A stretch of DNA of 64,000 bases, from positions 22,425-86,424 of the forward strand of contig CALXVH010000002.1 of the NCBI GenBank assembly GCA_944391965.1, written 5' to 3'. How positions within the stretch are numbered: position 1 is the first letter of the stretch; every line of letters starts with the position of its first letter. Source of the DNA: an uncultured Clostridia bacterium. GTDB lineage: Bacteria > Bacillota > Clostridia > TANB77 > CAG-508. The position numbers and the translations under genes were made by a program. A model generated the notes under the pieces. That model was given only the letters and a program-made list of their open reading frames with translations, was not told the origin of the DNA and did not search any database. Below are positions 1 to 64,000 of this stretch, one piece after another.

Positions 1-153
1 AAATTCGCCATTTAAAGTTACACTATATATTGGCTTATAAATAAAAATTATTGCTGCCCAAATTAGTGCTCCTGCTACGGCTAATAATGCTAATAATTTT
101 ATTAAAGTTCTAAAATTAATTAATACTTTTCTTACCTTAATAATTTTTAACAC
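1..153 (-). CDS. 5' end of a membrane-anchored protein (partial, continues beyond the window)
   Basis: The reverse strand reads (V/M)LKIIKVRKVLINFRTLIKLLALLAVAGALIWAAIIFIYKPIYSVTLNGEF just after an AAAGGAG-like RBS. It has a basic N-terminus followed by one hydrophobic helix. The start codon is uncertain (GTG at 151-153). Confidence 0.3.
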   Translation of the reverse strand, partial: MLKIIKVRKVLINFRTLIKLLALLAVAGALIWAAIIFIYKPIYSVTLNGEF

Positions 154-327
154 TCCTTTGTATACACATTGGTTATATAATATAATAAAAGATTTTTTTC
201 TTCAAATTTTAAAATCAATGATTTTTTCGCTTTTTTTCTTTAAAAAGTCTCTCTTTTTCTTTTTTTCTTCGTTTATCTATACAACTTAATATTTTTGTAA
301 CATTTATTTGCAATTATGTTAACATTT

Positions 328-365
328 CAAAACGCCCACACTATATAAAATGTAGGCGTTTGTTT
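328..365 (-). terminator. Rho-independent terminator candidate downstream of the coat-protein genes
   Basis: Hairpin aacgcc-caca...tgta-ggcgtt, with a T-run on the minus strand. Confidence 0.4.
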
Positions 366-376
366 ACAGTAATATT

Positions 377-619
377 TTATTGTAAATTATTTTTCACTTC
401 ATCTATTTCTGTTACAGTAGCTTTAGACGCTGGTTTATAATATCCCTTTGTTTGTGCGACCTTAAATAATTCATATTGAAAACTTTCATCATTATTTCTT
501 ATTTGTTGTAGAGTTTGTCTAAGCTCCATATTTTCACATTCTGCTATTGCGTTTTGATATGTTGTTAAATTAGACTTAACTCCTGATAAAATATCATTTA
601 CCATAATTTTTTCATTCAT
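377..619 (-). CDS. Spore coat protein F (Coat_F domain)-like protein
   Basis: 80 aa. The pattern NDILSGVKSNLTTYQNAIAECENMELRQTLQQIRNNDESFQYELFKVAQTKGYYKP matches my recollection of the Coat_F four-helix pattern (K..Y..A..E..N..LR...GWY.P). Confidence 0.6.
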   Translation of the reverse strand: MNEKIMVNDILSGVKSNLTTYQNAIAECENMELRQTLQQIRNNDESFQYELFKVAQTKGYYKPASKATVTEIDEVKNNLQ

Positions 620-641
620 TATAAAATCGAACCTCCTGATT

Positions 642-830
642 TTAATTATTTAAAAAACTCATCAATTTTTGTTTTGTATTTAAAGCATCTTGTGCAGACT
701 TTGCAAAAATTTGCTTAATTTGTGGATCAACAGCCTCTGAAGAATACGCATTCAACTTTTGATATGAAGTCTCATGTGCTCCTATAAGGTGTCTTAAATT
801 TTGTAATTCAACTTGACTTAAATTTGGCAT
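642..830 (-). CDS. Small CotF-like spore coat protein
   Basis: The helical protein LSQVELQNLRHLIGAHETSYQKLNAYSSEAVDPQIKQIF pairs with the Coat_F gene downstream. I prefer the ATG at 830 (MPNLSQ), which follows AAAGGAGTG plus a 5-nt spacer, over the ORF-track start at 848. Confidence 0.5.
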   Translation of the reverse strand: MPNLSQVELQNLRHLIGAHETSYQKLNAYSSEAVDPQIKQIFAKSAQDALNTKQKLMSFLNN

Positions 831-892
831 ATTATCACTCCTTTTCATTTTTTTATATTATTATCCAATTTTCATTTTTTATACATCGAATT

Positions 893-947
893 TTACAGAA
901 ATTTTGGTGTGTCGCATAGGGATTTGGGGACGTTCTTTAAATCCCTC
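893..947. repeat. Palindromic intergenic repeat, copy 1 (inverse orientation relative to copy 2)
   Basis: The core agggatttggggacgttctttaaatccct lies at 918-947. Its reverse complement matches copy 2 at 1637-1664 with one mismatch, and about 25 nt of flank (tatgcgacacaccaaaatttc) is also shared. Confidence 0.7.
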
Positions 948-967
948 TATTATAAAACTGTGACCTC

Positions 968-994
968 AAAAAAACTGCCGGTTGGCAGTTTTTT
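968..994 (-). terminator. Bidirectional rho-independent terminator
   Basis: aaaaaaa-ctgcc-ggtt-ggcag-tttttt, directly after the stop codon of the HAD gene. Confidence 0.65.
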
Positions 995-1562
995 AAACAT
1001 TATTTTCAAGTAACAATTTTTCTATTTCTTTCCAACTATTTACTCTAGTTAGTTTCTTCTCTTTTAATTCTTCCTCACCAATATTTTTATTGTGATATGC
1101 TGTAAATAATAATTTTAATTCTGCTTTTCCTTTTAGTTTATCAACACTATCATCAATTCTTATATCTGCATCTACTAATTCTTTATCAGATAAAAATATA
1201 AATTTTTTTGGATCTATAAAAGGTAAATTCTTAGTTAAGTAATCAAATTTATTTTTTAATTGATTTCCTGATATTTCTGGTTTATCCCTAAAAATATATG
1301 CGGTAATTATATATATATCATATACTTTATTAAGTTTTTCTATAACTTCTGGTGCATCTTTAACTATATTTACATAGTCATATACATTCTTTTCTTCAAA
1401 ATATTTTACCCATTCTTCAAATTTATCTGCAGGTATTAGATCATTTACGTAATATGAATTTGCATCTTCTGCTCTATAATTAGTACCTAAGAATTCATTT
1501 ATCATACGAATAAACCCATTTTCACAAATAACATCGTCCATATCAATTAATAACTTTTTCAT
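993..1562 (-). CDS. HAD-superfamily 5'(3')-deoxyribonucleotidase-like protein
   Basis: The N-terminal HAD motif I is LIDMDDVICENGF. Size and layout fit the NT5C-type nucleotidase family. Confidence 0.55.
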   Translation of the reverse strand: MKKLLIDMDDVICENGFIRMINEFLGTNYRAEDANSYYVNDLIPADKFEEWVKYFEEKNVYDYVNIVKDAPEVIEKLNKVYDIYIITAYIFRDKPEISGNQLKNKFDYLTKNLPFIDPKKFIFLSDKELVDADIRIDDSVDKLKGKAELKLLFTAYHNKNIGEEELKEKKLTRVNSWKEIEKLLLENNV

Positions 1563-1636
1563 TCCATTCTCCTCTAATATATTTATGATATTTAGCTAAT
1601 TACTATAATCATTGATTTTTATACTTAATATTAAAT

Positions 1637-1692
1637 AGGGATTTAAGGAACGTCCCCAAATCCCCCCCTATGAGACAACTCAAATTCTTATT
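1637..1692. repeat. Palindromic intergenic repeat, copy 2
   Basis: agggatttaaggaacgtccccaaatccc followed by ccccctatgagacaactcaaattc. The 7-bp arms GGGATTT/AAATCCC enclose GGAACGTCC. Confidence 0.7.
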
Positions 1693-1696
1693 TAAA

Positions 1697-3985
1697 TTAG
1701 TCTATAATTTCTAGATTTGCAAATTTTGCCATTAGTCGTTTATGTCCTACTTTGTCAAATTGAATGTCTAATTTTAAATCGTCTCCTTCTGGTTCTATTT
1801 TACTTATATTTCCTTCGCCAAAACGTTTATGATATATTCTTTGACCTTCTTTATATTTCGATAAATCTGTTGTGTTTCCTTGTGATTTGCTATTTAGTTT
1901 TGCTAAAAAGCTTTCTGCAGATTTAAATGCAAAACTTGGTTCTGGCTTAGCATTTGGTATATCTACTTTATAGCTTACGACTTTTCCATTATTGCCTGAT
2001 TTTCCATAGCTCCATTCATAACTACTTTCTTTAAATTTATTTTCTGGTTCGCTTTCTATTTCATTTGCACCTTCTAGCATGTTTTCTGGTATTTCTTTTA
2101 CAAATCTTGATACAGGATTACAGCTTGTTGAACCAAACATTGTTCTTTGTCTACTACATGTTAAATATAAATTATTTTTTGCTCTAGTTATGCCTACATA
2201 ACATAAACGTCTTTCTTCTTCTAATTCCTTTGGCTCTCCTATAGATTTATATCCTGGGAAGATTCCTTCTTCCATACCTACTAAAAATACTACTGGAAAT
2301 TCCAATCCTTTTGCTGAGTGTAATGTCATTAATGTAACAGATTCTTCTTCATCATCCATTCCATCTATATCACTAGAAAGAGTTATTCCCTCTAAGAAAG
2401 TGCTTAAATCATTATCTGCCTCTTCTTCTTCGAATTGTACTGCAACAGTTAAAAATTCTTCTAGGTTCTCTATTCTGTTTTCTGCCTCTATACTATTTTC
2501 ATCTTCTAAAGCTTTTGTATATCCTGTTTCTTTTAAAGTATGTTTTATTAATTCTGTAATTGTATACTCATCTTTCTTACTTATTAAATCTTCTATAACT
2601 TCTATAAATCCTTGTGCATTTGCATATACTCTACTAAGACCATATTGATCTGCTTCTTTTATTATTTGATACATTGGTATTCCAGTTTGTTCTGATATTG
2701 CTTGTATCTTATCTAAACTTGTTTTTCCGATTCCTCTTTTTGGTTCATTTATAATTCTTTTTAATGCTAAATTATCTGATGGATTATTAATTAATCTTAA
2801 ATAAGAAATTATATCTTTTATTTCTTTTCTTTCATAGAATTTAAGCCCTCCAACAATTTTATATGGGATATCTTCTCTTCTTAAAATTTCCTCTATTGCT
2901 CTTGATTGTGAGTTCATCCTATAAAGAATTGCAAAATCTGAATATTTATAATATTCTTCTCTTTTTAGATGATTTATTTGCTCTACAATATATCTTCCTT
3001 CATCATATTCATCATCTGAAACATGAAATGTTGGTAATGCTCCTTTTTCATTTTCTGTCCATAATTTTTTCTTATATTTTACTTCATTATTTTGGATTAC
3101 AGAATTTGCTGCATTTAATATATTTTGTGTACATCTATAATTTTGCTCTAATTTTATTATTTTTGTTCCTTTAAAATCTTTTTCAAAATTTAAAATATTT
3201 GAAATGTCTGCACCTCTAAAACTATAAATTCCTTGGTCATTGTCTCCAACTACAGTAATATTCCCATGAGCCTTGGCTAACATTCTAATTAATGTAAATT
3301 GTGCTTTATTTGTATCTTGATATTCATCTACTAATATATAATTAAATTTATTTGTATAATAATCTAATACATCATCATTTTCTCTAAATATTTTTATAGC
3401 ATAATTTATAATATCATCAAAATCTATAGCATTATTTTCTTTTAATCTTTTTTGATACAAATTATATACAGAAGCTATTTTTTCTCTTCTATAATCACCT
3501 TTTACCATAGCTTCATATTCTTCTGGTTCTTTCATATCATTTTTTGCATTGCTTATTTCGAATTGAACAATCCTATCTGTAAACATTTTATCATCTATTT
3601 GTAAGTCTTTTAAACATTCTTTAATTAATGTTCTTTGGTCTGATGTATCAAAAATTACAAAAGAATGGTCAAAACCAATTCTATCTATAAATCTTCTTAA
3701 AATTTTAACACATATAGAATGGAATGTTCCAATCCACATATCTTTTGCATCATCACCTACTAATCCCTCTACTCTTTCTTTCATTTCGTTTGCAGCTTTA
3801 TTAGTAAATGTTATTGCTAATATATTCCATGGTTTTATATCTTTTTCTTCCATTAAATATGCTATTTTATGTGTTAATACTTTTGTTTTACCGCTTCCTG
3901 CACCAGCTATTACTAAACATGGTCCATCTGTATTTACAACGGCTTCATATTGTTTGTCATTTAAACCTTCTAATAAATTTTGCAT
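1697..3985 (-). CDS. pcrA: ATP-dependent DNA helicase PcrA/UvrD family
   Basis: 762 aa with Walker A GAGSGKTKV, DEYQDTN, TLHSAKGLEFPVVFL and RLCYVGITRAK. Confidence 0.9.
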   Translation of the reverse strand: MQNLLEGLNDKQYEAVVNTDGPCLVIAGAGSGKTKVLTHKIAYLMEEKDIKPWNILAITFTNKAANEMKERVEGLVGDDAKDMWIGTFHSICVKILRRFIDRIGFDHSFVIFDTSDQRTLIKECLKDLQIDDKMFTDRIVQFEISNAKNDMKEPEEYEAMVKGDYRREKIASVYNLYQKRLKENNAIDFDDIINYAIKIFRENDDVLDYYTNKFNYILVDEYQDTNKAQFTLIRMLAKAHGNITVVGDNDQGIYSFRGADISNILNFEKDFKGTKIIKLEQNYRCTQNILNAANSVIQNNEVKYKKKLWTENEKGALPTFHVSDDEYDEGRYIVEQINHLKREEYYKYSDFAILYRMNSQSRAIEEILRREDIPYKIVGGLKFYERKEIKDIISYLRLINNPSDNLALKRIINEPKRGIGKTSLDKIQAISEQTGIPMYQIIKEADQYGLSRVYANAQGFIEVIEDLISKKDEYTITELIKHTLKETGYTKALEDENSIEAENRIENLEEFLTVAVQFEEEEADNDLSTFLEGITLSSDIDGMDDEEESVTLMTLHSAKGLEFPVVFLVGMEEGIFPGYKSIGEPKELEEERRLCYVGITRAKNNLYLTCSRQRTMFGSTSCNPVSRFVKEIPENMLEGANEIESEPENKFKESSYEWSYGKSGNNGKVVSYKVDIPNAKPEPSFAFKSAESFLAKLNSKSQGNTTDLSKYKEGQRIYHKRFGEGNISKIEPEGDDLKLDIQFDKVGHKRLMAKFANLEIID

Positions 3986-4138
3986 CTTTATTCTCCTTTA
4001 GCGATATTTTGTTCTCCTGCAAATTATATCATAATTCTGTATTTTAACAACATAAACTTACACTTTTTTTACTTTTGTTAAAAACTTTTCGTAATAACAG
4101 AAACACACGAAATCCTCTATTTCAAAATAAAACTTTTT

Positions 4139-4170
4139 AAAAAGCAGTCCTATAAATTAGGACTGCTTTA
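4139..4170 (-). terminator. Rho-independent terminator after the histidine kinase gene
   Basis: 8-bp stem gcagtcct/aggactgc with a 7-nt loop and a T-run on the minus strand. Confidence 0.65.
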
Positions 4171-4202
4171 TTCATGTGTATTAGTATTATAAGTAGTTCT
4201 TC

Positions 4203-6263
4203 TTATACTCTTTTAAATTTAATAGCAACTTTAAATAAATCTCCATCTAAATAAATATTAAAAGTTCCATCTTGTAATTCTGTTAAACTTTTAGCAATAG
4301 AAAGACCTAATCCACTTCCTTCTGTATTTCTAGATTTATCTCCTCTAACAAATCTTTGCATCAATTCATCTGCAGAAATATTTAATTCATCTTTAGAAAT
4401 ATTTTTTACATATATTGCAACAGTATTTTCCTCTTCTAATATACAATCTATATAAACTCTAGTATTTTCTTCTGCATATTTTGCAACATTACTATACGTA
4501 TTTTCTAATACTCTATATAAATATCTACTATCTGCTTTAATATATATAGTTTCTTCTGGTAGTTTACTTATAATATTTAGTCCACGCCCATTAAATTTAT
4601 CTTCAAATTCTCCTGTTACTTGATTTAGCAATTCTTTAACATTTAATACTTCTTTATTTATTTTTATATTTCCTGAAGATGCCTTTGATGCTTCTACTAA
4701 ATCTTCTATTAATTTCTTTAATCTCTGTGATTTATTATCTAAAACTTCTATATATTCTTTTGCTTTCTCATTTTGTATATTTTCTTGTTTTAATAAATCA
4801 ACATAATTAATAATTGAAGTTAATGGAGTTTTAATATCATGAGAAACATTTGTTATAAGCTCTGTTTTTAGTCTTTCACTTTTTAAGCTTTCTTTTATAG
4901 CGTTAGAAAATCCTCCGGCTATGTCATTGATGTACACTGCAAGTTCCTTTAAAACTCCTGTATATAAAGATTCATCTAATTTAATATTTGTATCACCCTT
5001 ATAAATTTTTTCTGCAGCATCATGTATTTGTTTAAACTTATCGACTTCTTTCATAATTTTATAATAGCACCAAATCCAGAAAACTATATCTAATAAAATT
5101 CCAAATCCACCAAAAACTAAAATCAAGATTCCAGATACTGCTATCATTCCAATAAAATATAATGCTATTTTACCACCTAAATTTTTATTTGCTGAAATTG
5201 TATTTTTTACATTTTTATATTTTTTTACTATCCATTTTAGAATTCTATACGTAATTGAGTTCTTAAAAAATGTATGTACTTTAATTCTTTTTAATAATGT
5301 TCCTGCTCCACATAATGCACTTAATATTGAAAAATATCCAACTAACATAATAAGCATAACACATAAATTAACATCAACAGCTACTACACTAAAGCAAATT
5401 ACTAATAATGCAGCTTCCACAAGGAATAATAAAGAATAAGCTCCAATCAATATTTCTAGTGGAATTTTATCTAACCAAGATAAATAAATATCCTCTTTAT
5501 TTTTTACATGACCTAAACTGTAAATTAAATATATAAGTTCTATTGCACCTAATATAATACTAACTGCTAAAGTTGAATATGCATATTTATATAGTGCCTG
5601 TGTCTGATTATATAGAGCTCTACTAAGTGTTATATCATTTGTAGAATCTAAATTTTGTACTGTTTCATCAAAAGCTGTATAATATTGTTTATTAGTTGAA
5701 AATTCACTTATCTCCTGTAAATCTTCATTTCGTACTATATTTTCTTCTGATAATCTATCTATATTTGTTTGAATTTGATTATTAGATATTGACCAATATT
5801 TATTATTAGTTATTATTTCTTGTTTTAGCTTTTCTAAGGTATTTGTTTTAGCGGTTTGTTGTATATTGGTATATGCAATCTTTGTTTCTTCATTTATTAA
5901 TAAATATATAAATTTTTTCTTTGTATGATTTGTTTGATAATATATTCTGTATTCTCCATCTTGTACATAAATTGGCATTCTATCATTTTCTTCTGCTGGA
6001 TCTATCCAATATCCATATTCATCTATAAAATATCCTTCTTCAACTTCATCTTTTAAGCTTGAACTTTTTCGTTCGACTTCTCCTAAATAAGATTCTATAA
6101 ACATATCTGTGTCATAAAAATCTTTATTTTCTTTTATTTCTGGGTGTGCAACAGAGTAATAAATTAATACGCAATCAATTATTATTATCATTGCAAATAT
6201 TGGTAATGTTAAAAAAGCAAGAATTTTTAAAACCTGATTTTTTAAAATACTTTTTTCTTCCAT
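4203..6263 (-). CDS. Sensor histidine kinase with a large extracytoplasmic domain and multiple TM helices
   Basis: H-box NVSHDIKTPLTSI and ATPase boxes (ENTYSNVAKY, GSGLGLSIAK). It is adjacent to an OmpR-type regulator. Confidence 0.85.
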   Translation of the reverse strand: MEEKSILKNQVLKILAFLTLPIFAMIIIIDCVLIYYSVAHPEIKENKDFYDTDMFIESYLGEVERKSSSLKDEVEEGYFIDEYGYWIDPAEENDRMPIYVQDGEYRIYYQTNHTKKKFIYLLINEETKIAYTNIQQTAKTNTLEKLKQEIITNNKYWSISNNQIQTNIDRLSEENIVRNEDLQEISEFSTNKQYYTAFDETVQNLDSTNDITLSRALYNQTQALYKYAYSTLAVSIILGAIELIYLIYSLGHVKNKEDIYLSWLDKIPLEILIGAYSLLFLVEAALLVICFSVVAVDVNLCVMLIMLVGYFSILSALCGAGTLLKRIKVHTFFKNSITYRILKWIVKKYKNVKNTISANKNLGGKIALYFIGMIAVSGILILVFGGFGILLDIVFWIWCYYKIMKEVDKFKQIHDAAEKIYKGDTNIKLDESLYTGVLKELAVYINDIAGGFSNAIKESLKSERLKTELITNVSHDIKTPLTSIINYVDLLKQENIQNEKAKEYIEVLDNKSQRLKKLIEDLVEASKASSGNIKINKEVLNVKELLNQVTGEFEDKFNGRGLNIISKLPEETIYIKADSRYLYRVLENTYSNVAKYAEENTRVYIDCILEEENTVAIYVKNISKDELNISADELMQRFVRGDKSRNTEGSGLGLSIAKSLTELQDGTFNIYLDGDLFKVAIKFKRV

Positions 6264-6277
6264 CTCTTCACATCCTT

Positions 6278-6976
6278 TTAAATATTCTCTATTTTATATC
6301 CAATTCCCCATATTACTTTTAAGTATCTTGGTTCACGTGGATTTATTTCTATTTTTTCTCTTATATGTCTTATGTGTACCGCAATTATATTCTCTGCTCC
6401 ATAAGATTCTTCTTCCCAAACATTTTCATATATTTGCGATATAGAAAAAACCTTTCCTTTATTTTTTGTTAAGAATTTTAAAATATTGTATTCCGTAGGA
6501 GTTAGCTTAATATTTTTTCCATCAACAGTAACTTCTTTTTTACTATCGTCTATTACTAGTTCCCCAGATTTATATATATCATCATTTTCTTCCTTTTGAT
6601 TAATACTTCCTAATTTTGTGTATCTTCTTATTTGTGAATTTACTCTCGCTACTAATTCCATTGGATTAAATGGCTTAGTTATGTAATCGTCTGCACCTAC
6701 ATTTAAGCCTTTTATTTTGTCATAATCTTCTGATTTTGCAGACAGCATAATTATTGGAATCGCTTTATCTTTTCTTACCTTTTCTGCTACACTTATTCCA
6801 TCTAATTCTGGCATCATTATGTCTAATATAACTAAATGTAACTCTTTATTATCTATTATTTTTAAAGCCTCTTTTCCATTGTATGCTTTATATATTTGAT
6901 AACCTTCTTTTTCTAAATATATTTCTATTGCATTTACTATTTCTTTATCATCATCACACACTAAAATATTATACAT
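6278..6976 (-). CDS. OmpR/PhoB-family response regulator
   Basis: Receiver motifs VCDDD and LDIMMPELDG, with a winged-helix C-terminus (YLKVIWGIGYK). Confidence 0.9.
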   Translation of the reverse strand: MYNILVCDDDKEIVNAIEIYLEKEGYQIYKAYNGKEALKIIDNKELHLVILDIMMPELDGISVAEKVRKDKAIPIIMLSAKSEDYDKIKGLNVGADDYITKPFNPMELVARVNSQIRRYTKLGSINQKEENDDIYKSGELVIDDSKKEVTVDGKNIKLTPTEYNILKFLTKNKGKVFSISQIYENVWEEESYGAENIIAVHIRHIREKIEINPREPRYLKVIWGIGYKIENI

Positions 6977-7103
6977 AAAATCCTTCCCCTTTATCCGAAT
7001 CTATTGGTATTATACCATTTTATTTATTAAGAAAAAAGAATATAAATTATTAATGTTTTATTAATAATTTATATTCTTCTTCTAATTTATATTTAATTAT
7101 TTT

Positions 7104-8219
7104 TTACTCTATATTTTCTTGTGCTTTTTGTTCTAATCTATAATTTACAAAATCTGATACTAATAATTTAATTACAGCAGCAACCGGTGCTCCTAAGAAC
7201 ATTCCTAATATACCAAAATAAGCTCCACCTACTGCAACTGCAAATATAACAAGTAATGGACTTAATTTTAAAGAACCACCTACTATTTTTGGATTAATAA
7301 TATTAGCATCTATTTGTTGTAAAATAATTACTATTACAAGCATCCATATTGCTTGCGCTAAGCCTCCTGTAACTAATGTTATTATTGCTGAAATTGCCAC
7401 TGCAAATATAGCACCAAAATATGGTATAAGGTTAAGCAATCCTATAAAGAAACCTAACAATACAGCATATTTCACTCCTAATAATGACATAGCTATCGAT
7501 GTTAATATTCCTACGACTATTCCATCTAATACCTGGCTTGATAAAAATTTAAAGAAGTATTCATTTGCATTATTAAAATACTTGATTAATCTTTCTGCAG
7601 TGTTTGGTTTAAATACTGCTATAATAAATTTTTTTAAAGCCTTTACTAATTTGCCTCTTGCTGCTAATACATATACAGAAACTACAATTGCAACAAATAT
7701 ATTTAATAGGCTTGTAGCAAAACTAAATATACCAGATAAATAATTTAATATTTGCATAATATCTATTTCTTTTAATTTTGCTATTGCCTGCTCTAAGAAA
7801 TCTTTCTTTAAGAAAGAGTCATCTGGAAGAGCAGAAAATTTATTCATAATATCAGTTATATACCCTTGTGAATTATTTATTAATTCTATTATACTATCAT
7901 ATACTCTTGGTATAAGAAATTTCATTGCAATTATTAAAATAATTAAAATCAATACATATATTATTATTACACTGATTGGTCTTGCCTTTTTCTTTATGAG
8001 TTTTAATTTTCTTTTTTCTAGCTTTTTTTCTATTCCTCTACATGGTAAATATAATATATATGCTATTAAAATACCTGCTAGAAACGGACTAAGTATCTGA
8101 AAGAAATTACCTACTATTTGCTTTAAATTATCAAAATTATTAAATATATTAAATACAATTATAATTGCCACTCCAAAGCTAAACCAATATAGCCATTTTT
8201 TCCAACTATTTTCTTTCAT
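7104..8219 (-). CDS. AI-2E family transporter (PerM-like permease)
   Basis: A polytopic membrane protein with the characteristic C-terminal NIINPKIVGGSLKLSPLLVIFAV...GMFLGAPVAAV. Confidence 0.8.
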   Translation of the reverse strand: MKENSWKKWLYWFSFGVAIIIVFNIFNNFDNLKQIVGNFFQILSPFLAGILIAYILYLPCRGIEKKLEKRKLKLIKKKARPISVIIIYVLILIILIIAMKFLIPRVYDSIIELINNSQGYITDIMNKFSALPDDSFLKKDFLEQAIAKLKEIDIMQILNYLSGIFSFATSLLNIFVAIVVSVYVLAARGKLVKALKKFIIAVFKPNTAERLIKYFNNANEYFFKFLSSQVLDGIVVGILTSIAMSLLGVKYAVLLGFFIGLLNLIPYFGAIFAVAISAIITLVTGGLAQAIWMLVIVIILQQIDANIINPKIVGGSLKLSPLLVIFAVAVGGAYFGILGMFLGAPVAAVIKLLVSDFVNYRLEQKAQENIE

Positions 8220-8240
8220 TTTTTTCTTCCCTTCGCTTAA

Positions 8241-9008
8241 TTAAATATTTAAATCCAATTCTACTGGACAATGATCACTACCATAAATATCATCTAATAT
8301 TTTCGCATCTTCTATTTTATCTTTTAAGCTTTCTGAAACTATAAAATAGTCAATTCTCCAACCTGCATTTTTTTCTCTGGCATGAAACATATATGACCAC
8401 CAGCTATATTTTCCTTCTACTTCTGGATATTTATATCTAAATGTATCTATAAAACCTGCATTTAAAAGCTCTGTCATTTTTGCTCTTTCTTCATCTGTAA
8501 ATCCAGCATTCTTTCTGTTTGTTTTTGGATTTTTTAAATCTATTTCATTATGAGCAACATTTAAATCCCCGCACATTACAACAGGTTTTTTAGTACTTAA
8601 ATCTAGCAAATATGCTCTTATTTCATCTTCCCATATTTGTCTATAATCTAATCTTTCTAATTCTCTTTTAGAATTTGGAGTATAAATATTTACCATATAG
8701 AACTTTTCGAATTCTAATGTTATTACCCTTCCTTCTTTATCGTGCTCTTCTTTACCAATTCCATAAGTTACATTCAAAGGTTTTTGTTTAGTAAAAATTG
8801 CTGTACCGGAATATCCCTTTTTCTCTGCACTATTCCAATAAGCATTGTACCCCTCGAATATTTGTAGAATAGTTTCATCTAATTGTGCTTCTTGCATTTT
8901 CGTTTCCTGAATAGAAAATATATCAGCATCTACTTCTTTAAAGAAATCTTTAAAACCTTTATTTATAACTGCTCTTAATCCATTTACATTCCATGATATT
9001 AATTTCAT
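8241..9008 (-). CDS. xth: Exodeoxyribonuclease III
   Basis: [13 protein letters not shown] at the N-terminus, GDLNVAH and [10 protein letters not shown]. This is the EEP nuclease fold at 255 aa. Confidence 0.9.
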
Positions 9009-9074
9009 AATACTTCCTTTCTAGATAAAATATCTTTTTACATTTGTTATATGTTGACTAAAATTATAATATCT

Positions 9075-9131
9075 AAAAAAGCCAATGAATTAGCTATTAC
9101 ATATTGTAATTACCAATCCATTGGCCATTTT
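9075..9131 (-). terminator. Terminator-like hairpin between the G5 protein gene and xth
   Basis: gccaatg...cattggc arms flanked by A-runs and T-runs on both sides, with an inner palindrome attaca-tat-tgtaat. Confidence 0.4.
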
Positions 9132-10121
9132 TTAATACCAACCTTTAGATTTTGAGTGACTCCATGCTGCTGATGGCGAACCATATCTTGAGCTTATATA
9201 ACTTAATCCCCAATTTATTTGAGTTTTATAATTTGTTCTATAATCAGTTCCTGCTGTAGCCATTTTACTTGCTGGTAATGCTTGTGGTATTCCATATGCA
9301 CCTGAACTTGAATTGTATGCATTTGGATTCCATTTACTCTCTTTGTTCCAAAGAGCAACTAAACAATTAAAGTCTGCAGTTGACCAACCATATGCACTAC
9401 ATCTTGCTCTTGCATAAGCTTGATATTCTGCTACACTTCCAGATATATAAGTTCTACCACTTGAACTTCTTGATGTTGTTTGTTTTGCTCTTACTTGAAC
9501 TATTTTATTTACTGGTTCTTCAAGTACTACAGAGCTTACCTCTGTTCTTTCTATTTCTACATCATTTTGATATTTAACTCTATATGTTACTTCTTTCTTG
9601 CCTTCTTTACCTTCTTGTATAACTTGGTCTTTAGTTTCACTAGCACCATTTGCTACATTTTTTGTTACTGTTTCAAAAGGTATAGATTGAACTTCTACTA
9701 TTGTTTTCTCTGTTATTGGATTATATGCTTGTGCTATCATATCCATACTTAACTCAGTTGTTTTTTCTTCTTCGGTATTTGCAGCTTCTGTTTCGTTTGA
9801 TACTAATTCTGCAACTTCCTCTTGTGCTGTTTTTTCTGAAATTATTATTTCACCATTTGCACCAATTGTTGTATTTTCATCTGGTGTTACTTTTTCCTCT
9901 GGTAATAATATGATATGTTTTTCATCTAATATATCAGCAACTTTTGTTTTTGATGTTACTATATTCATTTCACAGCCATTAGATAATGTAATTTTTACAT
10001 TTTTAACTTGTTTGTTTGCTGCGAATACACAAATTCCTGATATAAATAAAAATATTAAACAAATTCCAATTATTCTTTTAACCGATATAGATGCTTTTTC
10101 ATCATCTTTAATCTTTAACAT
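9132..10121 (-). CDS. Membrane-anchored DUF348/G5-domain protein with a C-terminal lysozyme-like (transglycosylase) domain
   Basis: N-terminal TM helix and a G5-like segment (QEGKEGKKEVTYRVKYQNDVEIERTE). The C-terminus reads WNKESKWNPNAYNSSSGAYGIPQALP...INWGLSYISSRYGSP. Confidence 0.7.
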   Translation of the reverse strand: MLKIKDDEKASISVKRIIGICLIFLFISGICVFAANKQVKNVKITLSNGCEMNIVTSKTKVADILDEKHIILLPEEKVTPDENTTIGANGEIIISEKTAQEEVAELVSNETEAANTEEEKTTELSMDMIAQAYNPITEKTIVEVQSIPFETVTKNVANGASETKDQVIQEGKEGKKEVTYRVKYQNDVEIERTEVSSVVLEEPVNKIVQVRAKQTTSRSSSGRTYISGSVAEYQAYARARCSAYGWSTADFNCLVALWNKESKWNPNAYNSSSGAYGIPQALPASKMATAGTDYRTNYKTQINWGLSYISSRYGSPSAAWSHSKSKGWY

Positions 10122-10362
10122 AAATTCCTCCTTCGTGCGCCTGCACGATTAAAAAGTCACAAATTAAGCTTATTTCCCATAAGCAGATTTTATTATACTA
10201 TATATTTTTTCATATGTCAAATTTTCCAAAATTGTTAATATTTACTATATTATATTCATTGAAGGCAAGTTTTATGCATATATTTTATTTGTGTTACATT
10301 TATATTATATGTTGTATTAAATCATATAATATGCTAAAATAACTGAAAGGAGGAGAGTATAT

Positions 10363-10920
10363 ATGGTTATTCCAATAATAATTATAGTTGTTGTTGTAAT
10401 TTGTATCATAATTGTAGCAATGTATAATAATTTGGTAAGCCTACGTCAAAGGGTTCAAAACGCTTGGAGTCAAATAGATGTACAATTAAAAAGAAGATTT
10501 GATTTAATTCCTAACTTACAAGAAACAGTAAAAGGATATATGGCACACGAAAGTGAAACATTTTCTAAAATTGCTGAACTTAGAACAGCTTGGGCTTCCT
10601 CTACTACAGTGGCAGAAAAGGCTGATATTGCCAATCAATTAACAGAAGCTTTAAAAACTATAATGGCTGTTTCTGAAAATTATCCAGACTTAAAAGCAAG
10701 CGAATCATTTGCACAACTACAAGAAGAATTAAGAAATACAGAAAATAAAATCGCTTACTCAAGACAATTCTATAATGATACAGTTACTATGTATAATACA
10801 AAAATAGAAATGTTTCCTTCAAATTTAATTGCAAAAGCATTTAATTTTAAGCCTAGCGAATTATTTGAAGTAGAAGATGAAAAAGAAAAACAAAATGTAA
10901 AAATTGATTTTTCAAAATAA
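10363..10920 (+). CDS. lemA: LemA family protein
   Basis: N-terminal TM helix followed by [31 protein letters not shown]. It is adjacent to htpX, as is typical. Confidence 0.85.
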
Positions 10921-10938
10921 TTTAATTTTAATAAAATC

Positions 10939-10972
10939 CAAAGATTTCTTTTAGTATAAAGAAATCTTTTTA
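10939..10972 (+). terminator. Rho-independent terminator after lemA
   Basis: aaagatttctt / aagaaatcttt stem followed by a T-run. Confidence 0.5.
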
Positions 10973-11001
10973 AATATATATTATTAATGTGAGGTTCAAT
11001 T

Positions 11002-11886
11002 ATGTATCAAGACATAAAAAGAAATAAAATAAAAACAGGATTTATAATATCTGTTTATATAATTATAATAACATTAATTATTTACTATATATGTTATGCT
11101 CTAGATTTTGGGGTATTTTCTATAATCTTAGCACTTATAGTATCTATTGCATCAGCATGGGGTTCATATTATTATAGTGATAAAATCGTTTTATCTATAA
11201 ATCGAGCTCGACCTGCAACTGAAGAAGAAAATAAAAAATTAATAAACATATTAGATGCTTTAATGGTTTCTTCTGGCTTACAACATAAGCCAAGATTATA
11301 TGTAATGGATTCTCACCAACCAAATGCATTTGCTACAGGTAGGGACCCAGAACATTCTGTAATTTGTGTAACTACTGCATTATTAGACAAATTAGATTAT
11401 TATGAATTAGAAGGAGTAGTTGCCCATGAAATGGGACATATTAAAAATTATGACATTAGGCTTTCTGCTGTTTTAACAGTTATGGTAGGCTTAGTAATCA
11501 TATTATCTGATTTCTTTTCCAGAGCATTTTTATGGCGTAGATTTGATGATGATAACAGAGGCTCAAATGGAATTATGCTTCTTATTAGTCTAATTTTACT
11601 TGTTTTAGCTGGTTTTTTCGGTAAATTAATGAAACTTGCTATTTCTAGGAAACGTGAATTTATGGCTGATGCAACAGCTGTCGAATTTACCAGAAATCCA
11701 GATGCTTTAATTTCTGCATTAACAAAACTAGATTCTGATAGTTCTAAACTAGAACAAGCTAATAATTCTACAGAAAATATGTATATAGTATCGCCATTTA
11801 AAGGTAAACAAAAGAAAGCCAATAACTGGTTTTCTACTCATCCATCCATAGAAGACAGAATAGAAGCAATAAGAAATCTAAAATAG
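11002..11886 (+). CDS. htpX: M48-family zinc metalloprotease HtpX
   Basis: HEMGHIKNYD zinc motif, four TM segments, and a C-terminal STHPSIEDRI. Confidence 0.85.
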   Translation: MYQDIKRNKIKTGFIISVYIIIITLIIYYICYALDFGVFSIILALIVSIASAWGSYYYSDKIVLSINRARPATEEENKKLINILDALMVSSGLQHKPRLYVMDSHQPNAFATGRDPEHSVICVTTALLDKLDYYELEGVVAHEMGHIKNYDIRLSAVLTVMVGLVIILSDFFSRAFLWRRFDDDNRGSNGIMLLISLILLVLAGFFGKLMKLAISRKREFMADATAVEFTRNPDALISALTKLDSDSSKLEQANNSTENMYIVSPFKGKQKKANNWFSTHPSIEDRIEAIRNLK

Positions 11887-11955
11887 GGATTTAGAAAAAT
11901 AGGAATTTTGGAACGTTCTTTCGGGATTTGAGGACGTTCCTTTTTTCCCTATTTT
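11884..11955. repeat. Palindromic intergenic repeat, copy 3 (two degenerate units)
   Basis: tagggatttagaaaaataggaattttggaacgttctttcgggatttgaggacgttccttttttccctatttt contains the GGGATTT arms and the GGAACGTTC/GGACGTTCC cores. Confidence 0.6.
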
Positions 11956-11975
11956 AATTAGATTTTTAAAAATAT

Positions 11976-12010
11976 AACCACTAAATGAAATCAGAATTTC
12001 AATAGTGGCT
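11976..12010 (-). terminator. Terminator candidate after tatD
   Basis: ccacta...tagtgg hairpin with an inner gaaat/atttc stem and a T-rich tail on the minus strand. Confidence 0.45.
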
Positions 12011-12019
12011 TTAATTTTA

Positions 12020-12802
12020 TTATTCACTTATTCTAAAAATTCTTTTGGCATTTTCATATGCCATATTTTGAACTTCTTCAAATGTTTTCTCTTTAACCTG
12101 AGCTATTTTTCTTAAAATATATTGAACATTTCTTGGATCATTCCTTTTTCCTCTATATGGCTCTGGAGATAAATAAGGACTATCTGTTTCTACTAAAAAC
12201 CTATCGTCTGGTACCATATTTATTATCTCGGATGCATTCTTTGAATTTTTAAAAGTTGTTGGTCCAGCAAAAGATATGTAAAAACCTAATTTAAGACCTT
12301 CTTTTACAAGTTCTCTATTAAATGGGCAACAATGAAATATTCCTCCATATTTAACCTGATTAGTTTTTAAAATATCTATTGTATTCATTACTGCATCCCT
12401 TGTATGAATTTGTATTGGCAATTCTAATTTATTTGCTAATTTTATTTGCTCTATAAAAGCATATTGTTGTAAATCTTTATTTCCTGTATTCCAATGATAA
12501 TCAAGTCCAATTTCTCCTACGGCAACAATCTTTTCAGAAGTTTTATACAACTCACTTAATTGATCTATCTCTTCTTTTATTCCATTAATATTATCTGGAA
12601 TATCATTGGGTGATATTCCTATTGTTGCATAAATAAAATTATATCTACTAGCTAAATTAATAGCTTCTTTGCTACTTTCTAAGCTATATCCTGCTGTAAC
12701 TAGTTTTTCTACACCCTCATTATTTAATTTTAGGATTAACTCATCCCTGTCTTCATTAAATTTTTCATCATTTAAATGACAATGTGAATCAAATAATTTC
12801 AT
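12020..12802 (-). CDS. tatD: TatD-family metal-dependent hydrolase (DNase)
   Basis: LFDSHCHL at the N-terminus, with GEIGLDYHW and ETDSPYLSP motifs. Confidence 0.85.
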   Translation of the reverse strand: MKLFDSHCHLNDEKFNEDRDELILKLNNEGVEKLVTAGYSLESSKEAINLASRYNFIYATIGISPNDIPDNINGIKEEIDQLSELYKTSEKIVAVGEIGLDYHWNTGNKDLQQYAFIEQIKLANKLELPIQIHTRDAVMNTIDILKTNQVKYGGIFHCCPFNRELVKEGLKLGFYISFAGPTTFKNSKNASEIINMVPDDRFLVETDSPYLSPEPYRGKRNDPRNVQYILRKIAQVKEKTFEEVQNMAYENAKRIFRISE

Positions 12803-12820
12803 AATATTTCCTCTTCTCTT

Positions 12821-13195
12821 TTAGTCTTCTACTTCGGCAATACACACTGCTGTTGCATATTCTCTACAATGGGATATGCTTATATATATACTTTTAATTT
12901 TAGATTTATCTATTACATCTGTATATAGTTGAACATATGGGCTTCCATCTTTATTATTAATTATTTCAAAATCAGTCCATTTAATTTTATATTTATCCTC
13001 TATTATATTAGATAAAGCTTTAAATATTGCTTCTTTTGCAGCAAATCTGCCACTATAACTTTGATATTTTTGCACATTTTTACTTTCACAATATTCAATT
13101 TCTTTTTCTGTATAAACCCTCTCCCTAAATCCATCTCTTTCTAATGCATCTTTTATTCTATTTATTTCTATTATATCAGTTCCGCATTTTATCAT
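12821..13195 (-). CDS. acpS: Holo-[acyl-carrier-protein] synthase
   Basis: 124 aa with GTDIIEINRI and FAAKEAIFKAL, typical of AcpS 4'-phosphopantetheinyl transferases. Confidence 0.85.
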   Translation of the reverse strand: MIKCGTDIIEINRIKDALERDGFRERVYTEKEIEYCESKNVQKYQSYSGRFAAKEAIFKALSNIIEDKYKIKWTDFEIINNKDGSPYVQLYTDVIDKSKIKSIYISISHCREYATAVCIAEVED

Positions 13196-13237
13196 AATTT
13201 ATTCCTCCTTTTGATATAATAAATTATACGAAAAAAT

Positions 13238-13266
13238 CGGGATTATAGGACCGTCCCCAAATCCCG
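13238..13266. repeat. Palindromic intergenic repeat, copy 4
   Basis: cgggattataggaccgtccccaaatcccg. Confidence 0.65.
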
Positions 13267-13267
13267 A

Positions 13268-14503
13268 TTAACTTAATAATACCACAAAATTTATTATGTT
13301 TAATATTAAAGATATTATTAATACTAACATTATTATCTTGTTACTTTTTGCTGTTTTCTCTATATTAGATTCTTTATATAAAATATCATATTCATTCTTT
13401 AGTTTCCAATATAATTTATCTAGTTCTAAATTTTCTGACCAGCTTTTGGTTAGTAACTCTCCTATATCATCTGTAGTAATATCTTGTAACCATACATTAT
13501 GTGTAAAATTCAAAAATTCTTTTCTTAATTTTGTAGCTTTTGTAGCACTTTTATATTGCTCTATTAATGTTTGCATATATATTTTTTTGTAAAGTTGCAA
13601 TATATACATATAAATATATACTTTTTCATAAAGAAATGGTAATTTAGTATAATTAAATGTATCTACTCCTGAAGTAAATAAGGTTGTTGCTTGGTTAGAA
13701 AAACCAAATTTTATATACTCCCATTTATCTAGTATATCTATTTTTCTATCTTCCTTACTAAATTCTACATTTAAATTATAATTACTTGGCAATACATTTG
13801 TATACTTATAAAATTGATGTTTAATATTTTCAAAATTTTTATTTTTATTCCAATGTTCTTGATCTATACAAGAATATGAAAAAGTTAGAAATTTATTTGT
13901 ATCTATATTTATATTTTTTGTATAACTTCCTACTATTTCATCTACTATATCTGTTATTTTCTTAATATCATCAAATTCGCTTGTTTGAATCTTTATATTA
14001 TCAAACTGTTTCATAGAAATAAATTCTGATTTTATATCTTTAAATTTATAATTAAAATTTAGTACATCATCAAATTGTTCTAAATCTTCTATAGCTGTTT
14101 TTAACAATATAAAGCATTCTCCAGTATAAAAACAAATTATTTCTATTTTTTCTATCTTAAAAAATATTCCATTATTTCTACCTGCTTTTCCTTGTGCATT
14201 TTTACCTAAATTATATTCGAATATAGTGCATGGATATTTCTGAAGTATTGTTGCTTGTAAGCCCACATCTAATTCTTTAAATTTCTTTCTCTTATTTTCT
14301 GAAAAATCAAATGTTGGAAACATAAATCTTCTTACTTTAGGTAAAAATTTGTTATATATATCCAAGTCTTTTTGTTTTTCAAAAATTCTTAGTACACATT
14401 TTTTATTTCTCAACAAGTTCTGCAAATACTTTGAATATCTATTTTGTTCAATTATATACGGATATATAAAATATGTATATTGATATCTTGTCTTTAGTTC
14501 CAT
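13268..14503 (-). CDS. Hypothetical protein with a C-terminal TM anchor
   Basis: A 411 aa ORF with consistent coding composition and a C-terminal hydrophobic helix (IIMLVLIISLILNIINFVVLL). I recognise no motif. Confidence 0.5.
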   Translation of the reverse strand: MELKTRYQYTYFIYPYIIEQNRYSKYLQNLLRNKKCVLRIFEKQKDLDIYNKFLPKVRRFMFPTFDFSENKRKKFKELDVGLQATILQKYPCTIFEYNLGKNAQGKAGRNNGIFFKIEKIEIICFYTGECFILLKTAIEDLEQFDDVLNFNYKFKDIKSEFISMKQFDNIKIQTSEFDDIKKITDIVDEIVGSYTKNINIDTNKFLTFSYSCIDQEHWNKNKNFENIKHQFYKYTNVLPSNYNLNVEFSKEDRKIDILDKWEYIKFGFSNQATTLFTSGVDTFNYTKLPFLYEKVYIYMYILQLYKKIYMQTLIEQYKSATKATKLRKEFLNFTHNVWLQDITTDDIGELLTKSWSENLELDKLYWKLKNEYDILYKESNIEKTAKSNKIIMLVLIISLILNIINFVVLLS

Positions 14504-14527
14504 TTATTCTCCCTCTTTTGTTAATTT

Positions 14528-16051
14528 TTATTTCGTGTAATATGTAGCATTTGAATCTACACTACCTAAATGCCATTCTCCTATGAAGTCAATATTTATA
14601 TTATTAGAAAAATCATATTGTGGATTAACTATTTCTTCTCCTTTTTCATTTATTGCTCCCCATTTTCCGTCTTTTTGAACTGCTGCATATCCATATTCAT
14701 TTTGTTCTGTTGCATCATCATATTGGTAATCTACTACTACTTTACCATCTTTATCTACATAACCATACTTATCATTTTGTTTATCTAAAAATAATGTATT
14801 TGAAGTATTTATATCCTTTTCTGCTCTTTCTTCGAATCTGAAATTATAATATTTATTTTCATTATCTTGTCTTATTCTTATATAACCTCTACTAGTATTA
14901 ATTTCCGTAACTATTCCGGTTAATTTTGTCTCCAAATTACTATTTAATAAATTTGAAGTTATTCCATCTTCACTAGCTTCTATTATATCTGCTGTTTGTA
15001 TATAATTTATTGTTGTATAAGTAGGATTTAATACTATTTCATCATTTTTCTTGGCTATTCCATATTTTCCATTTTGCTCTATTATATATGAATCTACAAA
15101 GGCAAATTCTATATCATCATATACTGTATTTAATATTGTTTCTCCTGTAGTGTTTATTACTCCTACTTTATTATTGGTATTTTGTATAATTACATTTCCA
15201 TTTTTCAACCCTAATATATCTTTAACATTTTTTAAGCCATCAGAAAAAGTTACTTCACCATTTCTTTGTACTAATTCCCAATTATTATTCTCTTTTACCA
15301 CATATGTGCCATTATCTGTTAAACTTTTTATATCTTGGTATTTTGTATCTAAGACTTTTTGATTATTGCAATCTACTACTCCATATTGATTATCTTCTGT
15401 TATTACTATATATCCTGATGTATAGTCTGTTCCCAAGCCTCTTATTTCTTTATATTGTGGTTCTATTATTACCTTGCCTGTACTGTCTACTAATCCTATC
15501 TTGCCATCTTTTTCTACCAATATACTGTTATTAGTATTTTTTAAAGAATATAAAGCATCATATTCACATGGCAATATTTCTTTTCCTTCTATATTAATCA
15601 TTCCATACTTACCATTTTTTTGAACCTTAATAGCGTTTTGTTCATAAGAAATTATGTTGTTTGAATCATAATTTGCAATTGGTTCTAAATTTTCATAATC
15701 TGTAAATATTTCTTCGTTTTTAGAATTTAAAGCTTTTGTTTTGTATGTATTATTTGAATAATCTACATCATATGTACATAAAAATATATCTGTTCTATTA
15801 TTTGGTATAACAATATATTCTTGGTAAGATGGTGCTATTACCTCTTGACCTTTATTATTTATTACACCATATTTATTATCTTGAAAAGAGGTAAAATAAT
15901 AATTGTTTGTCATTCTTTCTCCTCTTCCATTTGTTACTAATTTATATATAACAAAAACAAACATAACTATTACTAAAAGTGCAATAACTACTGCTAATAC
16001 TTTTTTCATGTTGAGTTTTGCTTCTCCATTATATCGTTTTCCTCTACTCAT
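14528..16051 (-). CDS. Membrane-anchored WG-repeat (KWG-type) protein
   Basis: N-terminal TM helix followed by at least 8 repeats of the K(Y/W)G(x)(I/V)(D/N)xxGxxV(I/L)xPxY type (KYGVINNKGQEVIAPSY, KWGAINEKGEEIVNPQY). Confidence 0.7.
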   Translation of the reverse strand: MSRGKRYNGEAKLNMKKVLAVVIALLVIVMFVFVIYKLVTNGRGERMTNNYYFTSFQDNKYGVINNKGQEVIAPSYQEYIVIPNNRTDIFLCTYDVDYSNNTYKTKALNSKNEEIFTDYENLEPIANYDSNNIISYEQNAIKVQKNGKYGMINIEGKEILPCEYDALYSLKNTNNSILVEKDGKIGLVDSTGKVIIEPQYKEIRGLGTDYTSGYIVITEDNQYGVVDCNNQKVLDTKYQDIKSLTDNGTYVVKENNNWELVQRNGEVTFSDGLKNVKDILGLKNGNVIIQNTNNKVGVINTTGETILNTVYDDIEFAFVDSYIIEQNGKYGIAKKNDEIVLNPTYTTINYIQTADIIEASEDGITSNLLNSNLETKLTGIVTEINTSRGYIRIRQDNENKYYNFRFEERAEKDINTSNTLFLDKQNDKYGYVDKDGKVVVDYQYDDATEQNEYGYAAVQKDGKWGAINEKGEEIVNPQYDFSNNINIDFIGEWHLGSVDSNATYYTK

Positions 16052-16224
16052 TTTGTTTCCTCCGTAAGAAATTTTGTTTTTTTACATATACAATATACCA
16101 CATTTTTATTACAAATTACAACTAAATATGCAAATTTTATATTAAGTTACTATCAAAATTTTTTGTAGAATTTTAAAAGTATATTTTGACTTGCCAATTG
16201 CCTATAAATAGTACAAAAAAAGCT

Positions 16225-16250
16225 CTCTTTTAGAGAACTTTTTCTATTTA
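16225..16250 (-). terminator. Terminator candidate after spoIIE
   Basis: Short imperfect hairpin agttctct-aaaa-gagagct followed by T7 on the minus strand. Confidence 0.4.
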
Positions 16251-16256
16251 TGTATA

Positions 16257-18737
16257 TCAATTCCTTTCTATTTTGCATACAATAACTGTCATATCATCTT
16301 TGGGAATTCCATAATTATTGTCTATCGCTTCTGCTAAAATTATATCTGCCATCTTTTGAACATTTTCTGTTTCCATTTGCTCTAACAAATATTTAAGCCA
16401 CAATTCTTTATTTTCATATTCTGCATTTGATTCAGCAATACCATCACTACACATTACTAGAATTTCGTTTTCTGATATATCTCTATCTGAAATTTTTAAT
16501 TCGATATTATTTAAAATTCCAGCTGGAAGTGTAATATTTTTTATAATGTCAACATGGCGTCTATCCTTTATATACGTAGGAGATGCTCCGTTTTTTATAA
16601 ATTCGACATTACCTTCATATAGATCAAATATTGCTATATCTAATGTTGCATAAGAATCATCTTCTGCATTTAAGCACATACTAGAATTTATCATATCTAA
16701 TGATGTTTCTTTATTAAATCCAGATATAAGTAATCTTTTTAACATTTGTATTGCTATTTTACTACTTTTTCTTGCATTTGGTCCAGAACCCATTCCATCA
16801 CTAATTGCAATTAATTGCTTTCCATCCTGTAGCTTCATTTTTAAAGTAGTATCTCCAGAAACTGGGCTTCCCTCTTTAGTAGCTTTTGCCAGTCCAATTT
16901 GTAATTTATATTTATTCTTACTTATATATCTAAAATAGCAGATATCAGTTGCTTTTTGTATAGAGCAATCTACTAATTGTACTTCAAATTCTTGCTTATA
17001 AAATTTATTAATTATTTGTTTGATTCTATCTGATTTACATTCTTCTATTTCTAAATTTGTACTATTATAGTCTTCACAAGGTTTAGTATATACACCTATT
17101 TCTATTTTTCCGTTTAGTTCTTTATTAATATTTAATTCTTTTACCTCTATTCTCTTTTGTTCAAATAATTTTAATAATTCCTCTTTTTCATCTAATTCTT
17201 TACTGCTACTTTTTTTAGTTGTTATATCTTCTGCTAAATTTGATATAGTTTTTGATATTCCATCTAATTGATTTACCATAGCTTCTTTATTTTCTACAAT
17301 TTTTTTCTTCCAAATAAAATTTATTCTACTAACTCTATAAGAAGCATTTATTGCCTTTACCATTTTGTCTATTTCATCCATTAATTTGTTACTTACTGCT
17401 GAATCATCAAAACCTAAAATATAATTATTATGGTTTTCAAATATTTTTAGTAATTCTTTTCTTGTAATTTCCGCTTTCTCTGTTAATAGTTTAAATATAT
17501 CATCAATTATTGGAGATTCATCATCTATTAAATCATCATATAATACATTATCTTTTAAATCATTTATATTATTCTCTAATTCTGTTACAAAGATTTCTTT
17601 ATTCTTTGTATATTCTACTTCATTTTCTTCTAACACTGTTGCCGCAGCTTCTTTATATGTATTTGCCATTTCTGATATTGCATCAGATACATTATTTAAT
17701 TTATATACCATATCTTCTTTTTGCTCTAATCTATTATCTGGAGCTTTAGGCAAATATTTTATATCATTTACAAAATCTTCTATATTTATTTTTAAATTTT
17801 TTGGCATTGCAAGTAATCCAATTGAAGCAATTAAAATTTCTTGAACCATTATAACAGAATGCGTATTTCCATTTGCAGCATAGCTTAATATAATATTTCC
17901 TAATAAAAATCCTATTATTACTCCTATTTTTCCAATTTTATTTAATAGTCCTGCTATCATTCCAGAAATCGCAAAAGCAGCTATTTGTACTGGATCTCCA
18001 CCTTGAATTATTGCAATTACCACTCCTATTGTTACACCTGAAGTCGCTCCTACCAATATACCATTTTGCCATCCTAATATTAATACTACTAATACACTTA
18101 AAATATTTCTTATTGAATATCCAAATATTGCTATATCTCTAAAAGCTGATATTGCAATTGCAACTAATAAACTTGTCCCAATTACTTCTTCTATAGAAAA
18201 AGCTTTTTTCGTTTTAGAATCTTTTATTACTGAAATTGAACTATTAAATATTTTATAAAAAATACATGAAATTATAGTAAATAATATTGCAGATAATATA
18301 TCATAAATTAGTATTGGTCCGAATAATATTTGTACAATTTGAACTAATATTGTAGCTACAATTAAATGTGGCATTAGTCTTTTTTGATCTGTGTCCTCTT
18401 TTACTTTTGGCATTACAAAAATAGAAAGTGCCATAAATATTAAGCTTGTTAATATATATGTAAGTAACCCTGATCCTCCGAATCCTATAAAAGTTCCTAT
18501 GCACGTTATTACATACGGAATTAATATTGGTATATTATTTGCTGTGATTGCTGCAATTATTGAAATTGCAAATGGTGCCATATTATTTCCAAATTTAACA
18601 GTGGACACCATAAAGGCTAATATATAAATTAATATCGCTTGTTTCGAAAGATTTTGCTTTATAAAATTTTCCTTTAAGTTTGTTTTATTTTTATTTTCTT
18701 CTACATAATCTGTATTAGCACTTATATTTTGAAACAT
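16257..18737 (-). CDS. spoIIE: Stage II sporulation protein E (PP2C serine phosphatase)
   Basis: 826 aa with about 10 N-terminal TM helices, a central linker, and a C-terminal PP2C domain (IAISDGMGSGPNARKSS ... MCSDGIAES). Confidence 0.85.
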   Translation of the reverse strand: MFQNISANTDYVEENKNKTNLKENFIKQNLSKQAILIYILAFMVSTVKFGNNMAPFAISIIAAITANNIPILIPYVITCIGTFIGFGGSGLLTYILTSLIFMALSIFVMPKVKEDTDQKRLMPHLIVATILVQIVQILFGPILIYDILSAILFTIISCIFYKIFNSSISVIKDSKTKKAFSIEEVIGTSLLVAIAISAFRDIAIFGYSIRNILSVLVVLILGWQNGILVGATSGVTIGVVIAIIQGGDPVQIAAFAISGMIAGLLNKIGKIGVIIGFLLGNIILSYAANGNTHSVIMVQEILIASIGLLAMPKNLKINIEDFVNDIKYLPKAPDNRLEQKEDMVYKLNNVSDAISEMANTYKEAAATVLEENEVEYTKNKEIFVTELENNINDLKDNVLYDDLIDDESPIIDDIFKLLTEKAEITRKELLKIFENHNNYILGFDDSAVSNKLMDEIDKMVKAINASYRVSRINFIWKKKIVENKEAMVNQLDGISKTISNLAEDITTKKSSSKELDEKEELLKLFEQKRIEVKELNINKELNGKIEIGVYTKPCEDYNSTNLEIEECKSDRIKQIINKFYKQEFEVQLVDCSIQKATDICYFRYISKNKYKLQIGLAKATKEGSPVSGDTTLKMKLQDGKQLIAISDGMGSGPNARKSSKIAIQMLKRLLISGFNKETSLDMINSSMCLNAEDDSYATLDIAIFDLYEGNVEFIKNGASPTYIKDRRHVDIIKNITLPAGILNNIELKISDRDISENEILVMCSDGIAESNAEYENKELWLKYLLEQMETENVQKMADIILAEAIDNNYGIPKDDMTVIVCKIERN

Positions 18738-18990
18738 CCTTTACCACCTCATAACTTCTTTAATATAGTAGCTATTCTAATATATTGTATTAACTTTTTT
18801 TGTCATTTTAGGTAATGTATATTAAAAAAGTTTTTTACAATTTGTGATATATTTATTATCTATTTTTTCTTTTGTAATTATAATCTCTATTTTACGATTT
18901 CTATTTTATTATATATCCGTAGAAATTACAATATTTTGTCTTAATTTAAAAATAAATTCCTATAATATTTTATAGAAATTTATTTTAATC

Positions 18991-20853
18991 TTACATGTTT
19001 ATTAAATTATATTCTATATTTAATTCATCTAATATATTTTTTTCCCTTTCTGTACATGAAAATATTATTATTTGATTATTATGGCTATCATTCAAATAAC
19101 TTATTGTATTTATTAATCTATTTTTATCGAAAAATACAAAAGATTCATCCAAAAAAATTGGTAAAGTTTCATATGAAATTTCTTTTAATATTGCCATCCT
19201 TAGAGAAAAATATAATTGATCTATTGTTCCTTCGCTAAATAGACCGGCAGAAACATAATTGCCATTTTCTACTTCTACCATAATATCATTATCTGTAATT
19301 TTCATATTTTTATATTTCCCATCTGAAATATCTGATATTGTTTGAGATAGCTCTTTAGAAAATTTTGGTGTTACATTTTCTTTCATATTTTTATATGCTT
19401 TTTCTAAATATTCTTTTGCTATATCTATTATTTCACTATTATTTTTTAATTCATTATATTCTTCTATAGAATATTCTAGTTCTTCTTGTATATTTGCCAA
19501 TCTATCTATTTTAGGAAATATATTTTGTTTATCTAATTCTAATTTATGCTCTTCTAATTCTTTTTCGCTTATTTCTTTATTTATTAAATTTATTTTTTCT
19601 TCAATTTCTTCATTATAAATTATTTGATTATAATTTACTGTATTTAAATTATTAATAATTAATTCTTTTTTTATTTTATTTTCTATTTCTTTTTCTAAAT
19701 AATTTAATTCATTTATTTTTTCATTTTTATTTTCATTTAATAAATTAATTTCATTATTTATTTTTTCTAAATTAAAATTAATTTCTCGTTTTTCTTTTTT
19801 ATAATTATTTTTTAATTTATTTTTTTTATACAAATAAATTAATATTGGAATTATTAAAAAAATATAAATTAAATTAAATAAATTATTTTTTAATACTGAA
19901 TTAATTAAAATAAAAATAATTAATAAAAATAATTCCATAAAAATATATTTATTTATTTTTATTTTTTTATAATTAATTTTATTTTTTGAATTATTTATTT
20001 TTTCTTTTTCTATTTCTAAATTATTTATTTTTTTGTTATATTCTTCTATTATTTCTTTATTTATATTTATTTTATTTTTTTCTTCTAAATAAATATTTTT
20101 TATTTTTTTTAATTTATTTAAAAAGTCTAAATTATTTTTTAATTCATTTATTTTATTTTTTATTAAATTATTTTCTTTTTCTATTTCATATTTTTCGTCT
20201 TCATATTTTTCTAATTCTTTTTTCTCATTTTTTAAATTATTTATTTTATTTATTATTTTATTTATTGGTCTATCTTGACTTCTTTCTGTTCCGATTTCTT
20301 CTAATTGTTTTTTATTTAATTTTTCTATACTTTTTTTAAAAGAAATATTATCATTTCCAGTTGTAGCTAAATTAGATAATTTTTGAATAATTAAATTTTG
20401 ATTTACTTTATCTATTTTTATTTCATTTTGAATAATTTCTGTACTATTTACAAATAAATCCTCATCCACTTTTGTTTGTTCATAAAAAAATGGAATTTCC
20501 TTATTTTTTTCTACATTAAATAATGGAGTAATATCATCACCAAAATTATTATATATTTTTAATTCTTTATTTTTAAAATTACGGTATATTTCAAATTCAT
20601 TATTATTATCTAATTTATATTTTATTTTTCCAGAATATTTTTCTGTATTCCATGGTTTATATTTTTCTAAATCTGATATATTTTTTCCTCTTTTGTTTTT
20701 AGAAATTCCATATAGCATACTATTTATAAATTTTAATAATGTAGATTTTCCACTTTCGTTTTTTCCTATAATTATATTTATGCCATCATTTAATTCTATA
20801 TTTTTATTTTCTAATTTTCCAAAACCATTTATTTGTATTTTTTCTACTTTCAA
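18991..20853 (-). CDS. YhaN/SbcC-like AAA ATPase with a coiled-coil and a central TM hairpin
   Basis: Walker A GKNESGKST, signature-like FSEGTIDQL and Walker B IFLDESFVFFD. The K/N/E/I-rich coiled-coil is interrupted by two hydrophobic helices (YIFMELFLLIIFILINSVL and LFNLIYIFLIIPILIYLY). Confidence 0.7.
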   Translation of the reverse strand: MKVEKIQINGFGKLENKNIELNDGINIIIGKNESGKSTLLKFINSMLYGISKNKRGKNISDLEKYKPWNTEKYSGKIKYKLDNNNEFEIYRNFKNKELKIYNNFGDDITPLFNVEKNKEIPFFYEQTKVDEDLFVNSTEIIQNEIKIDKVNQNLIIQKLSNLATTGNDNISFKKSIEKLNKKQLEEIGTERSQDRPINKIINKINNLKNEKKELEKYEDEKYEIEKENNLIKNKINELKNNLDFLNKLKKIKNIYLEEKNKININKEIIEEYNKKINNLEIEKEKINNSKNKINYKKIKINKYIFMELFLLIIFILINSVLKNNLFNLIYIFLIIPILIYLYKKNKLKNNYKKEKREINFNLEKINNEINLLNENKNEKINELNYLEKEIENKIKKELIINNLNTVNYNQIIYNEEIEEKINLINKEISEKELEEHKLELDKQNIFPKIDRLANIQEELEYSIEEYNELKNNSEIIDIAKEYLEKAYKNMKENVTPKFSKELSQTISDISDGKYKNMKITDNDIMVEVENGNYVSAGLFSEGTIDQLYFSLRMAILKEISYETLPIFLDESFVFFDKNRLINTISYLNDSHNNQIIIFSCTEREKNILDELNIEYNLINM

Positions 20854-20863
20854 TTTTTTCCTC

Positions 20864-21931
20864 CTATGTATTTTCTAATGAGTCTAAACCAATTTCTATT
20901 GCTTTTAAATATTTATTTATTTCTTCTTCATTATTTAATTCTTTTATTTTTTCTAAAATTAGATCTACATATATTCCTCTTAAACTATTTTCATTTTTTA
21001 TTTTTTCTAAATCATAATTTATTTTTGTTTTATCTTTTATTTTTAAAATATTATTATTTTGAATTAATTTATTTATTTCTAAAATATTTATTTCAAAGTT
21101 TCTTTTTCCATTTAAAATTATTTTATAAAAATTATTTTTATTTAATTTTAATTCCTGTAATTTTTCTATTAATTCTTCTTTTGAATTAATCTCTGATATA
21201 TCATAATTAATTTCTTTAAATTCTCTTTCATCGATTGGAATAAATTCAATTTTTATTTCTTTATGTTTTATTTCTCCTGCAATAAAACCATGTTTTCCTA
21301 ACTCGTCAAACCCAAAAGAAATTGGTGAACCAGGATATACAATTTTATTATCATATTTTGGTTTATGAATATGTCCCAACGCTATATAATCAAACTTTAA
21401 TAAATCTCTTGTTGCGACTGGATTATATAATTCTTTTGCTTCTTTTGAAGCATCTAAATCTGCATGCATTATTAATATATTATTTTTCTGATTATCTAAA
21501 TTTATCTCATTCACATTTATTCCTTCAGAATAAAAACTACTAAAGCCATAGCCATATATATTAACATCATCTAATTCTATTTTCTCTATATCATATTTAA
21601 ATATATGTACATTATTATTCCAATTAAATTTCATATAATATGAATTTATTAAATATGGGTCATGATTTCCTGGTGTAATAAATATTTTTGTATTTGGAAT
21701 TGTTTTAAATAAATTATTTATATATTCTATTGTGCTTTGTTTTACATAGTCATTTTCGTATAAATCTCCTGATATAAATAAGCACTCTATATTATTTTCT
21801 TGTATATATTCTATTATTTTTTTTAATATTTTTCTTTGTTCTAGTCTTCTTATATCTGATAATCCTTCTATTCTTCCCAAACTTGTAAATGGACTATCGA
21901 AATGCATATCAGCTATATGTACAAATTTCAT
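20864..21931 (-). CDS. YhaO/SbcD-like metallophosphoesterase (DNA repair exonuclease)
   Basis: MKFVHIADMHFD, SGDLYEND, GNHDP and GHIHKP. I place the start at the ATG at 21929-21931, which is preceded by AGGAGG; the ORF-track start at 21973 has no RBS. Confidence 0.75.
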   Translation of the reverse strand: MKFVHIADMHFDSPFTSLGRIEGLSDIRRLEQRKILKKIIEYIQENNIECLFISGDLYENDYVKQSTIEYINNLFKTIPNTKIFITPGNHDPYLINSYYMKFNWNNNVHIFKYDIEKIELDDVNIYGYGFSSFYSEGINVNEINLDNQKNNILIMHADLDASKEAKELYNPVATRDLLKFDYIALGHIHKPKYDNKIVYPGSPISFGFDELGKHGFIAGEIKHKEIKIEFIPIDEREFKEINYDISEINSKEELIEKLQELKLNKNNFYKIILNGKRNFEINILEINKLIQNNNILKIKDKTKINYDLEKIKNENSLRGIYVDLILEKIKELNNEEEINKYLKAIEIGLDSLENT

Positions 21932-22056
21932 TGCTTCCTCCTTTGTAAACATTTGTTTTTGATAATATATCACAAATACTTGTTTGTGTAAATCAAATTT
22001 TAATTTTTTGTTGCTTACTTTTTACTAATTATACTAAAATATATTTGGTGATTTAA

Positions 22057-22365
22057 ATGAGTTCAATTCTTGATGAAGATTTACTTTATTTGATTTACTC
22101 TATAGTAGAAGAAATTCCTGAGGGTAAAGTTGCAACATATGGGCAAATTGCAAGATTAGCTGGTATTCCTAAAAATTCTAGACTAGTTGGAAAAGCATTA
22201 AAATACTCATCACTATATGGTGATTTTCATTGCCATAGAGTTGTAAATTATAATGGTAGATTAGTTCCTGGATGGGATGAACAAATTGTATTATTACAAA
22301 ATGAAGGAATTACTTTTAAAGATAATCTACATGTTGACTTAAAAAAACATTTATGGGATATGTAA
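22057..22365 (+). CDS. MGMT-family (methylated-DNA--protein-cysteine methyltransferase DNA-binding domain) protein
   Basis: 102 aa with ATYGQIARLAG and HCHRVV, a variant of the PCHRV active-site motif. Confidence 0.7.
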   Translation: MSSILDEDLLYLIYSIVEEIPEGKVATYGQIARLAGIPKNSRLVGKALKYSSLYGDFHCHRVVNYNGRLVPGWDEQIVLLQNEGITFKDNLHVDLKKHLWDM

Positions 22366-22415
22366 TTTTGTATATTATCTAAATAAAAAAAACACTTCCA
22401 GTCATATGGAAGTGT

Positions 22416-22492
22416 TGGTGCACCAGGAGGAATTCGAATCCCCGACCTTTCGGTTCGTAGCCGAATGCTCTATCCAGCTAAGCTACTGGTGC
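22416..22492 (-). tRNA. tRNA-Arg (anticodon ACG)
   Basis: The reverse complement folds as a cloverleaf: GCACCAG/CTGGTGC acceptor, GCTT..GAGC D-arm, TTCGG-CTACGAA-CCGAA anticodon arm, GGGGA-TTCGAAT-TCCTC T-arm, and an encoded CCA. Confidence 0.9.
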
Positions 22493-22505
22493 ATGTCCGT
22501 TTAAT

Positions 22506-22534
22506 ATTATAACAGTTCTCTTTTAATTATTCAA
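22506..22534 (-). promoter_or_regulatory. Sigma-A-type promoter candidate for tRNA-Arg
   Basis: The minus strand reads TTGAAT, a 17-nt spacer, then TATAAT, ending about 13 nt upstream of the tRNA 5' end. Confidence 0.5.
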
Positions 22535-22562
22535 GTTTTTTTAAAATTTTCTGTAAAAAGGC

Positions 22563-22591
22563 TTGAAATTTCATTTTTATTATGTTATATT
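22563..22591 (+). promoter_or_regulatory. Sigma-A-type promoter candidate for tRNA-Pro
   Basis: TTGAAA, a 17-nt spacer, then TATATT, about 18 nt upstream of the tRNA 5' end. Confidence 0.45.
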
Positions 22592-22609
22592 ATATTGGTA
22601 CTTTGTAAT

Positions 22610-22685
22610 CGAGGTGTAGCGCAGTTGGTAGCGCGCGTGGTTTGGGACCATGAGGTCGCAGGTTCGATCCCTGTCACCTCGACCA
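22610..22685 (+). tRNA. tRNA-Pro (anticodon UGG)
   Basis: CGAGGTG/CACCTCG acceptor, GCGC..GCGC D-arm, CGTGG-TTTGGGA-CCATG anticodon arm, GCAGG-TTCGATC-CCTGT T-arm, and an encoded CCA. A hairpin (aaggaactt/aagttcctt plus T-run) follows. Confidence 0.9.
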
Positions 22686-22759
22686 TAAAAAGGAACTTTT
22701 TGAAGTTCCTTATTTTTTTGTGAATTTTGAAAAAGGCTATTTCAAGCCCTTTTTATTTT

Positions 22760-23320
22760 TTACATTGTATTCGTCGCTCTACGAATAACTTCTTCAAGTC
22801 TTCCCTGTTTTTTTGCTATAACTAAAACACGTAAATTTTGCTCAAAAGCAGATATGTATTCAATATCTCTAGGATTATATGGATTTTTTTCAAACTCTAC
22901 TTTATCCTTATATAACTTAATAATTAATTCTGATTTAGAAAAAATATCTTGTGTCCATTCTATAGTAGCATATTTTAAATACTCTTTATCTGCAAGAATC
23001 ATTGAACCTCCAATCATATCTATCTTTTTTGGATTATAAATATTAAAGAATTTCACTAACTCTTTATAATCATAATTAAAATTTAATAAATATGCATCAT
23101 TATTTAACACTTCAATTATACTATTAGCGCTTTTCATATTTGTAATAAAATATAAAAACTTTTCCTCATTAATATAATTACAATTTGTTAAATTCGTAAT
23201 ATCGTTATTTTTGATATAATTAACTATTTGCCTTATCTTTGGATTACTTTGTATTTCTTTTGTGGCTTTAACTTCAATATTTCGTAAGAACTCTTCTTTG
23301 TCCATATTGCCCCCTAACAT
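22760..23320 (-). CDS. Hypothetical protein (last gene of the accessory operon)
   Basis: A 186 aa ORF with no motif I recognise. The more likely start is the ATG at 23305 (MDKEEF), which is preceded by AGGGGG. Confidence 0.45.
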   Translation of the reverse strand: MLGGNMDKEEFLRNIEVKATKEIQSNPKIRQIVNYIKNNDITNLTNCNYINEEKFLYFITNMKSANSIIEVLNNDAYLLNFNYDYKELVKFFNIYNPKKIDMIGGSMILADKEYLKYATIEWTQDIFSKSELIIKLYKDKVEFEKNPYNPRDIEYISAFEQNLRVLVIAKKQGRLEEVIRRATNTM

Positions 23321-23394
23321 AATAATAAATCAATATATCAAAAAAATTGTATCACATTTTTGTTATTATAACAATTAAAGCATTATAGTTTACT

Positions 23395-24405
23395 TTAGTC
23401 ACTAGATTTTCCTGCTCCTAAAATGTCTCCATTTATTGCATCAACATAAATATATAGACTTGTTAATGCATCATTTTCATCAAACAATCTAATTTGCCAC
23501 ATTACTTGTCCTTTATATTTATCAGTTTTCCATTGTTCTTCCCAATAATAAATTCTATTTATATCATCTAATTCAAATAACAAATCAGCTGCAGGTTCAT
23601 CATTTTTGTTTTTCCCTCTACTATAAAATTCAGAATGCCAACCTTGATATTGATACTTTTCTTTCTTAGATTCTTCATCTGCTATATCACAAGCCTCTTC
23701 TTCTGAAATAATATTTGTTTCTTTTCCATTAATTACAGCATAATACTTGCCATCTCTAACAAAATATTTTTCATTCTCGATGTCGTTAATACTATTAGTT
23801 TCATTAGTTGCTTCAGAAGTACTATTTTGAGCTATAATATTAAGATTAACTTCATTATTATTATTTATATTAATTGTATTTTTCTTGAATAATATAACTT
23901 CAAATAAGCTAATTAATAAAATTATTAATAAAATTATTAACCATATATATCTATCTTTTATGTTTATATCTTTTTCTTTAATATTAATTTTTTTATTTAT
24001 GCTATAACAGGTTATATAAATAACATATATTAATAAATATAATAATTCATATTTTAAAATAACTGCCAAGATGTATCCATCACTTATTCCTTCTTCTTTT
24101 AGAAATGCATATAACTCTCTTCCATCACCATCATCTAATAAAGTTTGATCTTTTTCTCCATTAGTATATTCAAAAAACAAATACCAGTCTCCCAATCCTT
24201 GCATATAACCAATTTTTTTTAAACTTCCTTCTAGCTCTATTCCATTTGAGGAAAGCATGTGTAAAATATATTCTTCATTTTTTTCATTAACTGTTACATA
24301 TGCTCTGCCTCTAAAAGATAAAAATAATAACACTACTACACATATAGGAATTAAAATTACATCAATTATCATAAGCTTTTTCAAAATTTTATTTATTTTA
24401 TTCAT
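23395..24405 (-). CDS. Membrane protein with a C-terminal PepSY-like domain
   Basis: TM helices at about aa 10-30, 115-135 and 150-170. The C-terminus ...SLYIYVDAINGDILGAGKS resembles the PepSY pattern (v.vDa.tGeil). Confidence 0.45.
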   Translation of the reverse strand: MNKINKILKKLMIIDVILIPICVVVLLFLSFRGRAYVTVNEKNEEYILHMLSSNGIELEGSLKKIGYMQGLGDWYLFFEYTNGEKDQTLLDDGDGRELYAFLKEEGISDGYILAVILKYELLYLLIYVIYITCYSINKKINIKEKDINIKDRYIWLIILLIILLISLFEVILFKKNTININNNNEVNLNIIAQNSTSEATNETNSINDIENEKYFVRDGKYYAVINGKETNIISEEEACDIADEESKKEKYQYQGWHSEFYSRGKNKNDEPAADLLFELDDINRIYYWEEQWKTDKYKGQVMWQIRLFDENDALTSLYIYVDAINGDILGAGKSSD

Positions 24406-24409
24406 CGTA

Positions 24410-24835
24410 TCACCTTATAAAAAAACTTCTAATTTTATTTAAAATTTTATTAAACAATTTCTCTTCTTTTGGTTCTTCTACAACAATCAATTTATTATTT
24501 ACCTCTTCTTTTTTTAATATATTATCCGTATTATATTTTTCTTGCCTTATTTTATCTTGCTTTAATAAGTCTATTTGCAATTTCTCTATGTATCCTTCTC
24601 TATCCTCACATAAATAATCTTTATATATTAAAGTAATTATTCCCCTCGTTAAATTAGAAATTTTTTGTTCATTTAATCTTTTATTTGTGTCATAATTAAA
24701 TGTATAAGTTTTATCCTCAATATCTTTCAGGAACTCTTTAAATGTATGAGGAATTTTATTCTTCACATCACTTGTTGAATTTTCTAATATTATATTAACT
24801 TCTGTTGCAGCTCTACTTAATTCTTTTGTAACCAT
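24410..24835 (-). CDS. Hypothetical protein
   Basis: About 141 aa. I chose the ATG at 24835 because it follows AAGGAAG with an 8-nt spacing. No motif recognised. Confidence 0.4.
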   Translation of the reverse strand: MVTKELSRAATEVNIILENSTSDVKNKIPHTFKEFLKDIEDKTYTFNYDTNKRLNEQKISNLTRGIITLIYKDYLCEDREGYIEKLQIDLLKQDKIRQEKYNTDNILKKEEVNNKLIVVEEPKEEKLFNKILNKIRSFFIR

Positions 24836-24847
24836 ACACATTCTTCC

Positions 24848-26326
24848 TTACTCTAAGCTTTTACCTTCTTTTTCATTTTCTATTTTTCGACTCTGTACAG
24901 CAGATTTAAGTTTTCCCATTGCATTTCTCATATTAGTTATTGGATTAACTCGTTCTATATCTTGCGCAACTTCTGCAAATTCGTCAATTCCAATTGCTTC
25001 GTTTTTAAATCTTGAAAAGTCTAATTGTGATGGAATTGCATCAAAAAAACTTTTTTCTTCTGCTAATGCTTCTGTGTATCTACCAATAAAACCATCTACA
25101 ATTTCTTTAGATTCAACATCGGTCTTGCCATTTAATAACATCGTTCTCAAATTTTCTATTTCATTTTCAGTTAATTCTGTTTTCCCTAATACTCTTGAAT
25201 TCTCTATTTCTTCTTGTTTTTCTGGAGGATAATCTAATTTTTTTCCTAAATTTCCAAATTTCCTAATAATCTTAGATTTTGTTGTTTCCCCTCTGTCTGA
25301 CATTTCTCCATAATCAGATATGTATTGTAAAGCATTCTTTCCTTGCACAGGAATTTGCTCAAGTTCTCCTTTTATTTTATATGAATGACGTATAAAGTCT
25401 GTAAAAGTTCGTCCTTGTCCTAACTCTTTATCTCTTGCTTCTATTACTTTTAAAGCCATTTGCATTTTTTCAAAATATTTATCTGTTCTAATCTCTTGTT
25501 CCGGACATCCTAAACTTCTTGTTATTGTCACCGCTACTGCTTGTACAAATCCTTCTGTTACTTGATTATGTATTACTTCTTCTCCATTAGGTAATATTTC
25601 AGTTGTTGTTAATCCAGTCGAAATATTAAATTGACCTTCTACTGGTAAATCTATAACATCTGATATAGTTCTTTTCCCATTCAAATATTCCATTTTTCTA
25701 TATTTATCTACTTTATTATAATTACTATATTTTCTTCCATCTATACTCGTATATATCTGTGGTTCATCTTTTGATACAAAATCTTTCTCCATATAATGTG
25801 TTACCTCATGAAAGAAAGTGTCTCTTAAATCTGTTAAATCTCGAAATGTTGCTCCCTCTCGTATCTTTTTTCCTTCATTATCTCTAACTTCTTTAAATAT
25901 AGCTACTGTATCTGCTAACTTACCATTTTTATCAAAATAGCTGAAATGCATTGCTCCCGTATGTTTTCTAACTGTATTATAGTATTCTTGTGAATTAGCC
26001 ATCATCATAGTTTTATCTTGATAGTTTTTACCATATAATATGTCATCATTATTCTCATTAAATTCCCCTAGAACTAAATTATCAATTTCCATCAACTTAC
26101 TTAAGGCCTCATCAAAACTAACTATACCATTAGTAATATTTTCTATCCCTTTTGAATACTCATATGCTAATAGCAATGTTAAATTAACTTCTTCCCCATT
26201 TTCATCAATAAAATTTCTCTGCCAAGTATCCTTTTCACTTAACGCTTTACTTACCTTTGTTAAATTTTCAGAATCATTTTCTTCATATTTTTTTAATAGT
26301 TCATCTACTTCGATTTTAATTTTCAT
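24848..26326 (-). CDS. Putative zinc metallopeptidase-like protein (HExxH)
   Basis: About 492 aa, cytoplasmic-looking, with FFHEVTHYME (HExxH) and a downstream VTEGF as a candidate third ligand. The ATG at 26326 follows AAGGTG plus a 6-nt spacer. Confidence 0.4.
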   Translation of the reverse strand: MKIKIEVDELLKKYEENDSENLTKVSKALSEKDTWQRNFIDENGEEVNLTLLLAYEYSKGIENITNGIVSFDEALSKLMEIDNLVLGEFNENNDDILYGKNYQDKTMMMANSQEYYNTVRKHTGAMHFSYFDKNGKLADTVAIFKEVRDNEGKKIREGATFRDLTDLRDTFFHEVTHYMEKDFVSKDEPQIYTSIDGRKYSNYNKVDKYRKMEYLNGKRTISDVIDLPVEGQFNISTGLTTTEILPNGEEVIHNQVTEGFVQAVAVTITRSLGCPEQEIRTDKYFEKMQMALKVIEARDKELGQGRTFTDFIRHSYKIKGELEQIPVQGKNALQYISDYGEMSDRGETTKSKIIRKFGNLGKKLDYPPEKQEEIENSRVLGKTELTENEIENLRTMLLNGKTDVESKEIVDGFIGRYTEALAEEKSFFDAIPSQLDFSRFKNEAIGIDEFAEVAQDIERVNPITNMRNAMGKLKSAVQSRKIENEKEGKSLE

Positions 26327-26336
26327 ATGTTTCACC

Positions 26337-26936
26337 TTATTTATTTAAAATAACTTTTTCCTGTTTTAAGGCTTTTTTCTTTTCTTTTTTCATAGCTATT
26401 AATATTCTTGGTCTATTATATCTTTGCATAATAATAAACTGACTATCAAAAGCCATAGCACAAAGTGCGGTTATAAAAAATATCCAAAATTGTCCCCATA
26501 TTGCAGAAAAGAAAATTGTTGAAATAGAAATAACTTCATTAACCCAATGATCTAGTTCTGACTTTGCCATTGTATTTGCGATATCCTCTAATGAATGTTC
26601 TTTTAGCAAAAATGTTTCTGGATTATATGTAAGTGCTTTTCCTTTCCACTTTTTCACTTTTAATTTTTGATACAATTTCTTTTCAAATTTTCTCTCTTTA
26701 AACCACCATTGTTTATATGATATATGTTTTTTAAATAGTTTGGTAACATTTCCCATAATAATTCTCACCCAAAAATGATACATTATAGTAAATGTTGTTA
26801 CCCCTGTCCATAAAATAACTTCGCTTTTATGAATATTTCCATAGTATAATGTAAAACAAATAATACTTACTATACAGGTAACAATTATTACACTATGCAT
26901 AAAAACAGCGGGTTTGCTCTTTTTATTTTTTTCCAT
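26337..26936 (-). CDS. Membrane protein resembling the glycosyl-4,4'-diaponeurosporenoate acyltransferase (CrtO-like) family
   Basis: Four TM helices, KVKKWKGK, SELDHW and the C-terminal QRYNRPR motif I associate with that family. Confidence 0.45.
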   Translation of the reverse strand: MEKNKKSKPAVFMHSVIIVTCIVSIICFTLYYGNIHKSEVILWTGVTTFTIMYHFWVRIIMGNVTKLFKKHISYKQWWFKERKFEKKLYQKLKVKKWKGKALTYNPETFLLKEHSLEDIANTMAKSELDHWVNEVISISTIFFSAIWGQFWIFFITALCAMAFDSQFIIMQRYNRPRILIAMKKEKKKALKQEKVILNK

Positions 26937-26973
26937 TTTATTACTCCATTTTTTCTATGTATTTTAAATTTCT

Positions 26974-27681
26974 TTACCTTTCTTCATCCTCTTTATTTTC
27001 ACCTAATATATTACCTTGTCTTTGTTTTTCTTGGCTTATTCCTTCTTGAATCGCTGTTTTTATTAGGGCTGTTAGATGTTCTGGCTCTGGATAATCTTTT
27101 TTATCTAATGCTGCTAATACAAATTTATCCCTAATGCTATATCTCTTAATTCTACCATTCTCATCTGTAGCTCTAGAAAGTTGATCTAATAGCATTGAAA
27201 TATCCATTGGAAATCCATGTTCTTTTGCATAAATATCAGCAAACGCTAAAGTTGTTCTTGTGTTTCCATCTCTAAAAGGATGTACTCGCCAAATCTTTGC
27301 TAACCCTTGCGTAAATTCTGAAGCAATTTCTTCTATGTTTTTTCCTTGCCAACTAGTATTATTTAAAACATCTAATGCTGAATCTAATTCTTCTGGAATA
27401 TCCTTTGGCTCGGTATAATGTAAACTTAATCCTGGTATTACAACCTCTATTTTTTCAATTGGAACTGACCTGAATTCTCCAGCCCAATCAAAAATATCTC
27501 CAAAAATATGCTTATGTATTGTTTTAAAGAACTCTGCATCATATCTCTTCTTAAAAGCTTTATTTACATCGATTAATTTTACAAATCCTATATCTTTTTC
27601 TGCCTTATTTAAATCATCATACTCTTCTATTCCTAATTTATTTTTTAGAGTTCCGTTTTCTTGTATATATGGATCTTTCAT
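26974..27681 (-). CDS. fic: Fic/DOC-family protein (probable AMPylating toxin)
   Basis: The Fic core HPFRDGNTRTTLAF matches HxFx(D/E)GNGRxxR, with GNTR in place of GNGR. Confidence 0.8.
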   Translation of the reverse strand: MKDPYIQENGTLKNKLGIEEYDDLNKAEKDIGFVKLIDVNKAFKKRYDAEFFKTIHKHIFGDIFDWAGEFRSVPIEKIEVVIPGLSLHYTEPKDIPEELDSALDVLNNTSWQGKNIEEIASEFTQGLAKIWRVHPFRDGNTRTTLAFADIYAKEHGFPMDISMLLDQLSRATDENGRIKRYSIRDKFVLAALDKKDYPEPEHLTALIKTAIQEGISQEKQRQGNILGENKEDEER

Positions 27682-27692
27682 AGTTACTCTCC

Positions 27693-27902
27693 TTATTTAT
27701 TTTTATTATATTTATTTTTATTATATTTATCTATAATTCTCTTTTGAAGTTCCTCTAATTCGATTTTTCCATCAACATACTCTTTTGTAAGATTTAGCGT
27801 TTCATCTGTTGGCACATCTGCTCCTGATATAGAAATCGCTAAGGCTTTTTTTACTAGTTTTATTCGGTCTTTTCTAGTTGTTTTATCTACAGAATATTCC
27901 AT
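27693..27902 (-). CDS. VbhA-like small antitoxin-family protein upstream of fic
   Basis: About 69 aa. ALAISISGADVPTDETLNLTKEYVDGKIELEELQKRI resembles the VbhA layout, and the gene is translationally adjacent to fic. The ATG at 27902 is preferred on RBS spacing. Confidence 0.55.
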   Translation of the reverse strand: MEYSVDKTTRKDRIKLVKKALAISISGADVPTDETLNLTKEYVDGKIELEELQKRIIDKYNKNKYNKNK

Positions 27903-28050
27903 ACATTTCATCCCTTCTTACTTTTATTCTTATAAATTACGTATATTATAACAGATTCTAATAAATTTTGATACACTCATATCTAAATATTCTTGCATTT
28001 TATTAGGGTTAAACATATAATTTTAAAAAAACTATAAAAAGGAGTAAATT

Positions 28051-28593
28051 ATGGAAGAAATTTTTGATATTTTTAACGAAAGAGGAGAATATTTAAACCA
28101 AACTGCAAGTCGTGAAGTTTGCCATTCTAAAGGTCTTTGGCATAAGGCTGTGACTGCTTTTATTATTAATTCTAAAGAACAAGTTTTATTACAAAAACGT
28201 AGTCCAAACAAAAAACTATGGCCTAATTGTTGGGATATAACTGCAGGCGGTCATGTACTAAGTGGAGAGTTTGGCTTTCAATCAATTATTCGCGAAGTAG
28301 AAGAAGAATTAGGCATTACTTTAACTAAAAATGATATATTATTCATTGGTAGTTCAATTTCTGTTAACGAAAAAGGAGACATTATTAATAAGCATTTTAA
28401 TGAATATTATATAGTGAACAAAGATATAGATATTTCTAATTTAAGTCTTCAAACCGAAGAAGTTTCAGAAGTTAAATGGGTTGATAAAGATGAGATTATT
28501 AAAAGAGTTAAAAATCACTATGATGGTATAACTGATAAAGAAGGTTGTTGGGAGTACTTAGTTAAATATTACGAATGGTTAGATAAGCAATAG
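28051..28593 (+). CDS. NUDIX hydrolase
   Basis: Nudix box GGHVLSGEFGFQSIIREVEEELGI, with a strong RBS (AAGGAG). Confidence 0.8.
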   Translation: MEEIFDIFNERGEYLNQTASREVCHSKGLWHKAVTAFIINSKEQVLLQKRSPNKKLWPNCWDITAGGHVLSGEFGFQSIIREVEEELGITLTKNDILFIGSSISVNEKGDIINKHFNEYYIVNKDIDISNLSLQTEEVSEVKWVDKDEIIKRVKNHYDGITDKEGCWEYLVKYYEWLDKQ

Positions 28594-28673
28594 ATTTAAT
28601 ATTTGCAAGCTTTTTAATTTACATAATTCAGTTTTTATGTTATAATTTAATAGCATTTAGCAAATTTCAAGTA

Positions 28674-28684
28674 ATGAGGGGGAT
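28674..28684. repeat. Left arm of an 11-bp perfect inverted repeat (ATGAGGGGGAT)
   Basis: atgagggggat at this position is the exact reverse complement of atccccctcat at 29407-29417. Confidence 0.7.
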
Positions 28685-28722
28685 TCTTTTTTTCACTACA
28701 TATTGTAGTAGAAAGGATTTTT

Positions 28723-29400
28723 ATGACAAAAGAGCTATTAATGCATTGGTGGCACTATTATGGTAAAGCCATCTATACTTTTGAGGACTTGGAGAAATTT
28801 TCAGCATTAATCGATAAATATGGTGCAGAAAAAATTTCAGAACTTGTAGTTGCCTCATATATTTCTAATGATGGCTCACCAACCGTTTTACTTTTTGCCA
28901 TTAGGCACAACCAGGTAGACAATCTTCTGAATACATTACCTGATGTTTCTAATTTTTCAAAAGACGAAAAAGAGTTATATGATGTTTTAAAAAATTCTTT
29001 AGAAAAAGAGATTGAAACGTCGTATAACAACTTAGGCGTAGCTGCAACAATTAAGGAAAAAATCGGAGTAATAATGCGGTCAGCTATTATTTTCAAAAAG
29101 CGCCATAGAAGGCGTATCTCATTTGAAAATATAGTAAAGGTACGCTTTAGAAGTTGTACATTTTACTTCGATGTTCGCGCTTTACAAAAGCACGAGCAGG
29201 ATATTGCGTATATTTTTGACAACGTCAAAACAGGACAAGGTTCATTATACAGATTGTTTAGGCTAAAAGACGATTTTATATGGACTGAGGACTTAGGTCC
29301 GATACATGATTTAATGTTAATTGGACTCGCTACCGGGCATATAAAATATGTCAAAAACCACTTCAAAAACGTGCGCAATCCGTACATTATTTGTAACTGA
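28723..29400 (+). CDS. Hypothetical protein in a compositionally atypical (higher-GC) segment
   Basis: A 225 aa ORF with a good RBS (GAAAGGA plus a 5-nt spacer). Hand counts on 60-nt blocks give about 37-38% GC against roughly 25% nearby. No motif recognised. Confidence 0.5.
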   Translation: MTKELLMHWWHYYGKAIYTFEDLEKFSALIDKYGAEKISELVVASYISNDGSPTVLLFAIRHNQVDNLLNTLPDVSNFSKDEKELYDVLKNSLEKEIETSYNNLGVAATIKEKIGVIMRSAIIFKKRHRRRISFENIVKVRFRSCTFYFDVRALQKHEQDIAYIFDNVKTGQGSLYRLFRLKDDFIWTEDLGPIHDLMLIGLATGHIKYVKNHFKNVRNPYIICN

Positions 29401-29406
29401 TAACCT

Positions 29407-29417
29407 ATCCCCCTCAT
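29407..29417. repeat. Right arm of the 11-bp perfect inverted repeat
   Basis: atccccctcat, 7 nt after the stop codon of the 225 aa ORF. Confidence 0.7.
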
Positions 29418-29419
29418 AT

Positions 29420-29472
29420 AATATTCGATATATGATAATTGTACCTAATTATCTATATCGAATATTTTTTAG
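29420..29472 (+). terminator. Long AT-rich hairpin terminator
   Basis: aatattcgatata-t-gataatt ... aattatc-tatatcgaatatt (about 20 bp of stem) followed by TTTTT. Confidence 0.6.
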
Positions 29473-29531
29473 CTCTTTTCTTTTTAATAAATTTATGATA
29501 TCTTGTTATAATAATTATATTAAGGAGTATT

Positions 29532-30263
29532 ATGAAATCAAATAATGATATAAAAGAATCAAAATTTAATATAAAAATACTAGGAATTTCTATTCATGAA
29601 ATTCTTTGGTACTTTATCTTATTCAGTATTGCTGGTCTTATACTTGAAACAGTATATTGTTATCAAACTACCGGAGTATTAGAAAGTAGAAAAGGTTTAA
29701 TTTACGGACCATTTTGCCCTATTTATGGTGTTGGCGCTGTTTTTTTAATAGTTTTATTAAATAATTATAAAAACAATCCAATAAAATTATTTTTATATGG
29801 AATATTATTAGGTAGTATCTTAGAATATGTCTTAAGTTTTGCTTTAGAAGCATTATATGGCACAAGATTCTGGGAATATTCTTATTTAAGATTCAATTTA
29901 AATGGTAGAATTTCTCTTGTTTATTCTTTATTTTGGGGAATTTTAGCTATTTTCTTAATAAGATGGCTTAAACCATTAGTAGATAAAATAATTGACAAAT
30001 TAACAAATAAACTAACTTTAACTGTAGAAATTGTTGTTGTTACTTTTCTAGTATTTGATTTATTTGCAACAGTATATTCAATTTCTATATATAAAACAAA
30101 AGCTATAAATAAATATTATAATTTACCACCTAAGCCTTATGGTAAAATAGAAACATTCATAAAAAATAAACTATTTCCTGATAGCTATATGAAAAGGAGC
30201 TTTCCAAATCTTCGTTTTATAGATAGCAATGGGAATGAAGTTTATATAAGAGATATTTTATAA
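29532..30263 (+). CDS. Polytopic membrane protein of the putative ABC-transporter type IV (PF06541-like) family
   Basis: Six TM helices. LETVYCYQTTGVLESRKGLIYGPFCPIYGVGAV is the hallmark I recall for this family. Confidence 0.5.
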   Translation: MKSNNDIKESKFNIKILGISIHEILWYFILFSIAGLILETVYCYQTTGVLESRKGLIYGPFCPIYGVGAVFLIVLLNNYKNNPIKLFLYGILLGSILEYVLSFALEALYGTRFWEYSYLRFNLNGRISLVYSLFWGILAIFLIRWLKPLVDKIIDKLTNKLTLTVEIVVVTFLVFDLFATVYSISIYKTKAINKYYNLPPKPYGKIETFIKNKLFPDSYMKRSFPNLRFIDSNGNEVYIRDIL

Positions 30264-30320
30264 CTTGAAAAAGTAGCCTTAACAGCTACTTTTTTTATAC
30301 TCAATTTATTAAAACAAAAA

Positions 30321-30370
30321 GGGATTTAAGGAACGTCCCTAAATCCCCCCAAAGGGACTTCCTAAATCCC
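30321..30370. repeat. Palindromic intergenic repeat, copy 5 (full unit plus a partial unit)
   Basis: gggatttaaggaacgtccctaaatccc followed by cccaaagggacttcctaaatccc. Confidence 0.65.
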
Positions 30371-30376
30371 TAAATT

Positions 30377-30667
30377 TTATTTTGGTAAAATGATTTTTGT
30401 TTTTTCTTTATTTCTTTTATATAGTGTTATTTTGTTTCCCATTATTTGCACAATTATTGAGTCAGTTTGTAACGAAATTTCTTCTGCAATATCTTTTATT
30501 GGTGCTTCAACATTTTCTAATACTTTTATTTTTATTAGCTCTCTTGCCTTTAATGCATCTTTTATTTGTTTTATTAAATTATCACTTATTCCAAGCTTTC
30601 CCACCTGGAAAATTGGTTCTATATGATTTGATAAACTTCTTAAGTAAGCACGTTGTTTACTTGTCAT
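30377..30667 (-). CDS. yhbY: YhbY/CRS1-family RNA-binding protein
   Basis: 96 aa, reading SKQRAYLRSLSNHIEPIFQVGKLGISDNLIKQIKDALKARELIKIKV. Confidence 0.8.
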   Translation of the reverse strand: MTSKQRAYLRSLSNHIEPIFQVGKLGISDNLIKQIKDALKARELIKIKVLENVEAPIKDIAEEISLQTDSIIVQIMGNKITLYKRNKEKTKIILPK

Positions 30668-30737
30668 AGTATTACTCTCCTTTATAAATCTATGTATATA
30701 TTTTAATATATTCTTATATTTTTATCAATATTTTAAG

Positions 30738-31412
30738 TTATTTTACACAAATTTTTTCTTTCATATTTTCAAATTTGCTGTCACCTATTCCGCTTACATT
30801 TTTTATATCTTCAATAGTCTTAAATTTTCCATTAAGTTTTCTATATTCTATTATCTTCTGTGCTGTTGCCTCACCTACACCAGGTATTTCTTCTAAATCA
30901 CTTTGATCTGCAGTATTTATATTTATCTTTTCATTTTCCTTGCTTTTTATATTTGATGTCTCATCTTCTATTATTATATCATCCCCTGCTTCATCTGTTA
31001 CATATTCCTTTTGGAGTACCTTTTCTTCTCCGTTTACTTTTTCATCATTAATCCTTGGAATATATATTTTTTGCCCATCTTCTAATTGATATGCTAAATT
31101 AATTTGAGAAATATCAGCATTTTCGGAAAATCCATTTGCCGCTTCTACTGCATCCGCAATTCTACTACCTTCTTTTATTTCTACAACTCCTTCATTCTTT
31201 ACTGCTCCTGTAACATGTATATATATTTTTGAAATATCTTCTTGTTCTTGCTCGATATTTGTCTCATTCTGTAACATATTATAATTATCTAGCTCTGTAT
31301 ATTCATTTTCTAGATTGCTACGCGTATAAAAAAAGACGCATAAAAAGATACTAATTATTATAGAAATAATTACAATTATTACTTTATTATCCTTTAAATT
31401 AAACTCGTTCAT
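30738..31412 (-). CDS. comEA: ComEA-family DNA-binding competence protein
   Basis: N-terminal TM helix, SLBB-like IYIHVTGAVKNEGVVEIKEGSRIADAV, and a C-terminal double helix-hairpin-helix (INTADQSDLEEIPGVGEATAQKI...VSGIGDSKF). Confidence 0.8.
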   Translation of the reverse strand: MNEFNLKDNKVIIVIISIIISIFLCVFFYTRSNLENEYTELDNYNMLQNETNIEQEQEDISKIYIHVTGAVKNEGVVEIKEGSRIADAVEAANGFSENADISQINLAYQLEDGQKIYIPRINDEKVNGEEKVLQKEYVTDEAGDDIIIEDETSNIKSKENEKININTADQSDLEEIPGVGEATAQKIIEYRKLNGKFKTIEDIKNVSGIGDSKFENMKEKICVK

Positions 31413-31509
31413 TTAACCTCCTATTCTATTTTACTAATTCGATAAAAAAAGATTGAAATTTGTCGAAATATAATATATTATATATATATTCTTATAAAGG
31501 AGTAAAAAT

Positions 31510-32784
31510 ATGAAATTCAAAAAATTTATTTTATGCTTAATGGCTTGTATTTTAGGTTTATCAATACTACTACCCGTAAGAACTTTTGCAGATAACAACA
31601 ACCTAAATATTAATGCAGAATCTGCAATCTTAATTGATGGAGATACAGGAAAAGTCTTATATGAAAAATCAGCAAATGAAAAGCGCGAACCCGCAAGTAC
31701 AACAAAAATCATGACAGCATTACTAACATTAGAAAATTGCGATTTAAATGATATTGCAACTGTAACATCAGATGCTATAACTACTGTTCCATCAGGATAT
31801 TCTACAGATTTATTAAAAATGGGAGAAGAATTAACTATAAAAGATTTATTATATGCCTTATTACTACCTTCTTCTAATGAAGCAGCTAATGTTTTGGCTA
31901 TACATATAGCTGGAAGTATAGATAGCTTTGCATCTATGATGAACACTCGAGCAATAGAATTAGGTTGTAAAAATACCCACTTTGTAAATCCAAATGGAGT
32001 TCATGATGATAACCACTATACAACTGCTTATGATTTGTCAGTTATTGCAAGGGAAGCAATGAAGAATGATACATTCAGACAAATAGTATCTACTGCATCA
32101 TATACTTTACCTAGTTCAAATAAATATTCTAGAATAGATAGAACTCTTATAACAACAAATGATTTAATTAAAAAACAAAGTGAAAACTATTATGAATATG
32201 CAGCAGGAATTAAAACAGGATTTACTACACCTGCGGGAAATTGTTTAGTATCTTCTGCAACAAAAGATGATAAAAACTTAATTGCTGTTGTACTAAAATC
32301 TCGTACAGATAATGACAGATATAATGATGCCAAAACTTTATTTAATTACGGATTTGATAACTTTTCTAAAAAAGATATTATAAAAACAGGTGACATTGTA
32401 AGAACAATAGATGTAAAAAATGCAACTTCTGCTACAAAGAATCTAAATTTGGTTGCTGAAACAGGTGTTAATACAATTGTTACTAATGATAAACTTAATG
32501 ATACTATAGAGCCAGAAATAACTTTAAATGAAAATTTACAAGCACCAATAAAAAAAGATACAATAGTTGGTACAGCAACATATACTATAGATAATATTCA
32601 ATATACTATTAATTTAAAAGCTGGAAACGATGTAAAGAAATCTTATGTTTTATATATAGTAATTGCAATAGCTATTATTGCTTTAATACTAATACTATTT
32701 GAAAAACCAAATAAAAAGAAGAAACAAAAAGGTAGAAGAAAAAAATCAGCAGTTAGACCAACAGGATATTATAAAGCAAGGTAA
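31510..32784 (+). CDS. dacB: D-alanyl-D-alanine carboxypeptidase (low-molecular-weight PBP, S11 family)
   Basis: Signal peptide, SxxK (ASTTK), SxN (SSNEA), KTG (KTGFT), and a C-terminal TM anchor with a basic tail. Confidence 0.8.
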   Translation: MKFKKFILCLMACILGLSILLPVRTFADNNNLNINAESAILIDGDTGKVLYEKSANEKREPASTTKIMTALLTLENCDLNDIATVTSDAITTVPSGYSTDLLKMGEELTIKDLLYALLLPSSNEAANVLAIHIAGSIDSFASMMNTRAIELGCKNTHFVNPNGVHDDNHYTTAYDLSVIAREAMKNDTFRQIVSTASYTLPSSNKYSRIDRTLITTNDLIKKQSENYYEYAAGIKTGFTTPAGNCLVSSATKDDKNLIAVVLKSRTDNDRYNDAKTLFNYGFDNFSKKDIIKTGDIVRTIDVKNATSATKNLNLVAETGVNTIVTNDKLNDTIEPEITLNENLQAPIKKDTIVGTATYTIDNIQYTINLKAGNDVKKSYVLYIVIAIAIIALILILFEKPNKKKKQKGRRKKSAVRPTGYYKAR

Positions 32785-32817
32785 TTAAATACCTTGCTTT
32801 TCTTTTGTATTAAATAT

Positions 32818-33141
32818 TTAATTTAATTTTTCCCATAAATCTTCTAATTTATAATGTTCTCTATCTGCCTCTGTAAATATATTAACAATTACATCTAAAT
32901 AATCCATTAATATCCAAGAATTTGAGTTATAACCTTCTACTTTATGTGGAAGAATATTTTCTTTTTTTAGTTCTTCCTCTACATTATCTGCCAATGCTTT
33001 TATATGTGTTGTAGATGTTCCACTTGCTACAACCATGTAGTCTGCTAAAGAACTCTTTTCTTTTATATCTATAGTTTTTACATCTATAGCTTTCTTTTCG
33101 TCCAATATTTTTACTATTTTATTTAATAATTCGTTTTCCAT
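32818..33141 (-). CDS. rsfS: Ribosome silencing factor RsfS
   Basis: 107 aa. SLADYMVVASGTSTTHIKALADNVEEELKK and WILMDYLDVIVNIF are typical of RsfS/iojap proteins. Confidence 0.85.
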   Translation of the reverse strand: MENELLNKIVKILDEKKAIDVKTIDIKEKSSLADYMVVASGTSTTHIKALADNVEEELKKENILPHKVEGYNSNSWILMDYLDVIVNIFTEADREHYKLEDLWEKLN

Positions 33142-33149
33142 ACTTCCTC

Positions 33150-34505
33150 CTAATAATCTTGTCCTATAGTTATAGTAAAATCTACATCTTCTGTATCTTT
33201 ACCTGTTTCTGTCTTTGCTGTTTCCTTTATTACATTTTTCACTTCTGTAACTTTTTCACTTGTTTGTTTTGTTCTATTAGTTATTTTGGTTTGTTTAACT
33301 TTTGATTCTGTATTTCCTACTTTTAAAATATTATAACCCTTTTCTTTATATTTATTTACAACTTCTTCTAGATTATTAAAATCGCTTGTTCCATTTAAAA
33401 TTTGAAGTGTTGGCATCTCATTTGTTATTTCTTCTTCTGTAGGACAATCGAAGAAATATTGTGCAATCATAGCTTGTGCCTCATCATCATCTGTTAAATA
33501 TAGCCATACACCGTTCATTTCTTTTGGTTCACCTGGTAATGTTGCTGTTTTTAAATTATCTGTAGAAAACTCTACTGCATATGGAATATAATCTTTTAAA
33601 GTATCTAATGGTATATTAGTTTCTATATTGTTATTAGCTATGTCTATTAATTCACCAATTTTTGATATATTACTTAATTTTAAAGTTTGTTTTAATAATG
33701 CTGATATAAAATCTCTTTGAGTTCTCATTCTTCCTGTATCTTGAGTTCCATAAGATGAAGGATATGTAGTACCATCATTGTTATGTCTAAATCTTAAAAC
33801 TTGTTCTGCTTGATCACCATTTAGCTTTTGTAATCCTTCTTTTAAATTGATGTGTAAATCTTGGCTAGTATCATCATATTTCATATCCATTGGTACATAG
33901 AATTCTACTCCGCCTATTGCATCAACTAATTCTCTTAATCCTTTTGTATCTATTGCAACATAATATTTTAGATTTAATCCTGTTAATTCATTTACTTCTT
34001 TTAAGATTTTTTCAGAATTTTTACCTTGATATACAGAATTTATCTTATCATATGCTGTAGCACGTTTTGGATTATCTCCAATAAAAGTATCTCTTTGAAT
34101 AGATACTAAAGATGCTTTTTGTGAATTAGGATCATACTTTCCAATCATTATTGTATCTGTTAAATTTAAGCTTTCTCCTAATATTAAGAACTCTATATCT
34201 GTCATATTCTTTCTTGCTTCCTCTGTTTGTCCAACCAATGTAGCAAGTAGTCCCTTTAGACCACCACCATTTATTACAACTTTACTTGTAAATACTCCTG
34301 CTAAAATAATTAATATTACTACTATGAATAGCATCACTCTTTTTGCAACTACATGTTTCTTTTTTCTTTGTTTATTTGTCACTTTTCCTCTGCTATTTAC
34401 ATTGTTTCTATTTTTATTTACCGTTCTTTTTTTAGTATTAGTTACTTTTTTTCTATTTATATTCCCATCATTATTTTTCATATGTTTACTTGCCAATTTT
34501 TTCAC
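33150..34505 (-). CDS. LytR-CpsA-Psr (LCP) family protein
   Basis: Basic N-terminus plus a TM helix. The LCP core reads FLILGESLNLTDTIMIGKYDP...SLVSIQRDTFI ... LRFRHNNDG. Confidence 0.8.
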   Translation of the reverse strand: MKKLASKHMKNNDGNINRKKVTNTKKRTVNKNRNNVNSRGKVTNKQRKKKHVVAKRVMLFIVVILIILAGVFTSKVVINGGGLKGLLATLVGQTEEARKNMTDIEFLILGESLNLTDTIMIGKYDPNSQKASLVSIQRDTFIGDNPKRATAYDKINSVYQGKNSEKILKEVNELTGLNLKYYVAIDTKGLRELVDAIGGVEFYVPMDMKYDDTSQDLHINLKEGLQKLNGDQAEQVLRFRHNNDGTTYPSSYGTQDTGRMRTQRDFISALLKQTLKLSNISKIGELIDIANNNIETNIPLDTLKDYIPYAVEFSTDNLKTATLPGEPKEMNGVWLYLTDDDEAQAMIAQYFFDCPTEEEITNEMPTLQILNGTSDFNNLEEVVNKYKEKGYNILKVGNTESKVKQTKITNRTKQTSEKVTEVKNVIKETAKTETGKDTEDVDFTITIGQDY

Positions 34506-34579
34506 TCCTATTATAAGTATGATTTATAGTATAGCAAAAAAAATATTAAACTTCAAGAATTTCCTTGAAGTTTAATATT

Positions 34580-35203
34580 TTAAAACAATAATATTAATAA
34601 TAAGTTATTATTATATAAAATTGATGTTATATATGATGATTTAATTGCTAATTGTAATTCTTGTATATCTACAAATGATAATATTGCAAGAACTATATAA
34701 ATAATCAATAATCCTTCTATAATTCCATAAATAAATCCGCCTAATTTATCTATCTGTTTTATAATTGGCAATGATGCAATTGCCCCAAATATAAATTTTA
34801 AGAAGAACATTATAATATTTATAATTACAAATAATACCACTATAACTATTAAATTAATAATAACTTCTGCCATGCTTTTAGCAATCACATTATTTGTATT
34901 TTCTTTAACAGTATCTATTTGTTTATTTATAGATTCTAATATAATATTTGGTTCTGTACTTGTTTCTTCTGAATTTTCGTCTTTCGAATTTAAAGAATTT
35001 TCTATCGTACTTGTTAAGTTATTATATATATCTGTATGATTTATAATTATTGCTGATACTGGTTTGAATAAGATTAATGAAAGTACCAATGATATTACTA
35101 TAGAAAGTAGCCTAACAATTACTCCAGTTAACCCTCTTTTTACTCCAAAGAAGATACAAATTGCTAATATTAAAATAACTATAATATCTGCTATAATATT
35201 CAT
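34580..35203 (-). CDS. cvpA: CvpA-family membrane protein
   Basis: N-terminus IIADIIVILILAICIFFGVKRGLTGVIVRLLS and four TM helices. Confidence 0.7.
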   Translation of the reverse strand: MNIIADIIVILILAICIFFGVKRGLTGVIVRLLSIVISLVLSLILFKPVSAIIINHTDIYNNLTSTIENSLNSKDENSEETSTEPNIILESINKQIDTVKENTNNVIAKSMAEVIINLIVIVVLFVIINIIMFFLKFIFGAIASLPIIKQIDKLGGFIYGIIEGLLIIYIVLAILSFVDIQELQLAIKSSYITSILYNNNLLLILLF

Positions 35204-35212
35204 TCTATCCCC

Positions 35213-36406
35213 CTATAAATTAATAATTTCTATTTTATCTGAATAAACAATACCTGCGATATTTTCGCCTAATAAAATATCGTTTATTTCTGTGGATGAG
35301 TTATATTTCTTTATTAACCAACCATTTGTATTAATGAAATCTACTTCTGTTCCTAAATTTACCGCTATTACATTTTCTAAAGCCTTTATACTAGTAGCTG
35401 CTCCATCAATATTATAAACATTGTTTTTATTATTAGTTATATTGGTTATTTCTACATCTATATTTGCAAATAATCCTGATGATTTTTCTGTTATACAAAC
35501 AACATTATCTTTTAAGTTAATATCTGCAAAAGTATTTTTTGTATTTGATATATCTAAAATCTTCTTATCTGAATTATTTTCTATAATATGTATAGAATCA
35601 TCATACATACAAATTAATTTATTATTATCTTGATATTTTAAATCTACTATTATTTCCTTTGATTCTGCAGGATAAATATATTCTATAGAATTTGATGGAT
35701 CTGTTTGTGCTTTTTCTATTGATATTATTTTTACATTTGACTGTATAAAGCTACCTGATGCATCTACTTCGCCATATGCTAAATATTTATTATCATTTGA
35801 TATCTCTACATCTGTCGCAGTTGTTTGTGATAAAAAAGTTCTAAAAAGTTCTGTTCCTTCTGGATTATATGTTACTATAACATTTTTATGGCTTGTTCCT
35901 GTAATTATAATTGATACATAACCATTTTTATTCACATAAATATGTTCTATATTTCCTTCAATATCTTTTTTCCATAAAATATCTGTTCCTGATATAAGTT
36001 CTAATTTTGAGCCTTCATTCTCTGCCATGGCTAAAAATCTATTAGCTGTATCATATATACAACTACTTATCTCTACTTCTAATTCTTTTTCCTTATTTCC
36101 ATTTGTTGTGTATATATTCAAAATACTTTTATTTAATATTCCAATATAATTGTTATATGCTATAAGATTATTACTTTCTATTTGTGATGGCAATTCTATT
36201 GTTGGCCCATTGTTTTCTTCTATATTTTTTCTAAAAATATATTTATCTACATTATCTCGAAAAGTTCTATTCATCATGTATATTGCTGTAAGTATTGCCA
36301 TTACAATTAAAATAACTATTATAGTAACTATTATAATAACTTTTTTCCTATTTAATTTGCCTTTATTCTTTGTCTTCTTATACTTATTAAAGCTAATTAA
36401 TTGCAT
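35213..36406 (-). CDS. Hypothetical membrane-anchored protein
   Basis: 397 aa with a basic N-terminus, one TM helix and a beta-rich extracytoplasmic part. No motif recognised. Confidence 0.5.
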   Translation of the reverse strand: MQLISFNKYKKTKNKGKLNRKKVIIIVTIIVILIVMAILTAIYMMNRTFRDNVDKYIFRKNIEENNGPTIELPSQIESNNLIAYNNYIGILNKSILNIYTTNGNKEKELEVEISSCIYDTANRFLAMAENEGSKLELISGTDILWKKDIEGNIEHIYVNKNGYVSIIITGTSHKNVIVTYNPEGTELFRTFLSQTTATDVEISNDNKYLAYGEVDASGSFIQSNVKIISIEKAQTDPSNSIEYIYPAESKEIIVDLKYQDNNKLICMYDDSIHIIENNSDKKILDISNTKNTFADINLKDNVVCITEKSSGLFANIDVEITNITNNKNNVYNIDGAATSIKALENVIAVNLGTEVDFINTNGWLIKKYNSSTEINDILLGENIAGIVYSDKIEIINL

Positions 36407-36767
36407 TATTTTCTCCTTTGATTTTTTCCCATTCTTTTTCTTTAAAACCTTTTAATATAAAATTCTCTGATATAAATAATGGTCTTTTTATTAACATTCC
36501 ATCTGAGGCTAATAGTTCATATATCTCATCTTCTGACATATCTTTTATTTTTTCTTTTATATTAAGTTCTCTATATTTTATACCACTTGTATTAAAAAAT
36601 TTTCTTACATCAATTTCTGATTTAGCTATCCATTCTTTAAGTTCTTCTTTTGATGGTGTTTCTGTTATAATATTTCTATCTATATAATCTATTTTGTTTT
36701 CATCTAGCCATTTTTTAGCTTTTTGACAAGTTGAGCATTTTGGATATTCTATAAATAAGTTTTTCAT
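36393..36767 (-). CDS. ArsC/Spx-family (YffB-like) thioredoxin-fold protein
   Basis: 124 aa with N-terminal YPKCSTCQKAKKWLDENKIDY and LIKRPLF. Confidence 0.75.
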   Translation of the reverse strand: MKNLFIEYPKCSTCQKAKKWLDENKIDYIDRNIITETPSKEELKEWIAKSEIDVRKFFNTSGIKYRELNIKEKIKDMSEDEIYELLASDGMLIKRPLFISENFILKGFKEKEWEKIKGENNAIN

Positions 36768-36857
36768 ATTCCTTCTCCACCTTTATTTTTTGTATTTAAA
36801 TATTATCATAAAACGTGGAAAATATAAATATATTTATTAATTTTTTTAAATAGTAAT

Positions 36858-36883
36858 TTAGAGACGTTCCTTTTTCCCTATTC
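36858..36883. repeat. Truncated copy of the palindromic intergenic repeat (copy 6)
   Basis: tttagagacgttcctttttccctatt matches the right half of copy 3 (tttgaggacgttccttttttccctatt). Confidence 0.5.
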
Positions 36884-36910
36884 AATTTTTATTTTTTGCA
36901 TACAAGACAT

Positions 36911-36948
36911 AAAAAATTGTCTAATACCTGTAAAAGGCTATTAGACAA
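36911..36948 (-). terminator. Rho-independent terminator after the ABC transporter operon
   Basis: 10-bp stem ttgtctaata/tattagacaa followed by T6 on the minus strand. Confidence 0.65.
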
Positions 36949-36958
36949 CTTTTAAATA

Positions 36959-38422
36959 TTATCTTTTTCTTCTTCTAATTTGCCATATAATTATACCCAC
37001 GATAATTATTACAAATGGCAATATAAATATTATACTTCTTATTATTAAATCTTGCTTTTGTGTTGCTGTGTAAGATACATATTCAGTTTTCTTTCTAATT
37101 GTGACTGCTGGATCCCTATCTGCTAAATATGATACTGTATTTAATAATATATCTGAATTACTTCTAAAATTAATTGCATCTATTGATTGGGTTGAACTTG
37201 TTGTTGTCATAGTTATAGGTGTATCAGAAACAAAGAAATTATTACTAAAAATTATTAATTTTGATTCTTTGTCTTCTCCTAAAGATTTAGTTAGTTCTTC
37301 TCCTATAGGAAATGAACCTGTTTCTTCTCCTTCTTGCATTGCAGTTGCTGTTATTGATTGATCTGTTCTATAATAAGAATCTTCTGAAGATTGAATAATT
37401 GGTTCTGCGGTAACACCTAAACTCTCTAATTCTTCATCACTCTTAAACTCTAGCCTTGTTGCATTAAATAAAATTATATATCCATCAGATATATCTTCTG
37501 TTACTTTATGAGTTGATAAACTTGGCAAAATGAAATTTGGTGTACCTGGTAACATTCTATCAGAATCAGTTTCTCTTATAACTCCTGTTCCAACACTTAC
37601 ACCATACATATCTAGAATACTTTGAACATTTGGTAAATCTGATGTTTTAACATTACTAAACCATAATATATTTCCACCATTATTTATATAATTACTTATT
37701 TTATCAGTTTCTATTTCTGTAAAATCTTCGGTTGGTGTTGTAATAATTAGAACATCACTATCATCTGGTATATCACTTGTTAATAAATCCAAATCATCAG
37801 AATCTATAATATCATTTTTTAAATATTGCTTTGCAAGTTGCATATTTTCTGCCATTTCGCCATGTCCCGTAATGAAATATGCTTTTGGTTTATCTTCTGA
37901 AGTTGTATCTACTATGGCATTAGTTACTTTTTCCTCTGTTAAATCAGTTGTTTCTCCTGTTGTATAATTATAACTACTTAACTCATAAGCAGATATTTTT
38001 TTCGATCTTTCTGGTGATTGTACAACTATTGCAGATTCACTACTTGATACATTATATTTATCTAATAAATCTGTTCTTTGCGTAGCATCTACAACTTCTA
38101 CTTTAATATTAGAATTTATTGCACTATATTGTTTAGCAAAATCTAGTATTGCTGTATTTTCATCCGCTCCAAAAAAGTATATTGTTACTTCTTGATCTAT
38201 ATCTTTTATTATGTTCTTACTTTCTTCTGATACAGAATATAATTTTTCTTCTGTAAAATCTAATGTTGGTAAATTTAATTTTTCTGCTAATATATTTATA
38301 GCTATATATACTACAATTAATAGTGCTATTAATAAAACAACTCTAGTTGTATCAGCTATCCATTTTTTCTTTATTATCTCGAAAAATTTTCTCACTGTAA
38401 TTCTCCTTTCTCTATTTAACAC
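36959..38422 (-). CDS. GldG-like ABC-transporter auxiliary protein
   Basis: 487 aa with N- and C-terminal TM helices around a large extracytoplasmic domain. It overlaps the permease gene upstream, giving the classic GldA/F/G-type gene order. Confidence 0.6.
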   Translation of the reverse strand: MLNRERRITVRKFFEIIKKKWIADTTRVVLLIALLIVVYIAINILAEKLNLPTLDFTEEKLYSVSEESKNIIKDIDQEVTIYFFGADENTAILDFAKQYSAINSNIKVEVVDATQRTDLLDKYNVSSSESAIVVQSPERSKKISAYELSSYNYTTGETTDLTEEKVTNAIVDTTSEDKPKAYFITGHGEMAENMQLAKQYLKNDIIDSDDLDLLTSDIPDDSDVLIITTPTEDFTEIETDKISNYINNGGNILWFSNVKTSDLPNVQSILDMYGVSVGTGVIRETDSDRMLPGTPNFILPSLSTHKVTEDISDGYIILFNATRLEFKSDEELESLGVTAEPIIQSSEDSYYRTDQSITATAMQEGEETGSFPIGEELTKSLGEDKESKLIIFSNNFFVSDTPITMTTTSSTQSIDAINFRSNSDILLNTVSYLADRDPAVTIRKKTEYVSYTATQKQDLIIRSIIFILPFVIIIVGIIIWQIRRRKR

Positions 38423-39095
38423 TTTTTCTTCTTTGTATAACTATAATTGTTAATAATATAAATAATACTGTATAAGAAAGAAATGCTACTACTTCTGTAC
38501 AAGCTATTTGACCATTTCCGAATCTGTTAAACATATTCATTAGTCCTAATGGCTCTAAGCTTGAGCTAAGATAAGGAGTTCCTATCCATGTTACTACATA
38601 AAATGCTATTGATATTATAGCGGCTATGACTTGGTTTTCTGTTAGGCTTGAAGCAAACATTCCAAATGATATTAATGCAGCTCCTAATAATATGAATCCA
38701 AAAACAGTTACAAGTGATGTTTTTATGTTTGGTTCTCCTAAAAACATTAATATTACATAATATATTAATGTTAATAATATCGCAATTAAAAGAACTATTA
38801 ATGCTGCAAAAAATTTTCCTAAAACAATACTTGTTACACTTCTTGGTGCTGTTAATAACAATTGCTCTGTCCCGTCTTTTCTTTCTTCTGAAAATGTTCT
38901 CATTGTTAATAATGGTACTATCATTATTAATATTGTAGATAATGAATAGAACATAGAGCTAAACATTGTTGATCCTGTAACTAATATATCCGCATAGAAA
39001 AACATACTTGCCATAAATAAAAATAGCCCTATAAATACATATCCTATTGGAGATAAGAAATATGTTCTAACTTCTTTTTTTATTATTGCCCACAT
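38412..39095 (-). CDS. ABC-2 type transporter permease (GldF-like)
   Basis: 227 aa with six TM helices. It is start/stop coupled to both the ATPase and the GldG-like gene. Confidence 0.7.
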   Translation of the reverse strand: MWAIIKKEVRTYFLSPIGYVFIGLFLFMASMFFYADILVTGSTMFSSMFYSLSTILIMIVPLLTMRTFSEERKDGTEQLLLTAPRSVTSIVLGKFFAALIVLLIAILLTLIYYVILMFLGEPNIKTSLVTVFGFILLGAALISFGMFASSLTENQVIAAIISIAFYVVTWIGTPYLSSSLEPLGLMNMFNRFGNGQIACTEVVAFLSYTVLFILLTIIVIQRRKSVK

Positions 39096-40174
39096 TATTT
39101 TTTACCTCCTTTTTTCTTATTTGCTTTTTTGTTATTCTTTTTTTCTTGTTTTTGTTCTCTCTTTTCAATCTTTTCTTGTTGCTTTTTCTCTTCTTGTTGT
39201 CTTTTTTCTTCCGCTATTTGTTTTGCCTTTTCTTCTTTTTCCTTCTCATTTTTCTTAATTAAATCCATGAATGCCTCTTCCAAAGTAATCTCTGGTTTCT
39301 TAAGCTCAAATATTGTAATATTTTCTTTAGCTAAATCTGAGAATATTGTCTTTCTAATATCATAATCCTTTTCTGGAATTATTCTATATTCTTTAGTATT
39401 ATCATCATTTTTCTTTATCAAATCTATTTTCTTTGCGCCTTTTATTTCTATATTTTCCATCTTGTTATTTGCATCTTCTACAATTATATTTATCGCATCT
39501 TCAACATTTACGGTATCTTCTAGGTGTTCTGGTGAATCTACTGCAACTATTTGTCCTTTATTTATTATTATTACTTTTTCACATATTTGACTTATTTCAG
39601 ACAATATATGTGAACTTATTATTAAAGTATGATTTTTTCCTAGCTTTTTTATTAAGTTTCTTATTTCTATTATTTGCTTTGGATCTAAACCTACCGTTGG
39701 TTCATCTAATATTATTATTTCCGGATTACCTACTAATGCTCCTGCCATACTAACACGTTGTTTATATCCTTTTGATAAGTTTCTTATAAGAACCTTTTTT
39801 ACATTTTGAAGCCAAGTATCTTGTATAGCTTGTTCTACGCTCTCTTTAATTTGCTCTCTTTTTACGCCTTTAAGTTCTGCCATGTATGTAATAAATTCTT
39901 TTACTGTCATATCTTTGTACAAAGGAACTCCCTCTGGCATATATCCTATGCATTTTTTTGCCTTTTTTGGCTTTTTTGAAATGTTATAACCATTAATTAT
40001 AACTTCTCCTTCTGTTGGCTCAATAAAACCAGTTAAAATATTCATCGTTGTACTTTTTCCTGCTCCGTTTGGTCCTAAAAGACCTATTATCTCACCATCA
40101 TTAATTTCGAAGCTAATGTTATCTACGGCTTTGAACTTTCCATACTTTTTTGTAACGTTTTTTACAGTTATCAC
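39095..40174 (-). CDS. ABC transporter ATP-binding protein with a K/E-rich C-terminal tail
   Basis: Walker A GPNGAGKST, signature LSKGYKQR and Walker B IIILDEPT. The C-terminal 60 aa form a KEKEEKAKQ... low-complexity tail. Confidence 0.85.
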   Translation of the reverse strand: MITVKNVTKKYGKFKAVDNISFEINDGEIIGLLGPNGAGKSTTMNILTGFIEPTEGEVIINGYNISKKPKKAKKCIGYMPEGVPLYKDMTVKEFITYMAELKGVKREQIKESVEQAIQDTWLQNVKKVLIRNLSKGYKQRVSMAGALVGNPEIIILDEPTVGLDPKQIIEIRNLIKKLGKNHTLIISSHILSEISQICEKVIIINKGQIVAVDSPEHLEDTVNVEDAINIIVEDANNKMENIEIKGAKKIDLIKKNDDNTKEYRIIPEKDYDIRKTIFSDLAKENITIFELKKPEITLEEAFMDLIKKNEKEKEEKAKQIAEEKRQQEEKKQQEKIEKREQKQEKKNNKKANKKKGGKK

Positions 40175-40401
40175 CGATTTTTCCTCCTTTTACAAATATA
40201 CGTAAATATTATCACTTAAGATTTTAAATTTCAATATTATTTATAATAATAGCTTTTGTTTCACAGAAAATTTACATTTTGTAAACATTTTGAACTTTAG
40301 GGACGGAGCTTAAAGTTCTCTTTGTTTACAGAATACCTAATTAAATAAGAAAATTCCTGAAATCCCCAATTTCTTTTACTGTATAATTATGGAAATAATA
40401 T

Positions 40402-40435
40402 AAAAAGGAATCTATAGTATTTAACTATGATTCCC
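40402..40435 (-). terminator. Rho-independent terminator after the giant adhesin gene
   Basis: On the minus strand: gggaatc-atag ... ctat-a-gattcc followed by TTTTT. Confidence 0.55.
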
Positions 40436-40442
40436 TTTACTT

Positions 40443-43400
40443 TTATTTCTTATTTATTTTTTTCTTTTGTCTCTTTGTTAATACTACTGCATATCTTAAT
40501 GTTACTGTCTCTAATCCTACTAATCCTACTAATGCAATTATTAACCCTATTGGTAATTCTCCAGTTTCTACACTTATGATTACATTTGCATTTGCTGTAT
40601 TATCTTTATCATTGTTATCTACAAATCCTGGTACATTTCCTGTTCCTACTAATTTTACTTCATTAGTCTTTTCTCCCATGTTCTCTCCAGTTTGTTCCCA
40701 GTTTAATAATACTGTATATTCTTTTGTTTCTCCTGCTCCTAGCTCTGGTATTACTTTTATTAATTTTCCTTCTTGTTCTTCCCATGTTCCGTCATTATTT
40801 GCTAGTCTCATTCCTTCTGGAATGTTTTCTTCTATTGTTGCGTTTCCGCTTACTTCTCCTGTGTTACTTACTTTTATCTTGTATTCTACTTGTACACTTG
40901 TTTCTTCTGTACTCTTTCTGTAGATTTCCACTTTCTCTATTTTTCCATTTGTAGGTTCTCTTCTTTCTCCATTTACTATTATTCCTGTTATTTCTTTGTC
41001 TACTCCTATGTTAAATGGTTTAGCTTCGTAATAATAATATAATTCTATTGTATTATTTACTACATCGTTTCCTTCTTCATCTTTTACGATTTCTACTTTC
41101 ATTTTACCTTGTTCTTCTTGTGGCTTCTCGATTAATGTATAATACTCGAATTCTTTTGCTGTTGCTGTATAATCGTCATCTTTTTGTCCTTCTATTAATA
41201 CTTGGCTATTTTGTAATTCACCTGTTTCTGGATTTGTTTCTTCTATTTCTTTTCCTGTTGCTTTTTCCACATAGTGTACTATTACTTTTGCTGGTTGATT
41301 ATAGTAATAGTTTACTACTATTTTTTCTTCTGTCATTGTTCCTATTGAGTTTGTTGGTAACATACTGTTTCCCTCTTCATCTACTGTTACTACTTGATAG
41401 CTTAGGAAATCTTTTGAAGGTATATTGTATTCATCTCCTATATGTCCTTGGTGTAACGTTGGCTCTTCTAATTCTTCTCCTGTTCTTAAGTCTATATGAT
41501 GTTCTTCTACTCCAGCAGATTTCTTAGCATAATAATATGTTACGATTGTTCTATTGTTTGTTATATTTCCTTGTTCATCTGTTTCGACTATCATTGTGCC
41601 TTCTTTATTGCCTTGAATTTCTATCATGTCATATCCATCGAAAACTTTTTCCTCGGTAGTATAACTATCACCTTCGTGTTTTGTATCATCAACTACTTGG
41701 TCTGCTAATGGTTCTCCTGTTAATTTATCTATGTAGTTTACTTCTAACACTGCTTTTTTAATGTAATAGTAATTTACTGTTACAAGTTCTTCTCCCATTG
41801 TTCCTTCTGCATTTTCTGGAAGTTTGCTTTCTACTAAGTCATATCCTTCAAATTCTTTGCTTGGTATGTCGTAGTCTTCTCCTACTTGTACATCATGGCT
41901 TTCTGTATATAACACTTTTCCTGTCTTATCATCTATGTGGTTTTCTATTAATCCTGTATATACTGGTTCATAGTAGTAGATTAGTGTTTGTTCTTCTTTT
42001 GTCATCTCTATTGTTGTCTTTTCTGGGCTTTCTACTAATTTGTATCCCACAAAGTCTTTTGAATTTGTTACAAATTTATCTCCTACTAGTCCTTCTTTTA
42101 CTGTTGGCTCTTCTAAGTCTTTTACTATTTCGTGTGTTTCTGGATTTCTTTCCACATATCTTACTGTTGCTTTTGTATTTTGTAGATAATAGTATGTTAC
42201 TGTTATATCTTGTAATGTCATATTTCCTGTTTTGTTACCACTGTCACTAACTAAAGTATATGTTTTTCCGTCTTTCTCAATTGTTTCTTTTCTGTGGTCT
42301 GTATCTGTATTGTAACTATCATCTACATATCCTGTTATTTGCTCTTGACTGCTTAATACAACATTATTGCTGTCATCTGTATCTTCATCTTTCTCTAAGT
42401 AATTTATTAATACTTTTGCTGGTTTTAATCTGTAATAATATATTACTTCTTGTGGCTTCTCTTCGTTGTATTTTTCTATTGTTCCTGTAGCATTTGCTGG
42501 TAATTTTTCTGCTACAAGTTCGTATTTTTCATTTATATTAGTTGCTGCTTCTGTTTCATATGATGTTCCTTCTTTTCCTTCTATTACTACATCTGCTATT
42601 TCTGTTCCATTTGCATCTGGAACTCTTGTTGTTGTAGTACTTCCATCTGTATTCATTATGTAATGATGTACTGTTACTTTTCCATATTTATTTGTGTTTG
42701 TTACTGTCTTATCTATAACTATGCTGTCATAGTATCTTAAATCTCCTTCTGTCTTTTCTTCTTCTGTTAATGTATATACTATTTCTTGTTTATTTTCATC
42801 ATATTTTGGTAAGTTCTCGAATATATCATTCCATTTATTTGGATTTGTGCTATCTTGTGTTGTTGTACTTCCTGCTGTTCCTGGTTTTGCTACTTCTTTT
42901 GTATATTCGCTTCCATCACTTCCATGTAGTTTGAATACTACTTTTGTAGGACGTTGTCCAAGTTTGTTTGAGTCATCTTCCCAAACTTTACTTACTGGTA
43001 TATTTACTGTAAATCCAGTTGTTGTAGTTGCATTTGCTGTTACTTCATCACTTGTCATAACTGGTGTTTCGTATTCTATATGTCCTGTAACAACATTTTT
43101 TATACTTACTACATCTGGGCTTACATCTTTATATACTACTTTTATTGTTTTATTTACTGTTATTTCTTTTTCTTCTGTAATTTGTATATTTTCTACAGGT
43201 TCTTCCCATGTTATTGTTTGTGCCTGTGCATCATATGTTCCTCCTGCTAAATCTGATCTAGCTTCATCTATTGCATATGGTAATGTATCTATTAATTTTA
43301 CTGTTGCTCTTCCACTATAGTCTGTTATCCTTGCTGTGTAATTAATATTATATGTTATTTCACCATTTAGACTATCTATTGTTGCTGTTCCATTTTTACT

Positions 43401-46400
43401 TATGCTTTGCTCCTCTTTTGGTTCTACATATGTATGCTCTGGCTCTTCTGGAACTTTCTTGTCTTCTCCATTTTGATTTATATATGCTGTATTCTTTATC
43501 TTTGTTCCATCTATTAATTTGTTTACTGTTACTTTAAACTCTACTACTTTTTCTGCTCCTACTCCAATTGTTACATTTATTCCGTTTTGTAAGTCTGTTG
43601 CTGTTTTTGTGCTGTCTGCAACATTGTCTATCTTTACTGAACCTTCTACAAATGTTGTTCCTGTTGGGACTGTATCTTTTATTATTGCTGTTCCTTCTCT
43701 TGTTCCGTCATTTCTTACTCTTATTCTGTATGTTATTTCGTCCCCAAAGCGTACTTTACTTCCACTTGCTGGGTCTGATTCTTTATGTGCTGTTATATTT
43801 GCTTTTGTTACATTTGTTGTTACTTCATTTGTTGGCTCATTATCTACTGTTGCTTGGTTTGTTAATGTCTTACTGTATTCATTACTTGCTAATGTATCTA
43901 CTTTTCCTGCAAATACTACATCTATACTTCCATTTGCTGGTACCTCTACTGGTATTCCATTCTTTAAGTTTTGTTCTGTGTAAACTGTTCCTGTTTCTCC
44001 TACTTTTATTAATGTATCTTTATCAAATGTTATTCCTGCTGGCAATGTATCTCTTACTGTTACTGTTTTTGCTAGGTTTCCTTCATTTTTTATTCTTACT
44101 GTATATGTTACTTTTTCTCCTTCTATTGCTTCTGTTTTATCTACCAATTTTTCACTGCTAATTATCGCTTTATATATTGTACTTTCTTGGCTTCCTGTTA
44201 CTTCTTCACTTGTTTTCTCCGGTGTTAATAACTTAATATTTCCTTTTACATTATTAACAACTTTTTCTTGGTTCATATCTAAATCTACATATACTACTTT
44301 AAATGTCTTTGTAACATTTACTGTTCCATTACCTGTATAACTATTTATGTCTGATACGTTCTCTTTCCATGTAATTGTCTTGCTAGCTGAATCATATGTT
44401 CCACCTGCTAAATCTGATTTTGCCTCATCTATTGCATATGGAAGTGTATCTACGATTGTTACTTCTGCATTTCCTATATAGTCTGTTACATTTGCTGTAT
44501 ATGTTACAGTATAACTCATTTCTTGATTTGCTACTGTTATTCTGTCTGTTCCTGTTTTTGTTATGTTATTTGTCACACTTGGTGTTTTTAGCCTGTAGTA
44601 ATATATTACTACTATTTGGTCTTCTGTCATCGTTCCTGTTGCATTTGTTGGAGTTGTTACTAACTCATAATTTTGTGGAATATCTGTTGCTACTTGTGTT
44701 GTATAACTATCTCCTACTTTTCCATTTATTGTTACATCATTACTTAATTTTTCTGTTGTATTTTCTTTATAGTGGTGTACTAGTACTGATGTTGCTTTTA
44801 ATTTGTAGTAATATATTACTTCTATTGTATCTTTTGTCATAGTTCCACTAGCATTTGTTGGTGTAGATATAAGTTCATACATACTATTTACGTTATCTGC
44901 TGGTTTAGTTGCATAAATATCTCCAACAACTCCTGTTTGTGTAACATCATCTGCTGTTCCACCATCTTGTAATGGAACTTTATCTGTTGTTCCTTCTATA
45001 TAGTAGTGAACGATTACTTTGGCTGGTATTTTTTCAAATTCTACTACTACATGTTTATCTTCTGTCATATCAGTAAATTTATTTAAAATTACTGTTCCAT
45101 CATCTTCTGCTGTAAATTCTATAGATTCTCCATTTATTAGTATTTGTTTTACTTGATAATTTTCGTCAGGTACTGCAACTATATCATTTTGTGAATCTTC
45201 TCCATATATAACTGTTTCATATGGATTTTGATTTTGTCCAGATATAGTTCCTCCTGCTACATCTACCTCTTCTCCCATTTCGTTTGTTTCTTTATGGGTT
45301 TGTACAGCAGTTGTTACTTCTACTTTTTTAGCTTTATAGTAATATGTTACTACAACTCCATCTTTAGTATATATTCCATTTGCATTTTCAGGAGTTATAG
45401 AAAGTTCATATTTAGGATTTAATTCTTCTGGTGTTAATGCTACTGTTGTGTATTCTGTTCCTATTTCTCCTTTAGTTATTACATCTTGTGCAAGTTCGCC
45501 TGATGCTAGTGGTACTTGTTCGTTTGTACCTTCAATATAATGGTGTACAGTTAATGGAACTTGTTTTTTAACATAATAATATGTAATAACTTGTTCTTCT
45601 TGTTTAAATGTTCCACTTGCGTTATCAGGAATTACATATTCTCCATCTACTTGTTTTAATTCATATTCTTCTAAATCCATATGTGGAGCTGTTGTATAGC
45701 TTTCACCAATTGTTCCTGCAATGTGTTCATCTTCTGCAACTTTTGTTTGTGTACCATCTATATAATGATGTACTAAAACACTTGAAGCAGTATTACTGAA
45801 TGTTACTACTATATGTTTATTTGTTTGCATATTTGTAAATTGTGGCATTGTGAATGACCCATCTTCAGCTGGTGTAAATTCATAATTTTCACCATTTACA
45901 GTTATCTTAACAATCTTGTAATTCTCATCTGGTACAATCTTAATTTCTTTTGTACTGTCTTTTCCATATTCAACTGTCTCGTATGGTGCTTCATCTTCAC
46001 CTGTGATTGTTCCACCTTTTACTCCATCCACTTCTTCTATATCTGTAGTTATTTGGAATTTCTTTAAATTATTTTCTATTGTTATTTCTGATGATTCTGG
46101 AACTTCTGGCGCTGTAATAATTTCTCCATAGTTAAATACAAATCCATCAGAATATTTAGATAAGCTTGCTCCTTGTGAATCTGCTGTATCTCCTTTTACT
46201 GTAGTACTATTAAAATATCCAACTGCAACAAATTCATTTTCATCTCTTTCTGCAACTCCTGTTACTTCGTCTAAATTATCACCTGTTACTTGTTTATACC
46301 ATGCTTGGTTTCCGTCAGAATCATATTTTATTACAAATCCATCAGAGTCACCAGAAATACTAGGTATTTCCCATGTTGTTTCTTCTTGGTTAAAGTCAAC

Positions 46401-49400
46401 TTGGCTACTATATGTATAACCACCTATCATATATCCACCATCTGTAGTTTTAGTTACACTTGTTAATACTTCATCCAATGTTCCTCTTATAAATTTGCTA
46501 CTATTAATTGTACTAGAGTTTATATCATATTCTATAATTATTCCGTCATAATTACCTTTTGTTTTTACTGTTTGTGCTGTTCCTGTGTAATTACCTACAA
46601 TTATAGCTTTTCCATTATCTAATCTTGCAACTGCATTTGCATTAAAGTCTAGTTCGCTTCCTGCAGTTACACTACCATTTGAGTATAAATCTATTCTACC
46701 TGTAGTTGTATCTGTTAATCCTTGGCTTACTATTATGACATCTTGGCTATTATATCCATCCATATCTGAAATTTGTACATTTGCACTTATTGTTGTTTCA
46801 CCATTTATGCTTCCATCTGTATTAGTATACTCTATAACTTTTGGATTTTCGCCAGTTGTAACACCTGCAACGATATTTCCTTCCAATTTTTGTGTTAATG
46901 CTGTTACATCATAATCTAATCCTTCTTGTGCAACTTCTTTAGCCCATTCATAACTTCCACTACTACTTAGTTTTATTACTATACCTTTTAAGTCGTTTGT
47001 AGTATTTGTTAAACCTGTACTTACTTCTCCTACTTGTAAATTTGTACCTGTAAAGCTTCCTCCTACTACATAACCACCATCATTTGTTTGAATTACTTTA
47101 TGTAATATAACTTCTCCTGATTCTGTATATACAGAATTTGCAATTTCCATATTACCTTCTTTGCTATATTTTGCAATAAAGCCAGAATAATATGAATCGT
47201 TTCCTTTTACATCTGCTAATCCATCATTGTTTAAATCAGCTTCTTTTGTAAAATATCCACTTGTTACAAATCCGTTATCTGTAGTTGATTCTACAGCTTC
47301 TACTTTATTCCACAAATCTCCTGCAACACTTGTATTAAATGATGTTCCAAATTCTGTTTCTTGTGCTTTACTTGCACCAATACCAAAATAATATGTTCTA
47401 TCTGCTTCATTTTCTGCAAGTTCGTAGCCTTCTGGTGCTTCTATTTCGGTTGCTTTATATAACCCTGCTTTTAACCCATAAGAAATTTCACCATTTTCGT
47501 CTGTTTTTACTACTGGGATTTGTGTATTCATTCCTTCTAGTTTTATATTTTTTACAAAACCAGAATCTAAACCTTCACTGTTAGAACCATCTGTTCTGTA
47601 TGTAAATGCAATTTTATATGTGCCTGCTTCTAATTCTTCTGTTACAGTTTCGAAACTTAAGTCGTTATAATCTGTAATAGAAGAATTTCCACCAATTTTA
47701 GTTGATGTTCCTCCTATTGTAGAATTATCCTTTGTATTTGTAATTGTATAATATACATAATCATAACTTGCACTTTCTGAAGATACTGCCCATTCAAAGC
47801 TAATATTTCCGTCTTTTTCTAGTGTAAATTCTTTTGATGTCATTGTACTTGTTTTGCTTGTTAGGCCAGAAATTCCACTTTGATATGTTCCATCCTCTAA
47901 CTTAGACCATGGATATGTTTCCTCATCTAATGGGAATGTAATACTACCTGCTCCAACGTTTTCTTCTAATGTACCTACAACATTTCCATTAATATCTTTT
48001 GCAAATCCTAATTCATTATAATTTTCATCTATTTCTTTTATAACAAATTTAGCATTTTGAATTGGAAGTTTTGTTGCCCCATCTATTTTTGTTATTTTAA
48101 ATAATGGCTCATCTTCGAATTCTAAGTTTATAGTATTATCTTGTACACTACTATTACGTAAGAAATTGTCTCCTAATACTTCTAATTCTAAAGCTCCTTC
48201 TGTATTTCTTTTTACTCTAAATTGTAGTTCTCTAGAATCTAGCGCATATCCTTCTGGTGGAGTAATTTCTTGAAGTGTATATACTCCAGTAATGTTCTTT
48301 CCTTCTACATATTCGTAAAGGTTTGGAATTGTGAGTATTCCTGTATCATCTGTTGTATATGTTGCTCCTTTTTCGTCAATTCCTTCGCCTGTTATTTTAT
48401 ATTGTGCACCTTTTAATGTTGTGTCTTCTTCTTTTGCAAATTTCTTTACAGTAACTTGGTATGTAGGTATTTTTTCGTTTGTAAGTTCTGCTGTTACAGT
48501 ATCTTGTGCATCTAACCCTGTTACACCTGTTCCTGTTGTAACTTGTGAAGTACTATTAAAGCTTCCACTTGTAACTACAAACTCTAATTTTCCAGAATTA
48601 TTTACAACTTTAAATTTAACTGGTGTTTCGTTTACATAGTAATCTTTAGCCTCTGTTTCTGTTAATGTATATTCTACATCATGAGAAAGTCCTGTTAATG
48701 TTAAAGTTCCTTCTTTATTTGTTGCAACTGTAATACCATTTCCTAGTCCTTCTCCCTCTAGCTTATACTTTACACCTGCTAAAAGACTGCTATCTGCACC
48801 ATCTTTTTTAGTTAAAATAACTTTATATTTTGGTGTATTTTCTACTTTAAAGTTTAGTATTCCTCTAGAGTCTGCTGTTGCTTGTGTAATGCTATATTCT
48901 TTTAAAGAATCTTGACCTTCTAGAATTTGTAATACTAACTTATCATCTTGTACTGTTACTTTGAATTTAACTTCTGTTTCGTTCTTTTCGTATGAACCTG
49001 GTGTACGAATTTCTTTTAATATATATGTTTTATCAACAAATAAATTTTGAATTGTAAATGTTCCAGAATTATTTGTTGTTCCTAGTTTTGTTTCATCTTC
49101 GCCTTCTGCTGTTATACTAAATGTTGCTCCTTGTACAGGTACTGTAGTATCTTCTTTTACCTTTTGCATATTGAAATGATATTTTCTTTCTATTCTAAAT
49201 CCTAGTTTTGTTGTTTCTGTTTGTGTTTTAAATTTTCCTTCTGCTGTATCTAGGCAGAAATATACTGCGTGTGCACTATATGAAACATCATTATAGCTTA
49301 CTGTACTTGGTACTTTTATTTGATATGTAAATACTCTATTTTCTTTTACATTTAGTACATAATCGCCTAAATCAATTAGATATGTTTTTACTTTAGAAAA

Positions 49401-52010
49401 GTCTGGTGTAGTTGTCCAACCATTTTCGCCATCATTTAAGTCTGTTGTTGGATTTTCTTTTTCTGAATAATACACTGTAACTTTATCTTTCATATCTTCT
49501 GGTACTGTTATTCCACCATCTACCATTTGTGTAGTATAGTTTGAACCTAGGTCTGTTCCATTTATGGAGAAAGTATTTCCTTTAAATGGGATTTTTCCTA
49601 ATATGCTAACTTCGCTTATTGTTCCAGAATAATTATTTGTTACACTTACATTTACTGTAGCTGTATCTGCTTCTGTTTTGTCTATTGTTGCAATTTGTGG
49701 TGCAACTGCTGTTTCGCCTGCTTCATTATAATTTGTAGCTTGTTGATTTGTTAAAAGTGAACTTGGTGCTACTATATTTAATGTATCTGTTGCATAATTA
49801 ACATTCTCTGTTACATTTTCGTCACCATCTACATCATATATATCTGCTGTTGTATTTTTATAATTATTGCAGAATTCGTTATATGCATATAGTTTTACAC
49901 TTTTGGATTGTGTTACAGATCTTGGATCTGCTGTTAAGTTTGTATTAATTGTAATTGTATAATTTGCTTCGTTTTCGTTTTCTGTTTCTATTTTAATAAA
50001 TTTCTTTCCGTCTTGTTCTACTATTTCGTATGCTAATAGTTTTACACTAGAGTTAGAAATATTTACACTATTTATTTCTACATCTAAAACTTCTTCTGGT
50101 AATTCTACTAAAAATCTACCATTTGTCCAACCTTTCATATTGTAATAATCATTACGTGTAGTAATAGTTAAGTCTATATCTTTTTCTGTATTTTGAGTTC
50201 CTATTGTATCTCTATTTACTGTAATGCTTGCAACTGATATTGGTTCTTCATAACGAGCATTTGCAGTATCATCATTTATTTTTGTATATTCTGTACTTCC
50301 TTCTATTTTTACATTTCCTGTTAAATATGTATATACATATTCTAATTTATCAAATTCTTCTTTTGTAAATGTTGATGTTAAAACATTATCATCTATCTCT
50401 TTAATATTGTATACATAGAAACTAGCATTTTTATTTGCTTTACTTGTTTCAACTCTTATATGTTTTACTGGTTCTTCATACATATATGGTGATGAACTAC
50501 TATAATTATTCCAATCTTCTTTTGTAAATGTATGTATTTCTTCTCCTGTTTCATCATTTATAACTTTTATGTATCCATCTTCACCTAATGTATTTTCTAC
50601 ATTTGAAAAATATATACCAGTATTTTTTGTATAGTCTGACATATTAAAATATGTTCCTTCTGTATTTAAAAATCTATCTGTATATGGTGTATTAGTTTCT
50701 TTCATTTGGATAGAATCTACATTTATTTGATCTCCTGTATATGCATACCATCTTACTTCGTATAAATCTTCTGTTTCTTCTGCTGTTTCATTATATATTT
50801 TTAGAGGTTCTTCTTTAGATATTATATAATTATAATCATAACTTCTATATTTTCCAATTGTTACATCAAATCTTGCTACACTTCCTTCTGGCTTTCTCCA
50901 TAGAAATGTTATATTTCTTTCTGCTATATTTGATTGTATTGGATTTTGGAATTCGTCATTTGGATTGTTAAATCCTTCATAATATGCTTTTACTGGAACT
51001 TGTAAGCTTAATGTATCTCCTGTTAAGCTTTCGTATAGTTCATATGGATATGTTACTTTAAAATTAAATGTATTATAGTCTGATACTGTTTTTGTAACTA
51101 TTCCTGCTTCGTTTATAGAGGCTTCTCTTGTAATTGTGAAGTTTCCTGTTTCTTCGTCATATTCAAAATTTACATCACTAGAAGTTAATTCTACACTTGT
51201 TGGTTTATATCCATTTACTGTTGGTATTGTTCCTTCTAAAACTGCTTTTTTTAGTATTAAATCGTCTGTTGTTTCTCTTGTTGTTACACTAAAGTTTAAT
51301 GTTATATTTTCTTTATTTTCGTCTGTTATTTCTTCTATATTTTGTGTACCTGTATAGTTATAGATACTTGCTGTAACACTTCCATACCAATCCACATTAA
51401 AATCTACTGTTTTACTTATTTGTGTTTCAGTTCCGTCATCTGCTATATGTTTACCAGTAAGTACTACACTGTTTACTTGGCTATATTTATTTGTATCATT
51501 TCCAAAATTAGAGGCATTTACTGTACCATATATTAATTTTTGTGTTCCGTTATTTACATCTTTTAATGCGATTTCTGTTGTATTATTTGATATATAGTTT
51601 TGTTTTATAACATTATCTTCTACTATTGCTGTAGATAGGTTCATATTAGATGTTTTTATAGTTATTTTTCCATCTACTAATTTACCATTTGTTAGTACAT
51701 TTAGGTTCATGTATAGTGTATCTGTTTTATTTATATCCCTACACATTCCACGTACTTGTTCTGCGTAACCATCTCCGTCTAAGTCACGCAAAAAGAACGC
51801 ATCAAATTGAACATAGTCTGTATTTGGTACCTTTTCGTCACCTTCTTGTACTTGTTCATATTCCATGCTTTTTTGTATTTCTGGGTCTGCTAATAATTTA
51901 GCTTTTTGGTTTTGTGTATTAACCAGCAGTGCAACTACTGTTATTATTGCTGTTACTACTGCTAATACACTAATTGATAATGTTATCTTTTTCGTTCGTT
52001 TCCCTTTCAT
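40443..52010 (-). CDS. Giant multidomain cell-surface adhesin (3855 aa)
   Basis: N-terminal signal/anchor. Repeated SpaA/Cna-B-like modules (e.g. VQGATFSITAEGE...YILKEIRTPGSYE). SBBP-like beta-propeller repeats (DGGYVVGGSFTG, DGFVIKYDSDGNQAW). Listeria-Bacteroides-type repeats (GGTITGEDEAPYETVEYGKDS...). About 15 MucBP-like repeats (VxVHYxxxGT...YxT....GYxL...GT......VxYYY). DUF11-like repeats (VTYTVRIKNEGN...VRDTLPAGITF). C-terminal hydrophobic helix plus a KRQKKKINKK tail. Confidence 0.85.
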   Translation of the reverse strand: MKGKRTKKITLSISVLAVVTAIITVVALLVNTQNQKAKLLADPEIQKSMEYEQVQEGDEKVPNTDYVQFDAFFLRDLDGDGYAEQVRGMCRDINKTDTLYMNLNVLTNGKLVDGKITIKTSNMNLSTAIVEDNVIKQNYISNNTTEIALKDVNNGTQKLIYGTVNASNFGNDTNKYSQVNSVVLTGKHIADDGTETQISKTVDFNVDWYGSVTASIYNYTGTQNIEEITDENKENITLNFSVTTRETTDDLILKKAVLEGTIPTVNGYKPTSVELTSSDVNFEYDEETGNFTITREASINEAGIVTKTVSDYNTFNFKVTYPYELYESLTGDTLSLQVPVKAYYEGFNNPNDEFQNPIQSNIAERNITFLWRKPEGSVARFDVTIGKYRSYDYNYIISKEEPLKIYNETAEETEDLYEVRWYAYTGDQINVDSIQMKETNTPYTDRFLNTEGTYFNMSDYTKNTGIYFSNVENTLGEDGYIKVINDETGEEIHTFTKEDWNNYSSSSPYMYEEPVKHIRVETSKANKNASFYVYNIKEIDDNVLTSTFTKEEFDKLEYVYTYLTGNVKIEGSTEYTKINDDTANARYEEPISVASITVNRDTIGTQNTEKDIDLTITTRNDYYNMKGWTNGRFLVELPEEVLDVEINSVNISNSSVKLLAYEIVEQDGKKFIKIETENENEANYTITINTNLTADPRSVTQSKSVKLYAYNEFCNNYKNTTADIYDVDGDENVTENVNYATDTLNIVAPSSLLTNQQATNYNEAGETAVAPQIATIDKTEADTATVNVSVTNNYSGTISEVSILGKIPFKGNTFSINGTDLGSNYTTQMVDGGITVPEDMKDKVTVYYSEKENPTTDLNDGENGWTTTPDFSKVKTYLIDLGDYVLNVKENRVFTYQIKVPSTVSYNDVSYSAHAVYFCLDTAEGKFKTQTETTKLGFRIERKYHFNMQKVKEDTTVPVQGATFSITAEGEDETKLGTTNNSGTFTIQNLFVDKTYILKEIRTPGSYEKNETEVKFKVTVQDDKLVLQILEGQDSLKEYSITQATADSRGILNFKVENTPKYKVILTKKDGADSSLLAGVKYKLEGEGLGNGITVATNKEGTLTLTGLSHDVEYTLTETEAKDYYVNETPVKFKVVNNSGKLEFVVTSGSFNSTSQVTTGTGVTGLDAQDTVTAELTNEKIPTYQVTVKKFAKEEDTTLKGAQYKITGEGIDEKGATYTTDDTGILTIPNLYEYVEGKNITGVYTLQEITPPEGYALDSRELQFRVKRNTEGALELEVLGDNFLRNSSVQDNTINLEFEDEPLFKITKIDGATKLPIQNAKFVIKEIDENYNELGFAKDINGNVVGTLEENVGAGSITFPLDEETYPWSKLEDGTYQSGISGLTSKTSTMTSKEFTLEKDGNISFEWAVSSESASYDYVYYTITNTKDNSTIGGTSTKIGGNSSITDYNDLSFETVTEELEAGTYKIAFTYRTDGSNSEGLDSGFVKNIKLEGMNTQIPVVKTDENGEISYGLKAGLYKATEIEAPEGYELAENEADRTYYFGIGASKAQETEFGTSFNTSVAGDLWNKVEAVESTTDNGFVTSGYFTKEADLNNDGLADVKGNDSYYSGFIAKYSKEGNMEIANSVYTESGEVILHKVIQTNDGGYVVGGSFTGTNLQVGEVSTGLTNTTNDLKGIVIKLSSSGSYEWAKEVAQEGLDYDVTALTQKLEGNIVAGVTTGENPKVIEYTNTDGSINGETTISANVQISDMDGYNSQDVIIVSQGLTDTTTGRIDLYSNGSVTAGSELDFNANAVARLDNGKAIIVGNYTGTAQTVKTKGNYDGIIIEYDINSSTINSSKFIRGTLDEVLTSVTKTTDGGYMIGGYTYSSQVDFNQEETTWEIPSISGDSDGFVIKYDSDGNQAWYKQVTGDNLDEVTGVAERDENEFVAVGYFNSTTVKGDTADSQGASLSKYSDGFVFNYGEIITAPEVPESSEITIENNLKKFQITTDIEEVDGVKGGTITGEDEAPYETVEYGKDSTKEIKIVPDENYKIVKITVNGENYEFTPAEDGSFTMPQFTNMQTNKHIVVTFSNTASSVLVHHYIDGTQTKVAEDEHIAGTIGESYTTAPHMDLEEYELKQVDGEYVIPDNASGTFKQEEQVITYYYVKKQVPLTVHHYIEGTNEQVPLASGELAQDVITKGEIGTEYTTVALTPEELNPKYELSITPENANGIYTKDGVVVTYYYKAKKVEVTTAVQTHKETNEMGEEVDVAGGTISGQNQNPYETVIYGEDSQNDIVAVPDENYQVKQILINGESIEFTAEDDGTVILNKFTDMTEDKHVVVEFEKIPAKVIVHYYIEGTTDKVPLQDGGTADDVTQTGVVGDIYATKPADNVNSMYELISTPTNASGTMTKDTIEVIYYYKLKATSVLVHHYKENTTEKLSNDVTINGKVGDSYTTQVATDIPQNYELVTTPTNATGTMTEDQIVVIYYYRLKTPSVTNNITKTGTDRITVANQEMSYTVTYTANVTDYIGNAEVTIVDTLPYAIDEAKSDLAGGTYDSASKTITWKENVSDINSYTGNGTVNVTKTFKVVYVDLDMNQEKVVNNVKGNIKLLTPEKTSEEVTGSQESTIYKAIISSEKLVDKTEAIEGEKVTYTVRIKNEGNLAKTVTVRDTLPAGITFDKDTLIKVGETGTVYTEQNLKNGIPVEVPANGSIDVVFAGKVDTLASNEYSKTLTNQATVDNEPTNEVTTNVTKANITAHKESDPASGSKVRFGDEITYRIRVRNDGTREGTAIIKDTVPTGTTFVEGSVKIDNVADSTKTATDLQNGINVTIGVGAEKVVEFKVTVNKLIDGTKIKNTAYINQNGEDKKVPEEPEHTYVEPKEEQSISKNGTATIDSLNGEITYNINYTARITDYSGRATVKLIDTLPYAIDEARSDLAGGTYDAQAQTITWEEPVENIQITEEKEITVNKTIKVVYKDVSPDVVSIKNVVTGHIEYETPVMTSDEVTANATTTTGFTVNIPVSKVWEDDSNKLGQRPTKVVFKLHGSDGSEYTKEVAKPGTAGSTTTQDSTNPNKWNDIFENLPKYDENKQEIVYTLTEEEKTEGDLRYYDSIVIDKTVTNTNKYGKVTVHHYIMNTDGSTTTTRVPDANGTEIADVVIEGKEGTSYETEAATNINEKYELVAEKLPANATGTIEKYNEEKPQEVIYYYRLKPAKVLINYLEKDEDTDDSNNVVLSSQEQITGYVDDSYNTDTDHRKETIEKDGKTYTLVSDSGNKTGNMTLQDITVTYYYLQNTKATVRYVERNPETHEIVKDLEEPTVKEGLVGDKFVTNSKDFVGYKLVESPEKTTIEMTKEEQTLIYYYEPVYTGLIENHIDDKTGKVLYTESHDVQVGEDYDIPSKEFEGYDLVESKLPENAEGTMGEELVTVNYYYIKKAVLEVNYIDKLTGEPLADQVVDDTKHEGDSYTTEEKVFDGYDMIEIQGNKEGTMIVETDEQGNITNNRTIVTYYYAKKSAGVEEHHIDLRTGEELEEPTLHQGHIGDEYNIPSKDFLSYQVVTVDEEGNSMLPTNSIGTMTEEKIVVNYYYNQPAKVIVHYVEKATGKEIEETNPETGELQNSQVLIEGQKDDDYTATAKEFEYYTLIEKPQEEQGKMKVEIVKDEEGNDVVNNTIELYYYYEAKPFNIGVDKEITGIIVNGERREPTNGKIEKVEIYRKSTEETSVQVEYKIKVSNTGEVSGNATIEENIPEGMRLANNDGTWEEQEGKLIKVIPELGAGETKEYTVLLNWEQTGENMGEKTNEVKLVGTGNVPGFVDNNDKDNTANANVIISVETGELPIGLIIALVGLVGLETVTLRYAVVLTKRQKKKINKK

Positions 52011-52044
52011 TTTTTCTGCCCCCTAAAATTAAGGTTTGTGTGTG

Positions 52045-53322
52045 TTAATTTTTTGATTTGTTATAATTTTGAATTTTTTTGTTGCTTAGTATTACTTTAT
52101 ATAAAGTGCGGAACGACAACCGTACGTAGCTGAAGTAGTTAGTCGGACCGTAGTAGTTACGATAGTCTGCTGGATATCTGTCGCCATCTTTCTTGTAATG
52201 GCCACCCCTACACACCCTGTTGATGGAACTGCTGGCCTCCATTGTCCAGTCCCACACATTACCTGCTAGGTCGTATATGTTATTTGCTTTCGTGTATTCT
52301 GTACTTCCTGTTGGAATTCTTGTACTACTTCCCTCATTTTTCGTTGCTGTACTTCCACTACTATTTACATATTCAAATGTCGCATTGTTATAGTTTCCCC
52401 AACTTGTTGAGTCATCTGCTATTTGCTCTTTTGTTTTACTTCCTGTCTCTATTAACCACATCAACGTTCTATCCCATTGGTTTCCCCATATCATTCCTGT
52501 TTCTACATTTGTATTGTCTCCTTTAATGTTTTTACATCTTTTATACATGTTGTACCATGTTTGAAAATTTATATCTGTGTTTCCTTTTTGTACTACTGGT
52601 GTTTCTTGGTTTATATTTCCTGTTTCATATCTTCCTATATAGAATCCTCCATACTTTTCTACACTTACTATCATATTATTAAATTCTTTTTCTAGCTGAT
52701 TTAAAAATTCATGGGTTGTTTTGGCTCCTAGTCCTCTAGTTTTTAAAGTTGAATCATAATCATAGCTTTTTACTATATCCGGCTCTCTATAACTCGTTTT
52801 ACTACTTATTGTCATTACTCCATCGCTTTCGCTCCAGTTATATGGTTTCGTTCCTGTTATTTCATCATAACTACTACTCATACTTGACGAAAACTGATAT
52901 TGTTTTCCCCATTTCTTTCCATTGGCATCAGTTCCATAGAATTTACTTATATCTGGTACTGGTATCCACACATATTGGTTTCTACTTTTTTGTGCATCAG
53001 CTACATTGCTGTCTGTTACTTCTTCTTCTCCTTCGTATATTACATATCCTGTATCTATTTCATTTTCTCCTGCCACACTACTTCCTACATATCCGTTTGG
53101 TACTGGTACTTTATCTCCACTTGCATCTTCTTCTACGTGCATATGCTCATTATTTTCCAAATTTATGGCGTTTACAGTTGATTTTGTAGCTTGTAATACA
53201 GTACTATTCTCTTTTTTAGAAAATGCAAAAATTAAACTTGTTAAAACTACTATAACTGCTAATATTCCGCAAATTATGCATACCATTTTTCTATTTATTT
53301 GCTTTCTTGTTTTCTCAGCCAT
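52045..53322 (-). CDS. DGR target protein 1: membrane-anchored FGE-sulfatase/C-type-lectin-fold protein carrying VR1
   Basis: N-terminal TM helix (VCIICGILAVIVVLTSLIFAF). C-terminal GMIWGNQWDRTLMWL ... NIYDLAGNVWDWTMEA ... RVCRGGHY is the FGE/CLec hallmark. The last about 44 structured residues align to the TR. Confidence 0.85.
   Translation of the reverse strand: MAEKTRKQINRKMVCIICGILAVIVVLTSLIFAFSKKENSTVLQATKSTVNAINLENNEHMHVEEDASGDKVPVPNGYVGSSVAGENEIDTGYVIYEGEEEVTDSNVADAQKSRNQYVWIPVPDISKFYGTDANGKKWGKQYQFSSSMSSSYDEITGTKPYNWSESDGVMTISSKTSYREPDIVKSYDYDSTLKTRGLGAKTTHEFLNQLEKEFNNMIVSVEKYGGFYIGRYETGNINQETPVVQKGNTDINFQTWYNMYKRCKNIKGDNTNVETGMIWGNQWDRTLMWLIETGSKTKEQIADDSTSWGNYNNATFEYVNSSGSTATKNEGSSTRIPTGSTEYTKANNIYDLAGNVWDWTMEASSSINRVCRGGHYKKDGDRYPADYRNYYGPTNYFSYVRLSFRTLYKVILSNKKIQNYNKSKN
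52105..52237 (-). repeat. DGR variable region VR1
   Basis: 133 nt aligning without gaps to the TR. My hand count gives 27 mismatches, 19 at TR adenines (coding sense) and 8 elsewhere. Confidence 0.8.
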
Positions 53323-53366
53323 TTCAATTTCTCCTTTAAGAATCTTTTTAAGCTCTGTTGATTTTT

Positions 53367-53395
53367 ATTTTATTTATAAATAAATAACTTGTAAA
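53367..53395 (-). promoter_or_regulatory. Sigma-A-type promoter candidate for target gene 1
   Basis: The minus strand reads TTTACA, a 17-nt spacer, then TAAAAT, about 45 nt upstream of the start codon. The same element occurs upstream of target 2. Confidence 0.45.
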
Positions 53396-53512
53396 TGGCT
53401 GTATTTTCTATATTACAACGACATCATTAAAAACATGTTACGGATATACAAATTACGATTTTTCTATTGGCATCTTTACATTTTTTTATCTTTTATGTAT
53501 CAAAATGACTTT

Positions 53513-53767
53513 TTAATCTAAAAACTTAAAATTATATATTTCTATAATCTCAACTTGCATATTTTCTCTCAGTCTTCCTCTTAAAAAAAACTCTTCTAAA
53601 TCTTTTTGATATATGTAATCTGCTATGTTATCATACGCAAACACCTCTATTTCCGAATTATTTAATAACTTTGCTTTAAATAAAACTTTTGATTTTTCTT
53701 TACTATTTATTACAAATTTAAAATTTATATCACTTGTTCTTTTTACAAATAAAAAACATTCATTCAT
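53513..53767 (-). CDS. Small hypothetical protein (84 aa) conserved in both repeat copies
   Basis: ...SEIEVFAYDNIADYIYQKDLEEFFLRGRLRENMQVEIIEIYNFKFLD is about 85% identical to the ORF at 57396-57587. It vaguely recalls an OB-fold/SSB pattern. No clear RBS. Confidence 0.35.
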   Translation of the reverse strand: MNECFLFVKRTSDINFKFVINSKEKSKVLFKAKLLNNSEIEVFAYDNIADYIYQKDLEEFFLRGRLRENMQVEIIEIYNFKFLD

Positions 53768-53987
53768 AATTATTTGTTAAAATTCTTAGCAATTATTAAC
53801 TAAAATCATAAAACGATACTTTTTCCTAATCTTTTAGGAAAGGGCTTAAAATACATACTTTCGTCATACCTACCGGTATATATTTTAATGATTCATATTT
53901 ACCTAAAATAGGAAGGAATAAACCTCTTTAATATCTAATATTTCGCTGGACTACTTCCTTAAAACTAGCCATCTGGATTGATATTAG

Positions 53988-54120
53988 AGTGCTGCACGAC
54001 AACCGTCTGTTGCTATTGTTGTTAGTCGGATTGTTGTTGTTACGATTGTCTGCTGGATTGTTGTCGCCATTGTTGTTGTAATTGCCACCCCTATACGCCC
54101 TGTTGTTGGTACCGTTGGCC
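53988..54120 (-). repeat. DGR template repeat (TR)
   Basis: Starts 13 nt after the RT stop codon. In coding sense it reads gcc aac ggt acc aac aac agg ... aac aga cgg ttg tcg tgc agc act. My hand count gives about 51 adenines in 133 nt and 18 AAY codons in 44. It aligns to VR1 and VR2. Confidence 0.9.
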
Positions 54121-54133
54121 TTTTGGTCTATCC

Positions 54134-55144
54134 CTAATTTATATAAAAAAGTTTTTCTTCCAAATTCCTTGTATTTGCATATTTCATATAACCTAAATGT
54201 CCACATATAAATCTACTTGCTTCTTTACTACTCATATTGCCCTTTTGTACTTCTTTTTTTAAATATTTAACCTTTTGTTTAATAGCTTTTTTACCTCTGT
54301 CGCGTAGCTTTAAACGATATTCATTTATCTTGTATCCACAAAAATTTACTCCTTGATCACTTTTAAATATTTGGGTTTTGTCGTTTAATTCTAATTCCAA
54401 TTTTATTTTTAAATAATTTTTAATTTTTTCTAAAAGTTCAATGGCTTCTTTCTTTGTTTTTACAAATAAAATCGAATCATCCATATATCTAAAATAGTAT
54501 TTTACCTTAAGCTCGTGCTTTATATATTGGTCTATTTCGTTTAAGTATATATTTGCAAATATTTGCGAGGTATAATTACCTATCGGAAGTCCTTTTTTAC
54601 CTGAATTTGAATACACTATTTTTTCTAATAGTTCTACTAGTTTTTCTTCTTTTACTTTTCTTTTTAAAATATTCATTAAAATATCTTTATCTATATTCTG
54701 AAAATATTTTCGAATATCCATTTTTAAAATATAGTAATTTTGCCATATTCTTTTGCAATGCTTCATTGTATTTTGTACATCCATAGATGCTTTATGCATT
54801 CCTCTATTTTTTATACACGCATATGATGTATTTATAAATTGATTTACAAAATATCTATTTAAGAAACTATCTACTATCCATCTATGTACAATTCTATCCA
54901 TATATCGTGAAGCTTCTATTTTTCTTCTTTTAGGATACTGTATATAAAAAATTCTATATCCGCCATGTTTATAAGTTCCGTTTTTTAGCTGTTCATATAA
55001 CCATCTGATATATTCTTCTTGTTTTAGATTAAATAGAATTACTTCTTTTTTATAGTTTTTTCCTTTTCTAGAAAGTAAATGTGCTTTCATAAGATTGTCA
55101 TAAGTTAAATATTTATCAAATTCATGCCTTATTGTTTTTGCCAT
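54134..55144 (-). CDS. DGR-type reverse transcriptase
   Basis: 336 aa with RT motifs ILKMDIRKYFQNI (A), GLPIGNYTSQIFANIYLNEID (B, containing the DGR-specific [I/L/V]GxxxSQ), FRYMDDSILFV (C, YMDD) and VNFCGYKI (E). There are no intron-maturase or endonuclease extensions. Confidence 0.9.
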   Translation of the reverse strand: MAKTIRHEFDKYLTYDNLMKAHLLSRKGKNYKKEVILFNLKQEEYIRWLYEQLKNGTYKHGGYRIFYIQYPKRRKIEASRYMDRIVHRWIVDSFLNRYFVNQFINTSYACIKNRGMHKASMDVQNTMKHCKRIWQNYYILKMDIRKYFQNIDKDILMNILKRKVKEEKLVELLEKIVYSNSGKKGLPIGNYTSQIFANIYLNEIDQYIKHELKVKYYFRYMDDSILFVKTKKEAIELLEKIKNYLKIKLELELNDKTQIFKSDQGVNFCGYKINEYRLKLRDRGKKAIKQKVKYLKKEVQKGNMSSKEASRFICGHLGYMKYANTRNLEEKLFYIN

Positions 55145-55496
55145 AGTATTTTACTAAGCCTCCTATTATTTTTCCCATTTCGTATATTAGGCTCATGGCA
55201 TATTCGAATTTTTTCTTATCTATCCATGCGTTTTTACACATGATTCTTAACAAAATTCTTTGAACACTTAAATCTGCATCAATTTTATTGATACTTTTAA
55301 ACCTATCTTTTATTTCTATTTTGTTTAAGTACATTATGCCTTCTAACATCTTATACATAGAATTCTTGTATTCTGTTCCTATACTAAATTTTTCTGTTCT
55401 TGGAATTTTTAATATTACTTCTAGCATATATTCAATATATCTTTCGGATTTTGGAATTAATGTTAATTCATTTTCTTTTTTATTTAACTTTTCCAA
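55122..55496 (-). CDS. avd: Avd-like accessory variability determinant (four-helix-bundle family)
   Basis: 124 aa, helical and basic. It overlaps the RT start by 23 nt and the upstream gene by 17 nt. The pattern YIEYMLEVILKIPRTEKFSIGTEYKNSMYKMLEGIMYLN fits the Avd / 23S-rRNA-IVS protein family. The start appears to be TTG. Confidence 0.7.
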   Translation of the reverse strand: MEKLNKKENELTLIPKSERYIEYMLEVILKIPRTEKFSIGTEYKNSMYKMLEGIMYLNKIEIKDRFKSINKIDADLSVQRILLRIMCKNAWIDKKKFEYAMSLIYEMGKIIGGLVKYYGKNNKA

Positions 55497-55875
55497 GCTT
55501 TCTCACTCTTTCTAATATATCTTCTTCCTGTTCTTTTCTGTTTGTACAACTTGTACATTCTAAACAGTTTTTGGTTTCCTCAGTATTTTTACCTTTGTAT
55601 CTATATATTTCTTCTAATTCATCTTTTTCGTTTTTTATATATAAAATAAACGAATAGCCTAGTTTCTCTAACTTCTCTATATATTTCTCTACATTTTTTA
55701 CTAAAAATCCTACTTTACACAGTTCTTTTCGCATACAAGTTAGTTTTAAGCCTAATTCTTCATTTAAAATTATTGCATCTTTTCCTATTGCTACAAAAAA
55801 TATTCCATTTTTTGCTAATATTATTGTACCTTCATTTTCTTTTTGTATTTTTTCCACTTCTTGGACGAATTTCAT
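55480..55875 (-). CDS. MutS-domain-I-like small accessory protein with a C-terminal Cys cluster
   Basis: 131 aa. [33 protein letters not shown] aligns by eye to E. coli MutS [60 protein letters not shown] aligns to [26 protein letters not shown]. The tail is [12 protein letters not shown]. Confidence 0.65.
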   Translation of the reverse strand: [131 protein letters not shown]

Positions 55876-55971
55876 ATTTTATTTTCCTCCACATAAACAC
55901 AAATTATTAATTTTCTATTATTTAAACTTCTTTACTTGTTATAGTGCATCGCTACCAGGGCTCAGTATTAC

Positions 55972-57213
55972 TTAATATAAAGTGCTGCACGACAACCGTA
56001 GGTAGCTAGCGCCGTCAGTAGGAACGTCGTTGCTACGATCGTCAGCTGGAACGTAGTCGCCATAGTTGCTGAAATTGCCACCCCTAGACGCCCTGTAGCC
56101 GGTACCGTAGGCCTCCATTGTCCAGTCCCTTACGTTTCCGACTAGGTCGTATATGTTATTTGCTTTCGTGTATTCTGTACTTCCTGTTGGAATTCTTGTA
56201 CTACTATTTTTGTTTTTCGTTGCTGTACTTCCACTATTATTTACATATTCAAATGTCGCATCGATATAGTTTCCCCAACTTGTTGAGTCATCTGCTATTT
56301 GCTCTTTTGTTTTACTTCCTGTTTCTATTAACCACATCAACGTTCTATCCCATTGGTTTCCCCATATCATTCCTGTTTCTACATTTGTATTGTCTCCTTT
56401 AATGTTTTTACATCTTTTATACATGTTGTACCATGTTTGACTACTTATATTTGTATTTCCTTTTTGTACTACTGGTGTTTCTTGGTTTATATTTCCTGTT
56501 TCATATCTTCCTATATAAAACCCTCCATATTTTTCTACACTTGCTACCATATTATTAAACTCTTTTTCTAACTGATTTAAAAATTCATGAGTTGTTTTGG
56601 CGCCTATTCCTAATGTTTTTAATCTTGAATCCATATCATAACCTGTACTACTATATTTTGCTACTACGTCTGGCTCTCTATAATTTGTTTTACTACTTAT
56701 TGTCATTACTCCATTGTTTTCGCTCCAATTATATGGCTTTGTTCCTGTTATTTCATCATAACTACTACTCGTACTTGACGAAAATGTATATATTTTTCCC
56801 CATTTCTTTCCATTGGCATCTGTTCCATAAAATTTACTTATATCTGGTACTGGTATCCACACATATTGGTTTCTACTTTTTTGTGCATCAGCTACATTGC
56901 TGTCTGTTACTTCTTCTTCTCCTTCGTATATTACATATCCTGTATCTATTTCATTTTCTCCTGCCACACTACTTCCTACATATCCGTTTGGTACTGGTAC
57001 TTTATCTCCACTTGCATCTTCTTCTACGTGCATATGCTCATTATTTTCCAAATTTATGGCGTTTACAGTTGATTTTGTAGCTTGTAATACAGTACTATTC
57101 TCTTTTTTAGAAAATGCAAAAATTAAACTTGTTAAAACTACTATAACTGCTAATATTCCGCAAATTATGCATACCATTTTTCTATTTATTTGCTTTCTTG
57201 TTTTCTCAGCCAT
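55972..57213 (-). CDS. DGR target protein 2: membrane-anchored FGE-sulfatase/C-type-lectin-fold protein carrying VR2
   Basis: A paralog of target 1 with an identical N-terminal ~140 aa, NIYDLVGNVRDWTMEA and RASRGGNF. I place the start at the ATG at 57213 (MAEKT), 8 nt after AAGGAG, as in copy A. Confidence 0.85.
   Translation of the reverse strand: MAEKTRKQINRKMVCIICGILAVIVVLTSLIFAFSKKENSTVLQATKSTVNAINLENNEHMHVEEDASGDKVPVPNGYVGSSVAGENEIDTGYVIYEGEEEVTDSNVADAQKSRNQYVWIPVPDISKFYGTDANGKKWGKIYTFSSSTSSSYDEITGTKPYNWSENNGVMTISSKTNYREPDVVAKYSSTGYDMDSRLKTLGIGAKTTHEFLNQLEKEFNNMVASVEKYGGFYIGRYETGNINQETPVVQKGNTNISSQTWYNMYKRCKNIKGDNTNVETGMIWGNQWDRTLMWLIETGSKTKEQIADDSTSWGNYIDATFEYVNNSGSTATKNKNSSTRIPTGSTEYTKANNIYDLVGNVRDWTMEAYGTGYRASRGGNFSNYGDYVPADDRSNDVPTDGASYLRLSCSTLY
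55981..56113 (-). repeat. DGR variable region VR2
   Basis: 133 nt aligning without gaps to the TR. My hand count gives 26 mismatches, 24 at TR adenines. The 3'-terminal 19 nt (acggttgtcgtgcagcact) are identical to the TR. Confidence 0.9.
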
Positions 57214-57251
57214 TTTCATTTCTCCTTCAAGATTTTATATTATATATATTT

Positions 57252-57280
57252 ATTTTATTTATAAATAAATAACCTGTAAA
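57252..57280 (-). promoter_or_regulatory. Sigma-A-type promoter candidate for target gene 2 and possibly the msl-avd-RT-TR transcript
   Basis: The minus strand reads TTTACA, a 17-nt spacer, then TAAAAT. Confidence 0.45.
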
Positions 57281-57395
57281 TGGCTGTATTTTCTATATTA
57301 CAAAAACATTGTTAAACTTTATTACGGGTATACAAATTACGATCTTTTTATTTTCTTTTTTACATTTTCTTGTTTTTTTTGTATCAAACCATTTT

Positions 57396-57611
57396 TTATT
57401 CTAAAAACTTAAAATTATATATTTCTATAATTTCAACTTTCATATTTTCTTGTAGCTTACCCCTTAAGAAAAACACTTCTAAATCTTTTTGATATATATA
57501 ATCTGCTATGTTATCATATATAAACACCTCTATTTCCGAATCATTTAATAACTTTGTTTTAATAAAACTTTTGATTTTTCTTTGCAATTTATTACAAATT
57601 TAAAATTTATA
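57396..57611 (-). pseudogene. Frameshifted and truncated copy of the small ORF at 53513-53767
   Basis: It has a 1-nt deletion relative to copy A (gctttaaataaaac versus gttttaataaaac on the plus strand). The upstream part (NINFKFVINCKEKSK) is in a different frame and is preceded by a stop codon. Only a 63 aa TTG-initiated ORF remains. Confidence 0.5.
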
Positions 57612-57979
57612 TTCCTTATCCTTATTTACTATGTTAATGTTATCGCTTTCTTATTTTCTGAATATTATTCTGCATTCTTTAAACCAGTATAGTATAATCA
57701 TGCCTATTAATCTAAACTTCTTTCTCTCATATTATATTGATTTTGCATTATTAATAAACATAGGAATCTTCTATGTATTTCTTTTTTACTTTACATTTTG
57801 GATTTTTAAGAAATATATTTCTTTGAATTAAATTATTCTTGAACCATTGAATTAAATATTCATTGATAGCTTATTAAAGAATTTCTAATAGTATATACGA
57901 TATTTAAACATAAAACTAAATATTTTTTAAACTATTTCACATGTCTTTTTTCAGCAAAATTACTTATTTGCTAATAATT

Positions 57980-58026
57980 CAAAACAAAAAACAGCGAAAA
58001 ACTAATATATTTTTAATTAGTTTTCC
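57980..58026 (-). terminator. Rho-independent terminator after ptsI
   Basis: Stem gaaaaactaat/attagttttc with a T-rich run on the minus strand. Confidence 0.55.
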
Positions 58027-58064
58027 ACCGTTTATAAACTATTTATTTATTACTATCTTAGAAT

Positions 58065-59765
58065 TTATAAATTGTCTTTATATTCTTCTAATCTCGCTTT
58101 AATTTCACTAGCAGATGACATCCTTAAAATCTCTTGAACTAATTTCTTACATTCTTTGTGATTTAAATTTCTAATCATCTTTCTAGAATTTAATATTTTG
58201 GTAGGATTCATAGAAAACTCATCTAATCCTAATCCAACTAAAAGAGGTATAAATCTTTCATCAGCAGCTGCTTCTCCACACATTCCGCAGAAAATCTTAG
58301 ATTTGTGTGCTCCGTCGATTGCCATTTTTATTAAACGTATAACTGCAGGATGAAATTTAGTATATAAATCTGATATTCTTTCATTTCCTCTTTCAACTGC
58401 AACAGTATATTGAATTAAATCATTTGTACCAATACTAAAGAAATCACATTCTTTTGCCAACTCATCTGCCATTATTGCAGCTGATGGAATCTCTATCATT
58501 ATTCCAACCTTAACATTTTTATCAAATTTTACTTTTTCTGCCTTTAATTCTTCTTTAACTTCATTTATGATATCTTTTGCAGCTCTTAGCTCATCTACAG
58601 AAGAAATCATAGGAAGCATAATTGCAAGTTTTCCGTAAATACTTGCTCTATATAAAGCTCTTAATTGAACTTTAAAAATTTCTGGTTCGCGTAAACAAAT
58701 TCTAATTGCTCTGTATCCTAAAAAAGGATTATCTTCTTTTTCTAAATTTAAATATTTTAAGTCTTTATCTCCACCAATATCCAATGTGCGAACTATAACT
58801 CTTTTACCTTCTGATTTTTCTAGCACCTCTTTATATGCTTCAAATTGTTCTTCTTCTGTTGGCATAGTATCAGAATCCATATATAAAAATTCGCTTCTAA
58901 ATAAACCTACTCCCTCTGCACCATTTTCGATAACTGCATCCATATCCTTAGGAGTTCCTATATTAGCCACTACTTCTGTTTTATATCCATCTTTAGTAAT
59001 GCTCTTCTTATTCCTAAATTTCGCTAAACTTCCTTTTTCGTCCTTTAACTCATTTTGGATTTTTTCTAATTTAGCGACCTCATCTTGTGAAGGATCTAAA
59101 AATATTTCTCCAGTTCCTCCATTTATTGCAATATACATGTCGTTAGCTATGCTATCTAAAGCTCCTTTAGCTCCAACTATTGCAGGAATCTCGTGAGTTC
59201 TTGCCATAATTGAAACATGTGAATTTTCACTACCATTTTCTATTATAATTCCTGCAACAGAATTCAAATTTAATTTAGCTGTATCTGATGTAGATAAGTC
59301 TTTTCCGACTAAAATAGTCTTTTCTGGTAAATTACTTAAATCCAACTCAGCTTTATTAATAATTTTATTTATGACTTTATTTTTCATGTCTTCTATATCA
59401 GATGCTCTTGCAGACATATATTCGTCGTCCATATTCTTAAAAACTTCTTCGACAGTTTCAAAGCCTACTTTTGCAGCATATCCTGCATTATATCCATCTT
59501 CCTGTATTAGTCTTTCTGTTTCCTCAGTTAGTGTAGGGTCCTGTAATATCATCAAATAAGCATTCATAATATCTGCTTCTGTTCCAGAAAGTTTTTCTAA
59601 AACTTCCCTAGTATCTTCTATTACATTATTTAGACATTTTTTAAAATAACTTAATTCATTTTCTTTATCTTCAACTTTAAAATCAGTAAGTTTTACTTCT
59701 TCATTCTTTAATACTTTTGTATGTCCAATCCCAATACCCTTTGATACACCTTTACCTTTTACCAT
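58065..59765 (-). CDS. ptsI: Phosphoenolpyruvate-protein phosphotransferase (PTS Enzyme I)
   Basis: 566 aa with the active-site His region GSENSHVSIMARTHEIPAIVG, GTNDLIQYT and CGMCGE. Confidence 0.92.
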   Translation of the reverse strand: MVKGKGVSKGIGIGHTKVLKNEEVKLTDFKVEDKENELSYFKKCLNNVIEDTREVLEKLSGTEADIMNAYLMILQDPTLTEETERLIQEDGYNAGYAAKVGFETVEEVFKNMDDEYMSARASDIEDMKNKVINKIINKAELDLSNLPEKTILVGKDLSTSDTAKLNLNSVAGIIIENGSENSHVSIMARTHEIPAIVGAKGALDSIANDMYIAINGGTGEIFLDPSQDEVAKLEKIQNELKDEKGSLAKFRNKKSITKDGYKTEVVANIGTPKDMDAVIENGAEGVGLFRSEFLYMDSDTMPTEEEQFEAYKEVLEKSEGKRVIVRTLDIGGDKDLKYLNLEKEDNPFLGYRAIRICLREPEIFKVQLRALYRASIYGKLAIMLPMISSVDELRAAKDIINEVKEELKAEKVKFDKNVKVGIMIEIPSAAIMADELAKECDFFSIGTNDLIQYTVAVERGNERISDLYTKFHPAVIRLIKMAIDGAHKSKIFCGMCGEAAADERFIPLLVGLGLDEFSMNPTKILNSRKMIRNLNHKECKKLVQEILRMSSASEIKARLEEYKDNL

Positions 59766-59786
59766 ATTTATCTCCTCTTTTGTTTA

Positions 59787-60050
59787 TTATTCTCCAAAAT
59801 TATTTTTAAAAGCTTCTTCTATTTCTTTCATTGCTTCTTCTTCTTTTTCTCCATCACATTGTACTTCAACATCTGTCTTTTGTTTTATTCCTGCTGACAT
59901 AATCATTAATGGAGATTTTGCATTTACAGTTTTGCCATTAGCTATTAATTTAACATCACATGGATATTTCATAGCTATTTTAGCAAGTTCTGTAGCAGGT
60001 CTTGCATGTAAACCTGTCTCGCTTTCCAAAGTAAAAGTTTTATTTAGCAT
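59787..60050 (-). CDS. ptsH: Phosphocarrier protein HPr
   Basis: 87 aa with ETGLHARPAT (His15 region) and NAKSPLMIMSAG (Ser46 region). Confidence 0.9.
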   Translation of the reverse strand: MLNKTFTLESETGLHARPATELAKIAMKYPCDVKLIANGKTVNAKSPLMIMSAGIKQKTDVEVQCDGEKEEEAMKEIEEAFKNNFGE

Positions 60051-61972
60051 TTTTTACTTCATCTCCTTTACCCCAAACATTCTTCTTTAATGCTGCTAAT
60101 ATAAACATTGCAACTAAAGAACCAATTACAATTGATAGTAAATATAATGCTGCATTTCCTACAACTGGTAAAACAAATATTCCTCCATGTGGAGCCATTA
60201 ATGTACAATTAAATAACATTGATAAAGCTCCTGAAACTGCTGAACCTATTACGCAAGAAACAATTACACGAATTGGATCTGCTGAAGCAAATGGTATTGC
60301 ACCTTCTGATATAAAAGAGAATCCCATAATGTAGTTTAATAAAGCAGATTGTCTATCTTTCTTTGGTAATTTTTTAGGGAAAAATGTTGCAAGTAATGCA
60401 ATTGCAAGTGGTGCTACCATACCACCAGCCATAACTGCTGCCATTATATCATAATGTCCTTCTGCAAGCATTCCTGTTCCAAATGTATATGATGCTTTAT
60501 TAACAGGTCCACCTAAATCAACAGACATCATTCCACCTAAAATTGCTCCTAAAATTATCTTATTTGCTCCTTGCATTGATGATAAGAAATTATTTAATGC
60601 TGTATTAATTGCTCCAACTACTGGGTTAATTGCAAGCATTATTAATCCTATTAAAAGAATACCACCAACTGGATAAATTAATATTGGTTTTACACTTTCT
60701 AAACTCTTTGGTAAGAAAGAAAATACTTTTCTTAATAAAAGAACTACATATCCACCAATGAAACCTGCAATTAATGCTCCTAAAAATCCAGAACTTACTA
60801 ATGTAACATCTGAATTTGTTAAAGATGCAAAAGTTGTTCCTGCTTTTGCAACAGCTCCGTCCTACGAAACCTACAGCTAAACCAGGTCTATCTGCTATAC
60901 TCATTGCTATATATCCAGATAAAATACATAGCATAAAATCAAATGCCATATCACCTATTGTTTTAAAGAATGATGCTATTGGTGTATTCTTACCAAAATT
61001 TGCTGGGTTTAAAGAATAATCATCTAGTAAGAAAGCTATAGCAATTAATATACCTCCACCAACAACAAATGGTAACATATGTGTTACACCATTCATTAAG
61101 TGTCTATATATTCTGCTTCCTACACCATCTGAGTTTTCATATTCTGAATCATCTTTTCCGTTTCCTTGGTACACTGGAATATTTTTATCTGTTAAAGCCT
61201 TTTCTATTAATTCTTTTGGTTTGTGAATTCCGTCTGCAACTTTTGCTTTTAGTACTTTCTTTCCTTTAAATCTTGATAAATCAATATCTATATCTGCTGC
61301 AATTATTATTGCTTTTGCATTTTTTATTTCTTCTTTTGTTAATTTATTTTTAACACCAGATTGTCCTTGTGTTTCTATTTTAACAAGATGTCCTACTTCT
61401 TTACCTGCAGCTTCTAGAGCTTCTGCAGCCATATAAGTATGCGCAATTCCTGTAGGGCAAGCTGTTATTCCTAATATTTCATAACCTTGCTCTTGTTTTG
61501 TTTCTTCTTTAAATTTCTCATTTTCTGTTTCATTTATTATATTTAAAAATTCTTCTTTGCTTTTAGCTGAAGTTAATTTATTTTTAAACTCTGTATCCAT
61601 TAGCATTGTAGATAATCTACTTAATACATCTAGATGTACATTATCACTAGTATTTGGAGCAGCTATCATAAATAATAAATTAACTGGCTTACCATCTAAC
61701 GCATCATATTCAACTCCGTTTGGCACTACCATTGCAACTAAGCCTGGTTCAGTTACACAATCACCTTTACCATGTGGAATTGCAATTCCTTCTCCAACAC
61801 CAGTACTTCCTTCTTCTTCTCTTTTTAATACAAGTTCTTTGTATGCGTTTAAATCTGTAATTCTTCCTGTTTTTAGCATTAATTTTGTCATCTTGTTAAT
61901 TATATCATTTTTATCTTTTGCATTTACATTAAGCTCGATTCCATCTTTGCTTAATAAATCTGTAATTCTCAT
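60040..61972 (-). pseudogene. fruA: PTS fructose-specific EIIABC, interrupted by a +1 nt frameshift
   Basis: The IIA domain (GIAIPHGK), IIB domain (ACPTGIAHTYMAAEAL) and the start of IIC lie in ORF 60626-61972. The rest of IIC (LGGPVNKASYTFG...) lies in ORF 60040-60639. Removing the plus-strand G at 60859 restores ...ADRPGLAVGFVGGAVAKAGTTFASL...LIMLAINPVVGA. Confidence 0.75.
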
Positions 61973-61987
61973 TTTCTTCCTCCTTTG

Positions 61988-62890
61988 TTAAATATTATTA
62001 AATAAATTGTATACTTCTTCTTTAGTTGCTAAATATTTTGATAAAGCACTAGCTGATCCTGCTGAAACTCCCATTCTTAAGGCATCATTGTAATTATTAT
62101 ATTTTAAAAATCCTGCTATAAATCCTGCTACCATAGAATCTCCCGAACCAACTGTATTTACTCTTTTTCCTTCTGGAGATTTTATGAAATATTCTTGACC
62201 TGCTTCATCAATTAATGCTGCACCAATTTTACCCATCGAAACTAGTACATTTTGCGCTCCCATTTCTTTTAATTTTTTACCATATACATAGGCATCTTCT
62301 TTAGTATGTATTTCTACACCAAAAATTTCTCCTAATTCTTCATTATTTGGCTTAATTAAAAATGGATTGTATTTTAAAGCTTGTACTAATAAGTTTTTTG
62401 TTGCATCTACAACTATTTTTACATTTTGTTTTTTTACAATTCTACATATTTTTTCATATATATCATCTTTAATTGAGCTTGGTATACTACCAGATAAAAC
62501 CAAATAATCATTCTCATTTAGAGTTTTTAATTTTTCTAATAACTCTAAAATCTTATTTTCACTTATCTTTGGTCCATTAGTATTTATCGCTGTTTCTTCT
62601 TCTCCCGAAATTTTTACATTTATTCTCGAATTTCCTTCTTCTAAGTCTATAAAATCGGTCTTTACATTCATATTTCTTAATAATCTTTCTAGCTCTGCTC
62701 CTACAAATCCTGCTTTATATCCTAATGCGATATTATCAATCTCTAAATTAGTTAATACTGTAGAAACATTTATCCCTTTTCCTCCCGGAAGTATTAATTC
62801 CGTTTTAGACTTTTGTATTTTTCCAATTTCCAATTTATCTAGTTCTAAAATGTAGTCTAGTGCTGGGTTAAATGTAACTGTATAAATCAT
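61988..62890 (-). CDS. fruK: 1-phosphofructokinase (PfkB family)
   Basis: MIYTVTFNPALDY, PGGKGINVS and TVGSGDSMVAGF. It is the first gene of the fru operon. Confidence 0.88.
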   Translation of the reverse strand: MIYTVTFNPALDYILELDKLEIGKIQKSKTELILPGGKGINVSTVLTNLEIDNIALGYKAGFVGAELERLLRNMNVKTDFIDLEEGNSRINVKISGEEETAINTNGPKISENKILELLEKLKTLNENDYLVLSGSIPSSIKDDIYEKICRIVKKQNVKIVVDATKNLLVQALKYNPFLIKPNNEELGEIFGVEIHTKEDAYVYGKKLKEMGAQNVLVSMGKIGAALIDEAGQEYFIKSPEGKRVNTVGSGDSMVAGFIAGFLKYNNYNDALRMGVSAGSASALSKYLATKEEVYNLFNNI

Positions 62891-62974
62891 TTTCTCCCCT
62901 CCTATCTTTTGTTAAATTTTCATAGTAATTCTATCATATATCATTATTATTTACAATTATTATATTTTTTATTA

Positions 62975-63003
62975 TTGACAAGGCTAACATTTTTTATTAT
63001 AAT
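62975..63003 (+). promoter_or_regulatory. Perfect-consensus sigma-A promoter
   Basis: TTGACA (62975-62980), exactly 17 nt of spacer, then TATAAT (62998-63003). It lies 50 nt upstream of the ATG at 63053, which has an AGGAG RBS. Confidence 0.65.
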
Positions 63004-63052
63004 TTTTTTACTTAATTCAAGCATTTTTTAGCTTTGTTTTCTAGGAGATTTT

Positions 63053-63235
63053 ATGAAAAAATTTTTATTCTTTATTTTTTTAGTTTTTATTTTATTCTTT
63101 TATTTTTACTACATTATTTATTCACCAACTGTTTCACACATAAATATAAATTTAATTTCAACAGCTAATCCAAATTTTTTATGTAATAATAAACTTATAC
63201 CTCGGTTCATATGGTTATTTCTCTATTTTTATTAA
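63053..63235 (+). CDS. Small signal-peptide protein, probably a truncated paralog of the next gene
   Basis: MKKFLFFIFLVFILFF... The region after its stop (63236-63478) still resembles the C-terminal part of the neighbouring paralog (..YISLQILFERN versus ..STIKLKFFYEQSSF). Confidence 0.35.
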   Translation: MKKFLFFIFLVFILFFYFYYIIYSPTVSHININLISTANPNFLCNNKLIPRFIWLFLYFY

Positions 63236-63478
63236 ATCTAATAAAAATATTAATTTTAAAATTTATTCTGCAAAATCTAATATTCCTAAAAATTTTAATT
63301 TTTATATTAATAATTATCATGTGGATATTTCCAAAAATAATTCATGTTTATACACATCTAATACTAATAATGTGGATATCCTAACTTTTTTTTGGGAGTG
63401 GCCATTTAATAATATCGATATTTTTTATACTAACAATTTATATATAAGTTTACAGATACTTTTTGAAAGGAACTAATT

Positions 63479-63934
63479 TTGAAAAAAATATTATTTTTAT
63501 TTATTTTAATTTTTTGTTTAATTTCATTAATTATTCATAATAATTATTCAATCACTCAAAATGTAGCTATTCATTCTGATGTGGCAGAACCAATATTTAA
63601 CATATCTTTCGCGAAACCAATTATTTTAGATAATCATAATCATTCTATACAATACAATTTTACTGTATCTAATTTTAAAGAAAATATTATTTCTGATATT
63701 CCCTTTAGTTATTATTTTTATATAGAAAATCTAACAGTTGATTTTTCTATAAAATGCTATATTAATTCAAGAGAAGTTACTTTAACCAATTTTAAATCAG
63801 AACCTTTTCTATTAAAAAACAAGTTCAAAGAAGAGCATGTTTTTAATATTTATATAAACTACATCGGTAATTTCGACAATTCAATATACTCAACTATTAA
63901 ACTAAAATTTTTTTATGAACAATCTAGTTTTTAA
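63479..63934 (+). CDS. Small secreted or membrane-anchored hypothetical protein (151 aa)
   Basis: TTG start and signal-like MKKILFLFILIFCLISLI. The mature part is N/I/F-rich. No motif recognised. Confidence 0.45.
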   Translation: MKKILFLFILIFCLISLIIHNNYSITQNVAIHSDVAEPIFNISFAKPIILDNHNHSIQYNFTVSNFKENIISDIPFSYYFYIENLTVDFSIKCYINSREVTLTNFKSEPFLLKNKFKEEHVFNIYINYIGNFDNSIYSTIKLKFFYEQSSF

Positions 63935-63957
63935 TAAATTATTTAAGAGAGGTTTTT

Positions 63958-64000
63958 ATGAAAAAAATTTTTTCTTTATTTTTATTTTTCATAGCATTTA
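63958..64000 (+). CDS. 5' end of a third signal-peptide paralog (partial)
   Basis: AAGAGAGG RBS plus a 5-nt spacer before ATG. MKKIFSLFLFFIAF... runs off the window. Confidence 0.35.
   Translation, partial: MKKIFSLFLFFIAF

Follow-up and report, generated by a model that had tools for sequence, protein, structure and literature searches.

The locus described here raises two questions: whether it is a functional diversity-generating retroelement (DGR), and which of its two target genes is being diversified. It lies in a 64-kb window (64,000 nt, the whole stretch of DNA that was analysed), and the genes, repeats, and RNA elements given below are all on the minus strand. We put the probability that the locus is a functional DGR of the Avd+MSL class, carried chromosomally by an uncultured gut Clostridia bacterium of low GC content (CAG:354 or 'Candidatus Merdicola'-like), at roughly 85%. 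Read along the minus strand, the order is target 2 with VR2, msl, avd, the reverse transcriptase (RT) gene, the TR, an RT-14 RNA, a gene for a small SSB-like protein (mini-SSB), target 1 with VR1, and the gene of a giant surface protein. We found the features, overlaps, and motifs where the preliminary description had placed them, including the overlaps of 17 nt and 23 nt among msl, avd, and RT, the ~12-13 nt that separate the TR from the RT stop codon, and the 34 nt between target 1 and the adhesin gene.

The locus is, as had been claimed, a complete chromosomal, non-phage DGR: a search for phage similarity at the locus found none, and its flanks carry PTS/ptsI and ABC-transporter genes. The proposal of a spore-forming host is plausible, since SpoIIE is encoded within the window. 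The gene order, however, had been called unusual and is not: avd-RT-TR (B2) and MSL-containing (D) architectures have been catalogued, as have two-target cassettes, which make up 13% of DGRs (Wu et al. 2018, PMC5758913), and the window's order is the norm in ~80 related loci. With DGRs of architectures D and B2 (PMC5758913) and the Msl-encoding DGRs of Bacteroides (bioRxiv 10.1101/2024.11.15.621889), the locus shares an arrangement on one strand in which msl, avd, RT, and TR follow a target whose VR is C-terminal, together with adenine-specific TR-to-VR differences and a CLec/FGE-fold target. It differs from them in that one of its two targets is apparently quiescent and in that its clade adds a conserved gene for an SSB-like OB-fold protein of 80-90 aa after the TR RNA. 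The architecture is otherwise of a catalogued kind, and the novelty lies in this conserved mini-SSB gene.

The mini-SSB gene (53513-53767) encodes 84 aa and had been counted among three accessory ORFs; avd and msl stand as such, and the third is now assigned to an SSB-like OB-fold protein, an assignment that rests on family members and a predicted structure. The Pfam SSB model is matched by 21 of 37 family members, the window protein itself falling below every Pfam threshold. Its AF2 model has a pLDDT of 90.3, and the best Foldseek matches in the PDB are nearly all SSB or PriB (TM up to 0.79). The predicted fold matches that of small SSBs (2hql; 3koj, TM 0.79), with which the mini-SSB also shares the patterns MN-x-hh-hG (N-terminal) and A-D...G-x-h. 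Unlike bacterial SSB and PriB, it has only ~84 aa, lacks a disordered linker and an acidic C-terminal tip, and belongs to a separate small family adjoining DGR RTs, for which a full HMMER search returned only ~200 clusters at 50% identity, nearly all of them stand-alone proteins of 70-115 aa.

A homologous ORF is present in 73 of 90 related loci and adjoins RT-TR in most clade loci that extend far enough. The small ORF might be a passenger, or a factor serving the adjacent surface-protein genes, that is merely syntenic with the DGR; this is favoured by the lack of a detectable copy in several clade members, mainly those of lowest RT identity (L077-L082, L084, and L089), and by the giant adhesin gene often coming after the mini-SSB gene. 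We consider it unlikely. The gene adjoins RT-TR-RT-14 down to ~55% RT identity, in contexts as varied as tRNA synthetase, rubrerythrin, and RuvAB neighbourhoods; where the cassette has been rearranged onto the other strand, it relocates together with msl; and the four distant family members that we looked up all lie downstream of bAvd-RVT_1, three of them directly after the RT. The small size and stand-alone form of the family argue in the same direction. We found no description of a mini-SSB in the literature on DGRs, and compared with the established accessory classes, of which there are four (Avd, HRDC, MSL, and CH1; PMC5758913), the protein belongs to none, though it might be one of the tentative 'PAG1-4' of the same paper. 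It is a candidate new accessory component of DGRs.

A 137-nt repeat forms the TR (53985-54121), VR1 (52102-52238), and VR2 (55978-56114), each VR having ~80% identity to the TR, and no further copy was found in the 64-kb window. Computational alignment bears out the adenine bias that had been proposed: 24 of 27 mismatches in VR2 and 19 of 28 in VR1 are at TR adenines. When the four VR2 alleles with an identical TR are pooled, 39 of 53 A positions and 4 of 84 non-A positions differ from the TR (P = 6e-18, Fisher's test); the pooled figures for VR1 are 21 of 53 and 14 of 84 (P = 0.004). The TR contains 18 AAY codons, and of its 53 adenines 49 occupy the first or second position of a codon. It is unchanged in all contigs with an identical RT except L004 and L005, in which its 3′ end is replaced, and a 1-nt TR indel in the window's lineage shifts the last 8-9 codons, which read RLSCSTLY instead of GCRSALYIK. 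The sequence AAGTAATACTGAGCCCTGGTAGCGATGCAC (55944-55973) recurs in conserved form after the VRs of many members of the clade and is a candidate target-recognition element; conserved secondary structure was sought in this post-VR motif and not found.

Target 1 (52045-53322, 425 aa) is a paralog of target 2, as ORF and repeat analysis indicates, and arose by lineage-specific duplication. Repeat analysis places a 1.66-kb duplication at 52084-53744 and 55960-57626, of which an N-terminally truncated mini-SSB paralog of 63 aa with a TTG start (57396-57587) is probably a leftover; relatives of 63 aa exist. Target 1 is missing in the next-closest lineage, L013, and its stop codon has been mutated, giving a read-through of 17 residues. 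Other strains carry forms of 408 aa and 360 aa.

VR1 is apparently quiescent ('frozen'). Its sequence is constant across all samples except at its 3′ end, and its peptide is identical in seven database proteins. Nine of its mismatches to the TR are at non-A positions: two match older TR states found in L011-L013, and seven are private substitutions, including N-to-K codon changes. The GC-rich 3′ element has two to four mismatches to the TR, and only the first part of the post-VR motif is present, about half being absent. Both VRs could still be live, VR1 being held static by strong selection for one variant or by recent shared ancestry of the strains. The adenine bias of its mismatches speaks for this, as do the VR1 of L012, which differs from that of the window mainly at A sites, and VR1-type read-through genes with diversified VRs in other strains. 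From the latter two observations we conclude that VR1 has been active in the past, and it may still be so at a low rate. That both VRs are live targets we regard as rather improbable: VR1 is constant in samples in which VR2 varies at up to 39 A sites, two of its mismatches equal older TR states, and half of a conserved motif is absent. Furthermore, the private substitutions, which include N-to-K codon changes beyond the reach of adenine mutagenesis, persist although any homing event would have erased them.

Target 2 (55972-57219, 415 aa) has an N-terminal hydrophobic segment, from which a type-II anchor is predicted for the targets, and a C-terminal FGE/C-type-lectin-like domain ending in VR2, which would thus form the variable tip of a surface protein. 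The lectin/FGE fold suggested for the targets is supported by their C-termini, whose matches lie in the FGE/C-type-lectin family and include TvpA, a DGR target of Treponema. The family profile matches SUMF2 (2.7e-7), FGE, and TvpA (8.4e-6), and Pfam FGE-sulfatase is matched by 21 of 34 family members. Like Treponema denticola TvpA and FGE/SUMF-type targets, the window targets have a VR at the extreme C terminus and AAY codons; they differ from these in having a predicted N-terminal membrane anchor and an uncharacterised middle domain.

Ten contigs encode an RT identical to that of the window, and comparison across metagenome contigs reveals four alleles of VR2 alongside a TR that stays the same, with 39 A and 3 non-A polymorphic sites, as read from assembled consensus sequences, in which assembly of 80-93% identical repeats may yield chimeras. 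Since RT and TR are the same and the alleles differ almost only at TR adenines, these sequences indicate that VR2 is being diversified now and that target 2 is the active target. Of the two targets proposed, only VR2 shows ongoing diversification, and VR1 is invariant across samples. The window and L003 differ at 88 positions over ~16.5 kb: 28 are in VR2, 27 of these at TR-A sites, two lie outside both targets, and the remaining ones are patches shared within the two paralogs. L012 has 12 TR changes, and its VR2 follows those at non-A sites. Distinct C-termini occur in 117 of the 120 closest database relatives of target 2, with variation only at TR-A codons. Metagenomes hold hundreds of singleton variants, and the exact target 2 sequence is absent among 15 billion proteins, the exact RT being present on 35 contigs. 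A dead DGR, whose VRs would differ because the paralogs diverged long ago, is very hard to reconcile with the L003 comparison and the singleton variants, or with the intact state of all ORFs of the locus and a core 100% conserved across strains, even though L004 and L005 have lost RT-14, the mini-SSB gene, and target 1 from the cassette.

The RT (54134-55144, 336 aa) matches RVT_1 (1.6e-20) and contains the reported DGR-specific IGNYTSQ motif and YMDD. Its best match in the PDB, over its full length, is 8ub7_A (1.1e-35), labelled by the tool only as 'Reverse transcriptase', which from its sequence we take to be the RT of the Bordetella phage DGR; the scores for group II intron and retron RTs are 2.3e-19 and 1.7e-14, and the RT is thus of DGR type. 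Derivation from a group II intron, retron, or defence RT, with coincidental repeats, can be dismissed, because although the best NCBIfam model is a group II RT/maturase (123.8 bits; cutoff 300) and no DGR-RT model is among the matches, the match to 8ub7_A surpasses those to group II RTs by 16 orders of magnitude, the DGR motif is present and Avd adjacent, the locus lacks both a maturase/GIIM domain and an intron RNA, and the repeat differences are A-specific. The avd gene (55122-55496, 124 aa) matches Pfam bAvd (1.6e-18) and NCBIfam DivGenRetAVD (2.9e-20; 72.5 bits, slightly under the 80-bit cutoff). The msl gene (55480-55875, 131 aa) encodes a MutS domain-I-like protein (Pfam MutS_I, 6.7e-9), a known DGR accessory (PMC5758913); in the alignment the mismatch-wedge Phe of MutS is kept, the Glu is replaced by V, I, or L, and CxxCxxC lies close to the C terminus.

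The ~220 nt after the TR that had been described as noncoding DNA hold a structured RNA, RT-14 (53846-53989; Rfam RF02921), which fits the full model at 120.9 bits (gathering score, 48.1). It occurs on the RT strand in 77 of 79 related loci. Compensatory changes affect 26 of its 36 pairs, 96.6% of cells are paired, and none of 500 shuffles attains these values. Its helices include P1 of 7 bp (53981-53987 with 53935-53941), a 9-bp tetraloop hairpin (53948-53970), and a 3′ hairpin of 13 bp. The original RT-14 report tied only RT-10 to a DGR and speculated on others (Weinberg et al. 2017, PMC5737381). In the loci studied here, RT-14 always abuts the TR, and its linker (53914-53924), annotated as single-stranded, forms an 11-bp helix outside the Rfam model with the TR 5′ flank AGGGAUAGACC (54125-54135), which shares nucleotides with the RT stop codon. 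Covariation establishes this pairing: the 29 distinct sequences compared have 100% of cells paired, with 18 compensatory cells, none of 500 shuffles matches the score, and slid controls are 44-67% paired.

The RT-14 RNA is the counterpart of the Bordetella phage spacer RNA (Sp). Handa et al. (bioRxiv 10.1101/2023.10.23.563531) describe, for the Bordetella phage RNP, a 7-bp TR:Sp duplex, a 9-bp tetraloop stem that binds Avd, and a stop duplex between upstream and downstream sequences; the window RNA likewise has a putative template:primer duplex of 7 bp next to the 3′ end of the TR, a tetraloop hairpin of 9 bp, and a duplex between segments on either side of the TR. Full-length RT homology and an Avd are also common to the window and the BPP-1 DGR (mtd-avd-TR-brt). 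In contrast to BPP-1, the window DGR is chromosomal, its TR and RNA come after the RT rather than before it, the RNA is RT-14 and not RT-10, and MSL and mini-SSB genes are additional; a GC hairpin after the VR was not detected in the window, which has the conserved unstructured motif instead.

We propose that one transcript would cover the 11-nt TR 5′ flank, the TR, and RT-14, and that the covarying flank-linker pairing would loop the TR out. By analogy with the Bordetella phage RNP, P1, directly 3′ of the TR, would offer the priming nucleotide, at a guess around G53935/A53934, to RT-Avd, and the tetraloop hairpin would bind Avd. The RT would then make TR cDNA with misincorporation at adenines, and the cDNA would replace VR2 at the 3′ end of target 2. 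This transfer is evident from allele differences that are restricted to A sites between otherwise isogenic contigs, and from a diverged lineage in which TR and VR2 have changed together at non-A sites. The integration step of DGRs is poorly understood. It may be helped here by two truncated mimics of host DNA-maintenance proteins: the mini-SSB, an OB domain without the C-terminal interaction tail, could coat and protect the cDNA, and MSL, a MutS domain I that retains the wedge Phe and lacks the Glu and the ATPase, could shield the mismatch-dense heteroduplex from host MutS. Host MutS cuts retrohoming 5-10-fold in Bacteroides (bioRxiv 10.1101/2024.11.15.621889), and ExoI inhibits DGR activity non-catalytically (PMC12875486). 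The duplicate, target 1 with its static VR1, would no longer receive cDNA and would encode a fixed variant, the likely cause being truncation of the post-VR motif by the duplication and the mismatched GC-rich 3′ element.

The promoters that had been proposed correspond to existing consensus matches and to nothing beyond them, 19 such sites being observed in the region and 35.8 expected by chance. On the plus strand, GC skew ranges from -0.17 to -0.29 throughout the window; replication and the minus-strand targets therefore probably run in the same direction, the orientation favoured for DGR targets (PMC12875486). The giant surface protein (40443-52010, 3855 aa), with Pfam SpaA, MucBP, and Cna_B domains, is a syntenic neighbour, any functional link to the DGR being hypothetical; an N terminus like that of the giant protein is found downstream of the mini-SSB gene in nine related loci outside the close lineage.

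We recover, in ORF and repeat searches of the minus strand between 52045 and 57611, all of the features listed in the preliminary description. The cassette comprises ORFs for target 2 (55972-57219), msl (55480-55875; Pfam MutS_I, 6.7e-9), avd (55122-55496; Pfam bAvd, 1.6e-18), the RT (54134-55144; Pfam RVT_1, with IGNYTSQ and YMDD), a small protein (53513-53767) and target 1 (52045-53322), followed after 34 nt by the ORF of a 3855-aa adhesin; all are on the minus strand. The claim that this gene order is unusual fails, since the order is included in architectures B2 and D of the catalogue of Wu et al. 2018 (PMC5758913) and is the norm in the related clade. Pfam HRDC matches none of the cassette ORFs, MutS_I and bAvd are both matched, and by this domain content the cassette fits the MSL class (Architecture D of Wu et al. 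2018: msl and avd, without HRDC). The NCBIfam model DivGenRetAVD scores the avd product at 72.5 bits, slightly under its 80-bit cutoff. Promoter-like sites are fewer in the locus than in shuffles, and terminator-like sites are absent from it.

Reverse transcriptases of DGRs carry [I/L/V]GxxxSQ instead of the QGxxxSP of group II RTs. Group II intron and retron RTs do match the cassette's RT in the PDB (2.3e-19 and 1.7e-14, respectively), but far behind the best full-length match, 8ub7_A (1.1e-35). This chain is labeled only 'Reverse transcriptase'; from its sequence we take it to be the Bordetella phage DGR RT. Together with IGNYTSQ and YMDD, this match argues for placement in the DGR clade. 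For the MSL protein, a phmmer search of PDB sequences gave no match; aligned to MutS N-termini, it presumably keeps the wedge Phe, with Glu changed to V, I, or L. A CxxCxxC motif at the MSL C-terminus (55480-55560) is conserved among MSLs of the same-strand arrangement and missing from opposite-strand forms, and could represent a small element that binds metal.

A 137-nt repeat occurs in three copies, the template repeat TR (53985-54121), VR2 at the 3' end of target 2 (55978-56114), and VR1 at the 3' end of target 1 (52102-52238), with no further copy within the 64-kb window. Computational alignment of the three bears out the proposed adenine bias: VR2 differs from TR at 27 positions, 24 of them TR adenines, and VR1 at 28, of which 19 are TR adenines. 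When the VR2 alleles are pooled, 39 of 53 A positions differ from TR and only four of 84 non-A positions (P = 6e-18). The TR adenines lie mostly at codon positions 1-2 (49 of 53), and there are 18 AAY codons. Sequence differences concentrated at TR adenines are what is expected of a DGR template/variable pair.

Many metagenome contigs encode an RT protein identical to the window's, and the 10 compared here all share its synteny. TR is identical in eight of these 10, the exceptions being two (L004 and L005) in which TR has a replaced 3' end. Four distinct VR2 alleles accompany the unchanged TR, or five if the L004/L005 form is counted, and these alleles differ at 39 TR-A positions and at only three non-A positions. 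At VR2, polymorphism in the assembled contigs is thus restricted almost entirely to TR adenines, as had been predicted. A contig that is otherwise isogenic with the window (L003) has two differences outside the two target genes over ~16.5 kb, and 28 in VR2. Because TR is constant and VR2 is variable at A sites among contigs with identical RTs, L003 included, VR2 appears to be diversified now; on the evidence of assembled contigs, unidirectional transfer from TR to VR2 (mutagenic retrohoming) is under way. A related locus with 95% RT identity (L012) has 12 changes in TR, and those at non-A positions are mirrored in its VR2.

The protein data show the same variability. A search with target 2 found 4647 relatives, of which the best 120 are 87%-98% identical and fall mostly in singleton clusters; these best 120 of 4647 have 117 distinct C-termini, with entropy limited to codons containing TR adenines. 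The exact target 2 sequence is absent from a collection of 15 billion proteins, in which the window's RT, MSL, and small-ORF proteins each have exact copies on 35-90 contigs.

Comparison of L003 with the window also reveals the same 20-substitution patch in both target paralogs (56959-57100 and 53068-53209), which suggests gene conversion or concerted evolution of the duplicates, or an assembly effect. The DGR core from msl through avd, RT, and TR to the RNA element RT-14 (53400-55910) is 100% identical among strains with diverged flanks; in these strains the ptsI/PTS flanks (58200-63000) reach only 80%-96% identity in many 250-nt bins. Such a mosaic suggests recent recombinational spread, or a sweep, of the cassette.

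DGR variable repeats lie in protein-coding targets, typically within a CLec/FGE (or Ig) fold at the C-terminus. The target-family profile matches SUMF2, TvpA, and FGE, and Pfam FGE-sulfatase is matched by 21 of 34 family members, the window target alone being slightly under the Pfam cutoff; the VRs are thus predicted to lie in CLec/FGE-fold proteins. At the 3' end of TR (~53995-54010), the window lineage has one nucleotide more than the related loci L011 and L013, and because of it both targets end in ...RLSCSTLY and not in the widespread ...GCRSALYIK. Both frames retain a hydrophobic-Arg-x pattern similar to the 'GFR' motif of FGE. Giant targets (>2290 aa) in five related loci (L049, L053, L059, L063, and L073) carry the target module in three or more tandem copies, with the C-terminal copy alone at the VR position. 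We considered whether they are homologs of the window adhesin, and a homology test found no such relationship.

The preliminary description counted two targets in cis. Both are present, but ongoing diversification is seen at VR2 only: VR1 has a single sequence over all samples except in its last ~12 nt, and its peptide is identical in seven database proteins. Among its nine non-A mismatches to TR, two, at the 3' end, are common to VR2 and seven are private. At two of the private sites (positions 8 and 24) VR1 agrees with the TR of the related loci L011-L013, and it therefore retains an older TR version; others of the private changes yield Lys codons, which adenine mutagenesis of AAC cannot reach. 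We conclude from the assembled contigs that VR1 is quiescent in the window's strain cluster, or diversified at a low rate at most. VR1 was once a recipient, since the VR1 of L012 differs from the window's at A sites and read-through target variants with a diversified VR are present in other strains.

Target 1 and a truncated small-ORF copy (57396-57587) derive from a 1.66-kb duplication seen in the window lineage only; L013 (90% RT identity) does not have it. In DGRs, an IMH-type element at the VR 3' end, together with a structure downstream from it, designates the recipient. The two repeats differ in their 3' elements. VR2 equals TR at 18 of 18 positions of an 18-nt GC-rich element, the sequences diverging after it, whereas the VR1 element is unlike TR at two to four positions. 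A clade-wide post-VR motif, AAGTAGCACTGA-C-CTG---GCGAT-CAC, is complete after VR2 and is cut at the duplication endpoint after VR1. DNA folding of the regions downstream from VR2 and VR1, in search of a hairpin or cruciform, gave weak structures only, and RNAalifold predicted no pairs for 12 post-VR sequences. Two paralogous targets within a few kilobases of one TR, one accepting cDNA and the other not, provide a natural comparison, and the short 3' element in which they differ could show what Firmicute DGRs require to recognize a target.

In L004 and L005 (~9024-9240), the TR body is joined to a VR1-type 3' tail (equivalent to window 54121 joined to ~52110) and then to the adhesin start; both contigs lack RT-14, the mini-SSB gene, and target 1. 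This form is either a deletion by TR x VR1 recombination or a collapse that arose identically in two assemblies made independently.

The DNA following TR, previously taken to be noncoding, contains an Rfam RNA, RT-14 (RF02921), at 53846-53989, with 120.9 bits against a gathering threshold of 48.1 and model positions 1-144 covered. The match begins at the TR/VR homology boundary. A covariance model based on 24 relatives detects RT-14 in 77 of the 79 related loci; every copy lies on the same strand as the RT, and ~1 Mb of sequence gave no further match. Across 80 distinct sequences, 96.6% of cells are paired and 26 of 36 pairs are compensatory; none of 500 shuffles attains the observed values, and slid controls are 33%-53% paired.

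The structure resembles parts of the Bordetella phage DGR RNP (Handa et al., bioRxiv 10.1101/2023.10.23.563531) in three respects: a 7-bp duplex immediately 3' to the template (P1, formed by CUAAUAU and AUAUUAG), a tetraloop hairpin of 9 bp, and a long-range helix bringing the TR 5' flank to the RT-14 linker. The flank strand of this helix, AGGGAUAGACC (54135-54125), overlaps the stop codon of the RT; its partner is the linker GGUUUAUUCCU (53924-53914), 'single-stranded' in the RT-14 annotation. Pairing in the helix is 100% across 29 distinct sequences, and the swaps include GACC/GGUU, AAUC/GAUU, AUUC/GAAU, ACUC/GAGU, and AGUC/GACU. By analogy, the priming nucleotide would be approximately G53935/A53934. 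The locus gives the orphan Rfam motif a function and an extended structure.

One related locus (L026; CAMXJY010000020.1, 4935-7224) has six tandem units, each of a AAATTAGGGATAA flank, a TR of ~140 nt, and RT-14, between the target and msl-avd-RT. Their TRs are unlike each other at framework (non-A) positions, and the target VR equals unit 4 apart from A sites. Another locus (L061, 4-881) has three such units. The L026 array suggests a DGR with alternative templates, and arrays of this type would imply template switching on top of adenine mutagenesis.

The small ORF encodes an 84-aa protein, mini-SSB, with a homolog beside RT-TR-RT-14 in 73 of 90 related loci (RT identity down to 52%), the farthest of which to keep it has 55% RT identity. 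In some arrangements mini-SSB and msl lie together on the opposite strand. Exhaustive HMMER searches expand the family to ~200 clusters at 50% identity, almost all stand-alone proteins of 70-115 aa. Of its distant members (30%-44% identity), all four looked up are downstream from bAvd-RVT_1, three directly after the RT; two of the four have an adjacent gene annotated MutS_I, and the remaining two have an unannotated ORF where msl would be. One 154-aa protein (P0278), on an 813-bp contig, combines a mini-SSB profile match with a bAvd domain, either as a true fusion of Avd and mini-SSB or as an artifact of gene calling.

The preliminary description listed three accessory ORFs, and the third can now be assigned, by predicted fold, to an SSB-like OB-fold protein, although it has itself no match to Pfam SSB (PF00436) at E ≤ 1. 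The family alignment has an SSB-like pattern; 21 of 37 members match PF00436, weakly (best 5.2e-6), and 12 of 37 match the OB-fold tRNA_anti-codon family. Profile matches in the PDB are to SSBs and extend over the full length, but are weak (E = 0.07-2). The AlphaFold (AF2) model is an OB barrel (pLDDT 90.3), and its top Foldseek neighbors in the PDB are nearly all SSB or PriB (probability 1.00, TM 0.6-0.79). We therefore predict a five-stranded OB barrel of SSB-like topology. Canonical SSBs bind ssDNA and carry a linker and an acidic C-terminal tip; mini-SSB, in contrast, ends in ...IYNFKFLD without either. It is separate from the accessory classes Avd, HRDC, MSL, and CH1 of Wu et al. (PMC5758913), whose tentative PAG1-4 were considered by name only. 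The literature searched contained no relevant paper joining DGRs with SSB, OB-fold, or RT-14, and we find the mini-SSB gene, the RT-14 assignment and extension, and the contrast of active and quiescent targets to be undescribed or partly described.

These comparisons establish A-specific transfer from TR to VR2, the RNA architecture, and the conservation of the accessory genes, around which a path for the cDNA can be proposed. RT-Avd would use RT-14 to prime cDNA synthesis, mini-SSB, which has no C-terminal tail, would cover the mutagenized cDNA, and MSL would bind the heteroduplex and blunt host mismatch repair. The roles proposed for mini-SSB and MSL are consistent with reports that host MutS lowers retrohoming 5-10-fold (bioRxiv 10.1101/2024.11.15.621889), that ExoI inhibits DGRs noncatalytically, and that entry probably occurs at ssDNA of the lagging strand (PMC12875486). 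A more speculative reading, at a probability of about one in three (0.35), is that mini-SSB and MSL form a DGR-encoded module for cDNA handling and repair evasion, in which mini-SSB would keep factors recruited by host SSB, such as ExoI, off the cDNA and a MutS domain-I decoy would mask the mismatch-dense heteroduplex.

If so, a gut Clostridia clade encodes in cis functions that other DGRs get from, or evade in, the host, and the module would offer a natural way into the still unsolved step of cDNA integration. How the cDNA locates and replaces the VR is the main mechanistic question for DGRs; a truncated MutS and a truncated SSB in one DGR clade point to the MutS, ExoI, and ssDNA steps, with two small, easily testable proteins. 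For the microbiome, this is an abundant human-gut lineage in which a surface lectin-like protein is varied continuously, its gene lying beside that of the 3855-aa adhesin.

The locus is flanked by fructose-PTS/ptsI genes on one side and by the adhesin and an ABC transporter on the other, in keeping with a chromosomal, nonphage DGR; a phage origin is rejected, as a blastn search of 50,697 phage records with the locus gave no match. The strongly negative plus-strand GC skew across the window makes the minus-strand targets probably codirectional with replication, an orientation reported as favoring retrohoming (PMC12875486). GC content is 23%-31%, the closest named genomes are MAGs labeled Clostridium sp. 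CAG:354, and the RT cluster includes a member labeled Candidatus Merdicola. A SpoIIE homolog (16257-18737, minus strand; SpoIIE_N, 2.1e-45) would fit a lineage that forms endospores.

The fructose PTS EIIABC gene (60040-61972, minus strand) is split into overlapping ORFs of 448 and 199 aa in the window and two exact-RT contigs (L003 and L009) and is one 643-aa gene in four others (L001, L002, L004, and L005), so that a frameshift in the window strain is probable. At the adhesin C-terminus (40443-40560), ...SVETGELP precedes a hydrophobic segment and a basic tail, an arrangement that resembles a noncanonical sortase sorting signal. In a distant relative (L096/L097, 2098-4186), a group II intron ORF (RVT_1 and GIIM), next to an IS66 transposase, interrupts the DGR RT gene.

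Follow-up and report, generated by a model that had tools for sequence, protein, structure and literature searches.

The window analysed here, a stretch of 64,000 nucleotides, comes from an uncultured human-gut Clostridium (CAG:354-like) and carries a chromosomal DGR whose genes all lie on the minus strand (Table 1). Read along that strand, the order is target gene T2 with its repeat VR2, a MutS-like gene, avd, the RT gene, TR, an RT-14 RNA, a small ORF and a second target gene, T1, with VR1. A gene for a 3855-aa adhesin lies next after T1. The presence of an RT, an Avd protein, a MutS_I protein and an RT-14 RNA, together with adenine-biased mismatches between TR and the VRs, identifies the locus as a complete DGR of the ordinary Avd plus MSL type; the MSL class of DGR accessory proteins has been described previously (PMC5758913). 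In NCBIfam, which holds no DGR-specific RT model, the best matches of the RT were to group II and retron RT models, all below cutoff, and Avd scored 72.5 bits with the DivGenRetAVD model (cutoff 80). Both targets matched Pfam PF03781 below its curated cutoff (T1, E = 0.009; T2, E = 5e-4), and a PDB profile search with T1 retrieved SUMF2 at E = 0.03. An AlphaFold model of T1, computed from a 29-sequence alignment, had a mean pLDDT of 33, too low for use. A family match was sought for the 84-aa small ORF and none was found. The RT-14 RNA region is kept in distant loci, and its position suggests that it is likely the spacer/priming RNA of the DGR transcript. The original description of RT-14 (Weinberg et al. 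in 2017) reportedly noted only its association with RT genes; here the match to the motif is full length and directly 3' of TR.

Table 1. Features of the DGR locus in the window (positions in the window; minus sign, minus strand).
Feature	Positions	Strand	Evidence or remark
Read-through tail KVILSNKKIQNYNKSKN, 17 codons plus stop	52045..52098	-	ORF translation, alignment
T1, 425 aa, N-terminal membrane anchor	52045..53322	-	Weak FGE-sulfatase/C-type-lectin-like C-terminus
Proximal VR1 3' flank TTATATAAAGTAATACTAAGC	52084..52104	-	Common to VR2; flank homology stops here (repeat family D2 ends 52084/55960)
VR1 (T1 3' end)	52105..52238	-	134-nt TR homology
Small ORF, 84 aa, upstream of T1	53513..53767	-	Second copy upstream of T2, 57396-57587
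RT-14 RNA (Rfam RF02921), directly 3' of TR	53846..53989	-	120.9 bits vs gathering score 48.1, full length
TR, 53 adenines, 137-nt-repeat type	53988..54121	-	Alignment
DGR RT, 336 aa	54134..55144	-	Pfam RVT_1, 74.1 bits; motifs LPIGNYTSQ, YMDD
Avd accessory protein	55122..55496	-	Pfam bAvd, 67.6 bits vs cutoff 40
MutS domain I-like accessory protein (MSL class)	55480..55875	-	Pfam MutS_I, 36.4 bits vs cutoff 20.6
VR2 3' flank motif TTATATTAAGTAATACTGAGCCCTGGTAGCGATGCAC	55944..55980	-	Conserved after main VR in related loci
T2	55972..57219	-	ORF translation
VR2	55981..56114	-	In step with resident TR

Three copies of the repeat, and only three, are present in the window, at 52102-52238 (VR1), 53985-54121 (TR) and 55978-56114 (VR2) in their 137-nt extent; a search of the window with the 19-nt 3' block returned three sites, with 0 expected by chance. 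Every TR examined has C at position 135 of the repeat and every VR has T, which marks the IMH*/IMH divergence and leaves a true homology 134 nt long. TR and VR2 share ACGGTTGTCGTGCAGCACT, a GC-rich IMH block after which the flanks diverge. The GC-rich block of VR1, CGTTCCGCACT, is not identical to that of TR, CGTGCAGCACT, and has two mismatches in the last 8 bases.

A recount over the 134 nt reproduced the mismatch numbers given in the initial annotation of this DNA. VR1 has 27 mismatches to TR, 19 at adenines and eight at non-adenine positions, and VR2 has 26, of which 24 are at adenines and just two are not (95 G>T and 115 G>T). The eight non-adenine changes of VR1 are, by TR position, 9 G>A, 25 C>T, 47 C>G, 50 C>A, 62 C>A, 107 T>C, 115 G>T and 127 G>T, and the codons quoted as examples are present (AAC AAC AAT in TR vs AAG AAA GAT in VR1, and AAC vs AGA). 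The adenine bias is pronounced for VR2, with 24 of 53 adenines mismatched against 2 of 81 other bases (p = 7e-10). For VR1 the corresponding fractions are 19/53 and 8/81 (p = 4e-4); since this repeat is still strongly adenine-biased, it was written by a DGR at some time. Within the window alone, the difference in non-adenine mismatches between VR1 and VR2 is weak (8/81 vs 2/81, Fisher p = 0.10). Set against 24 independent TR/VR2 pairs from related strains, which carry 0-3 non-adenine mismatches with a mean of 0.75, VR1 with its eight is an outlier (Poisson P about 1e-6).

As the initial annotation had proposed, we compared the orthologous loci. A search with the RT yielded 160 related loci in GTDB genomes and metagenomes of the human gut, and exact-protein look-ups added five more; the closest belong to metagenome-assembled genomes that carry the label Clostridium sp. 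CAG:354 or uncultured Clostridium. The comparison found VR1 out of step with its resident TR. It also revealed two types of repeat. Majority strains (the L001 type, more than 20 loci) have a 136-nt repeat ending in ...AATTATGGTTGTCGTTCCGCACT, and in the window and in loci L062, L162, L089 and L002 the repeat is 1 nt longer and ends in ...AGACGGTTGTCGTGCAGCACT. This 1-nt difference in TR length shifts the reading frame across the 3' block and the flank. Proteins of the 136-nt type end in ...YGCRSALYIK*, and those of the 137-nt type end in ...RRLSCSTLY* with a TATTAAG flank or read ...RLSCSTLYKVIL... with a TATAAAG flank. VRs at the T2 site are almost all different from one another, with 97 distinct sequences among 99 records of the 136-nt type and 29 among 36 of the 137-nt type. 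The T2 site is hypervariable in natural populations of the species.

The strain comparison bears directly on the earlier suggestion that VR1 is either no longer overwritten or was last templated by an older TR. VR1 is indeed out of step with TR, and an older TR accounts for five of the eight non-adenine differences, not for all. The bases A, T and C of VR1 at positions 9, 25 and 107 are also those of TRs from other strains, in contrast to G, C and T in the window TR, with which VR2 agrees. VR1 positions 9, 25, 107, 115 and 127, as well as the adenine site 129, match TR alleles found in L001-type strains, L002, L089 or L162. That five of the eight non-adenine differences are TR alleles of other strains points to an older or different TR version as the template. 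The remaining three changes, 47 C>G, 50 C>A and 62 C>A, are private to VR1; in each, a purine replaces the third base of AAC, and the resulting residues are Lys, Lys and Arg. With changes at adenines alone, the window TR cannot give rise to Lys, Glu, Gln, Met or Trp, and these residues are absent from 93 of the 97 VR2 cores of the 136-nt type.

An altered 3' boundary, a lost stop codon and an added tail had likewise been taken to indicate a retired target. All three differences exist: the 3' block of VR1 differs from that of TR and VR2, the sequence reads TAT AAA in T1 and TAT TAA in T2 (the AAA at 52096-52098 occupies the position of TAA in VR2), and there is a read-through tail, of 17 rather than 18 aa. 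As signs of decay, however, they do not hold. The 3' end of VR1, GGTTGTCGTTCCGCACTTTATATAAAGTAATACT (CGTTCCGCACT followed by the TATAAAG flank), is identical over 34 nt to the majority L001-type TR/VR2 allele, which makes the altered block the majority allele of the species and TATAAAG the majority flank allele. In the frame of the 136-nt type, the A/T difference in the flank falls silently in an Ile codon, and both forms are seen in distant relatives. The missing stop codon was rejected as a sign of decay given the majority status of TATAAAG and its silence in the 136-nt frame, and a loss of the stop is only one possible direction of the change. At least 12 of the 34 137-nt-type T2 proteins, a set that leaves out VR1-type records, carry the TAT AAA read-through tail, and their VR sequences differ. 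Being common among variable VR2 proteins, the tail is no mark of a dead target. Two of the four supposed symptoms of decay, the boundary and the stop, are thus ordinary population alleles.

VR1 itself does not vary among strains. Its peptide is a single sequence in all seven protein records that carry it, the repeat is invariant in the five assemblies that hold it, L162 among them, and the exact T1 protein is present in several samples. Across the seven protein records and L161, L162, L163 and L062, no variation at TR-adenine positions of VR1 was found between strains or samples. A search for VR1 variants with the 88-aa T1 C-terminus as query was unproductive, returning short unrelated fragments only. 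T1, VR1 and the flank show 0 differences over ~1.9 kb from both L162 and L163. The T1 sequences of the window, L162 and L163 are 100% identical, which indicates very recent shared ancestry of those copies. Elsewhere in the locus, L162 differs from the window at 8 positions of TR, at 31 of VR2 and by 8.4% in the non-VR part of T2, and its VR1 is even farther from its own resident TR. The T1 gene of L062 was considered as a pseudogene and this was rejected, as its 135-nt deletion is in frame and lies between VPVP/IPVP repeats. The non-adenine divergence of VR1 from TR, 9.9%, matches the T1/T2 paralog background of 5-12%; TR is thus not homogenising VR1.

The same pattern recurs at the T1 site of all six lineages examined, where the VR is out of step with the resident TR. 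Non-adenine mismatches at this site number 8 in the window, 10 in L062 and 8 in L164; L089 has about 10 together with a 3-nt insertion, and L002 has 2-4 together with a 3-nt deletion. In L001-type strains the T1 C-terminus is an invariant sequence that does not resemble TR and is identical across 12 loci. Two further T1-site records, P0016 and P0070, are separated by ordinary point changes, one of them in the tail.

The stasis of VR1 has to be read against that of VR2 in the closest relatives. The VR2 allele of the window is almost unchanged in L164, L165 and nine cluster records, with differences at codons 2, 3 and 5 and at position 114 only. The TR of L164 has an L001-type 3' half, and its VR2 is out of step too (5 non-adenine mismatches plus 5 gap columns); in L165 and L086, TR is fused to the T1-site flank, and the RT-14 RNA, the small ORF and T1 are deleted. 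With VR2 static in close relatives, homing is rare relative to recombination in this sublineage, and the stasis of VR1 among the closest relatives is therefore weak evidence when taken alone. VR2 counts as active and VR1 as retired in relative terms, not in absolute ones. Stronger evidence for retirement comes from the retained older TR alleles and from the T1-site pattern in every lineage. From this evidence, VR1 is probably no longer rewritten from the current template, a known kind of decay.

The two sites also differ in the sequence beyond the VR. A flank motif of ~37 nt, with the consensus CACTTTA-N4-AAGTAG-N2-CTG-N4-CT-N5-GCGAT and reaching about 22 nt beyond the stop codon, follows the main VR in conserved form in loci with RT identities as low as about 62% and is partial in more distant loci. 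It is kept whether the main VR lies upstream or downstream of the RT. Homology between T1 and T2 ends 21 nt past the VR. The VR1 flank matches that of VR2 up to ...GTAATACTAAGC, and the distal half of the motif, CCTGGTAGCGATGCAC (55944-55959 at VR2), is absent. All T1-site VRs are without at least part of this distal half; L164 retains a few more bases, and its T1-site VR, despite having slightly more of the motif, is out of step. Two distant DGRs, L007 and L028, have two VRs each; where the motif is complete the VR shows 2 and 0 non-adenine mismatches, respectively, and the VR without the distal half has 9 plus 9 gap columns and 4 plus 5. Absence of the distal half is the likely reason why VR1 would not be rewritten. 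As a correlation across about six lineages, the association nominates the motif as a candidate determinant of VR activity, and the two mismatches between the GC-rich block of VR1 and the current TR may add to the failure to rewrite VR1.

In Bordetella phage BPP-1, homing is efficient only with the sequence 3' of VR, comprising IMH and an adjacent element, and this sequence suffices to retarget it (PMC3240598); a GC-rich inverted repeat 3' of IMH occurs in only 34% of DGRs (PMC5758913). A hairpin or cruciform 3' of VR2 and missing at VR1 was rejected as the relevant feature, as the DNA of the two flanks (z = 0.6 and -0.9), folded for both strands, does not differ from shuffled sequence. RNAalifold analysis of 20 diverse flanks identified an invariant 4-bp palindrome only, with no covariation. 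With neither hairpin nor covariation, the flank element would act via its sequence. Taken further, and as speculation that we regard as rather unlikely in its full extent, targets of RT-14-associated Clostridia DGRs might be recognised by a ~37-nt sequence-specific 3' motif and not by a GC hairpin, and the endpoint of a duplication would decide which copy can be diversified. Cut copies would then persist as frozen, 'archived' receptors that mutate to residues TR cannot encode (here Lys, Lys and Arg) and spread by recombination as alleles of fixed specificity.

The explanation that we favour, and hold to be probable as a whole, is that VR1 is a fossil. It would have been written by adenine-mutagenic reverse transcription from an earlier TR allele that had A, T and C at positions 9, 25 and 107, respectively, and a TTCC 3' block. 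The writing would have taken place at the T1 site, or else in a copy of T2 before duplication or conversion carried that copy into T1. Later changes in TR would have reached VR2 and not VR1, which would then have gained three ordinary point mutations to Lys, Lys and Arg. Its boundary and stop would represent the majority flank allele read in the frame of the 1-nt-longer TR. The duplication that made the T1 copy presumably ended 21 nt past the VR, so that the distal CCTGGTAGCGATGCAC would have been lost, and the T1 segment with VR1 unchanged would have moved between strains by homologous recombination.

A different history, tentative in our judgement yet deserving attention, is that VR1 was never a homing target at T1 and is a snapshot of a former VR2, copied there by duplication or gene conversion. 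The 3' half of the window T1 lies closer to T2 genes than to the L001-type T1, being, for instance, 97-98% identical to L001 T2 and 58-77% to L001 T1 in several 100-nt blocks, and in L002 T1 and T2 are 100% identical over 600 nt, attesting to paralog conversion; the stop of T2-flank homology 21 nt past the VR also fits a snapshot. The identical tract of L002 stops before the VRs, however, and these differ at many adenine sites, so at least one of them was rewritten after the conversion. A snapshot origin is in any case compatible with the main conclusion, and only the history differs. Much less probable is a VR1 that is still active and owes its non-adenine differences to noncanonical mutagenesis by the RT, as Wu et al. 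(2018) raised for discordant multi-target DGRs (PMC5758913). The VR2s here do carry low-level non-adenine changes, mostly G>T, but the same RT yields only 0-3 of these at VR2, and the private C>G, C>A and C>A changes of VR1 are unlike that spectrum. Five of the eight VR1 differences coincide with TR alleles of other strains and so are not random, and VR1 is invariant in all records.

Two further alternatives were weighed. VR1 might be served by a second TR located beyond the 64-kb window, given that some related metagenome-assembled genomes have more than one RT locus of the family (e.g., BRZ_FG bin101, with L034 and L038) and that remote targets are known in other DGRs (PMC5758913). The window itself, however, holds no second TR or other TR-like copy, RT or target paralog; VR1 lies 1.9 kb from the window TR and has the same boundaries at its 5' and 3' ends, it would be unusual for a TR to encode AAG AAA ... 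AGA, and VR1 does not vary between strains, which together make a remote template very improbable. Chimeric sequence across repeats can arise in metagenome assemblies, and assembly error had been named in the initial annotation as an outcome that would refute drift of VR1. Errors of assembly or consensus in the repeat region are effectively refuted as the source of the non-adenine differences, and we give them almost no credence, since the same VR1 was recovered in independent assemblies from different samples (L161, L162, L163, an NCBI 116-kb contig and the first 113 nt in L062). We thus retain the interpretation of VR1 as a fossil of an earlier TR, probable as stated.

The locus resembles the BPP-1 DGR (mtd-avd-TR-brt) in having an Avd and an RT, a TR/VR pair of ~134 nt that is AAC-rich and mutagenised at adenines, a C-terminal VR in a target that may adopt a lectin fold, a GC-rich block common to TR and VR followed by IMH and IMH* flanks, and a structured RNA 3' of TR. 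Unlike BPP-1, it has the order target, MSL, avd, RT, TR, an extra MutS-like gene and two adjacent targets, it carries the ~37-nt conserved motif in place of a GC-rich hairpin after the VR, and it is chromosomal and not phage-borne. With Legionella pneumophila and other MSL DGRs it shares the occurrence of a small MutS domain I-like gene together with avd, and it differs in host, target and flank elements; Legionella needs a GC-rich inverted repeat, and none was found here. The closest parallel to VR1 is provided by multi-target DGRs in the survey of Wu et al. (2018, NAR 46:11), where 7 non-A-to-N differences in one target are set against none in the other, the cause being left open (PMC5758913). 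In such discordant DGRs (e.g., ANKO01000117.1_3531_4562), as here, one target shows adenine-only changes and the other several non-A-to-N differences or indels. Wu et al. suggested an extra mutagenic capability, whereas the population data here point to lost templating, with an older TR allele followed by drift.

To this the present analysis adds evidence at the population level for a probable fossil status of the discordant target, along with a candidate cis cause. Surveys meet non-adenine differences in targets and cannot separate dead targets from looser mutagenesis; comparison of strains splits these differences into change on the TR side, drift on the VR side and standing flank alleles. 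A 'lost stop codon' or 'altered boundary' read from a single genome can mislead. The flank motif is a candidate for the cis element by which a VR is marked for homing in gut DGRs of a common group without the Bordetella-type hairpin. If that role is true, the element would help to predict active targets and to engineer DGRs.

One position does not follow the division between VR1 and VR2. At 54007 (TR position 115) TR has G and both VRs have T, as the initial annotation had observed, and it had taken this to mean that TR probably mutated after the last homing events. The bases are as described, and a mutation of TR is not a sufficient explanation. All six known 137-nt TRs have G at position 115, and the position is T in VR2 of the window, L062, L162, L089, L164 and L165. 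Five assemblies, drawn from three lineages whose VR2 sequences differ, show the G(TR)/T(VR) discordance again, and the position-115 change is seen as Leu, Ile, Val or Met in 24 of the 34 137-nt-type T2 proteins (VR1-type records left out). Selection for a hydrophobic residue acting on rare misincorporation is one possible cause, and a peculiarity of cDNA initiation nearby is another. Among the VR2 sequences, G>T is the commonest non-adenine change, making up 10 of 18.

The template repeat (TR) of one related locus, L164, is a mosaic, with a 5' half of the window type and a 3' half of the L001 type (L164:9093-9228 and 7100-7236), which shows that TR/VR combinations are reshuffled by recombination. 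Because L164 combines this mosaic TR with the window's VR2 allele, its VR2 and resident TR are out of step, with mismatches at non-adenine positions. Two independent assemblies have a TR that is joined at GGTTGTCGTGCA to the 3' flank of the T1 site (L086:4235-4400 and L165:9099-9290). This fusion looks like the product of a TR × VR1 recombination in which the RT-14 RNA, the small ORF and T1 were lost, probably leaving the DGR inactive.

The TR itself is polymorphic in length by 1 nt at its 3' end (window 54005-54012), being 137 nt in the window and 136 nt in the majority, L001-type loci. With the 1-nt difference, the final ~7-8 target codons are read in different frames, resulting in two C-terminal families within one species, ...YGCRSALYIK* and ...RLSCSTLY*/KVIL-tail. 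At TR position 115 (window 54007), G in the TR is opposed by T in the VRs in most strains of the 137-nt type (the window, L062, L162, L089, L164 and L165). G>T is also the commonest non-adenine change across VR2s (10 of 18), and the residue preceding RLSC is L, I, V or M in 24 of 34 proteins.

In the majority strain type, the C-terminus of T1 (TRGLEMRAIRGGDCYVYGRAFSVSNREEDYRPTVSGAGCHAMLYIK) is AT-rich and dissimilar to the TR (L001:8849-8991 and 11 other loci), with no differences among the 12 loci; the majority-type T1 is a fixed, non-diversified paralog. T1 of L062, a locus with the 137-nt TR, has a 135-nt in-frame deletion flanked by two VPVP/IPVP repeats (window 52964-53098; L062:8037-8047). 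Outside the deletion it is 100% identical to the window's T1 up to VR1 position 113, beyond which a different 3'-end allele (…SSNALH*) is present.

Features around the DGR targets and TR in the window.
Feature	Size	Window position	Strand	Remarks
Surface protein	3855 aa	40443-52010	-	SpaA, MucBP and Cna_B repeats; directly downstream of T1
Small ORF	84 aa	53513-53767	-	Upstream of T1
RT-14 RNA (Rfam RF02921)		53846-53989	-	Full-length match, 120.9 bits; directly 3' of TR
MutS domain I-only accessory protein	131 aa	55480-55875	-	Between target and avd
Small ORF copy	63 aa	57396-57587	-	Upstream of T2
PTS genes, including PtsI		58065-59765 (PtsI)		Upstream of T2

The surface-protein and PTS genes on either side indicate that the DGR is chromosomal rather than located in a prophage. 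The RT-14 RNA region is kept in many distant loci and is probably the spacer/priming RNA of the DGR clade to which the window's DGR belongs. The gene for the MutS domain I-only protein is an MSL-class DGR accessory gene. The small ORF, which had no family match in Pfam or NCBIfam, is duplicated, with one copy preceding each target gene, and is kept in related loci.

Follow-up and report, generated by a model that had tools for sequence, protein, structure and literature searches.

A chromosomal locus of an uncultured gut bacterium that very probably holds a diversity-generating retroelement (DGR), with an RT-14 RNA abutting its template repeat

Whether one short stretch of DNA serves as the template from which another is repeatedly rewritten is the question raised by a pair of repeats in an uncultured, low-GC gut bacterium labelled 'Clostridium sp. 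CAG:354'. Both repeats lie within a stretch of 64,000 nucleotides (the window, the whole of the DNA analysed, whose positions are used throughout). On recomputation, the ungapped 133-nt alignment of plus-strand positions 53988-54120, the template repeat (TR), with positions 55981-56113, the variable repeat VR2, contains 26 mismatches. Classification by base places 24 of these on T of the plus strand, the counterpart of A in the coding (minus) sense, and each of the other three bases appears as a substitute (on the plus strand, T>C 12, T>A 9 and T>G 3). The two exceptions, 54007 and 54027, are both C>A on the plus strand. These figures agree with the original prediction, which had named an even spread of mismatches over the four TR bases as the finding that would speak against it; no such spread is seen. 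T occupies 51 of the 133 positions, and the hypergeometric probability that at least 24 of 26 mismatches fall on it is 2.6e-10. The homology can be extended 5' to 54124, which gives 137 nt with 29 mismatches, 27 of them at A (P = 3e-11).

In its extended form, the TR (53988..54124, minus strand) contains 55 adenines and 18 AAY codons, and its last 19 nt (53988-54006) form a constant 3' segment. The coding-sense translation is exactly the string first proposed, with 18 AAC/AAT codons. The theoretical repertoire that had been put forward on this basis, 15^18 or 1.48e21, is arithmetically correct but is a lower bound rather than the full figure; if all codons with an A ahead of the constant 3' segment are included, it rises to 1.1e27. 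VR2 (55981..56117, minus strand), which is apparently under active diversification, makes up the last 45 codons of a 415-aa open reading frame and ends in ...RLSCSTLY*.

The reading of this pattern as a diversity-generating retroelement (DGR) is supported by the reverse transcriptase (RT), Avd, a MutS-like gene, the fold of the target, a comparison with the sister strain L062 and 120 natural variants. As judged from sequence, the region from 52.0 to 57.2 kb of the window is very probably a chromosomal DGR in which the TR, copied by an error-prone RT, rewrites the C-terminus of a surface protein. The cassette lies entirely on the minus strand, in the order target gene 2 with VR2, MutS-like gene, avd, RT, TR, and target gene 1 with a second variable repeat, VR1.

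The RT (54134..55144, minus strand, 336 aa; RVT_1, E = 1.6e-20) has as its best PDB match the Bordetella phage bRT (8ub7_A), with E = 1.1e-35 over the full length, and the group II intron RTs follow behind at 2e-19. It carries the sequence LPIGNYTSQ, an instance of IGxxxSQ within the [I/V]GxxxSQ motif of the DGR clade, as well as YMDD. None of the NCBIfam RT models reached its cut-off for this protein. Upstream of the RT, the minus-strand genes msl (55480..55875) and avd (55122..55496) adjoin each other. The former encodes a small MutS-domain-I accessory protein of 131 aa (Pfam MutS_I, E = 6.7e-9, 36.4 bits against a cut-off of 20.6), and the latter is an accessory variability determinant of 124 aa that passes the cut-off of Pfam bAvd (1.6e-18, 67.6 bits against 40) and lies just under that of NCBIfam DivGenRetAVD (72.5 bits against 80). 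The stop codon of the RT is separated from the 137-nt TR by 9 nt, and the msl-avd-RT operon is followed by the TR and then by an RT-14 RNA. Both the order avd-RT-TR and the MSL accessory class, small MutS-related proteins of 112-283 aa encoded with avd in the DGR cassette, have been documented (PMC5758913).

Target gene 2 (55972..57219, minus strand, 415 aa) encodes a protein with a membrane anchor at its N-terminus, followed by an extracellular region; the C-terminal domain is FGE-sulfatase/C-type-lectin-like and has VR2 at its end. The match of this protein to Pfam FGE-sulfatase (E = 4.9e-4, 22.2 bits) is just below the gathering score of 23.3, and the model is matched by 12 of the 15 members of the target family. 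The single protein retrieved nothing when compared with solved structures; the match came with the family profile, which finds pFGE (1y4j, 1.1e-7) and TvpA (2y3c, 2.5e-3). The final VR codons of this allele are in the +1 frame relative to the canonical ...GFRxxLYIK* ending of the family.

The second target behaves differently. Target gene 1 (52045..53322, minus strand, 425 aa) is a paralogue of target gene 2, an open reading frame with duplicated blocks that has lost its usual stop codon (TAA>AAA) and has thereby gained a 10-residue extension. VR1 (52105..52241, minus strand) differs from the TR at 30 positions, eight of which are not A. It has two mismatches in the 19-nt segment, is followed by only the first ~20 nt of the sequence conserved after VRs, and shows seven differences between the window and L062, clustered at the 3' end. 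In the window's lineage VR1 appears to be frozen or decaying. By eye, three of the eight non-A mismatches (54113, 54097 and 53995) fit the TR alleles of strains L001, L002 or L083, as does the A-site change at 53993, while the rest do not. No one TR allele of another strain emerged as the donor of VR1, and the ungapped comparison is confounded by a 1-nt difference in length between TR alleles. VR1 is a second target, which now appears largely static and retains traces of an older TR allele.

The evidence on whether the element is active is comparative and draws on consensus assemblies of metagenomes. The window and L062 differ at 31 positions of VR2, of which 30 are TR adenines, although the two share the TR, avd, msl and RT-14 with 100% identity. 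In strains L001, L002 and L083 each VR fits its own TR, with 23 of 24 mismatches at A in the first and 18 of 19 in the second. Among 120 natural homologues, the AAY codons have an entropy of ~2.4-3.1 bits (about 2.5) and accommodate 9-14 residues, whereas the entropy at codons without A is mostly below 0.3; the mean outside the VR is 0.10. Hypervariability in this set is confined to codons that contain A. The concentration of this variation on AAY codons, together with the position of the L062 differences at TR adenines, leads to the conclusion that the element is apparently active at VR2.

It could still be argued that VR2 was diversified in the past and that the TR-VR2 pattern is the fossil of an element that is now inactive. 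VR1 of the same cassette does look frozen and bears non-A mismatches, and VR2 itself has at 54027 a single synonymous change at a non-A site, peculiar to the window strain. However, the open reading frames are all intact and the catalytic motifs are present. Moreover, the 30 adenine positions at which VR2 differs between strains with identical TR, avd and msl imply very recent events, as does a natural variant (P0121) that is one AAC codon away from the VR2 of the window. A relic is accordingly improbable. There is even less to be said for a scenario without reverse transcription, in which point mutation or gene conversion drove three paralogous copies apart. The target genes are a clear duplicate pair with traces of conversion between paralogues, but the mismatches are restricted to a single base in a single copy (P about 1e-10), which effectively refutes this explanation; in addition, the non-coding copy adjoins RT and Avd, and independent strains show this asymmetry too when each is compared with its own TR. 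The chance that it is correct is very small.

An equally small chance attaches to a phage-borne DGR that resides on a prophage and diversifies a receptor-binding protein. Such a location would have precedent, since a phage carries the prototype DGR and targets of the C-type-lectin kind are frequent among phage tail fibres. At this locus, however, the DGR is flanked on one side by PTS sugar-uptake genes and on the other by a giant MucBP/SpaA/Cna_B adhesin of 3855 aa, and the target bears an N-terminal membrane anchor. The phage and plasmid collections contain no match, and the viral RT relatives in IMG/VR reach no more than 43% identity and have no RT-14. The DGR of the window is chromosomal.

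One of the nearest parallels to this locus is the DGR of Bordetella phage BPP-1 (mtd-avd-TR-brt). Shared features are the RT clade, Avd, an AAY-rich TR with adenine-specific mutagenesis from TR to VR, a VR at the C-terminus of a C-type-lectin fold, and a TR held within a structured RNA with a duplex between upstream and downstream sequences, whose role as a stop is assumed here by analogy. There are also differences. The window has the order avd-RT-TR with the scaffold RNA 3' of the RT, and the scaffold is RT-14 rather than the RT-10 region; over 19 nt IMH and IMH* are the same, and no GC hairpin follows the VR, so that two features of the Bordetella paradigm are absent; and there are an extra MutS-like gene, two targets, a chromosomal location and a Gram-positive-type host. 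The TvpA DGR of Treponema denticola and the 'category b' targets (Wu et al. 2018, PMC5758913) resemble the window in being cellular, in having multiple targets and in placing the VR at the C-terminus of an FGE-sulfatase-type C-type-lectin domain on a surface protein. The Treponema accessory protein is HRDC, in contrast to Avd plus MSL here, and the window target is only weakly similar to TvpA in sequence, as the profile E value given above indicates. MSL-containing DGRs ('Architecture D', Wu et al. 2018), such as that of Legionella, likewise encode the small MutS-domain-I protein with avd; the Legionella target belongs to the CLec2/DUF1566 class, unlike the target in the window.

What distinguishes donor from recipient appears to lie beyond the repeats themselves. 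The original prediction took the abrupt end of homology to be an IMH versus IMH* type of directional boundary. The flanking continuations that it quoted beyond the TR and the VRs are correct, and the boundary is real and conserved in the family; the IMH/IMH* wording does not hold, because the 19 nt ACGGTTGTCGTGCAGCACT are, as it also stated, the same in TR and VR2. A segment that is identical on both sides cannot itself carry directionality, and it is therefore the flanks, rather than IMH versus IMH*, that tell donor from recipient. The ACGGTTGTCGTGCAGCACT motif occurs three times in the window, in TR, in VR2 and, with its two mismatches, in VR1, where 0 occurrences are expected. On the TR side the boundary runs directly into the structured RT-14 RNA, and on the VR side into ~37 nt that are conserved and unstructured. 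This post-VR sequence, TTATATTAAGTAATACTGAGCCCTGGTAGCGATGCAC (55944..55980, minus strand), holds the stop codon, is absent after the TR, and is conserved at loci whose RTs are only ~62-70% identical, making it a candidate determinant of the recipient site. An inverted-repeat scan found no GC-rich inverted repeat, hairpin or cruciform after VR2, the DNA fold of the post-VR sequence gave z = 0.45, and an alignment fold of 18 post-VR sequences predicted 0 pairs. A GC-rich inverted repeat downstream of the VR is a feature of only 34% of DGRs, and DGRs with identical IMH and IMH* exist (Wu et al., PMC5758913). The only fixed difference between TR and VR is at 54007, immediately upstream of the 19-nt segment, where the TR has G and the VR has T. 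The neighbouring position 54008 is a freely varying adenine, which suggests that information transfer ends between the two.

The RNA on the donor side is a full-length copy of Rfam RT-14 (RF02921; 53846..53989, minus strand), matching the model over positions 1-144 with 120.9 bits against a gathering score of 48.1 (E = 5.6e-18). It starts at the last two bases of the TR-VR homology, it lies beside the TR in 82 of 84 related loci, and its stems covary. RT-14 was described as an orphan 'RT-associated' motif by Weinberg et al. 2017, who gave it no function and linked only RT-10 to DGRs (PMC5737381). Compared with the Rfam model, RT-14 here always abuts the TR, and the 'single-stranded linker' of the model pairs with a box ~140 nt upstream, in a helix that lies outside the model. 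The 5' strand of this helix, AGGGAUAGACC (54125..54135, minus strand), begins within the RT stop codon TAG, of which it takes in the final two bases, and stops one base ahead of the TR; the 3' strand, GGUUUAUUCCU (53914..53924, minus strand), is the linker that Rfam annotates as single-stranded. In 56 sequences all cells of the 11-bp helix are paired (100%), with compensatory double changes at 6 of the 11 pairs. The TR is thus the exact stretch between the box:linker helix and the first RT-14 hairpin. A search modelled on the Bordetella pairing of TR 118-129 with Sp 47-56 found no covarying duplex between the 3' constant segment of the TR and RT-14; no helix in those columns reached 4 bp with 85% pairing. 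The invariant CUCUAAUAU could instead pair with the linker AUAUU-AA-AGAG; both sides are invariant, and hence no covariation signal arises.

By analogy with the DGR of the Bordetella phage, for which a stop duplex and cis-priming have been documented (bioRxiv 10.1101/2023.10.23.563531), RT-14 is proposed to be the equivalent of the spacer (Sp) RNA. The transcript of box, TR and RT-14 would wrap RT-Avd, and cDNA synthesis would begin by cis-priming close to the 3' end of the TR. The RT would then misincorporate opposite adenines and halt at the long-range duplex, and the cDNA would replace VR2, creating new C-terminal ligand-binding surfaces on the membrane-anchored surface protein. Donor and recipient are told apart by the sequence after the common 19 nt, which is RT-14 for the TR and the conserved ~37 nt for the VR.

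In relatives, box-TR-RT-14 cassettes occur in tandem before one RT, up to six in one locus (L016) and three in another (L051). The six L016 TR cassettes have both ends in common with a single VR but differ at 20-26 non-adenine scaffold positions. It is tempting to speculate, though this is rather doubtful at present, that RT-14 and the 5' box form a self-contained TR-cassette scaffold that fixes both ends of the cDNA and makes TRs modular, and that the family may combine cassette switching with adenine hypermutation. With such a scaffold, the cDNA would begin close to the first RT-14 hairpin and run as far as the box:linker helix, and with cassette switching, which might be likened to antigenic-variation systems, VR1 of the window would owe its non-adenine mismatches to a change of TR allele.

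The human gut is the richest known habitat of DGRs, and a DGR as such is ordinary there. The system is of a well-known kind, to which the comparison with its relatives contributes some anatomical detail that is new. The location of the target, next to a giant mucus-binding adhesin, points to a function in adhesion to the host or to glycans. With identical templates, differing VRs and more than 100 natural VR variants, the locus is a natural experiment for the activity of a DGR. The conserved, unstructured sequence after the VR may mark the recipient, replacing the hairpin and the IMH differences of the Bordetella model, while the box:linker helix would give the orphan Rfam motif RT-14 a concrete role, predicting where cDNA starts and stops in a Gram-positive-type DGR.

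All genes of the cassette lie on the minus strand, and in the order of transcription it starts with a small conserved ORF remnant. This is followed by target gene 2 (55972-57219), whose last 45 codons form the variable repeat VR2, a 131-aa MutS-domain-I protein (MSL, 55480-55875), Avd (55122-55496), the RT (54134-55144), the template repeat or TR (54124-53988) with a structured RNA and a second small ORF remnant after it, and target gene 1 (52045-53322), which carries VR1. Both the MSL accessory gene and the avd-RT-TR core order are variants already described for DGRs (PMC5758913). The closest solved relative of the RT is Bordetella phage bRT (8ub7, E = 1.1e-35, full length); motifs LPIGNYTSQ and YMDD are present, the former corresponding to bRT I181/G182/Q187 (bioRxiv 10.1101/2023.10.23.563531). 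Both targets have an N-terminal membrane anchor. A target profile from 15 diverse relatives matches FGE-sulfatase-fold structures (pFGE, 1.1e-7; PorK/GldK; TvpA, 2.5e-3), and 12 of the 15 match Pfam FGE-sulfatase.

Upstream of the cassette are PtsI, HPr, a fructose-type PTS protein and a PfkB-family carbohydrate kinase. A 3855-aa MucBP/SpaA/Cna_B surface adhesin (40443-52010), with matches to 11 MucBP, four SpaA, three DUF11, one Cna_B and one DUF7927 domain, follows directly after target gene 1 on the same strand. Two related loci, L081 and L083, have the adhesin in the same arrangement, which suggests that the DGR targets may be part of an adhesion locus. The small ORF has a conserved C-terminus of about 60 aa, ending in SEIEVFAYDNIADYIYQKDLEEFFLRGRLRENMQVEIIEIYNFKFLD and a stop (53513-53700 and 57396-57580, minus strand), lies ahead of each target gene within a duplicated block, and has no Pfam or NCBIfam match. 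It is 114 aa long in L081 and L083; in both window copies, the frame is interrupted by stops upstream of that conserved C-terminus.

The alignment of TR and VR2 was rechecked by reading 53800-56400 directly. Plus-strand 53988-54120 aligns with 55981-56113 without gaps and with 26 mismatches, 24 of them at plus-strand T, corresponding to A in the coding (minus) sense, rather than spread evenly over the four bases. T is replaced by C 12 times, by A nine times and by G three times, and the two exceptions are 54007 and 54027. Since T occupies 51 of the 133 aligned positions, the hypergeometric probability of at least 24 of 26 mismatches falling on it is 2.6e-10. These figures, like the TR translation and its 18 AAY codons, agree with the original prediction. 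The predicted repertoire of 15^18 (1.48e21) is arithmetically correct but only a lower bound as a total, because the A-containing codons ACC, TAT, TAC, GAC, AGC, ACT and AGA vary too; the full product is 1.1e27. The homology can be extended to 54124, giving 137 nt with 27 of 29 mismatches at A. An independent repeat finder recovers a three-copy family (52102-52238, 53985-54121 and 55978-56114), and the 19-mer at its end is found solely at these three copies (0 expected).

Comparison with a sister strain (L062), which is collinear with the window at 95-98% identity, bears on whether VR2 is still being rewritten. The msl and avd genes, the TR, the RNA downstream of it and the small ORF are 100% identical between the two, and the RT 98.5%. 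VR2 is only 78.5% identical, and 30 of its 31 differences are at TR adenines; the remaining one, 54027, is synonymous and private to the window. In two loci with different TR alleles (L001 and L002), mismatches of VR2 to its own TR are at A in 23 of 24 and 18 of 19 cases, and these VR2s match foreign TRs poorly. Sequencing of many clones across VR2 had been proposed, and public data served in its place. Among protein-database entries, 120 are homologues of target 2 (87-98% identity, nearly all singleton clusters), and they vary at the AAY codons: 17 of the 18 have a column entropy of 2.4-3.1 bits, with 9-14 residue types, codons that contain no A mostly stay under 0.3 bits, and the average outside the VR is 0.10 bits. 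Y, S, N, D and G are abundant, and essentially no two VRs are alike; one homologue, P0121, differs from the window VR2 at one AAC codon. Together, these patterns support mutagenic homing into VR2 that is likely both recent and repeated. In two close strains (L083 and L084), msl is shortened to 88-99 aa (1101-1400) and adenine-specific differences of VR2 from its own TR persist, so the MutS-like protein may not be needed at full length.

The 3' limit of transfer can probably be narrowed to a single step. Position 54007 is G in the TRs of the window, L062, L002 and L083, and T in all VRs of the window, L062 and L083, while the adjacent adenine, 54008, is G, C, T or A in the same VRs. Beyond it, the three adenines of the constant terminal 19 nt (53988-54006) are unchanged in three independent VR2s, for which P is about 0.0014 given a 52% change per adenine upstream. 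The simplest reading of these alignments is that 54008 is normally the last base transferred and 54007 the first that is not, so that the T and the 19 nt would act as an IMH-like anchor. Alternatively, purifying selection on the encoded ...RLSCST would keep the terminal segment constant. Nor is a transfer boundary at this step absolute, as the VRs of L002 read AGA and TGG. The codon AGA (54008-54006) is the sole TR codon that adenine mutagenesis can convert to a stop. Judged against L003 and L001, this allele also has one extra base at the 3' end of TR and VR (AGAC-GGT versus AAT-GGT; 55972-56005 and 53988-54010), and its protein therefore ends in ...RRLSCSTLY and a stop, not in the family-canonical ...G[FC]RxxLYIK. 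The canonical form predominates among natural homologues, with the +1-frame form in a minority, and both are diversified.

The abrupt end of homology after TR and VR that was originally reported is real, and both sides are conserved family-wide. On the TR side, the Rfam motif RT-14 (RF02921) is matched at 53989-53846 (120.9 bits, E = 5.6e-18). Its start is the last two bases of the TR-VR homology, and its first helix begins at 53987, one base past the homology end. RT-14 is an orphan motif, known solely from being "near RT genes"; of the RT motifs, only RT-10 was tied to a DGR by its authors, who speculated that others perhaps belong to DGRs (PMC5737381). An Rfam scan of 11 loci detected it in every one: 10 have it downstream of the RT, and L016 has six tandem copies upstream. 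With nhmmer it is found in 82 of 84 loci (no match in L048 and L075), where it always shares the strand of the RT and immediately follows an AAY-rich TR, with CTCTAATA as the invariant junction. It is absent from 80 more distant viral DGR loci.

Directly 5' of every TR is a conserved box, AGGGAUARAYC, which complements the RT-14 "single-stranded linker" GRUUUAUUCCU. In the window the box is at 54135-54125 (minus strand), where it overlaps the RT stop codon TAG (54136-54134), and the linker strand is at 53924-53914. In an alignment of 56 sequences, 100% of the cells of this 11-bp helix are paired, and compensatory double changes are seen at six of its 11 pairs (at one pair, AU occurs 41 times, UA seven times, GC five times, UG twice and CG once); the known RT-14 stems covary too. 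The coordinates of the box, its partner and RT-14 thus place this helix and the first RT-14 hairpin exactly at the two ends of the TR-VR homology (54124-53988). In the DGR of Bordetella phage, cDNA synthesis is primed in cis by the RNA downstream of the TR and halts at a duplex formed between sequences on either side of the TR; duplexes of this kind have been predicted for 207 Avd-type DGRs (bioRxiv 10.1101/2023.10.23.563531). By analogy, the box:linker helix would stop cDNA synthesis and the downstream RNA would prime in cis, and we infer that RT-14 is the probable functional counterpart of the Bordetella spacer RNA. In addition, the invariant linker AUAUUAAAGAG (53924-53934, minus-strand RNA) could pair with the invariant CUCUAAUAU (53981-53989), which comprises the TR end and the 5' strand of the first RT-14 helix. 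This pairing, which leaves AA bulged, is an alternative to that helix, and a conformational switch or a priming duplex is possible.

In the VRs, the shared ...CACT is followed by CTTTAYATWAAGTAGCACTGARCMCTGRTAGCGATRCAC in loci whose RT identity is as low as about 62%. After VR2 it lies at 55944-55980 and covers the stop codon plus some 25 non-coding bases. No conserved fold was found for it, the window copy folds no better than shuffled sequence (z = 0.45), and a GC hairpin after the VR was not found. Of the IMH versus IMH* boundary originally proposed (the VR-side and TR-side terminal segments of the Bordetella paradigm), the boundary as such holds; a sequence difference within the repeat does not, as the 19 nt are identical in TR and VR2. 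With RT-14 on the TR side and CTTTAYATWAAGTAGCACTGARCMCTGRTAGCGATRCAC on the VR side, donor and recipient are told apart by their flanks and not by repeat-internal differences, as anticipated by Wu et al. for DGRs in which IMH and IMH* are the same (PMC5758913). Our hypothesis is that CTTTAYATWAAGTAGCACTGARCMCTGRTAGCGATRCAC would be the recipient determinant.

VR1 differs from the TR in another manner. Over the same TR span it has 27 mismatches, eight of them not at A. Three of these (54113, 54097 and 53995), and likewise the A-site change at 53993, match what the L001, L002 or L083 TR alleles have there. The others are third-position changes, such as AAC to AAG or AAA, which are out of reach of adenine mutagenesis of AAY. 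Between the window and L062, VR1 has seven differences, mostly at its 3' end, compared with 31 in VR2. Its 19-nt segment has two mismatches, the stop codon of target gene 1 is lost, and only the first ~20 nt of the post-VR sequence (52068-52104) are retained, here and in L002. The paralogue is present as two ORFs (200 aa and 191 aa) in L083 and L084, and lacks a VR in L001 and L081. VR1 is best read as a now largely static target, last written by an earlier TR allele. The shortened post-VR sequence at this frozen repeat fits a recipient role and is suggestive, not proof. Extended-tail paralogues in other strains are still diverse, so the paralogue family is alive in some strains. Outside the VRs, identity to L062 is only 86.6% and 91.5% for the target genes (52249-53322 and 56125-57219), against 98.5-100% for the cassette between them, and the N-terminal halves of the two window paralogues are near-identical. 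This pattern suggests gene conversion between target paralogues in one of the lineages.

In L016 (CAMXJY010000020, 3067-5223), six complete TR cassettes of 5' box, TR and RT-14 are arranged in tandem (RT-14 starts at 3221, 3569, 3946, 4332, 4680 and 5075), all upstream of avd-RT and none downstream. The sole VR of this 13-kb locus fits cassette d, with eight of eight mismatches at A in the homologous part. The remaining five cassettes have both ends in common with the VR but differ from it at 20-26 non-A positions. The array could reflect template-cassette switching, or the extra cassettes could serve remote targets. L051 (10-846) has three tandem RT-14 copies.

A search of bacterial genomes with the RT found 80 loci, all in gut or rumen MAGs labelled Clostridium or Clostridia, the nearest being L062 (99%) and "Clostridium sp. 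CAG:354_28_25" (98%). No match was found in the phage and plasmid collections searched, and RT relatives in IMG/VR are at most 43% identical. The DGR is a cellular lineage. It works in the same way as the DGRs of Bordetella, Treponema and Legionella and has all the defining features. It departs from the Bordetella paradigm in lacking an IMH/IMH* difference and a hairpin after the VR, in its avd-RT-TR order, in its MSL accessory gene, and in being chromosomal with two targets; each of these departures is already catalogued. What is modestly new, and testable, is RT-14 as a DGR scaffold, the helix bracketing the TR, and the post-VR element.

What the first reader, a model, noticed from the sequence alone, without database searches (positions are those of the whole stretch)
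55480..55875. MutS mismatch-binding-domain-like accessory protein encoded inside the DGR operon
The 131 aa ORF immediately upstream of avd, overlapping it by 17 nt, aligns by eye to MutS domain I over about 60 residues. The aligned segments are [29 protein letters not shown] and [25 protein letters not shown]. The Phe of the mismatch-intercalating F-x-E motif appears to be retained (FFV), but the Glu is replaced by Ala. A CxxCxxC cluster follows at the C-terminus. A mismatch-recognition module inside a system that deliberately creates A:N mismatched heteroduplexes suggests a function. It might shield or mark the cDNA:VR heteroduplex from host mismatch repair, or help resolve it. From memory, a MutS-like (MSL) accessory ORF has been noted in a large DGR survey, mainly in Firmicutes, but I cannot verify that here and I know of no functional study.
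Basis: partly seen in the sequence, partly recalled or inferred. Interest (0 to 1): 0.75.

Follow-up and report, generated by a model that had tools for sequence, protein, structure and literature searches.

The report
MutS-like accessory gene of a DGR
This small gene encodes a stand-alone copy of the mismatch-binding domain of the repair protein MutS inside a gene-diversifying retroelement; the gene family (MSL) has been named since 2017, but nobody has tested what it does.

Summary
The 131-aa ORF at 55480..55875 (-) matches Pfam MutS_I above threshold (E 6.7e-9). Its AlphaFold model superposes on MutS/MSH domain I (Taq MutS, rmsd 2.1 Å). It lies between a variable target gene and avd-RT-TR of a real DGR with two VRs. 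This order recurs in about 20 of 25 related Clostridia genome loci and in relatives of 39-43% identity.

Two details need correcting. The Phe wedge is F26, and the Glu position is Val28, not Ala; no family member has Glu there. The conserved cysteines are C47, C53, C107 and C110, a probable zinc site, not the CxxCxxC triple.

The family is already published as the DGR accessory gene MSL (Wu et al. 2017; Bacteroides Msl, 2024). I found no functional study.

My best mechanism is inferred, not shown. MSL would act as a non-signalling cap on the mismatched cDNA:VR heteroduplex and keep host MutS from reverting it. Host MutS is known to cut DGR output 5-10 fold.

A conserved 84-aa SSB-like gene just after RT/TR was noticed in passing. 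It may belong to the same cDNA-handling kit.

Verdict: a new member of a known kind, of moderate interest.

The parts
55480..55875 (-). msl: 131-aa stand-alone MutS domain I-like protein. A GGAGG Shine-Dalgarno sequence lies about 10 nt upstream of the ATG.
   Evidence: dN/dS 0.11-0.20
55792..55800 (-). Codons F26-F27-V28, equivalent to the E. coli MutS F36-Y37-E38 wedge motif. The Phe is kept and the Glu is replaced by Val.
   Evidence: Alignments. Family counts: Phe 227/228; position 28 is V/I/T/N and never Glu. Codons read directly.
55717..55737 (-). C47-x5-C53-K54 knuckle in the beta3-beta4 hairpin. The hairpin is shortened by 3-4 residues relative to MutS.
   Evidence: C47 228/230, C53 232/234, K54 231/234. 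Alignment to Taq MutS. Strands 45-49 and 52-58.
55546..55557 (-). C107-x2-C110 in the C-terminal extension. This is the proposed second half of a Cys4 (zinc) site. C104 (55564-55566) is not conserved.
   Evidence: C107 140/144 and C110 137/143 of residues present, C104 about half. 188 of 218 full-length members carry both knuckles. AF2 pLDDT is low (about 60) here.
55122..55496 (-). avd, overlapping the msl stop by 17 nt.
   Evidence: Pfam bAvd 1.6e-18; NCBIfam DivGenRetAVD 2.9e-20; PHROG 'Avd protein of DGR'
54134..55144 (-). DGR reverse transcriptase, 336 aa.
   Evidence: RVT_1 1.6e-20; group-II-like RT hit
53985..54121 (-). Template repeat (TR), adenine-rich on the coding strand.
   Evidence: Repeat family D3; alignment A3; 28 of 36 TR/VR1 differences fall at TR adenines
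55972..57219 (-). Target gene 1 (415 aa, N-terminal TM segment, weak FGE-sulfatase/C-type-lectin-like C-terminus). VR1 lies at 55978-56114.
52045..53322 (-). Target gene 2 (425-aa paralogue). VR2 lies at 52102-52238.
53513..53767 (-). 84-aa SSB-like OB-fold gene just downstream of RT/TR. It is conserved in this DGR class and is a possible further accessory gene.
   Evidence: Synteny in 24 of 31 loci. Orthologues hit Pfam SSB at E 1e-5, 25.7-25.8 bits against a cut-off of 26. AF2 pLDDT 90. Foldseek top hits are SSBs; 3koj_B has TMq 0.79.
57396..57587 (-). Truncated 63-aa paralogue of the SSB-like gene, upstream of target gene 1.
57252..57280 (-). Promoter-like site upstream of target gene 1. 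It has a duplicate at 53367-53395 upstream of target gene 2. No terminator-like site lies between target 1 and the RT.
   Evidence: consensus match only

Best explanation
Identity (about 0.95 confidence): this is the MSL (MutS-like) accessory gene of a chromosomal DGR in an uncultured gut Clostridium. The protein is a minimal MutS mismatch-binding domain (domain I). It lacks domains II-V, so it has no connector, clamp, ATPase or dimerisation parts. It carries a C-terminal extension, and four family-invariant cysteines (C47, C53, C107, C110) probably tie that extension to the beta-hairpin through a zinc ion.

Mechanism (inferred, about 0.4 confidence):
1. The RT-Avd complex makes adenine-mutagenised cDNA from the TR RNA.
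2. The cDNA pairs with the VR sense strand, probably on the lagging-strand template. This gives a heteroduplex with up to about 28 A-site mismatches in about 130 bp.
3. MSL is made from the same transcript as Avd and RT, and its translation is coupled to that of Avd. It inserts its invariant Phe wedge at the mismatches as MutS does.
4. MSL lacks the Glu that authorises repair and all ATPase and clamp machinery, so it cannot signal. It acts as a local, non-signalling cap that keeps host MutS off the heteroduplex until replication fixes the new VR.
5. Because the cap is delivered at the DGR, the cell would not become a general mutator.

Shown here: fold, motif status, conservation, synteny and operon layout. 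Inferred: DNA or mismatch binding, zinc binding, competition with MutS, and local delivery.
For: MutS_I homology by sequence and fold.

The Phe aligned with MutS F36/F39 is invariant (227/228) across a family that diverges to about 27% identity. Position 28 is never Glu.

PDB entries 1wbb, 1wb9 and 1wbd are titled as E. coli MutS E38A, E38T and E38Q mutants in complex with a G.T mismatch. Loss of the Glu therefore does not abolish mismatch binding.

The gene is under purifying selection. It keeps the order target-MSL-avd-RT in about 20 of 25 genome loci and in relatives of 39-43% identity. It overlaps avd, and no terminator-like site was found in the operon.

Literature:
- Deleting mutS raises Bacteroides DGR mutagenesis 5-10 fold in an all-or-nothing manner (10.1101/2024.11.15.621889).
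- The E. coli reconstitution points to cDNA annealing on the lagging-strand template. Two synthetic E. coli DGR systems include a dominant-negative MutL, and a third study deleted mutS to preserve substitutions.

The window has strongly negative GC skew on the + strand, and its genes are mostly on the - strand. The targets are therefore probably co-directional with replication.

The same DGR class also carries a conserved SSB-like gene, which fits a cDNA-handling kit.
Against: No binding or genetic data exist.

An isolated MutS domain I is not known to bind DNA tightly on its own (my knowledge). In MutS much of the affinity comes from the clamp domains.

MSL is near neutral (pI 8.2), unlike Avd and RT (pI 9.5-9.8).

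One free mismatch among about 28 might be enough for MutS to trigger repair, so a stoichiometric cap may leak.

MSL occurs in only about 4% of surveyed DGRs (PMC5758913). The two constitutively active Bacteroides DGRs lack it, while the three Msl-bearing ones were nearly silent, which was attributed to low transcription.

Confidence: 0.4

Rival explanations
1. MSL is a nucleic-acid-handling subunit of the RT-Avd-TR RNA particle and has nothing to do with host mismatch repair. It would use the MutS-I fold and the Phe wedge to hold kinked, branched or mispaired RNA:cDNA or cDNA:DNA structures. Examples are helping the RT extend past A:N mispairs or helping the cDNA anneal to the VR despite many mismatches.
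For: MSL always co-occurs with avd (PMC5758913). The two genes overlap, so their translation is probably coupled. One database protein (P0246) reads as an MSL-Avd fusion. The neighbouring SSB-like gene suggests a set of cDNA-handling factors.
Against: From my knowledge, RT plus Avd suffice for adenine-mutagenic cDNA synthesis in the Bordetella phage system, and most DGRs lack MSL. The P0246 fusion comes from a single 1.6-kb contig and may be a frameshift artefact. Nothing explains why a mismatch-recognition fold in particular would be recruited.
Confidence: 0.25
2. MSL is a protein decoy. It binds a host repair or replication protein (MutL, the beta clamp, or MutS itself) and titrates it away, lowering mismatch repair without touching DNA.
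For: MSL mimics part of MutS. Dominant-negative repair proteins such as MutL E32K are used as helpers in two synthetic E. coli DGR systems.
Against: From my knowledge of MutS-MutL structures, MutL contacts the connector and ATPase domains of MutS, not domain I. A decoy would not need the strictly invariant DNA-wedge Phe. A diffusible inhibitor would make the host a general mutator.
Confidence: 0.1
3. MSL marks the heteroduplex and recruits or redirects host repair. The parental VR strand, not the cDNA strand, is then excised and resynthesised, converting both strands to the new sequence.
For: It would explain keeping a mismatch sensor rather than a simple DNA binder.
Against: MSL has no ATPase, and it lacks the connector and ATPase domains that contact MutL (my knowledge), so there is no obvious route to signalling. 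In Bacteroides host MutS lowers DGR output rather than raising it, although that DGR lacks Msl.
Confidence: 0.1
4. The ORF is a decaying fragment of a mutS gene or a chance ORF with no function.
For: The ORF is short and AT-rich. Some relatives are truncated or fused to neighbouring genes.
Against: dN/dS is 0.11-0.20. There are 682 clusters at 50% identity. Motifs are invariant, synteny is fixed, the ribosome-binding site is strong, and the fold is predicted with confidence.
Confidence: 0.02

Closest known systems
MSL (MutS-like) accessory proteins of DGRs: Architecture D of Wu et al., Nucleic Acids Res 2017/2018 (PMC5758913), and Msl of Bacteroides DGRs (bioRxiv 10.1101/2024.11.15.621889)
   Same: A small protein (131 aa, within the published 112-283 aa range) with MutS homology. 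It is encoded inside a DGR cassette that also has avd and has no HRDC gene. Its pI is near neutral (8.2, against the published 7.2 +/- 1.7).
   Different: Nothing contradicts membership. Some features found here are not mentioned in the passages of those papers that I read, and I could not check the rest of the papers or the supplements. These features are the Cys4 signature, the invariant Phe with a position that is never Glu, and the conserved SSB-like gene after RT/TR. Direct alignment to the 16 published MSL sequences was not possible because the supplement is not held.
MutS domain I (Pfam PF01624), the mismatch-binding domain of bacterial MutS and eukaryotic MSH proteins
   Same: The fold is the same (rmsd about 2 Å). 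The signature G-x-F-[FY]-x-x-x-G-x-D-A matches MutS G-D-F-Y-E-x-F-x-x-D-A. The Phe wedge is kept.
   Different: MSL is stand-alone, with no connector, lever, clamp or ATPase domain. The Glu of Phe-x-Glu is replaced by Val, Ile or Thr. The beta3-beta4 loop is 3-4 residues shorter and is bracketed by two Cys. There is an extra C-terminal CxxC and a helix.
MutS E38A/T/Q mutants (PDB 1wbb, 1wb9, 1wbd)
   Same: They have the Phe wedge without the Glu. The crystal titles show that they still hold a G.T mismatch. From my knowledge of the literature on these mutants, such proteins bind mismatches but are defective in licensing repair.
   Different: They are full-length ATPase dimers made by engineering, not natural single-domain proteins.
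Dominant-negative MutL E32K plus a single-strand annealing protein (pORTMAGE module) used to make DGRs work in E. coli
   Same: This is a functional analogy only. It pairs a mismatch-repair blocker with a single-stranded-DNA-handling protein alongside RT and Avd. Here the natural cassette carries MSL plus an SSB-like protein.
   Different: The proteins are unrelated, and the analogy is inferred. MSL has not been shown to inhibit repair, and the SSB-like protein has not been shown to bind cDNA.

Membership tests
MutS domain I (PF01624) | Profile match above Pfam's gathering score | tested here: met
   36.4 bits against 20.6, E 6.7e-9. 47 of 50 family members also match.
MutS domain I (PF01624) | Domain I fold | tested here: met
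   AF2 pLDDT 84.6. The top 50 Foldseek PDB hits are all MutS/MSH; 1ewq_B has rmsd 2.1 Å over 95 columns.
MutS domain I (PF01624) | Phe of the Phe-x-Glu mismatch wedge | tested here: met
   F26 aligns with E. coli F36 and Taq F39. It is Phe in 227 of 228 family sequences.
MutS domain I (PF01624) | Glu of the Phe-x-Glu motif | tested here: not met
   The position is Val28. Across 293 family sequences it is V, I, T, N and a few others, with one Asp and no Glu.
MutS mismatch-repair protein (full-length MutS/MSH) | Connector, lever, clamp and ABC ATPase domains; dimer | tested here: not met
   The protein is 131 aa. The only Pfam match above threshold is MutS_I. NCBIfam MutS equivalog models score 16-17 bits against cut-offs of 480-640.
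DGR accessory protein MSL (Wu et al.) | Small protein (112-283 aa) with homology to MutS | tested here: met
   131 aa
DGR accessory protein MSL (Wu et al.) | Encoded within a bona fide DGR cassette (RT, TR, VR with adenine-specific differences) | tested here: met
   RT and avd. One TR and two VRs. 28 of 36 TR/VR1 differences fall at TR adenines.
DGR accessory protein MSL (Wu et al.) | Co-occurs with avd, and the cassette has no HRDC gene | tested here: met
   avd is adjacent and overlapping. No HRDC hit among the cassette ORFs that were scanned.
DGR accessory protein MSL (Wu et al.) | Sequence homology to the published MSL set | not testable with these tools
   The supplementary sequences are not held. 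Membership rests on the shared definition, not on a direct alignment.
Zinc-binding Cys4 module (proposed feature of this family) | Four conserved Cys arranged as two knuckles and close in space; metal bound | tested here: inconclusive
   Conservation and spacing are met: Cx5C plus CxxC in 188 of 218 full-length members. Spatial proximity could not be measured because no coordinates are returned and pLDDT is about 60 at aa 101-120. Metal content needs experiment.
SSB / OB-fold (the 84-aa neighbour gene) | Pfam SSB match and OB fold | tested here: inconclusive
   The fold criterion is met: pLDDT 90, 3koj_B TMq 0.79, and the top hits are SSBs. The sequence criterion is not met: the window copy has no Pfam hit, and orthologues score 25.7-25.8 bits against a cut-off of 26.

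The most novel reading that the evidence does not exclude
MSL, probably together with the neighbouring SSB-like protein, is a retroelement-encoded, locally acting anti-mismatch-repair and cDNA-protection module. It would be a natural single-domain 'blind MutS' that caps the mismatches the DGR has just made, so the host's own MutS cannot erase them. As far as I know it would be the first natural protein inhibitor of mismatch recognition that works by mimicking the sensor domain. It would also be a compact tool for raising the efficiency of DGR, retron or oligonucleotide editing without making cells mutators.
Probability: 0.3. Interest if true: 0.75.

Novelty: new member of a known kind. Interest (0 to 1): 0.42.

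Why it matters
How mutagenised cDNA gets into the VR, and how it survives mismatch repair, is still the unsolved step of DGR biology. Recent work shows that host MutS removes most DGR events, and engineers disable repair by hand. A DGR-encoded MutS look-alike is the obvious natural candidate for handling that conflict.

This analysis gives concrete handles for experiments:
- an invariant Phe wedge with the licensing Glu absent throughout the family;
- a Cys4 signature;
- translational coupling to Avd;
- a co-conserved SSB-like gene.

If the cap model is right, MSL would be a small, portable way to protect designed heteroduplexes during in vivo editing. If it is wrong, the strictly conserved wedge still points to a structure-specific DNA or RNA:DNA binding step in retrohoming that current models lack.

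Tried and rejected
- Single-sequence phmmer against PDB sequences gave MutS only at E 1.2. The narrow 54-sequence family profile gave no MutS hit at all. I judged this a lack of profile diversity, not a lack of homology, because the wider profile A4 hits Taq MutS at 2.2e-4 and both Pfam and Foldseek agree.
- tblastn of MSL against GenBank phages and PLSDB plasmids found nothing, and so did a scan of IMG/VR viral contigs. This clade therefore looks chromosomal and Clostridial. Foldseek against BFVD does find small stand-alone MutS-I proteins in gut phage metagenomes.
- PHROGs has no family for MSL.
- The supplement of Wu et al. with the MSL sequences is not held. I could not align this protein to the published set or ask whether the Bacteroides and Legionella MSLs share the Cys4 signature.
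- Model coordinates are not exposed. Cys-Cys distances and exposure of the Phe could not be measured.
- I rejected the 'chance ORF or mutS fragment' reading.
- Host mutS and mutL could not be looked for.

Full report
**What is there.** The ORF at 55480..55875 on the minus strand encodes 131 aa. It has a GGAGG ribosome-binding site about 10 nt upstream of its ATG. Its last 17 nt overlap the TTG start of the next ORF, 55122..55496. That ORF is an Avd (Pfam bAvd 1.6e-18; NCBIfam DivGenRetAVD 2.9e-20; PHROG 'Avd protein of DGR'). Avd in turn overlaps a 336-aa reverse transcriptase at 54134..55144 (RVT_1 1.6e-20).

Directly after the RT lies an adenine-rich template repeat at about 53985-54121. It has two 80%-identical copies at the 3' ends of two paralogous genes: VR1 at 55978-56114 in 55972..57219, and VR2 at 52102-52238 in 52045..53322. 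Of 36 TR/VR1 differences, 28 fall at TR adenines. This is therefore a genuine DGR with two targets.

All parts are on one strand. There is a promoter-like site upstream of target 1, and no terminator-like site lies between target 1 and the RT. The wider window carries housekeeping genes (PcrA/UvrD helicase, SpoIIE) and has about 27% G+C. A genome-collection locus from an uncultured gut Clostridium MAG encodes an identical MSL (L001). The element is chromosomal.

**Is it MutS-like?** Yes, by every test that has power.
- Pfam MutS_I matches aa 3-88 at E 6.7e-9, 36.4 bits against a cut-off of 20.6.
- 47 of 50 diverse relatives match the same model on their own, the best at 4.7e-13.
- A profile of those relatives finds Taq MutS among PDB sequences at E 2.2e-4.
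- An AlphaFold2 model built on 54 homologues has mean pLDDT 84.6 and pTM 0.71. Its 50 best Foldseek matches in the PDB are all MutS, MSH2, MSH3 or MSH6 chains, aligned over their N-terminal domain. The best is Taq MutS 1ewq_B at E 4e-6, TM 0.64 (normalised to the query) and rmsd 2.1 Å over 95 columns.

Weak results from the single sequence and from a narrow family profile reflect low diversity, not absence of homology. The protein stops after domain I, so there is no connector, lever, clamp or ATPase domain. NCBIfam's full-length MutS models score only 16-17 bits.

**Motifs.** Two independent alignments agree on the register. One is hhalign against the E. coli N-terminus, which I recalled from memory and checked against the known F36/E38 numbering. 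The other is HMMER against the Taq MutS chain held in the PDB. Both give F26 = F36/F39, F27 = Y37/Y40 and V28 = E38/E41.

The Glu is replaced by Val, not Ala. Across 240 aligned family sequences, 227 of the 228 with a residue at position 26 have Phe. Position 28 is V, I, T, N or a few other residues, and never Glu.

The invariant cysteines are:
- C47 and C53, which bracket a beta-hairpin loop 3-4 residues shorter than in MutS and are followed by the invariant K54;
- C107 and C110, in the C-terminal extension.

Of 218 full-length members, 188 carry both knuckles. Most exceptions are frameshifted or fused products. I read this as a Cys4 zinc site that staples the extension onto the small domain. 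That is an inference: AF2 confidence is low there (about 60), and I could not obtain coordinates.

**Is it a real, DGR-linked gene?** dN/dS against five orthologues is 0.11-0.20. The family is large. It has 94 close homologues and 682 clusters at 50% identity with E <= 1e-3, 228 of them at <= 1e-10. Those listed are small proteins.

In 25 loci from reference genomes, all uncultured Clostridia or Lachnospiraceae from guts, about 20 show target-MSL-avd-RT in the same order. The rest are contig ends, fragments or rearranged. Relatives of only 39-43% identity (P0272, P0243) have the same order.

**What is already known.** Wu et al. (PMC5758913) named this accessory gene MSL. They found it in 16 of 372 DGRs, at 112-283 aa with near-neutral pI, always with avd and never with HRDC. 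They defined Architecture D for these DGRs and noted one in the Legionella DGR. Reviews list it. Three Bacteroides DGRs encode Msl. A 2026 preprint cites the MutS-like homologues as a reason to suppress mismatch repair in a synthetic system. I found no experiment on MSL itself.

The relevant biology has advanced in other respects.
- Deleting mutS in Bacteroides raised VR mutagenesis 5-10 fold with an unchanged mutation pattern. The authors interpreted this as all-or-nothing repair of the heteroduplex.
- The E. coli reconstitution indicates that the cDNA pairs with the lagging-strand template.
- Two synthetic E. coli DGR systems add a dominant-negative MutL and a single-strand annealing protein. 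A third study deleted mutS to help preserve substitutions.

**Most likely mechanism (inferred).** MSL keeps the one residue that MutS inserts at a mismatch. It lacks the Glu and everything needed to signal. PDB entries for MutS E38A, E38T and E38Q are titled as complexes with a G.T mismatch, so loss of the Glu is compatible with mismatch binding. From my own knowledge of that literature, such mutants bind but fail to license repair.

MSL is translated with Avd from the DGR transcript. I therefore favour a local, non-signalling cap on the cDNA:VR heteroduplex that excludes host MutS until replication fixes the change. The window's strong negative GC skew on the + strand, and its mostly minus-strand genes, suggest that the targets are co-directional with replication. 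That fits the lagging-strand annealing model.

Several points weigh against this. An isolated domain I is not known to bind DNA well. MSL is not basic (pI 8.2). One uncovered mismatch could suffice for MutS. Most DGRs manage without MSL. The active Bacteroides DGRs lack it.

I put the cap model at about 0.4. The rivals are:
- an RNP or cDNA-handling cofactor unrelated to repair, about 0.25, supported weakly by a possible MSL-Avd fusion protein, P0246;
- a protein decoy for MutL, the clamp or MutS, about 0.1;
- a recruiter that redirects repair in favour of the cDNA strand, about 0.1;
- a functionless remnant, about 0.02.

**A related thing noticed.** Just after RT/TR lies an 84-aa ORF, 53513..53767 (-). 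A truncated paralogue sits upstream of target 1 (57396..57587). Homologues of this ORF follow the RT in 24 of the 31 loci examined, including the distant ones. The window copy has no Pfam hit. Two orthologues hit the SSB family just under threshold, at E 1e-5 and 25.7-25.8 bits against 26. The AF2 model is confident (pLDDT 90.1), and its best PDB matches are bacterial SSB OB-folds such as 3koj_B (TM 0.79) and the small SSB of Mycoplasma pneumoniae.

In the library available to me I found no paper describing an SSB-like DGR accessory gene. MSL plus an SSB-like protein next to RT-Avd resembles the helper pair used in two synthetic E. coli systems: a repair blocker plus a single-strand annealing protein. 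This is an analogy, not evidence.

**Verdict.** The identification as a DGR MSL gene is secure. The family is already named in the literature, so this is a new member of a known kind. The function remains open. The shielding idea is plausible and now sharply testable, but nothing computed here tests it.

Noticed in passing
window 53513-53767 (-); truncated paralogue 57396-57587 (-): An 84-aa SSB-like OB-fold gene lies directly after RT/TR. Homologues follow the RT in 24 of 31 related DGR loci. The AF2 model has pLDDT 90, and its best PDB matches are bacterial SSBs (3koj_B, TM 0.79). Pfam SSB is just under threshold in orthologues and absent for the window copy. It may be an undescribed DGR accessory gene; I found no paper on it in the library.
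   Followed up: partly
window 52045-53504 and 55972-57388 (-): The module 'small SSB-like ORF + upstream region + target gene' is duplicated on either side of the MSL-avd-RT-TR core. The repeats are 84-93% identical, and this includes the promoter-like site.
   Followed up: partly
window 52102-52238 (VR2), compared with TR 53985-54121: VR2 differs from TR at about 14 non-adenine positions, including two in the conserved 3' end (GTCGTGCAGCACT in TR and VR1, GTCGTTCCGCACT in VR2). VR1 differs almost only at TR adenines. VR2 may be a less active or drifting target.
   Followed up: partly
window 40443-52010 (-): A giant 3855-aa predicted cell-surface protein with many repeated domains and a C-terminal membrane anchor lies immediately downstream of DGR target gene 2.
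   Followed up: no
proteins P0080-P0082, P0110, P0136, P0140, P0246: Database relatives include products in which the MSL N-terminus reads into RT, into the SSB-like protein, or into Avd. These suggest recurrent deletions or frameshifts inside such cassettes. The MSL-Avd fusion (P0246, a single 1.6-kb contig) could be a Rosetta-stone hint or an artefact.
   Followed up: partly
L016 313-3045: This variant locus has target gene, a TR-like adenine-rich repeat, an intact MSL and the SSB-like gene, but no avd or RT within about 4.7 kb downstream. The contig ends just upstream of the target gene, so avd and RT may lie beyond the contig end.
   Followed up: no
BFVD hits A0A8S5PPT8, A0A8S5L9N2, A0A8S5PL02, A0A1V0SJ64: Small stand-alone MutS domain I proteins (74-153 aa) exist in gut phage metagenomes and in Klosneuvirus. 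Whether they sit in DGRs or share the Cys4 signature is unknown.
   Followed up: no
window 1-64000: The window has very low G+C (23-31%) and strongly negative GC skew on the + strand throughout (-0.17 to -0.29), with most genes on the minus strand. The whole window therefore appears to lie on one replichore, with genes co-directional with replication.
   Followed up: partly
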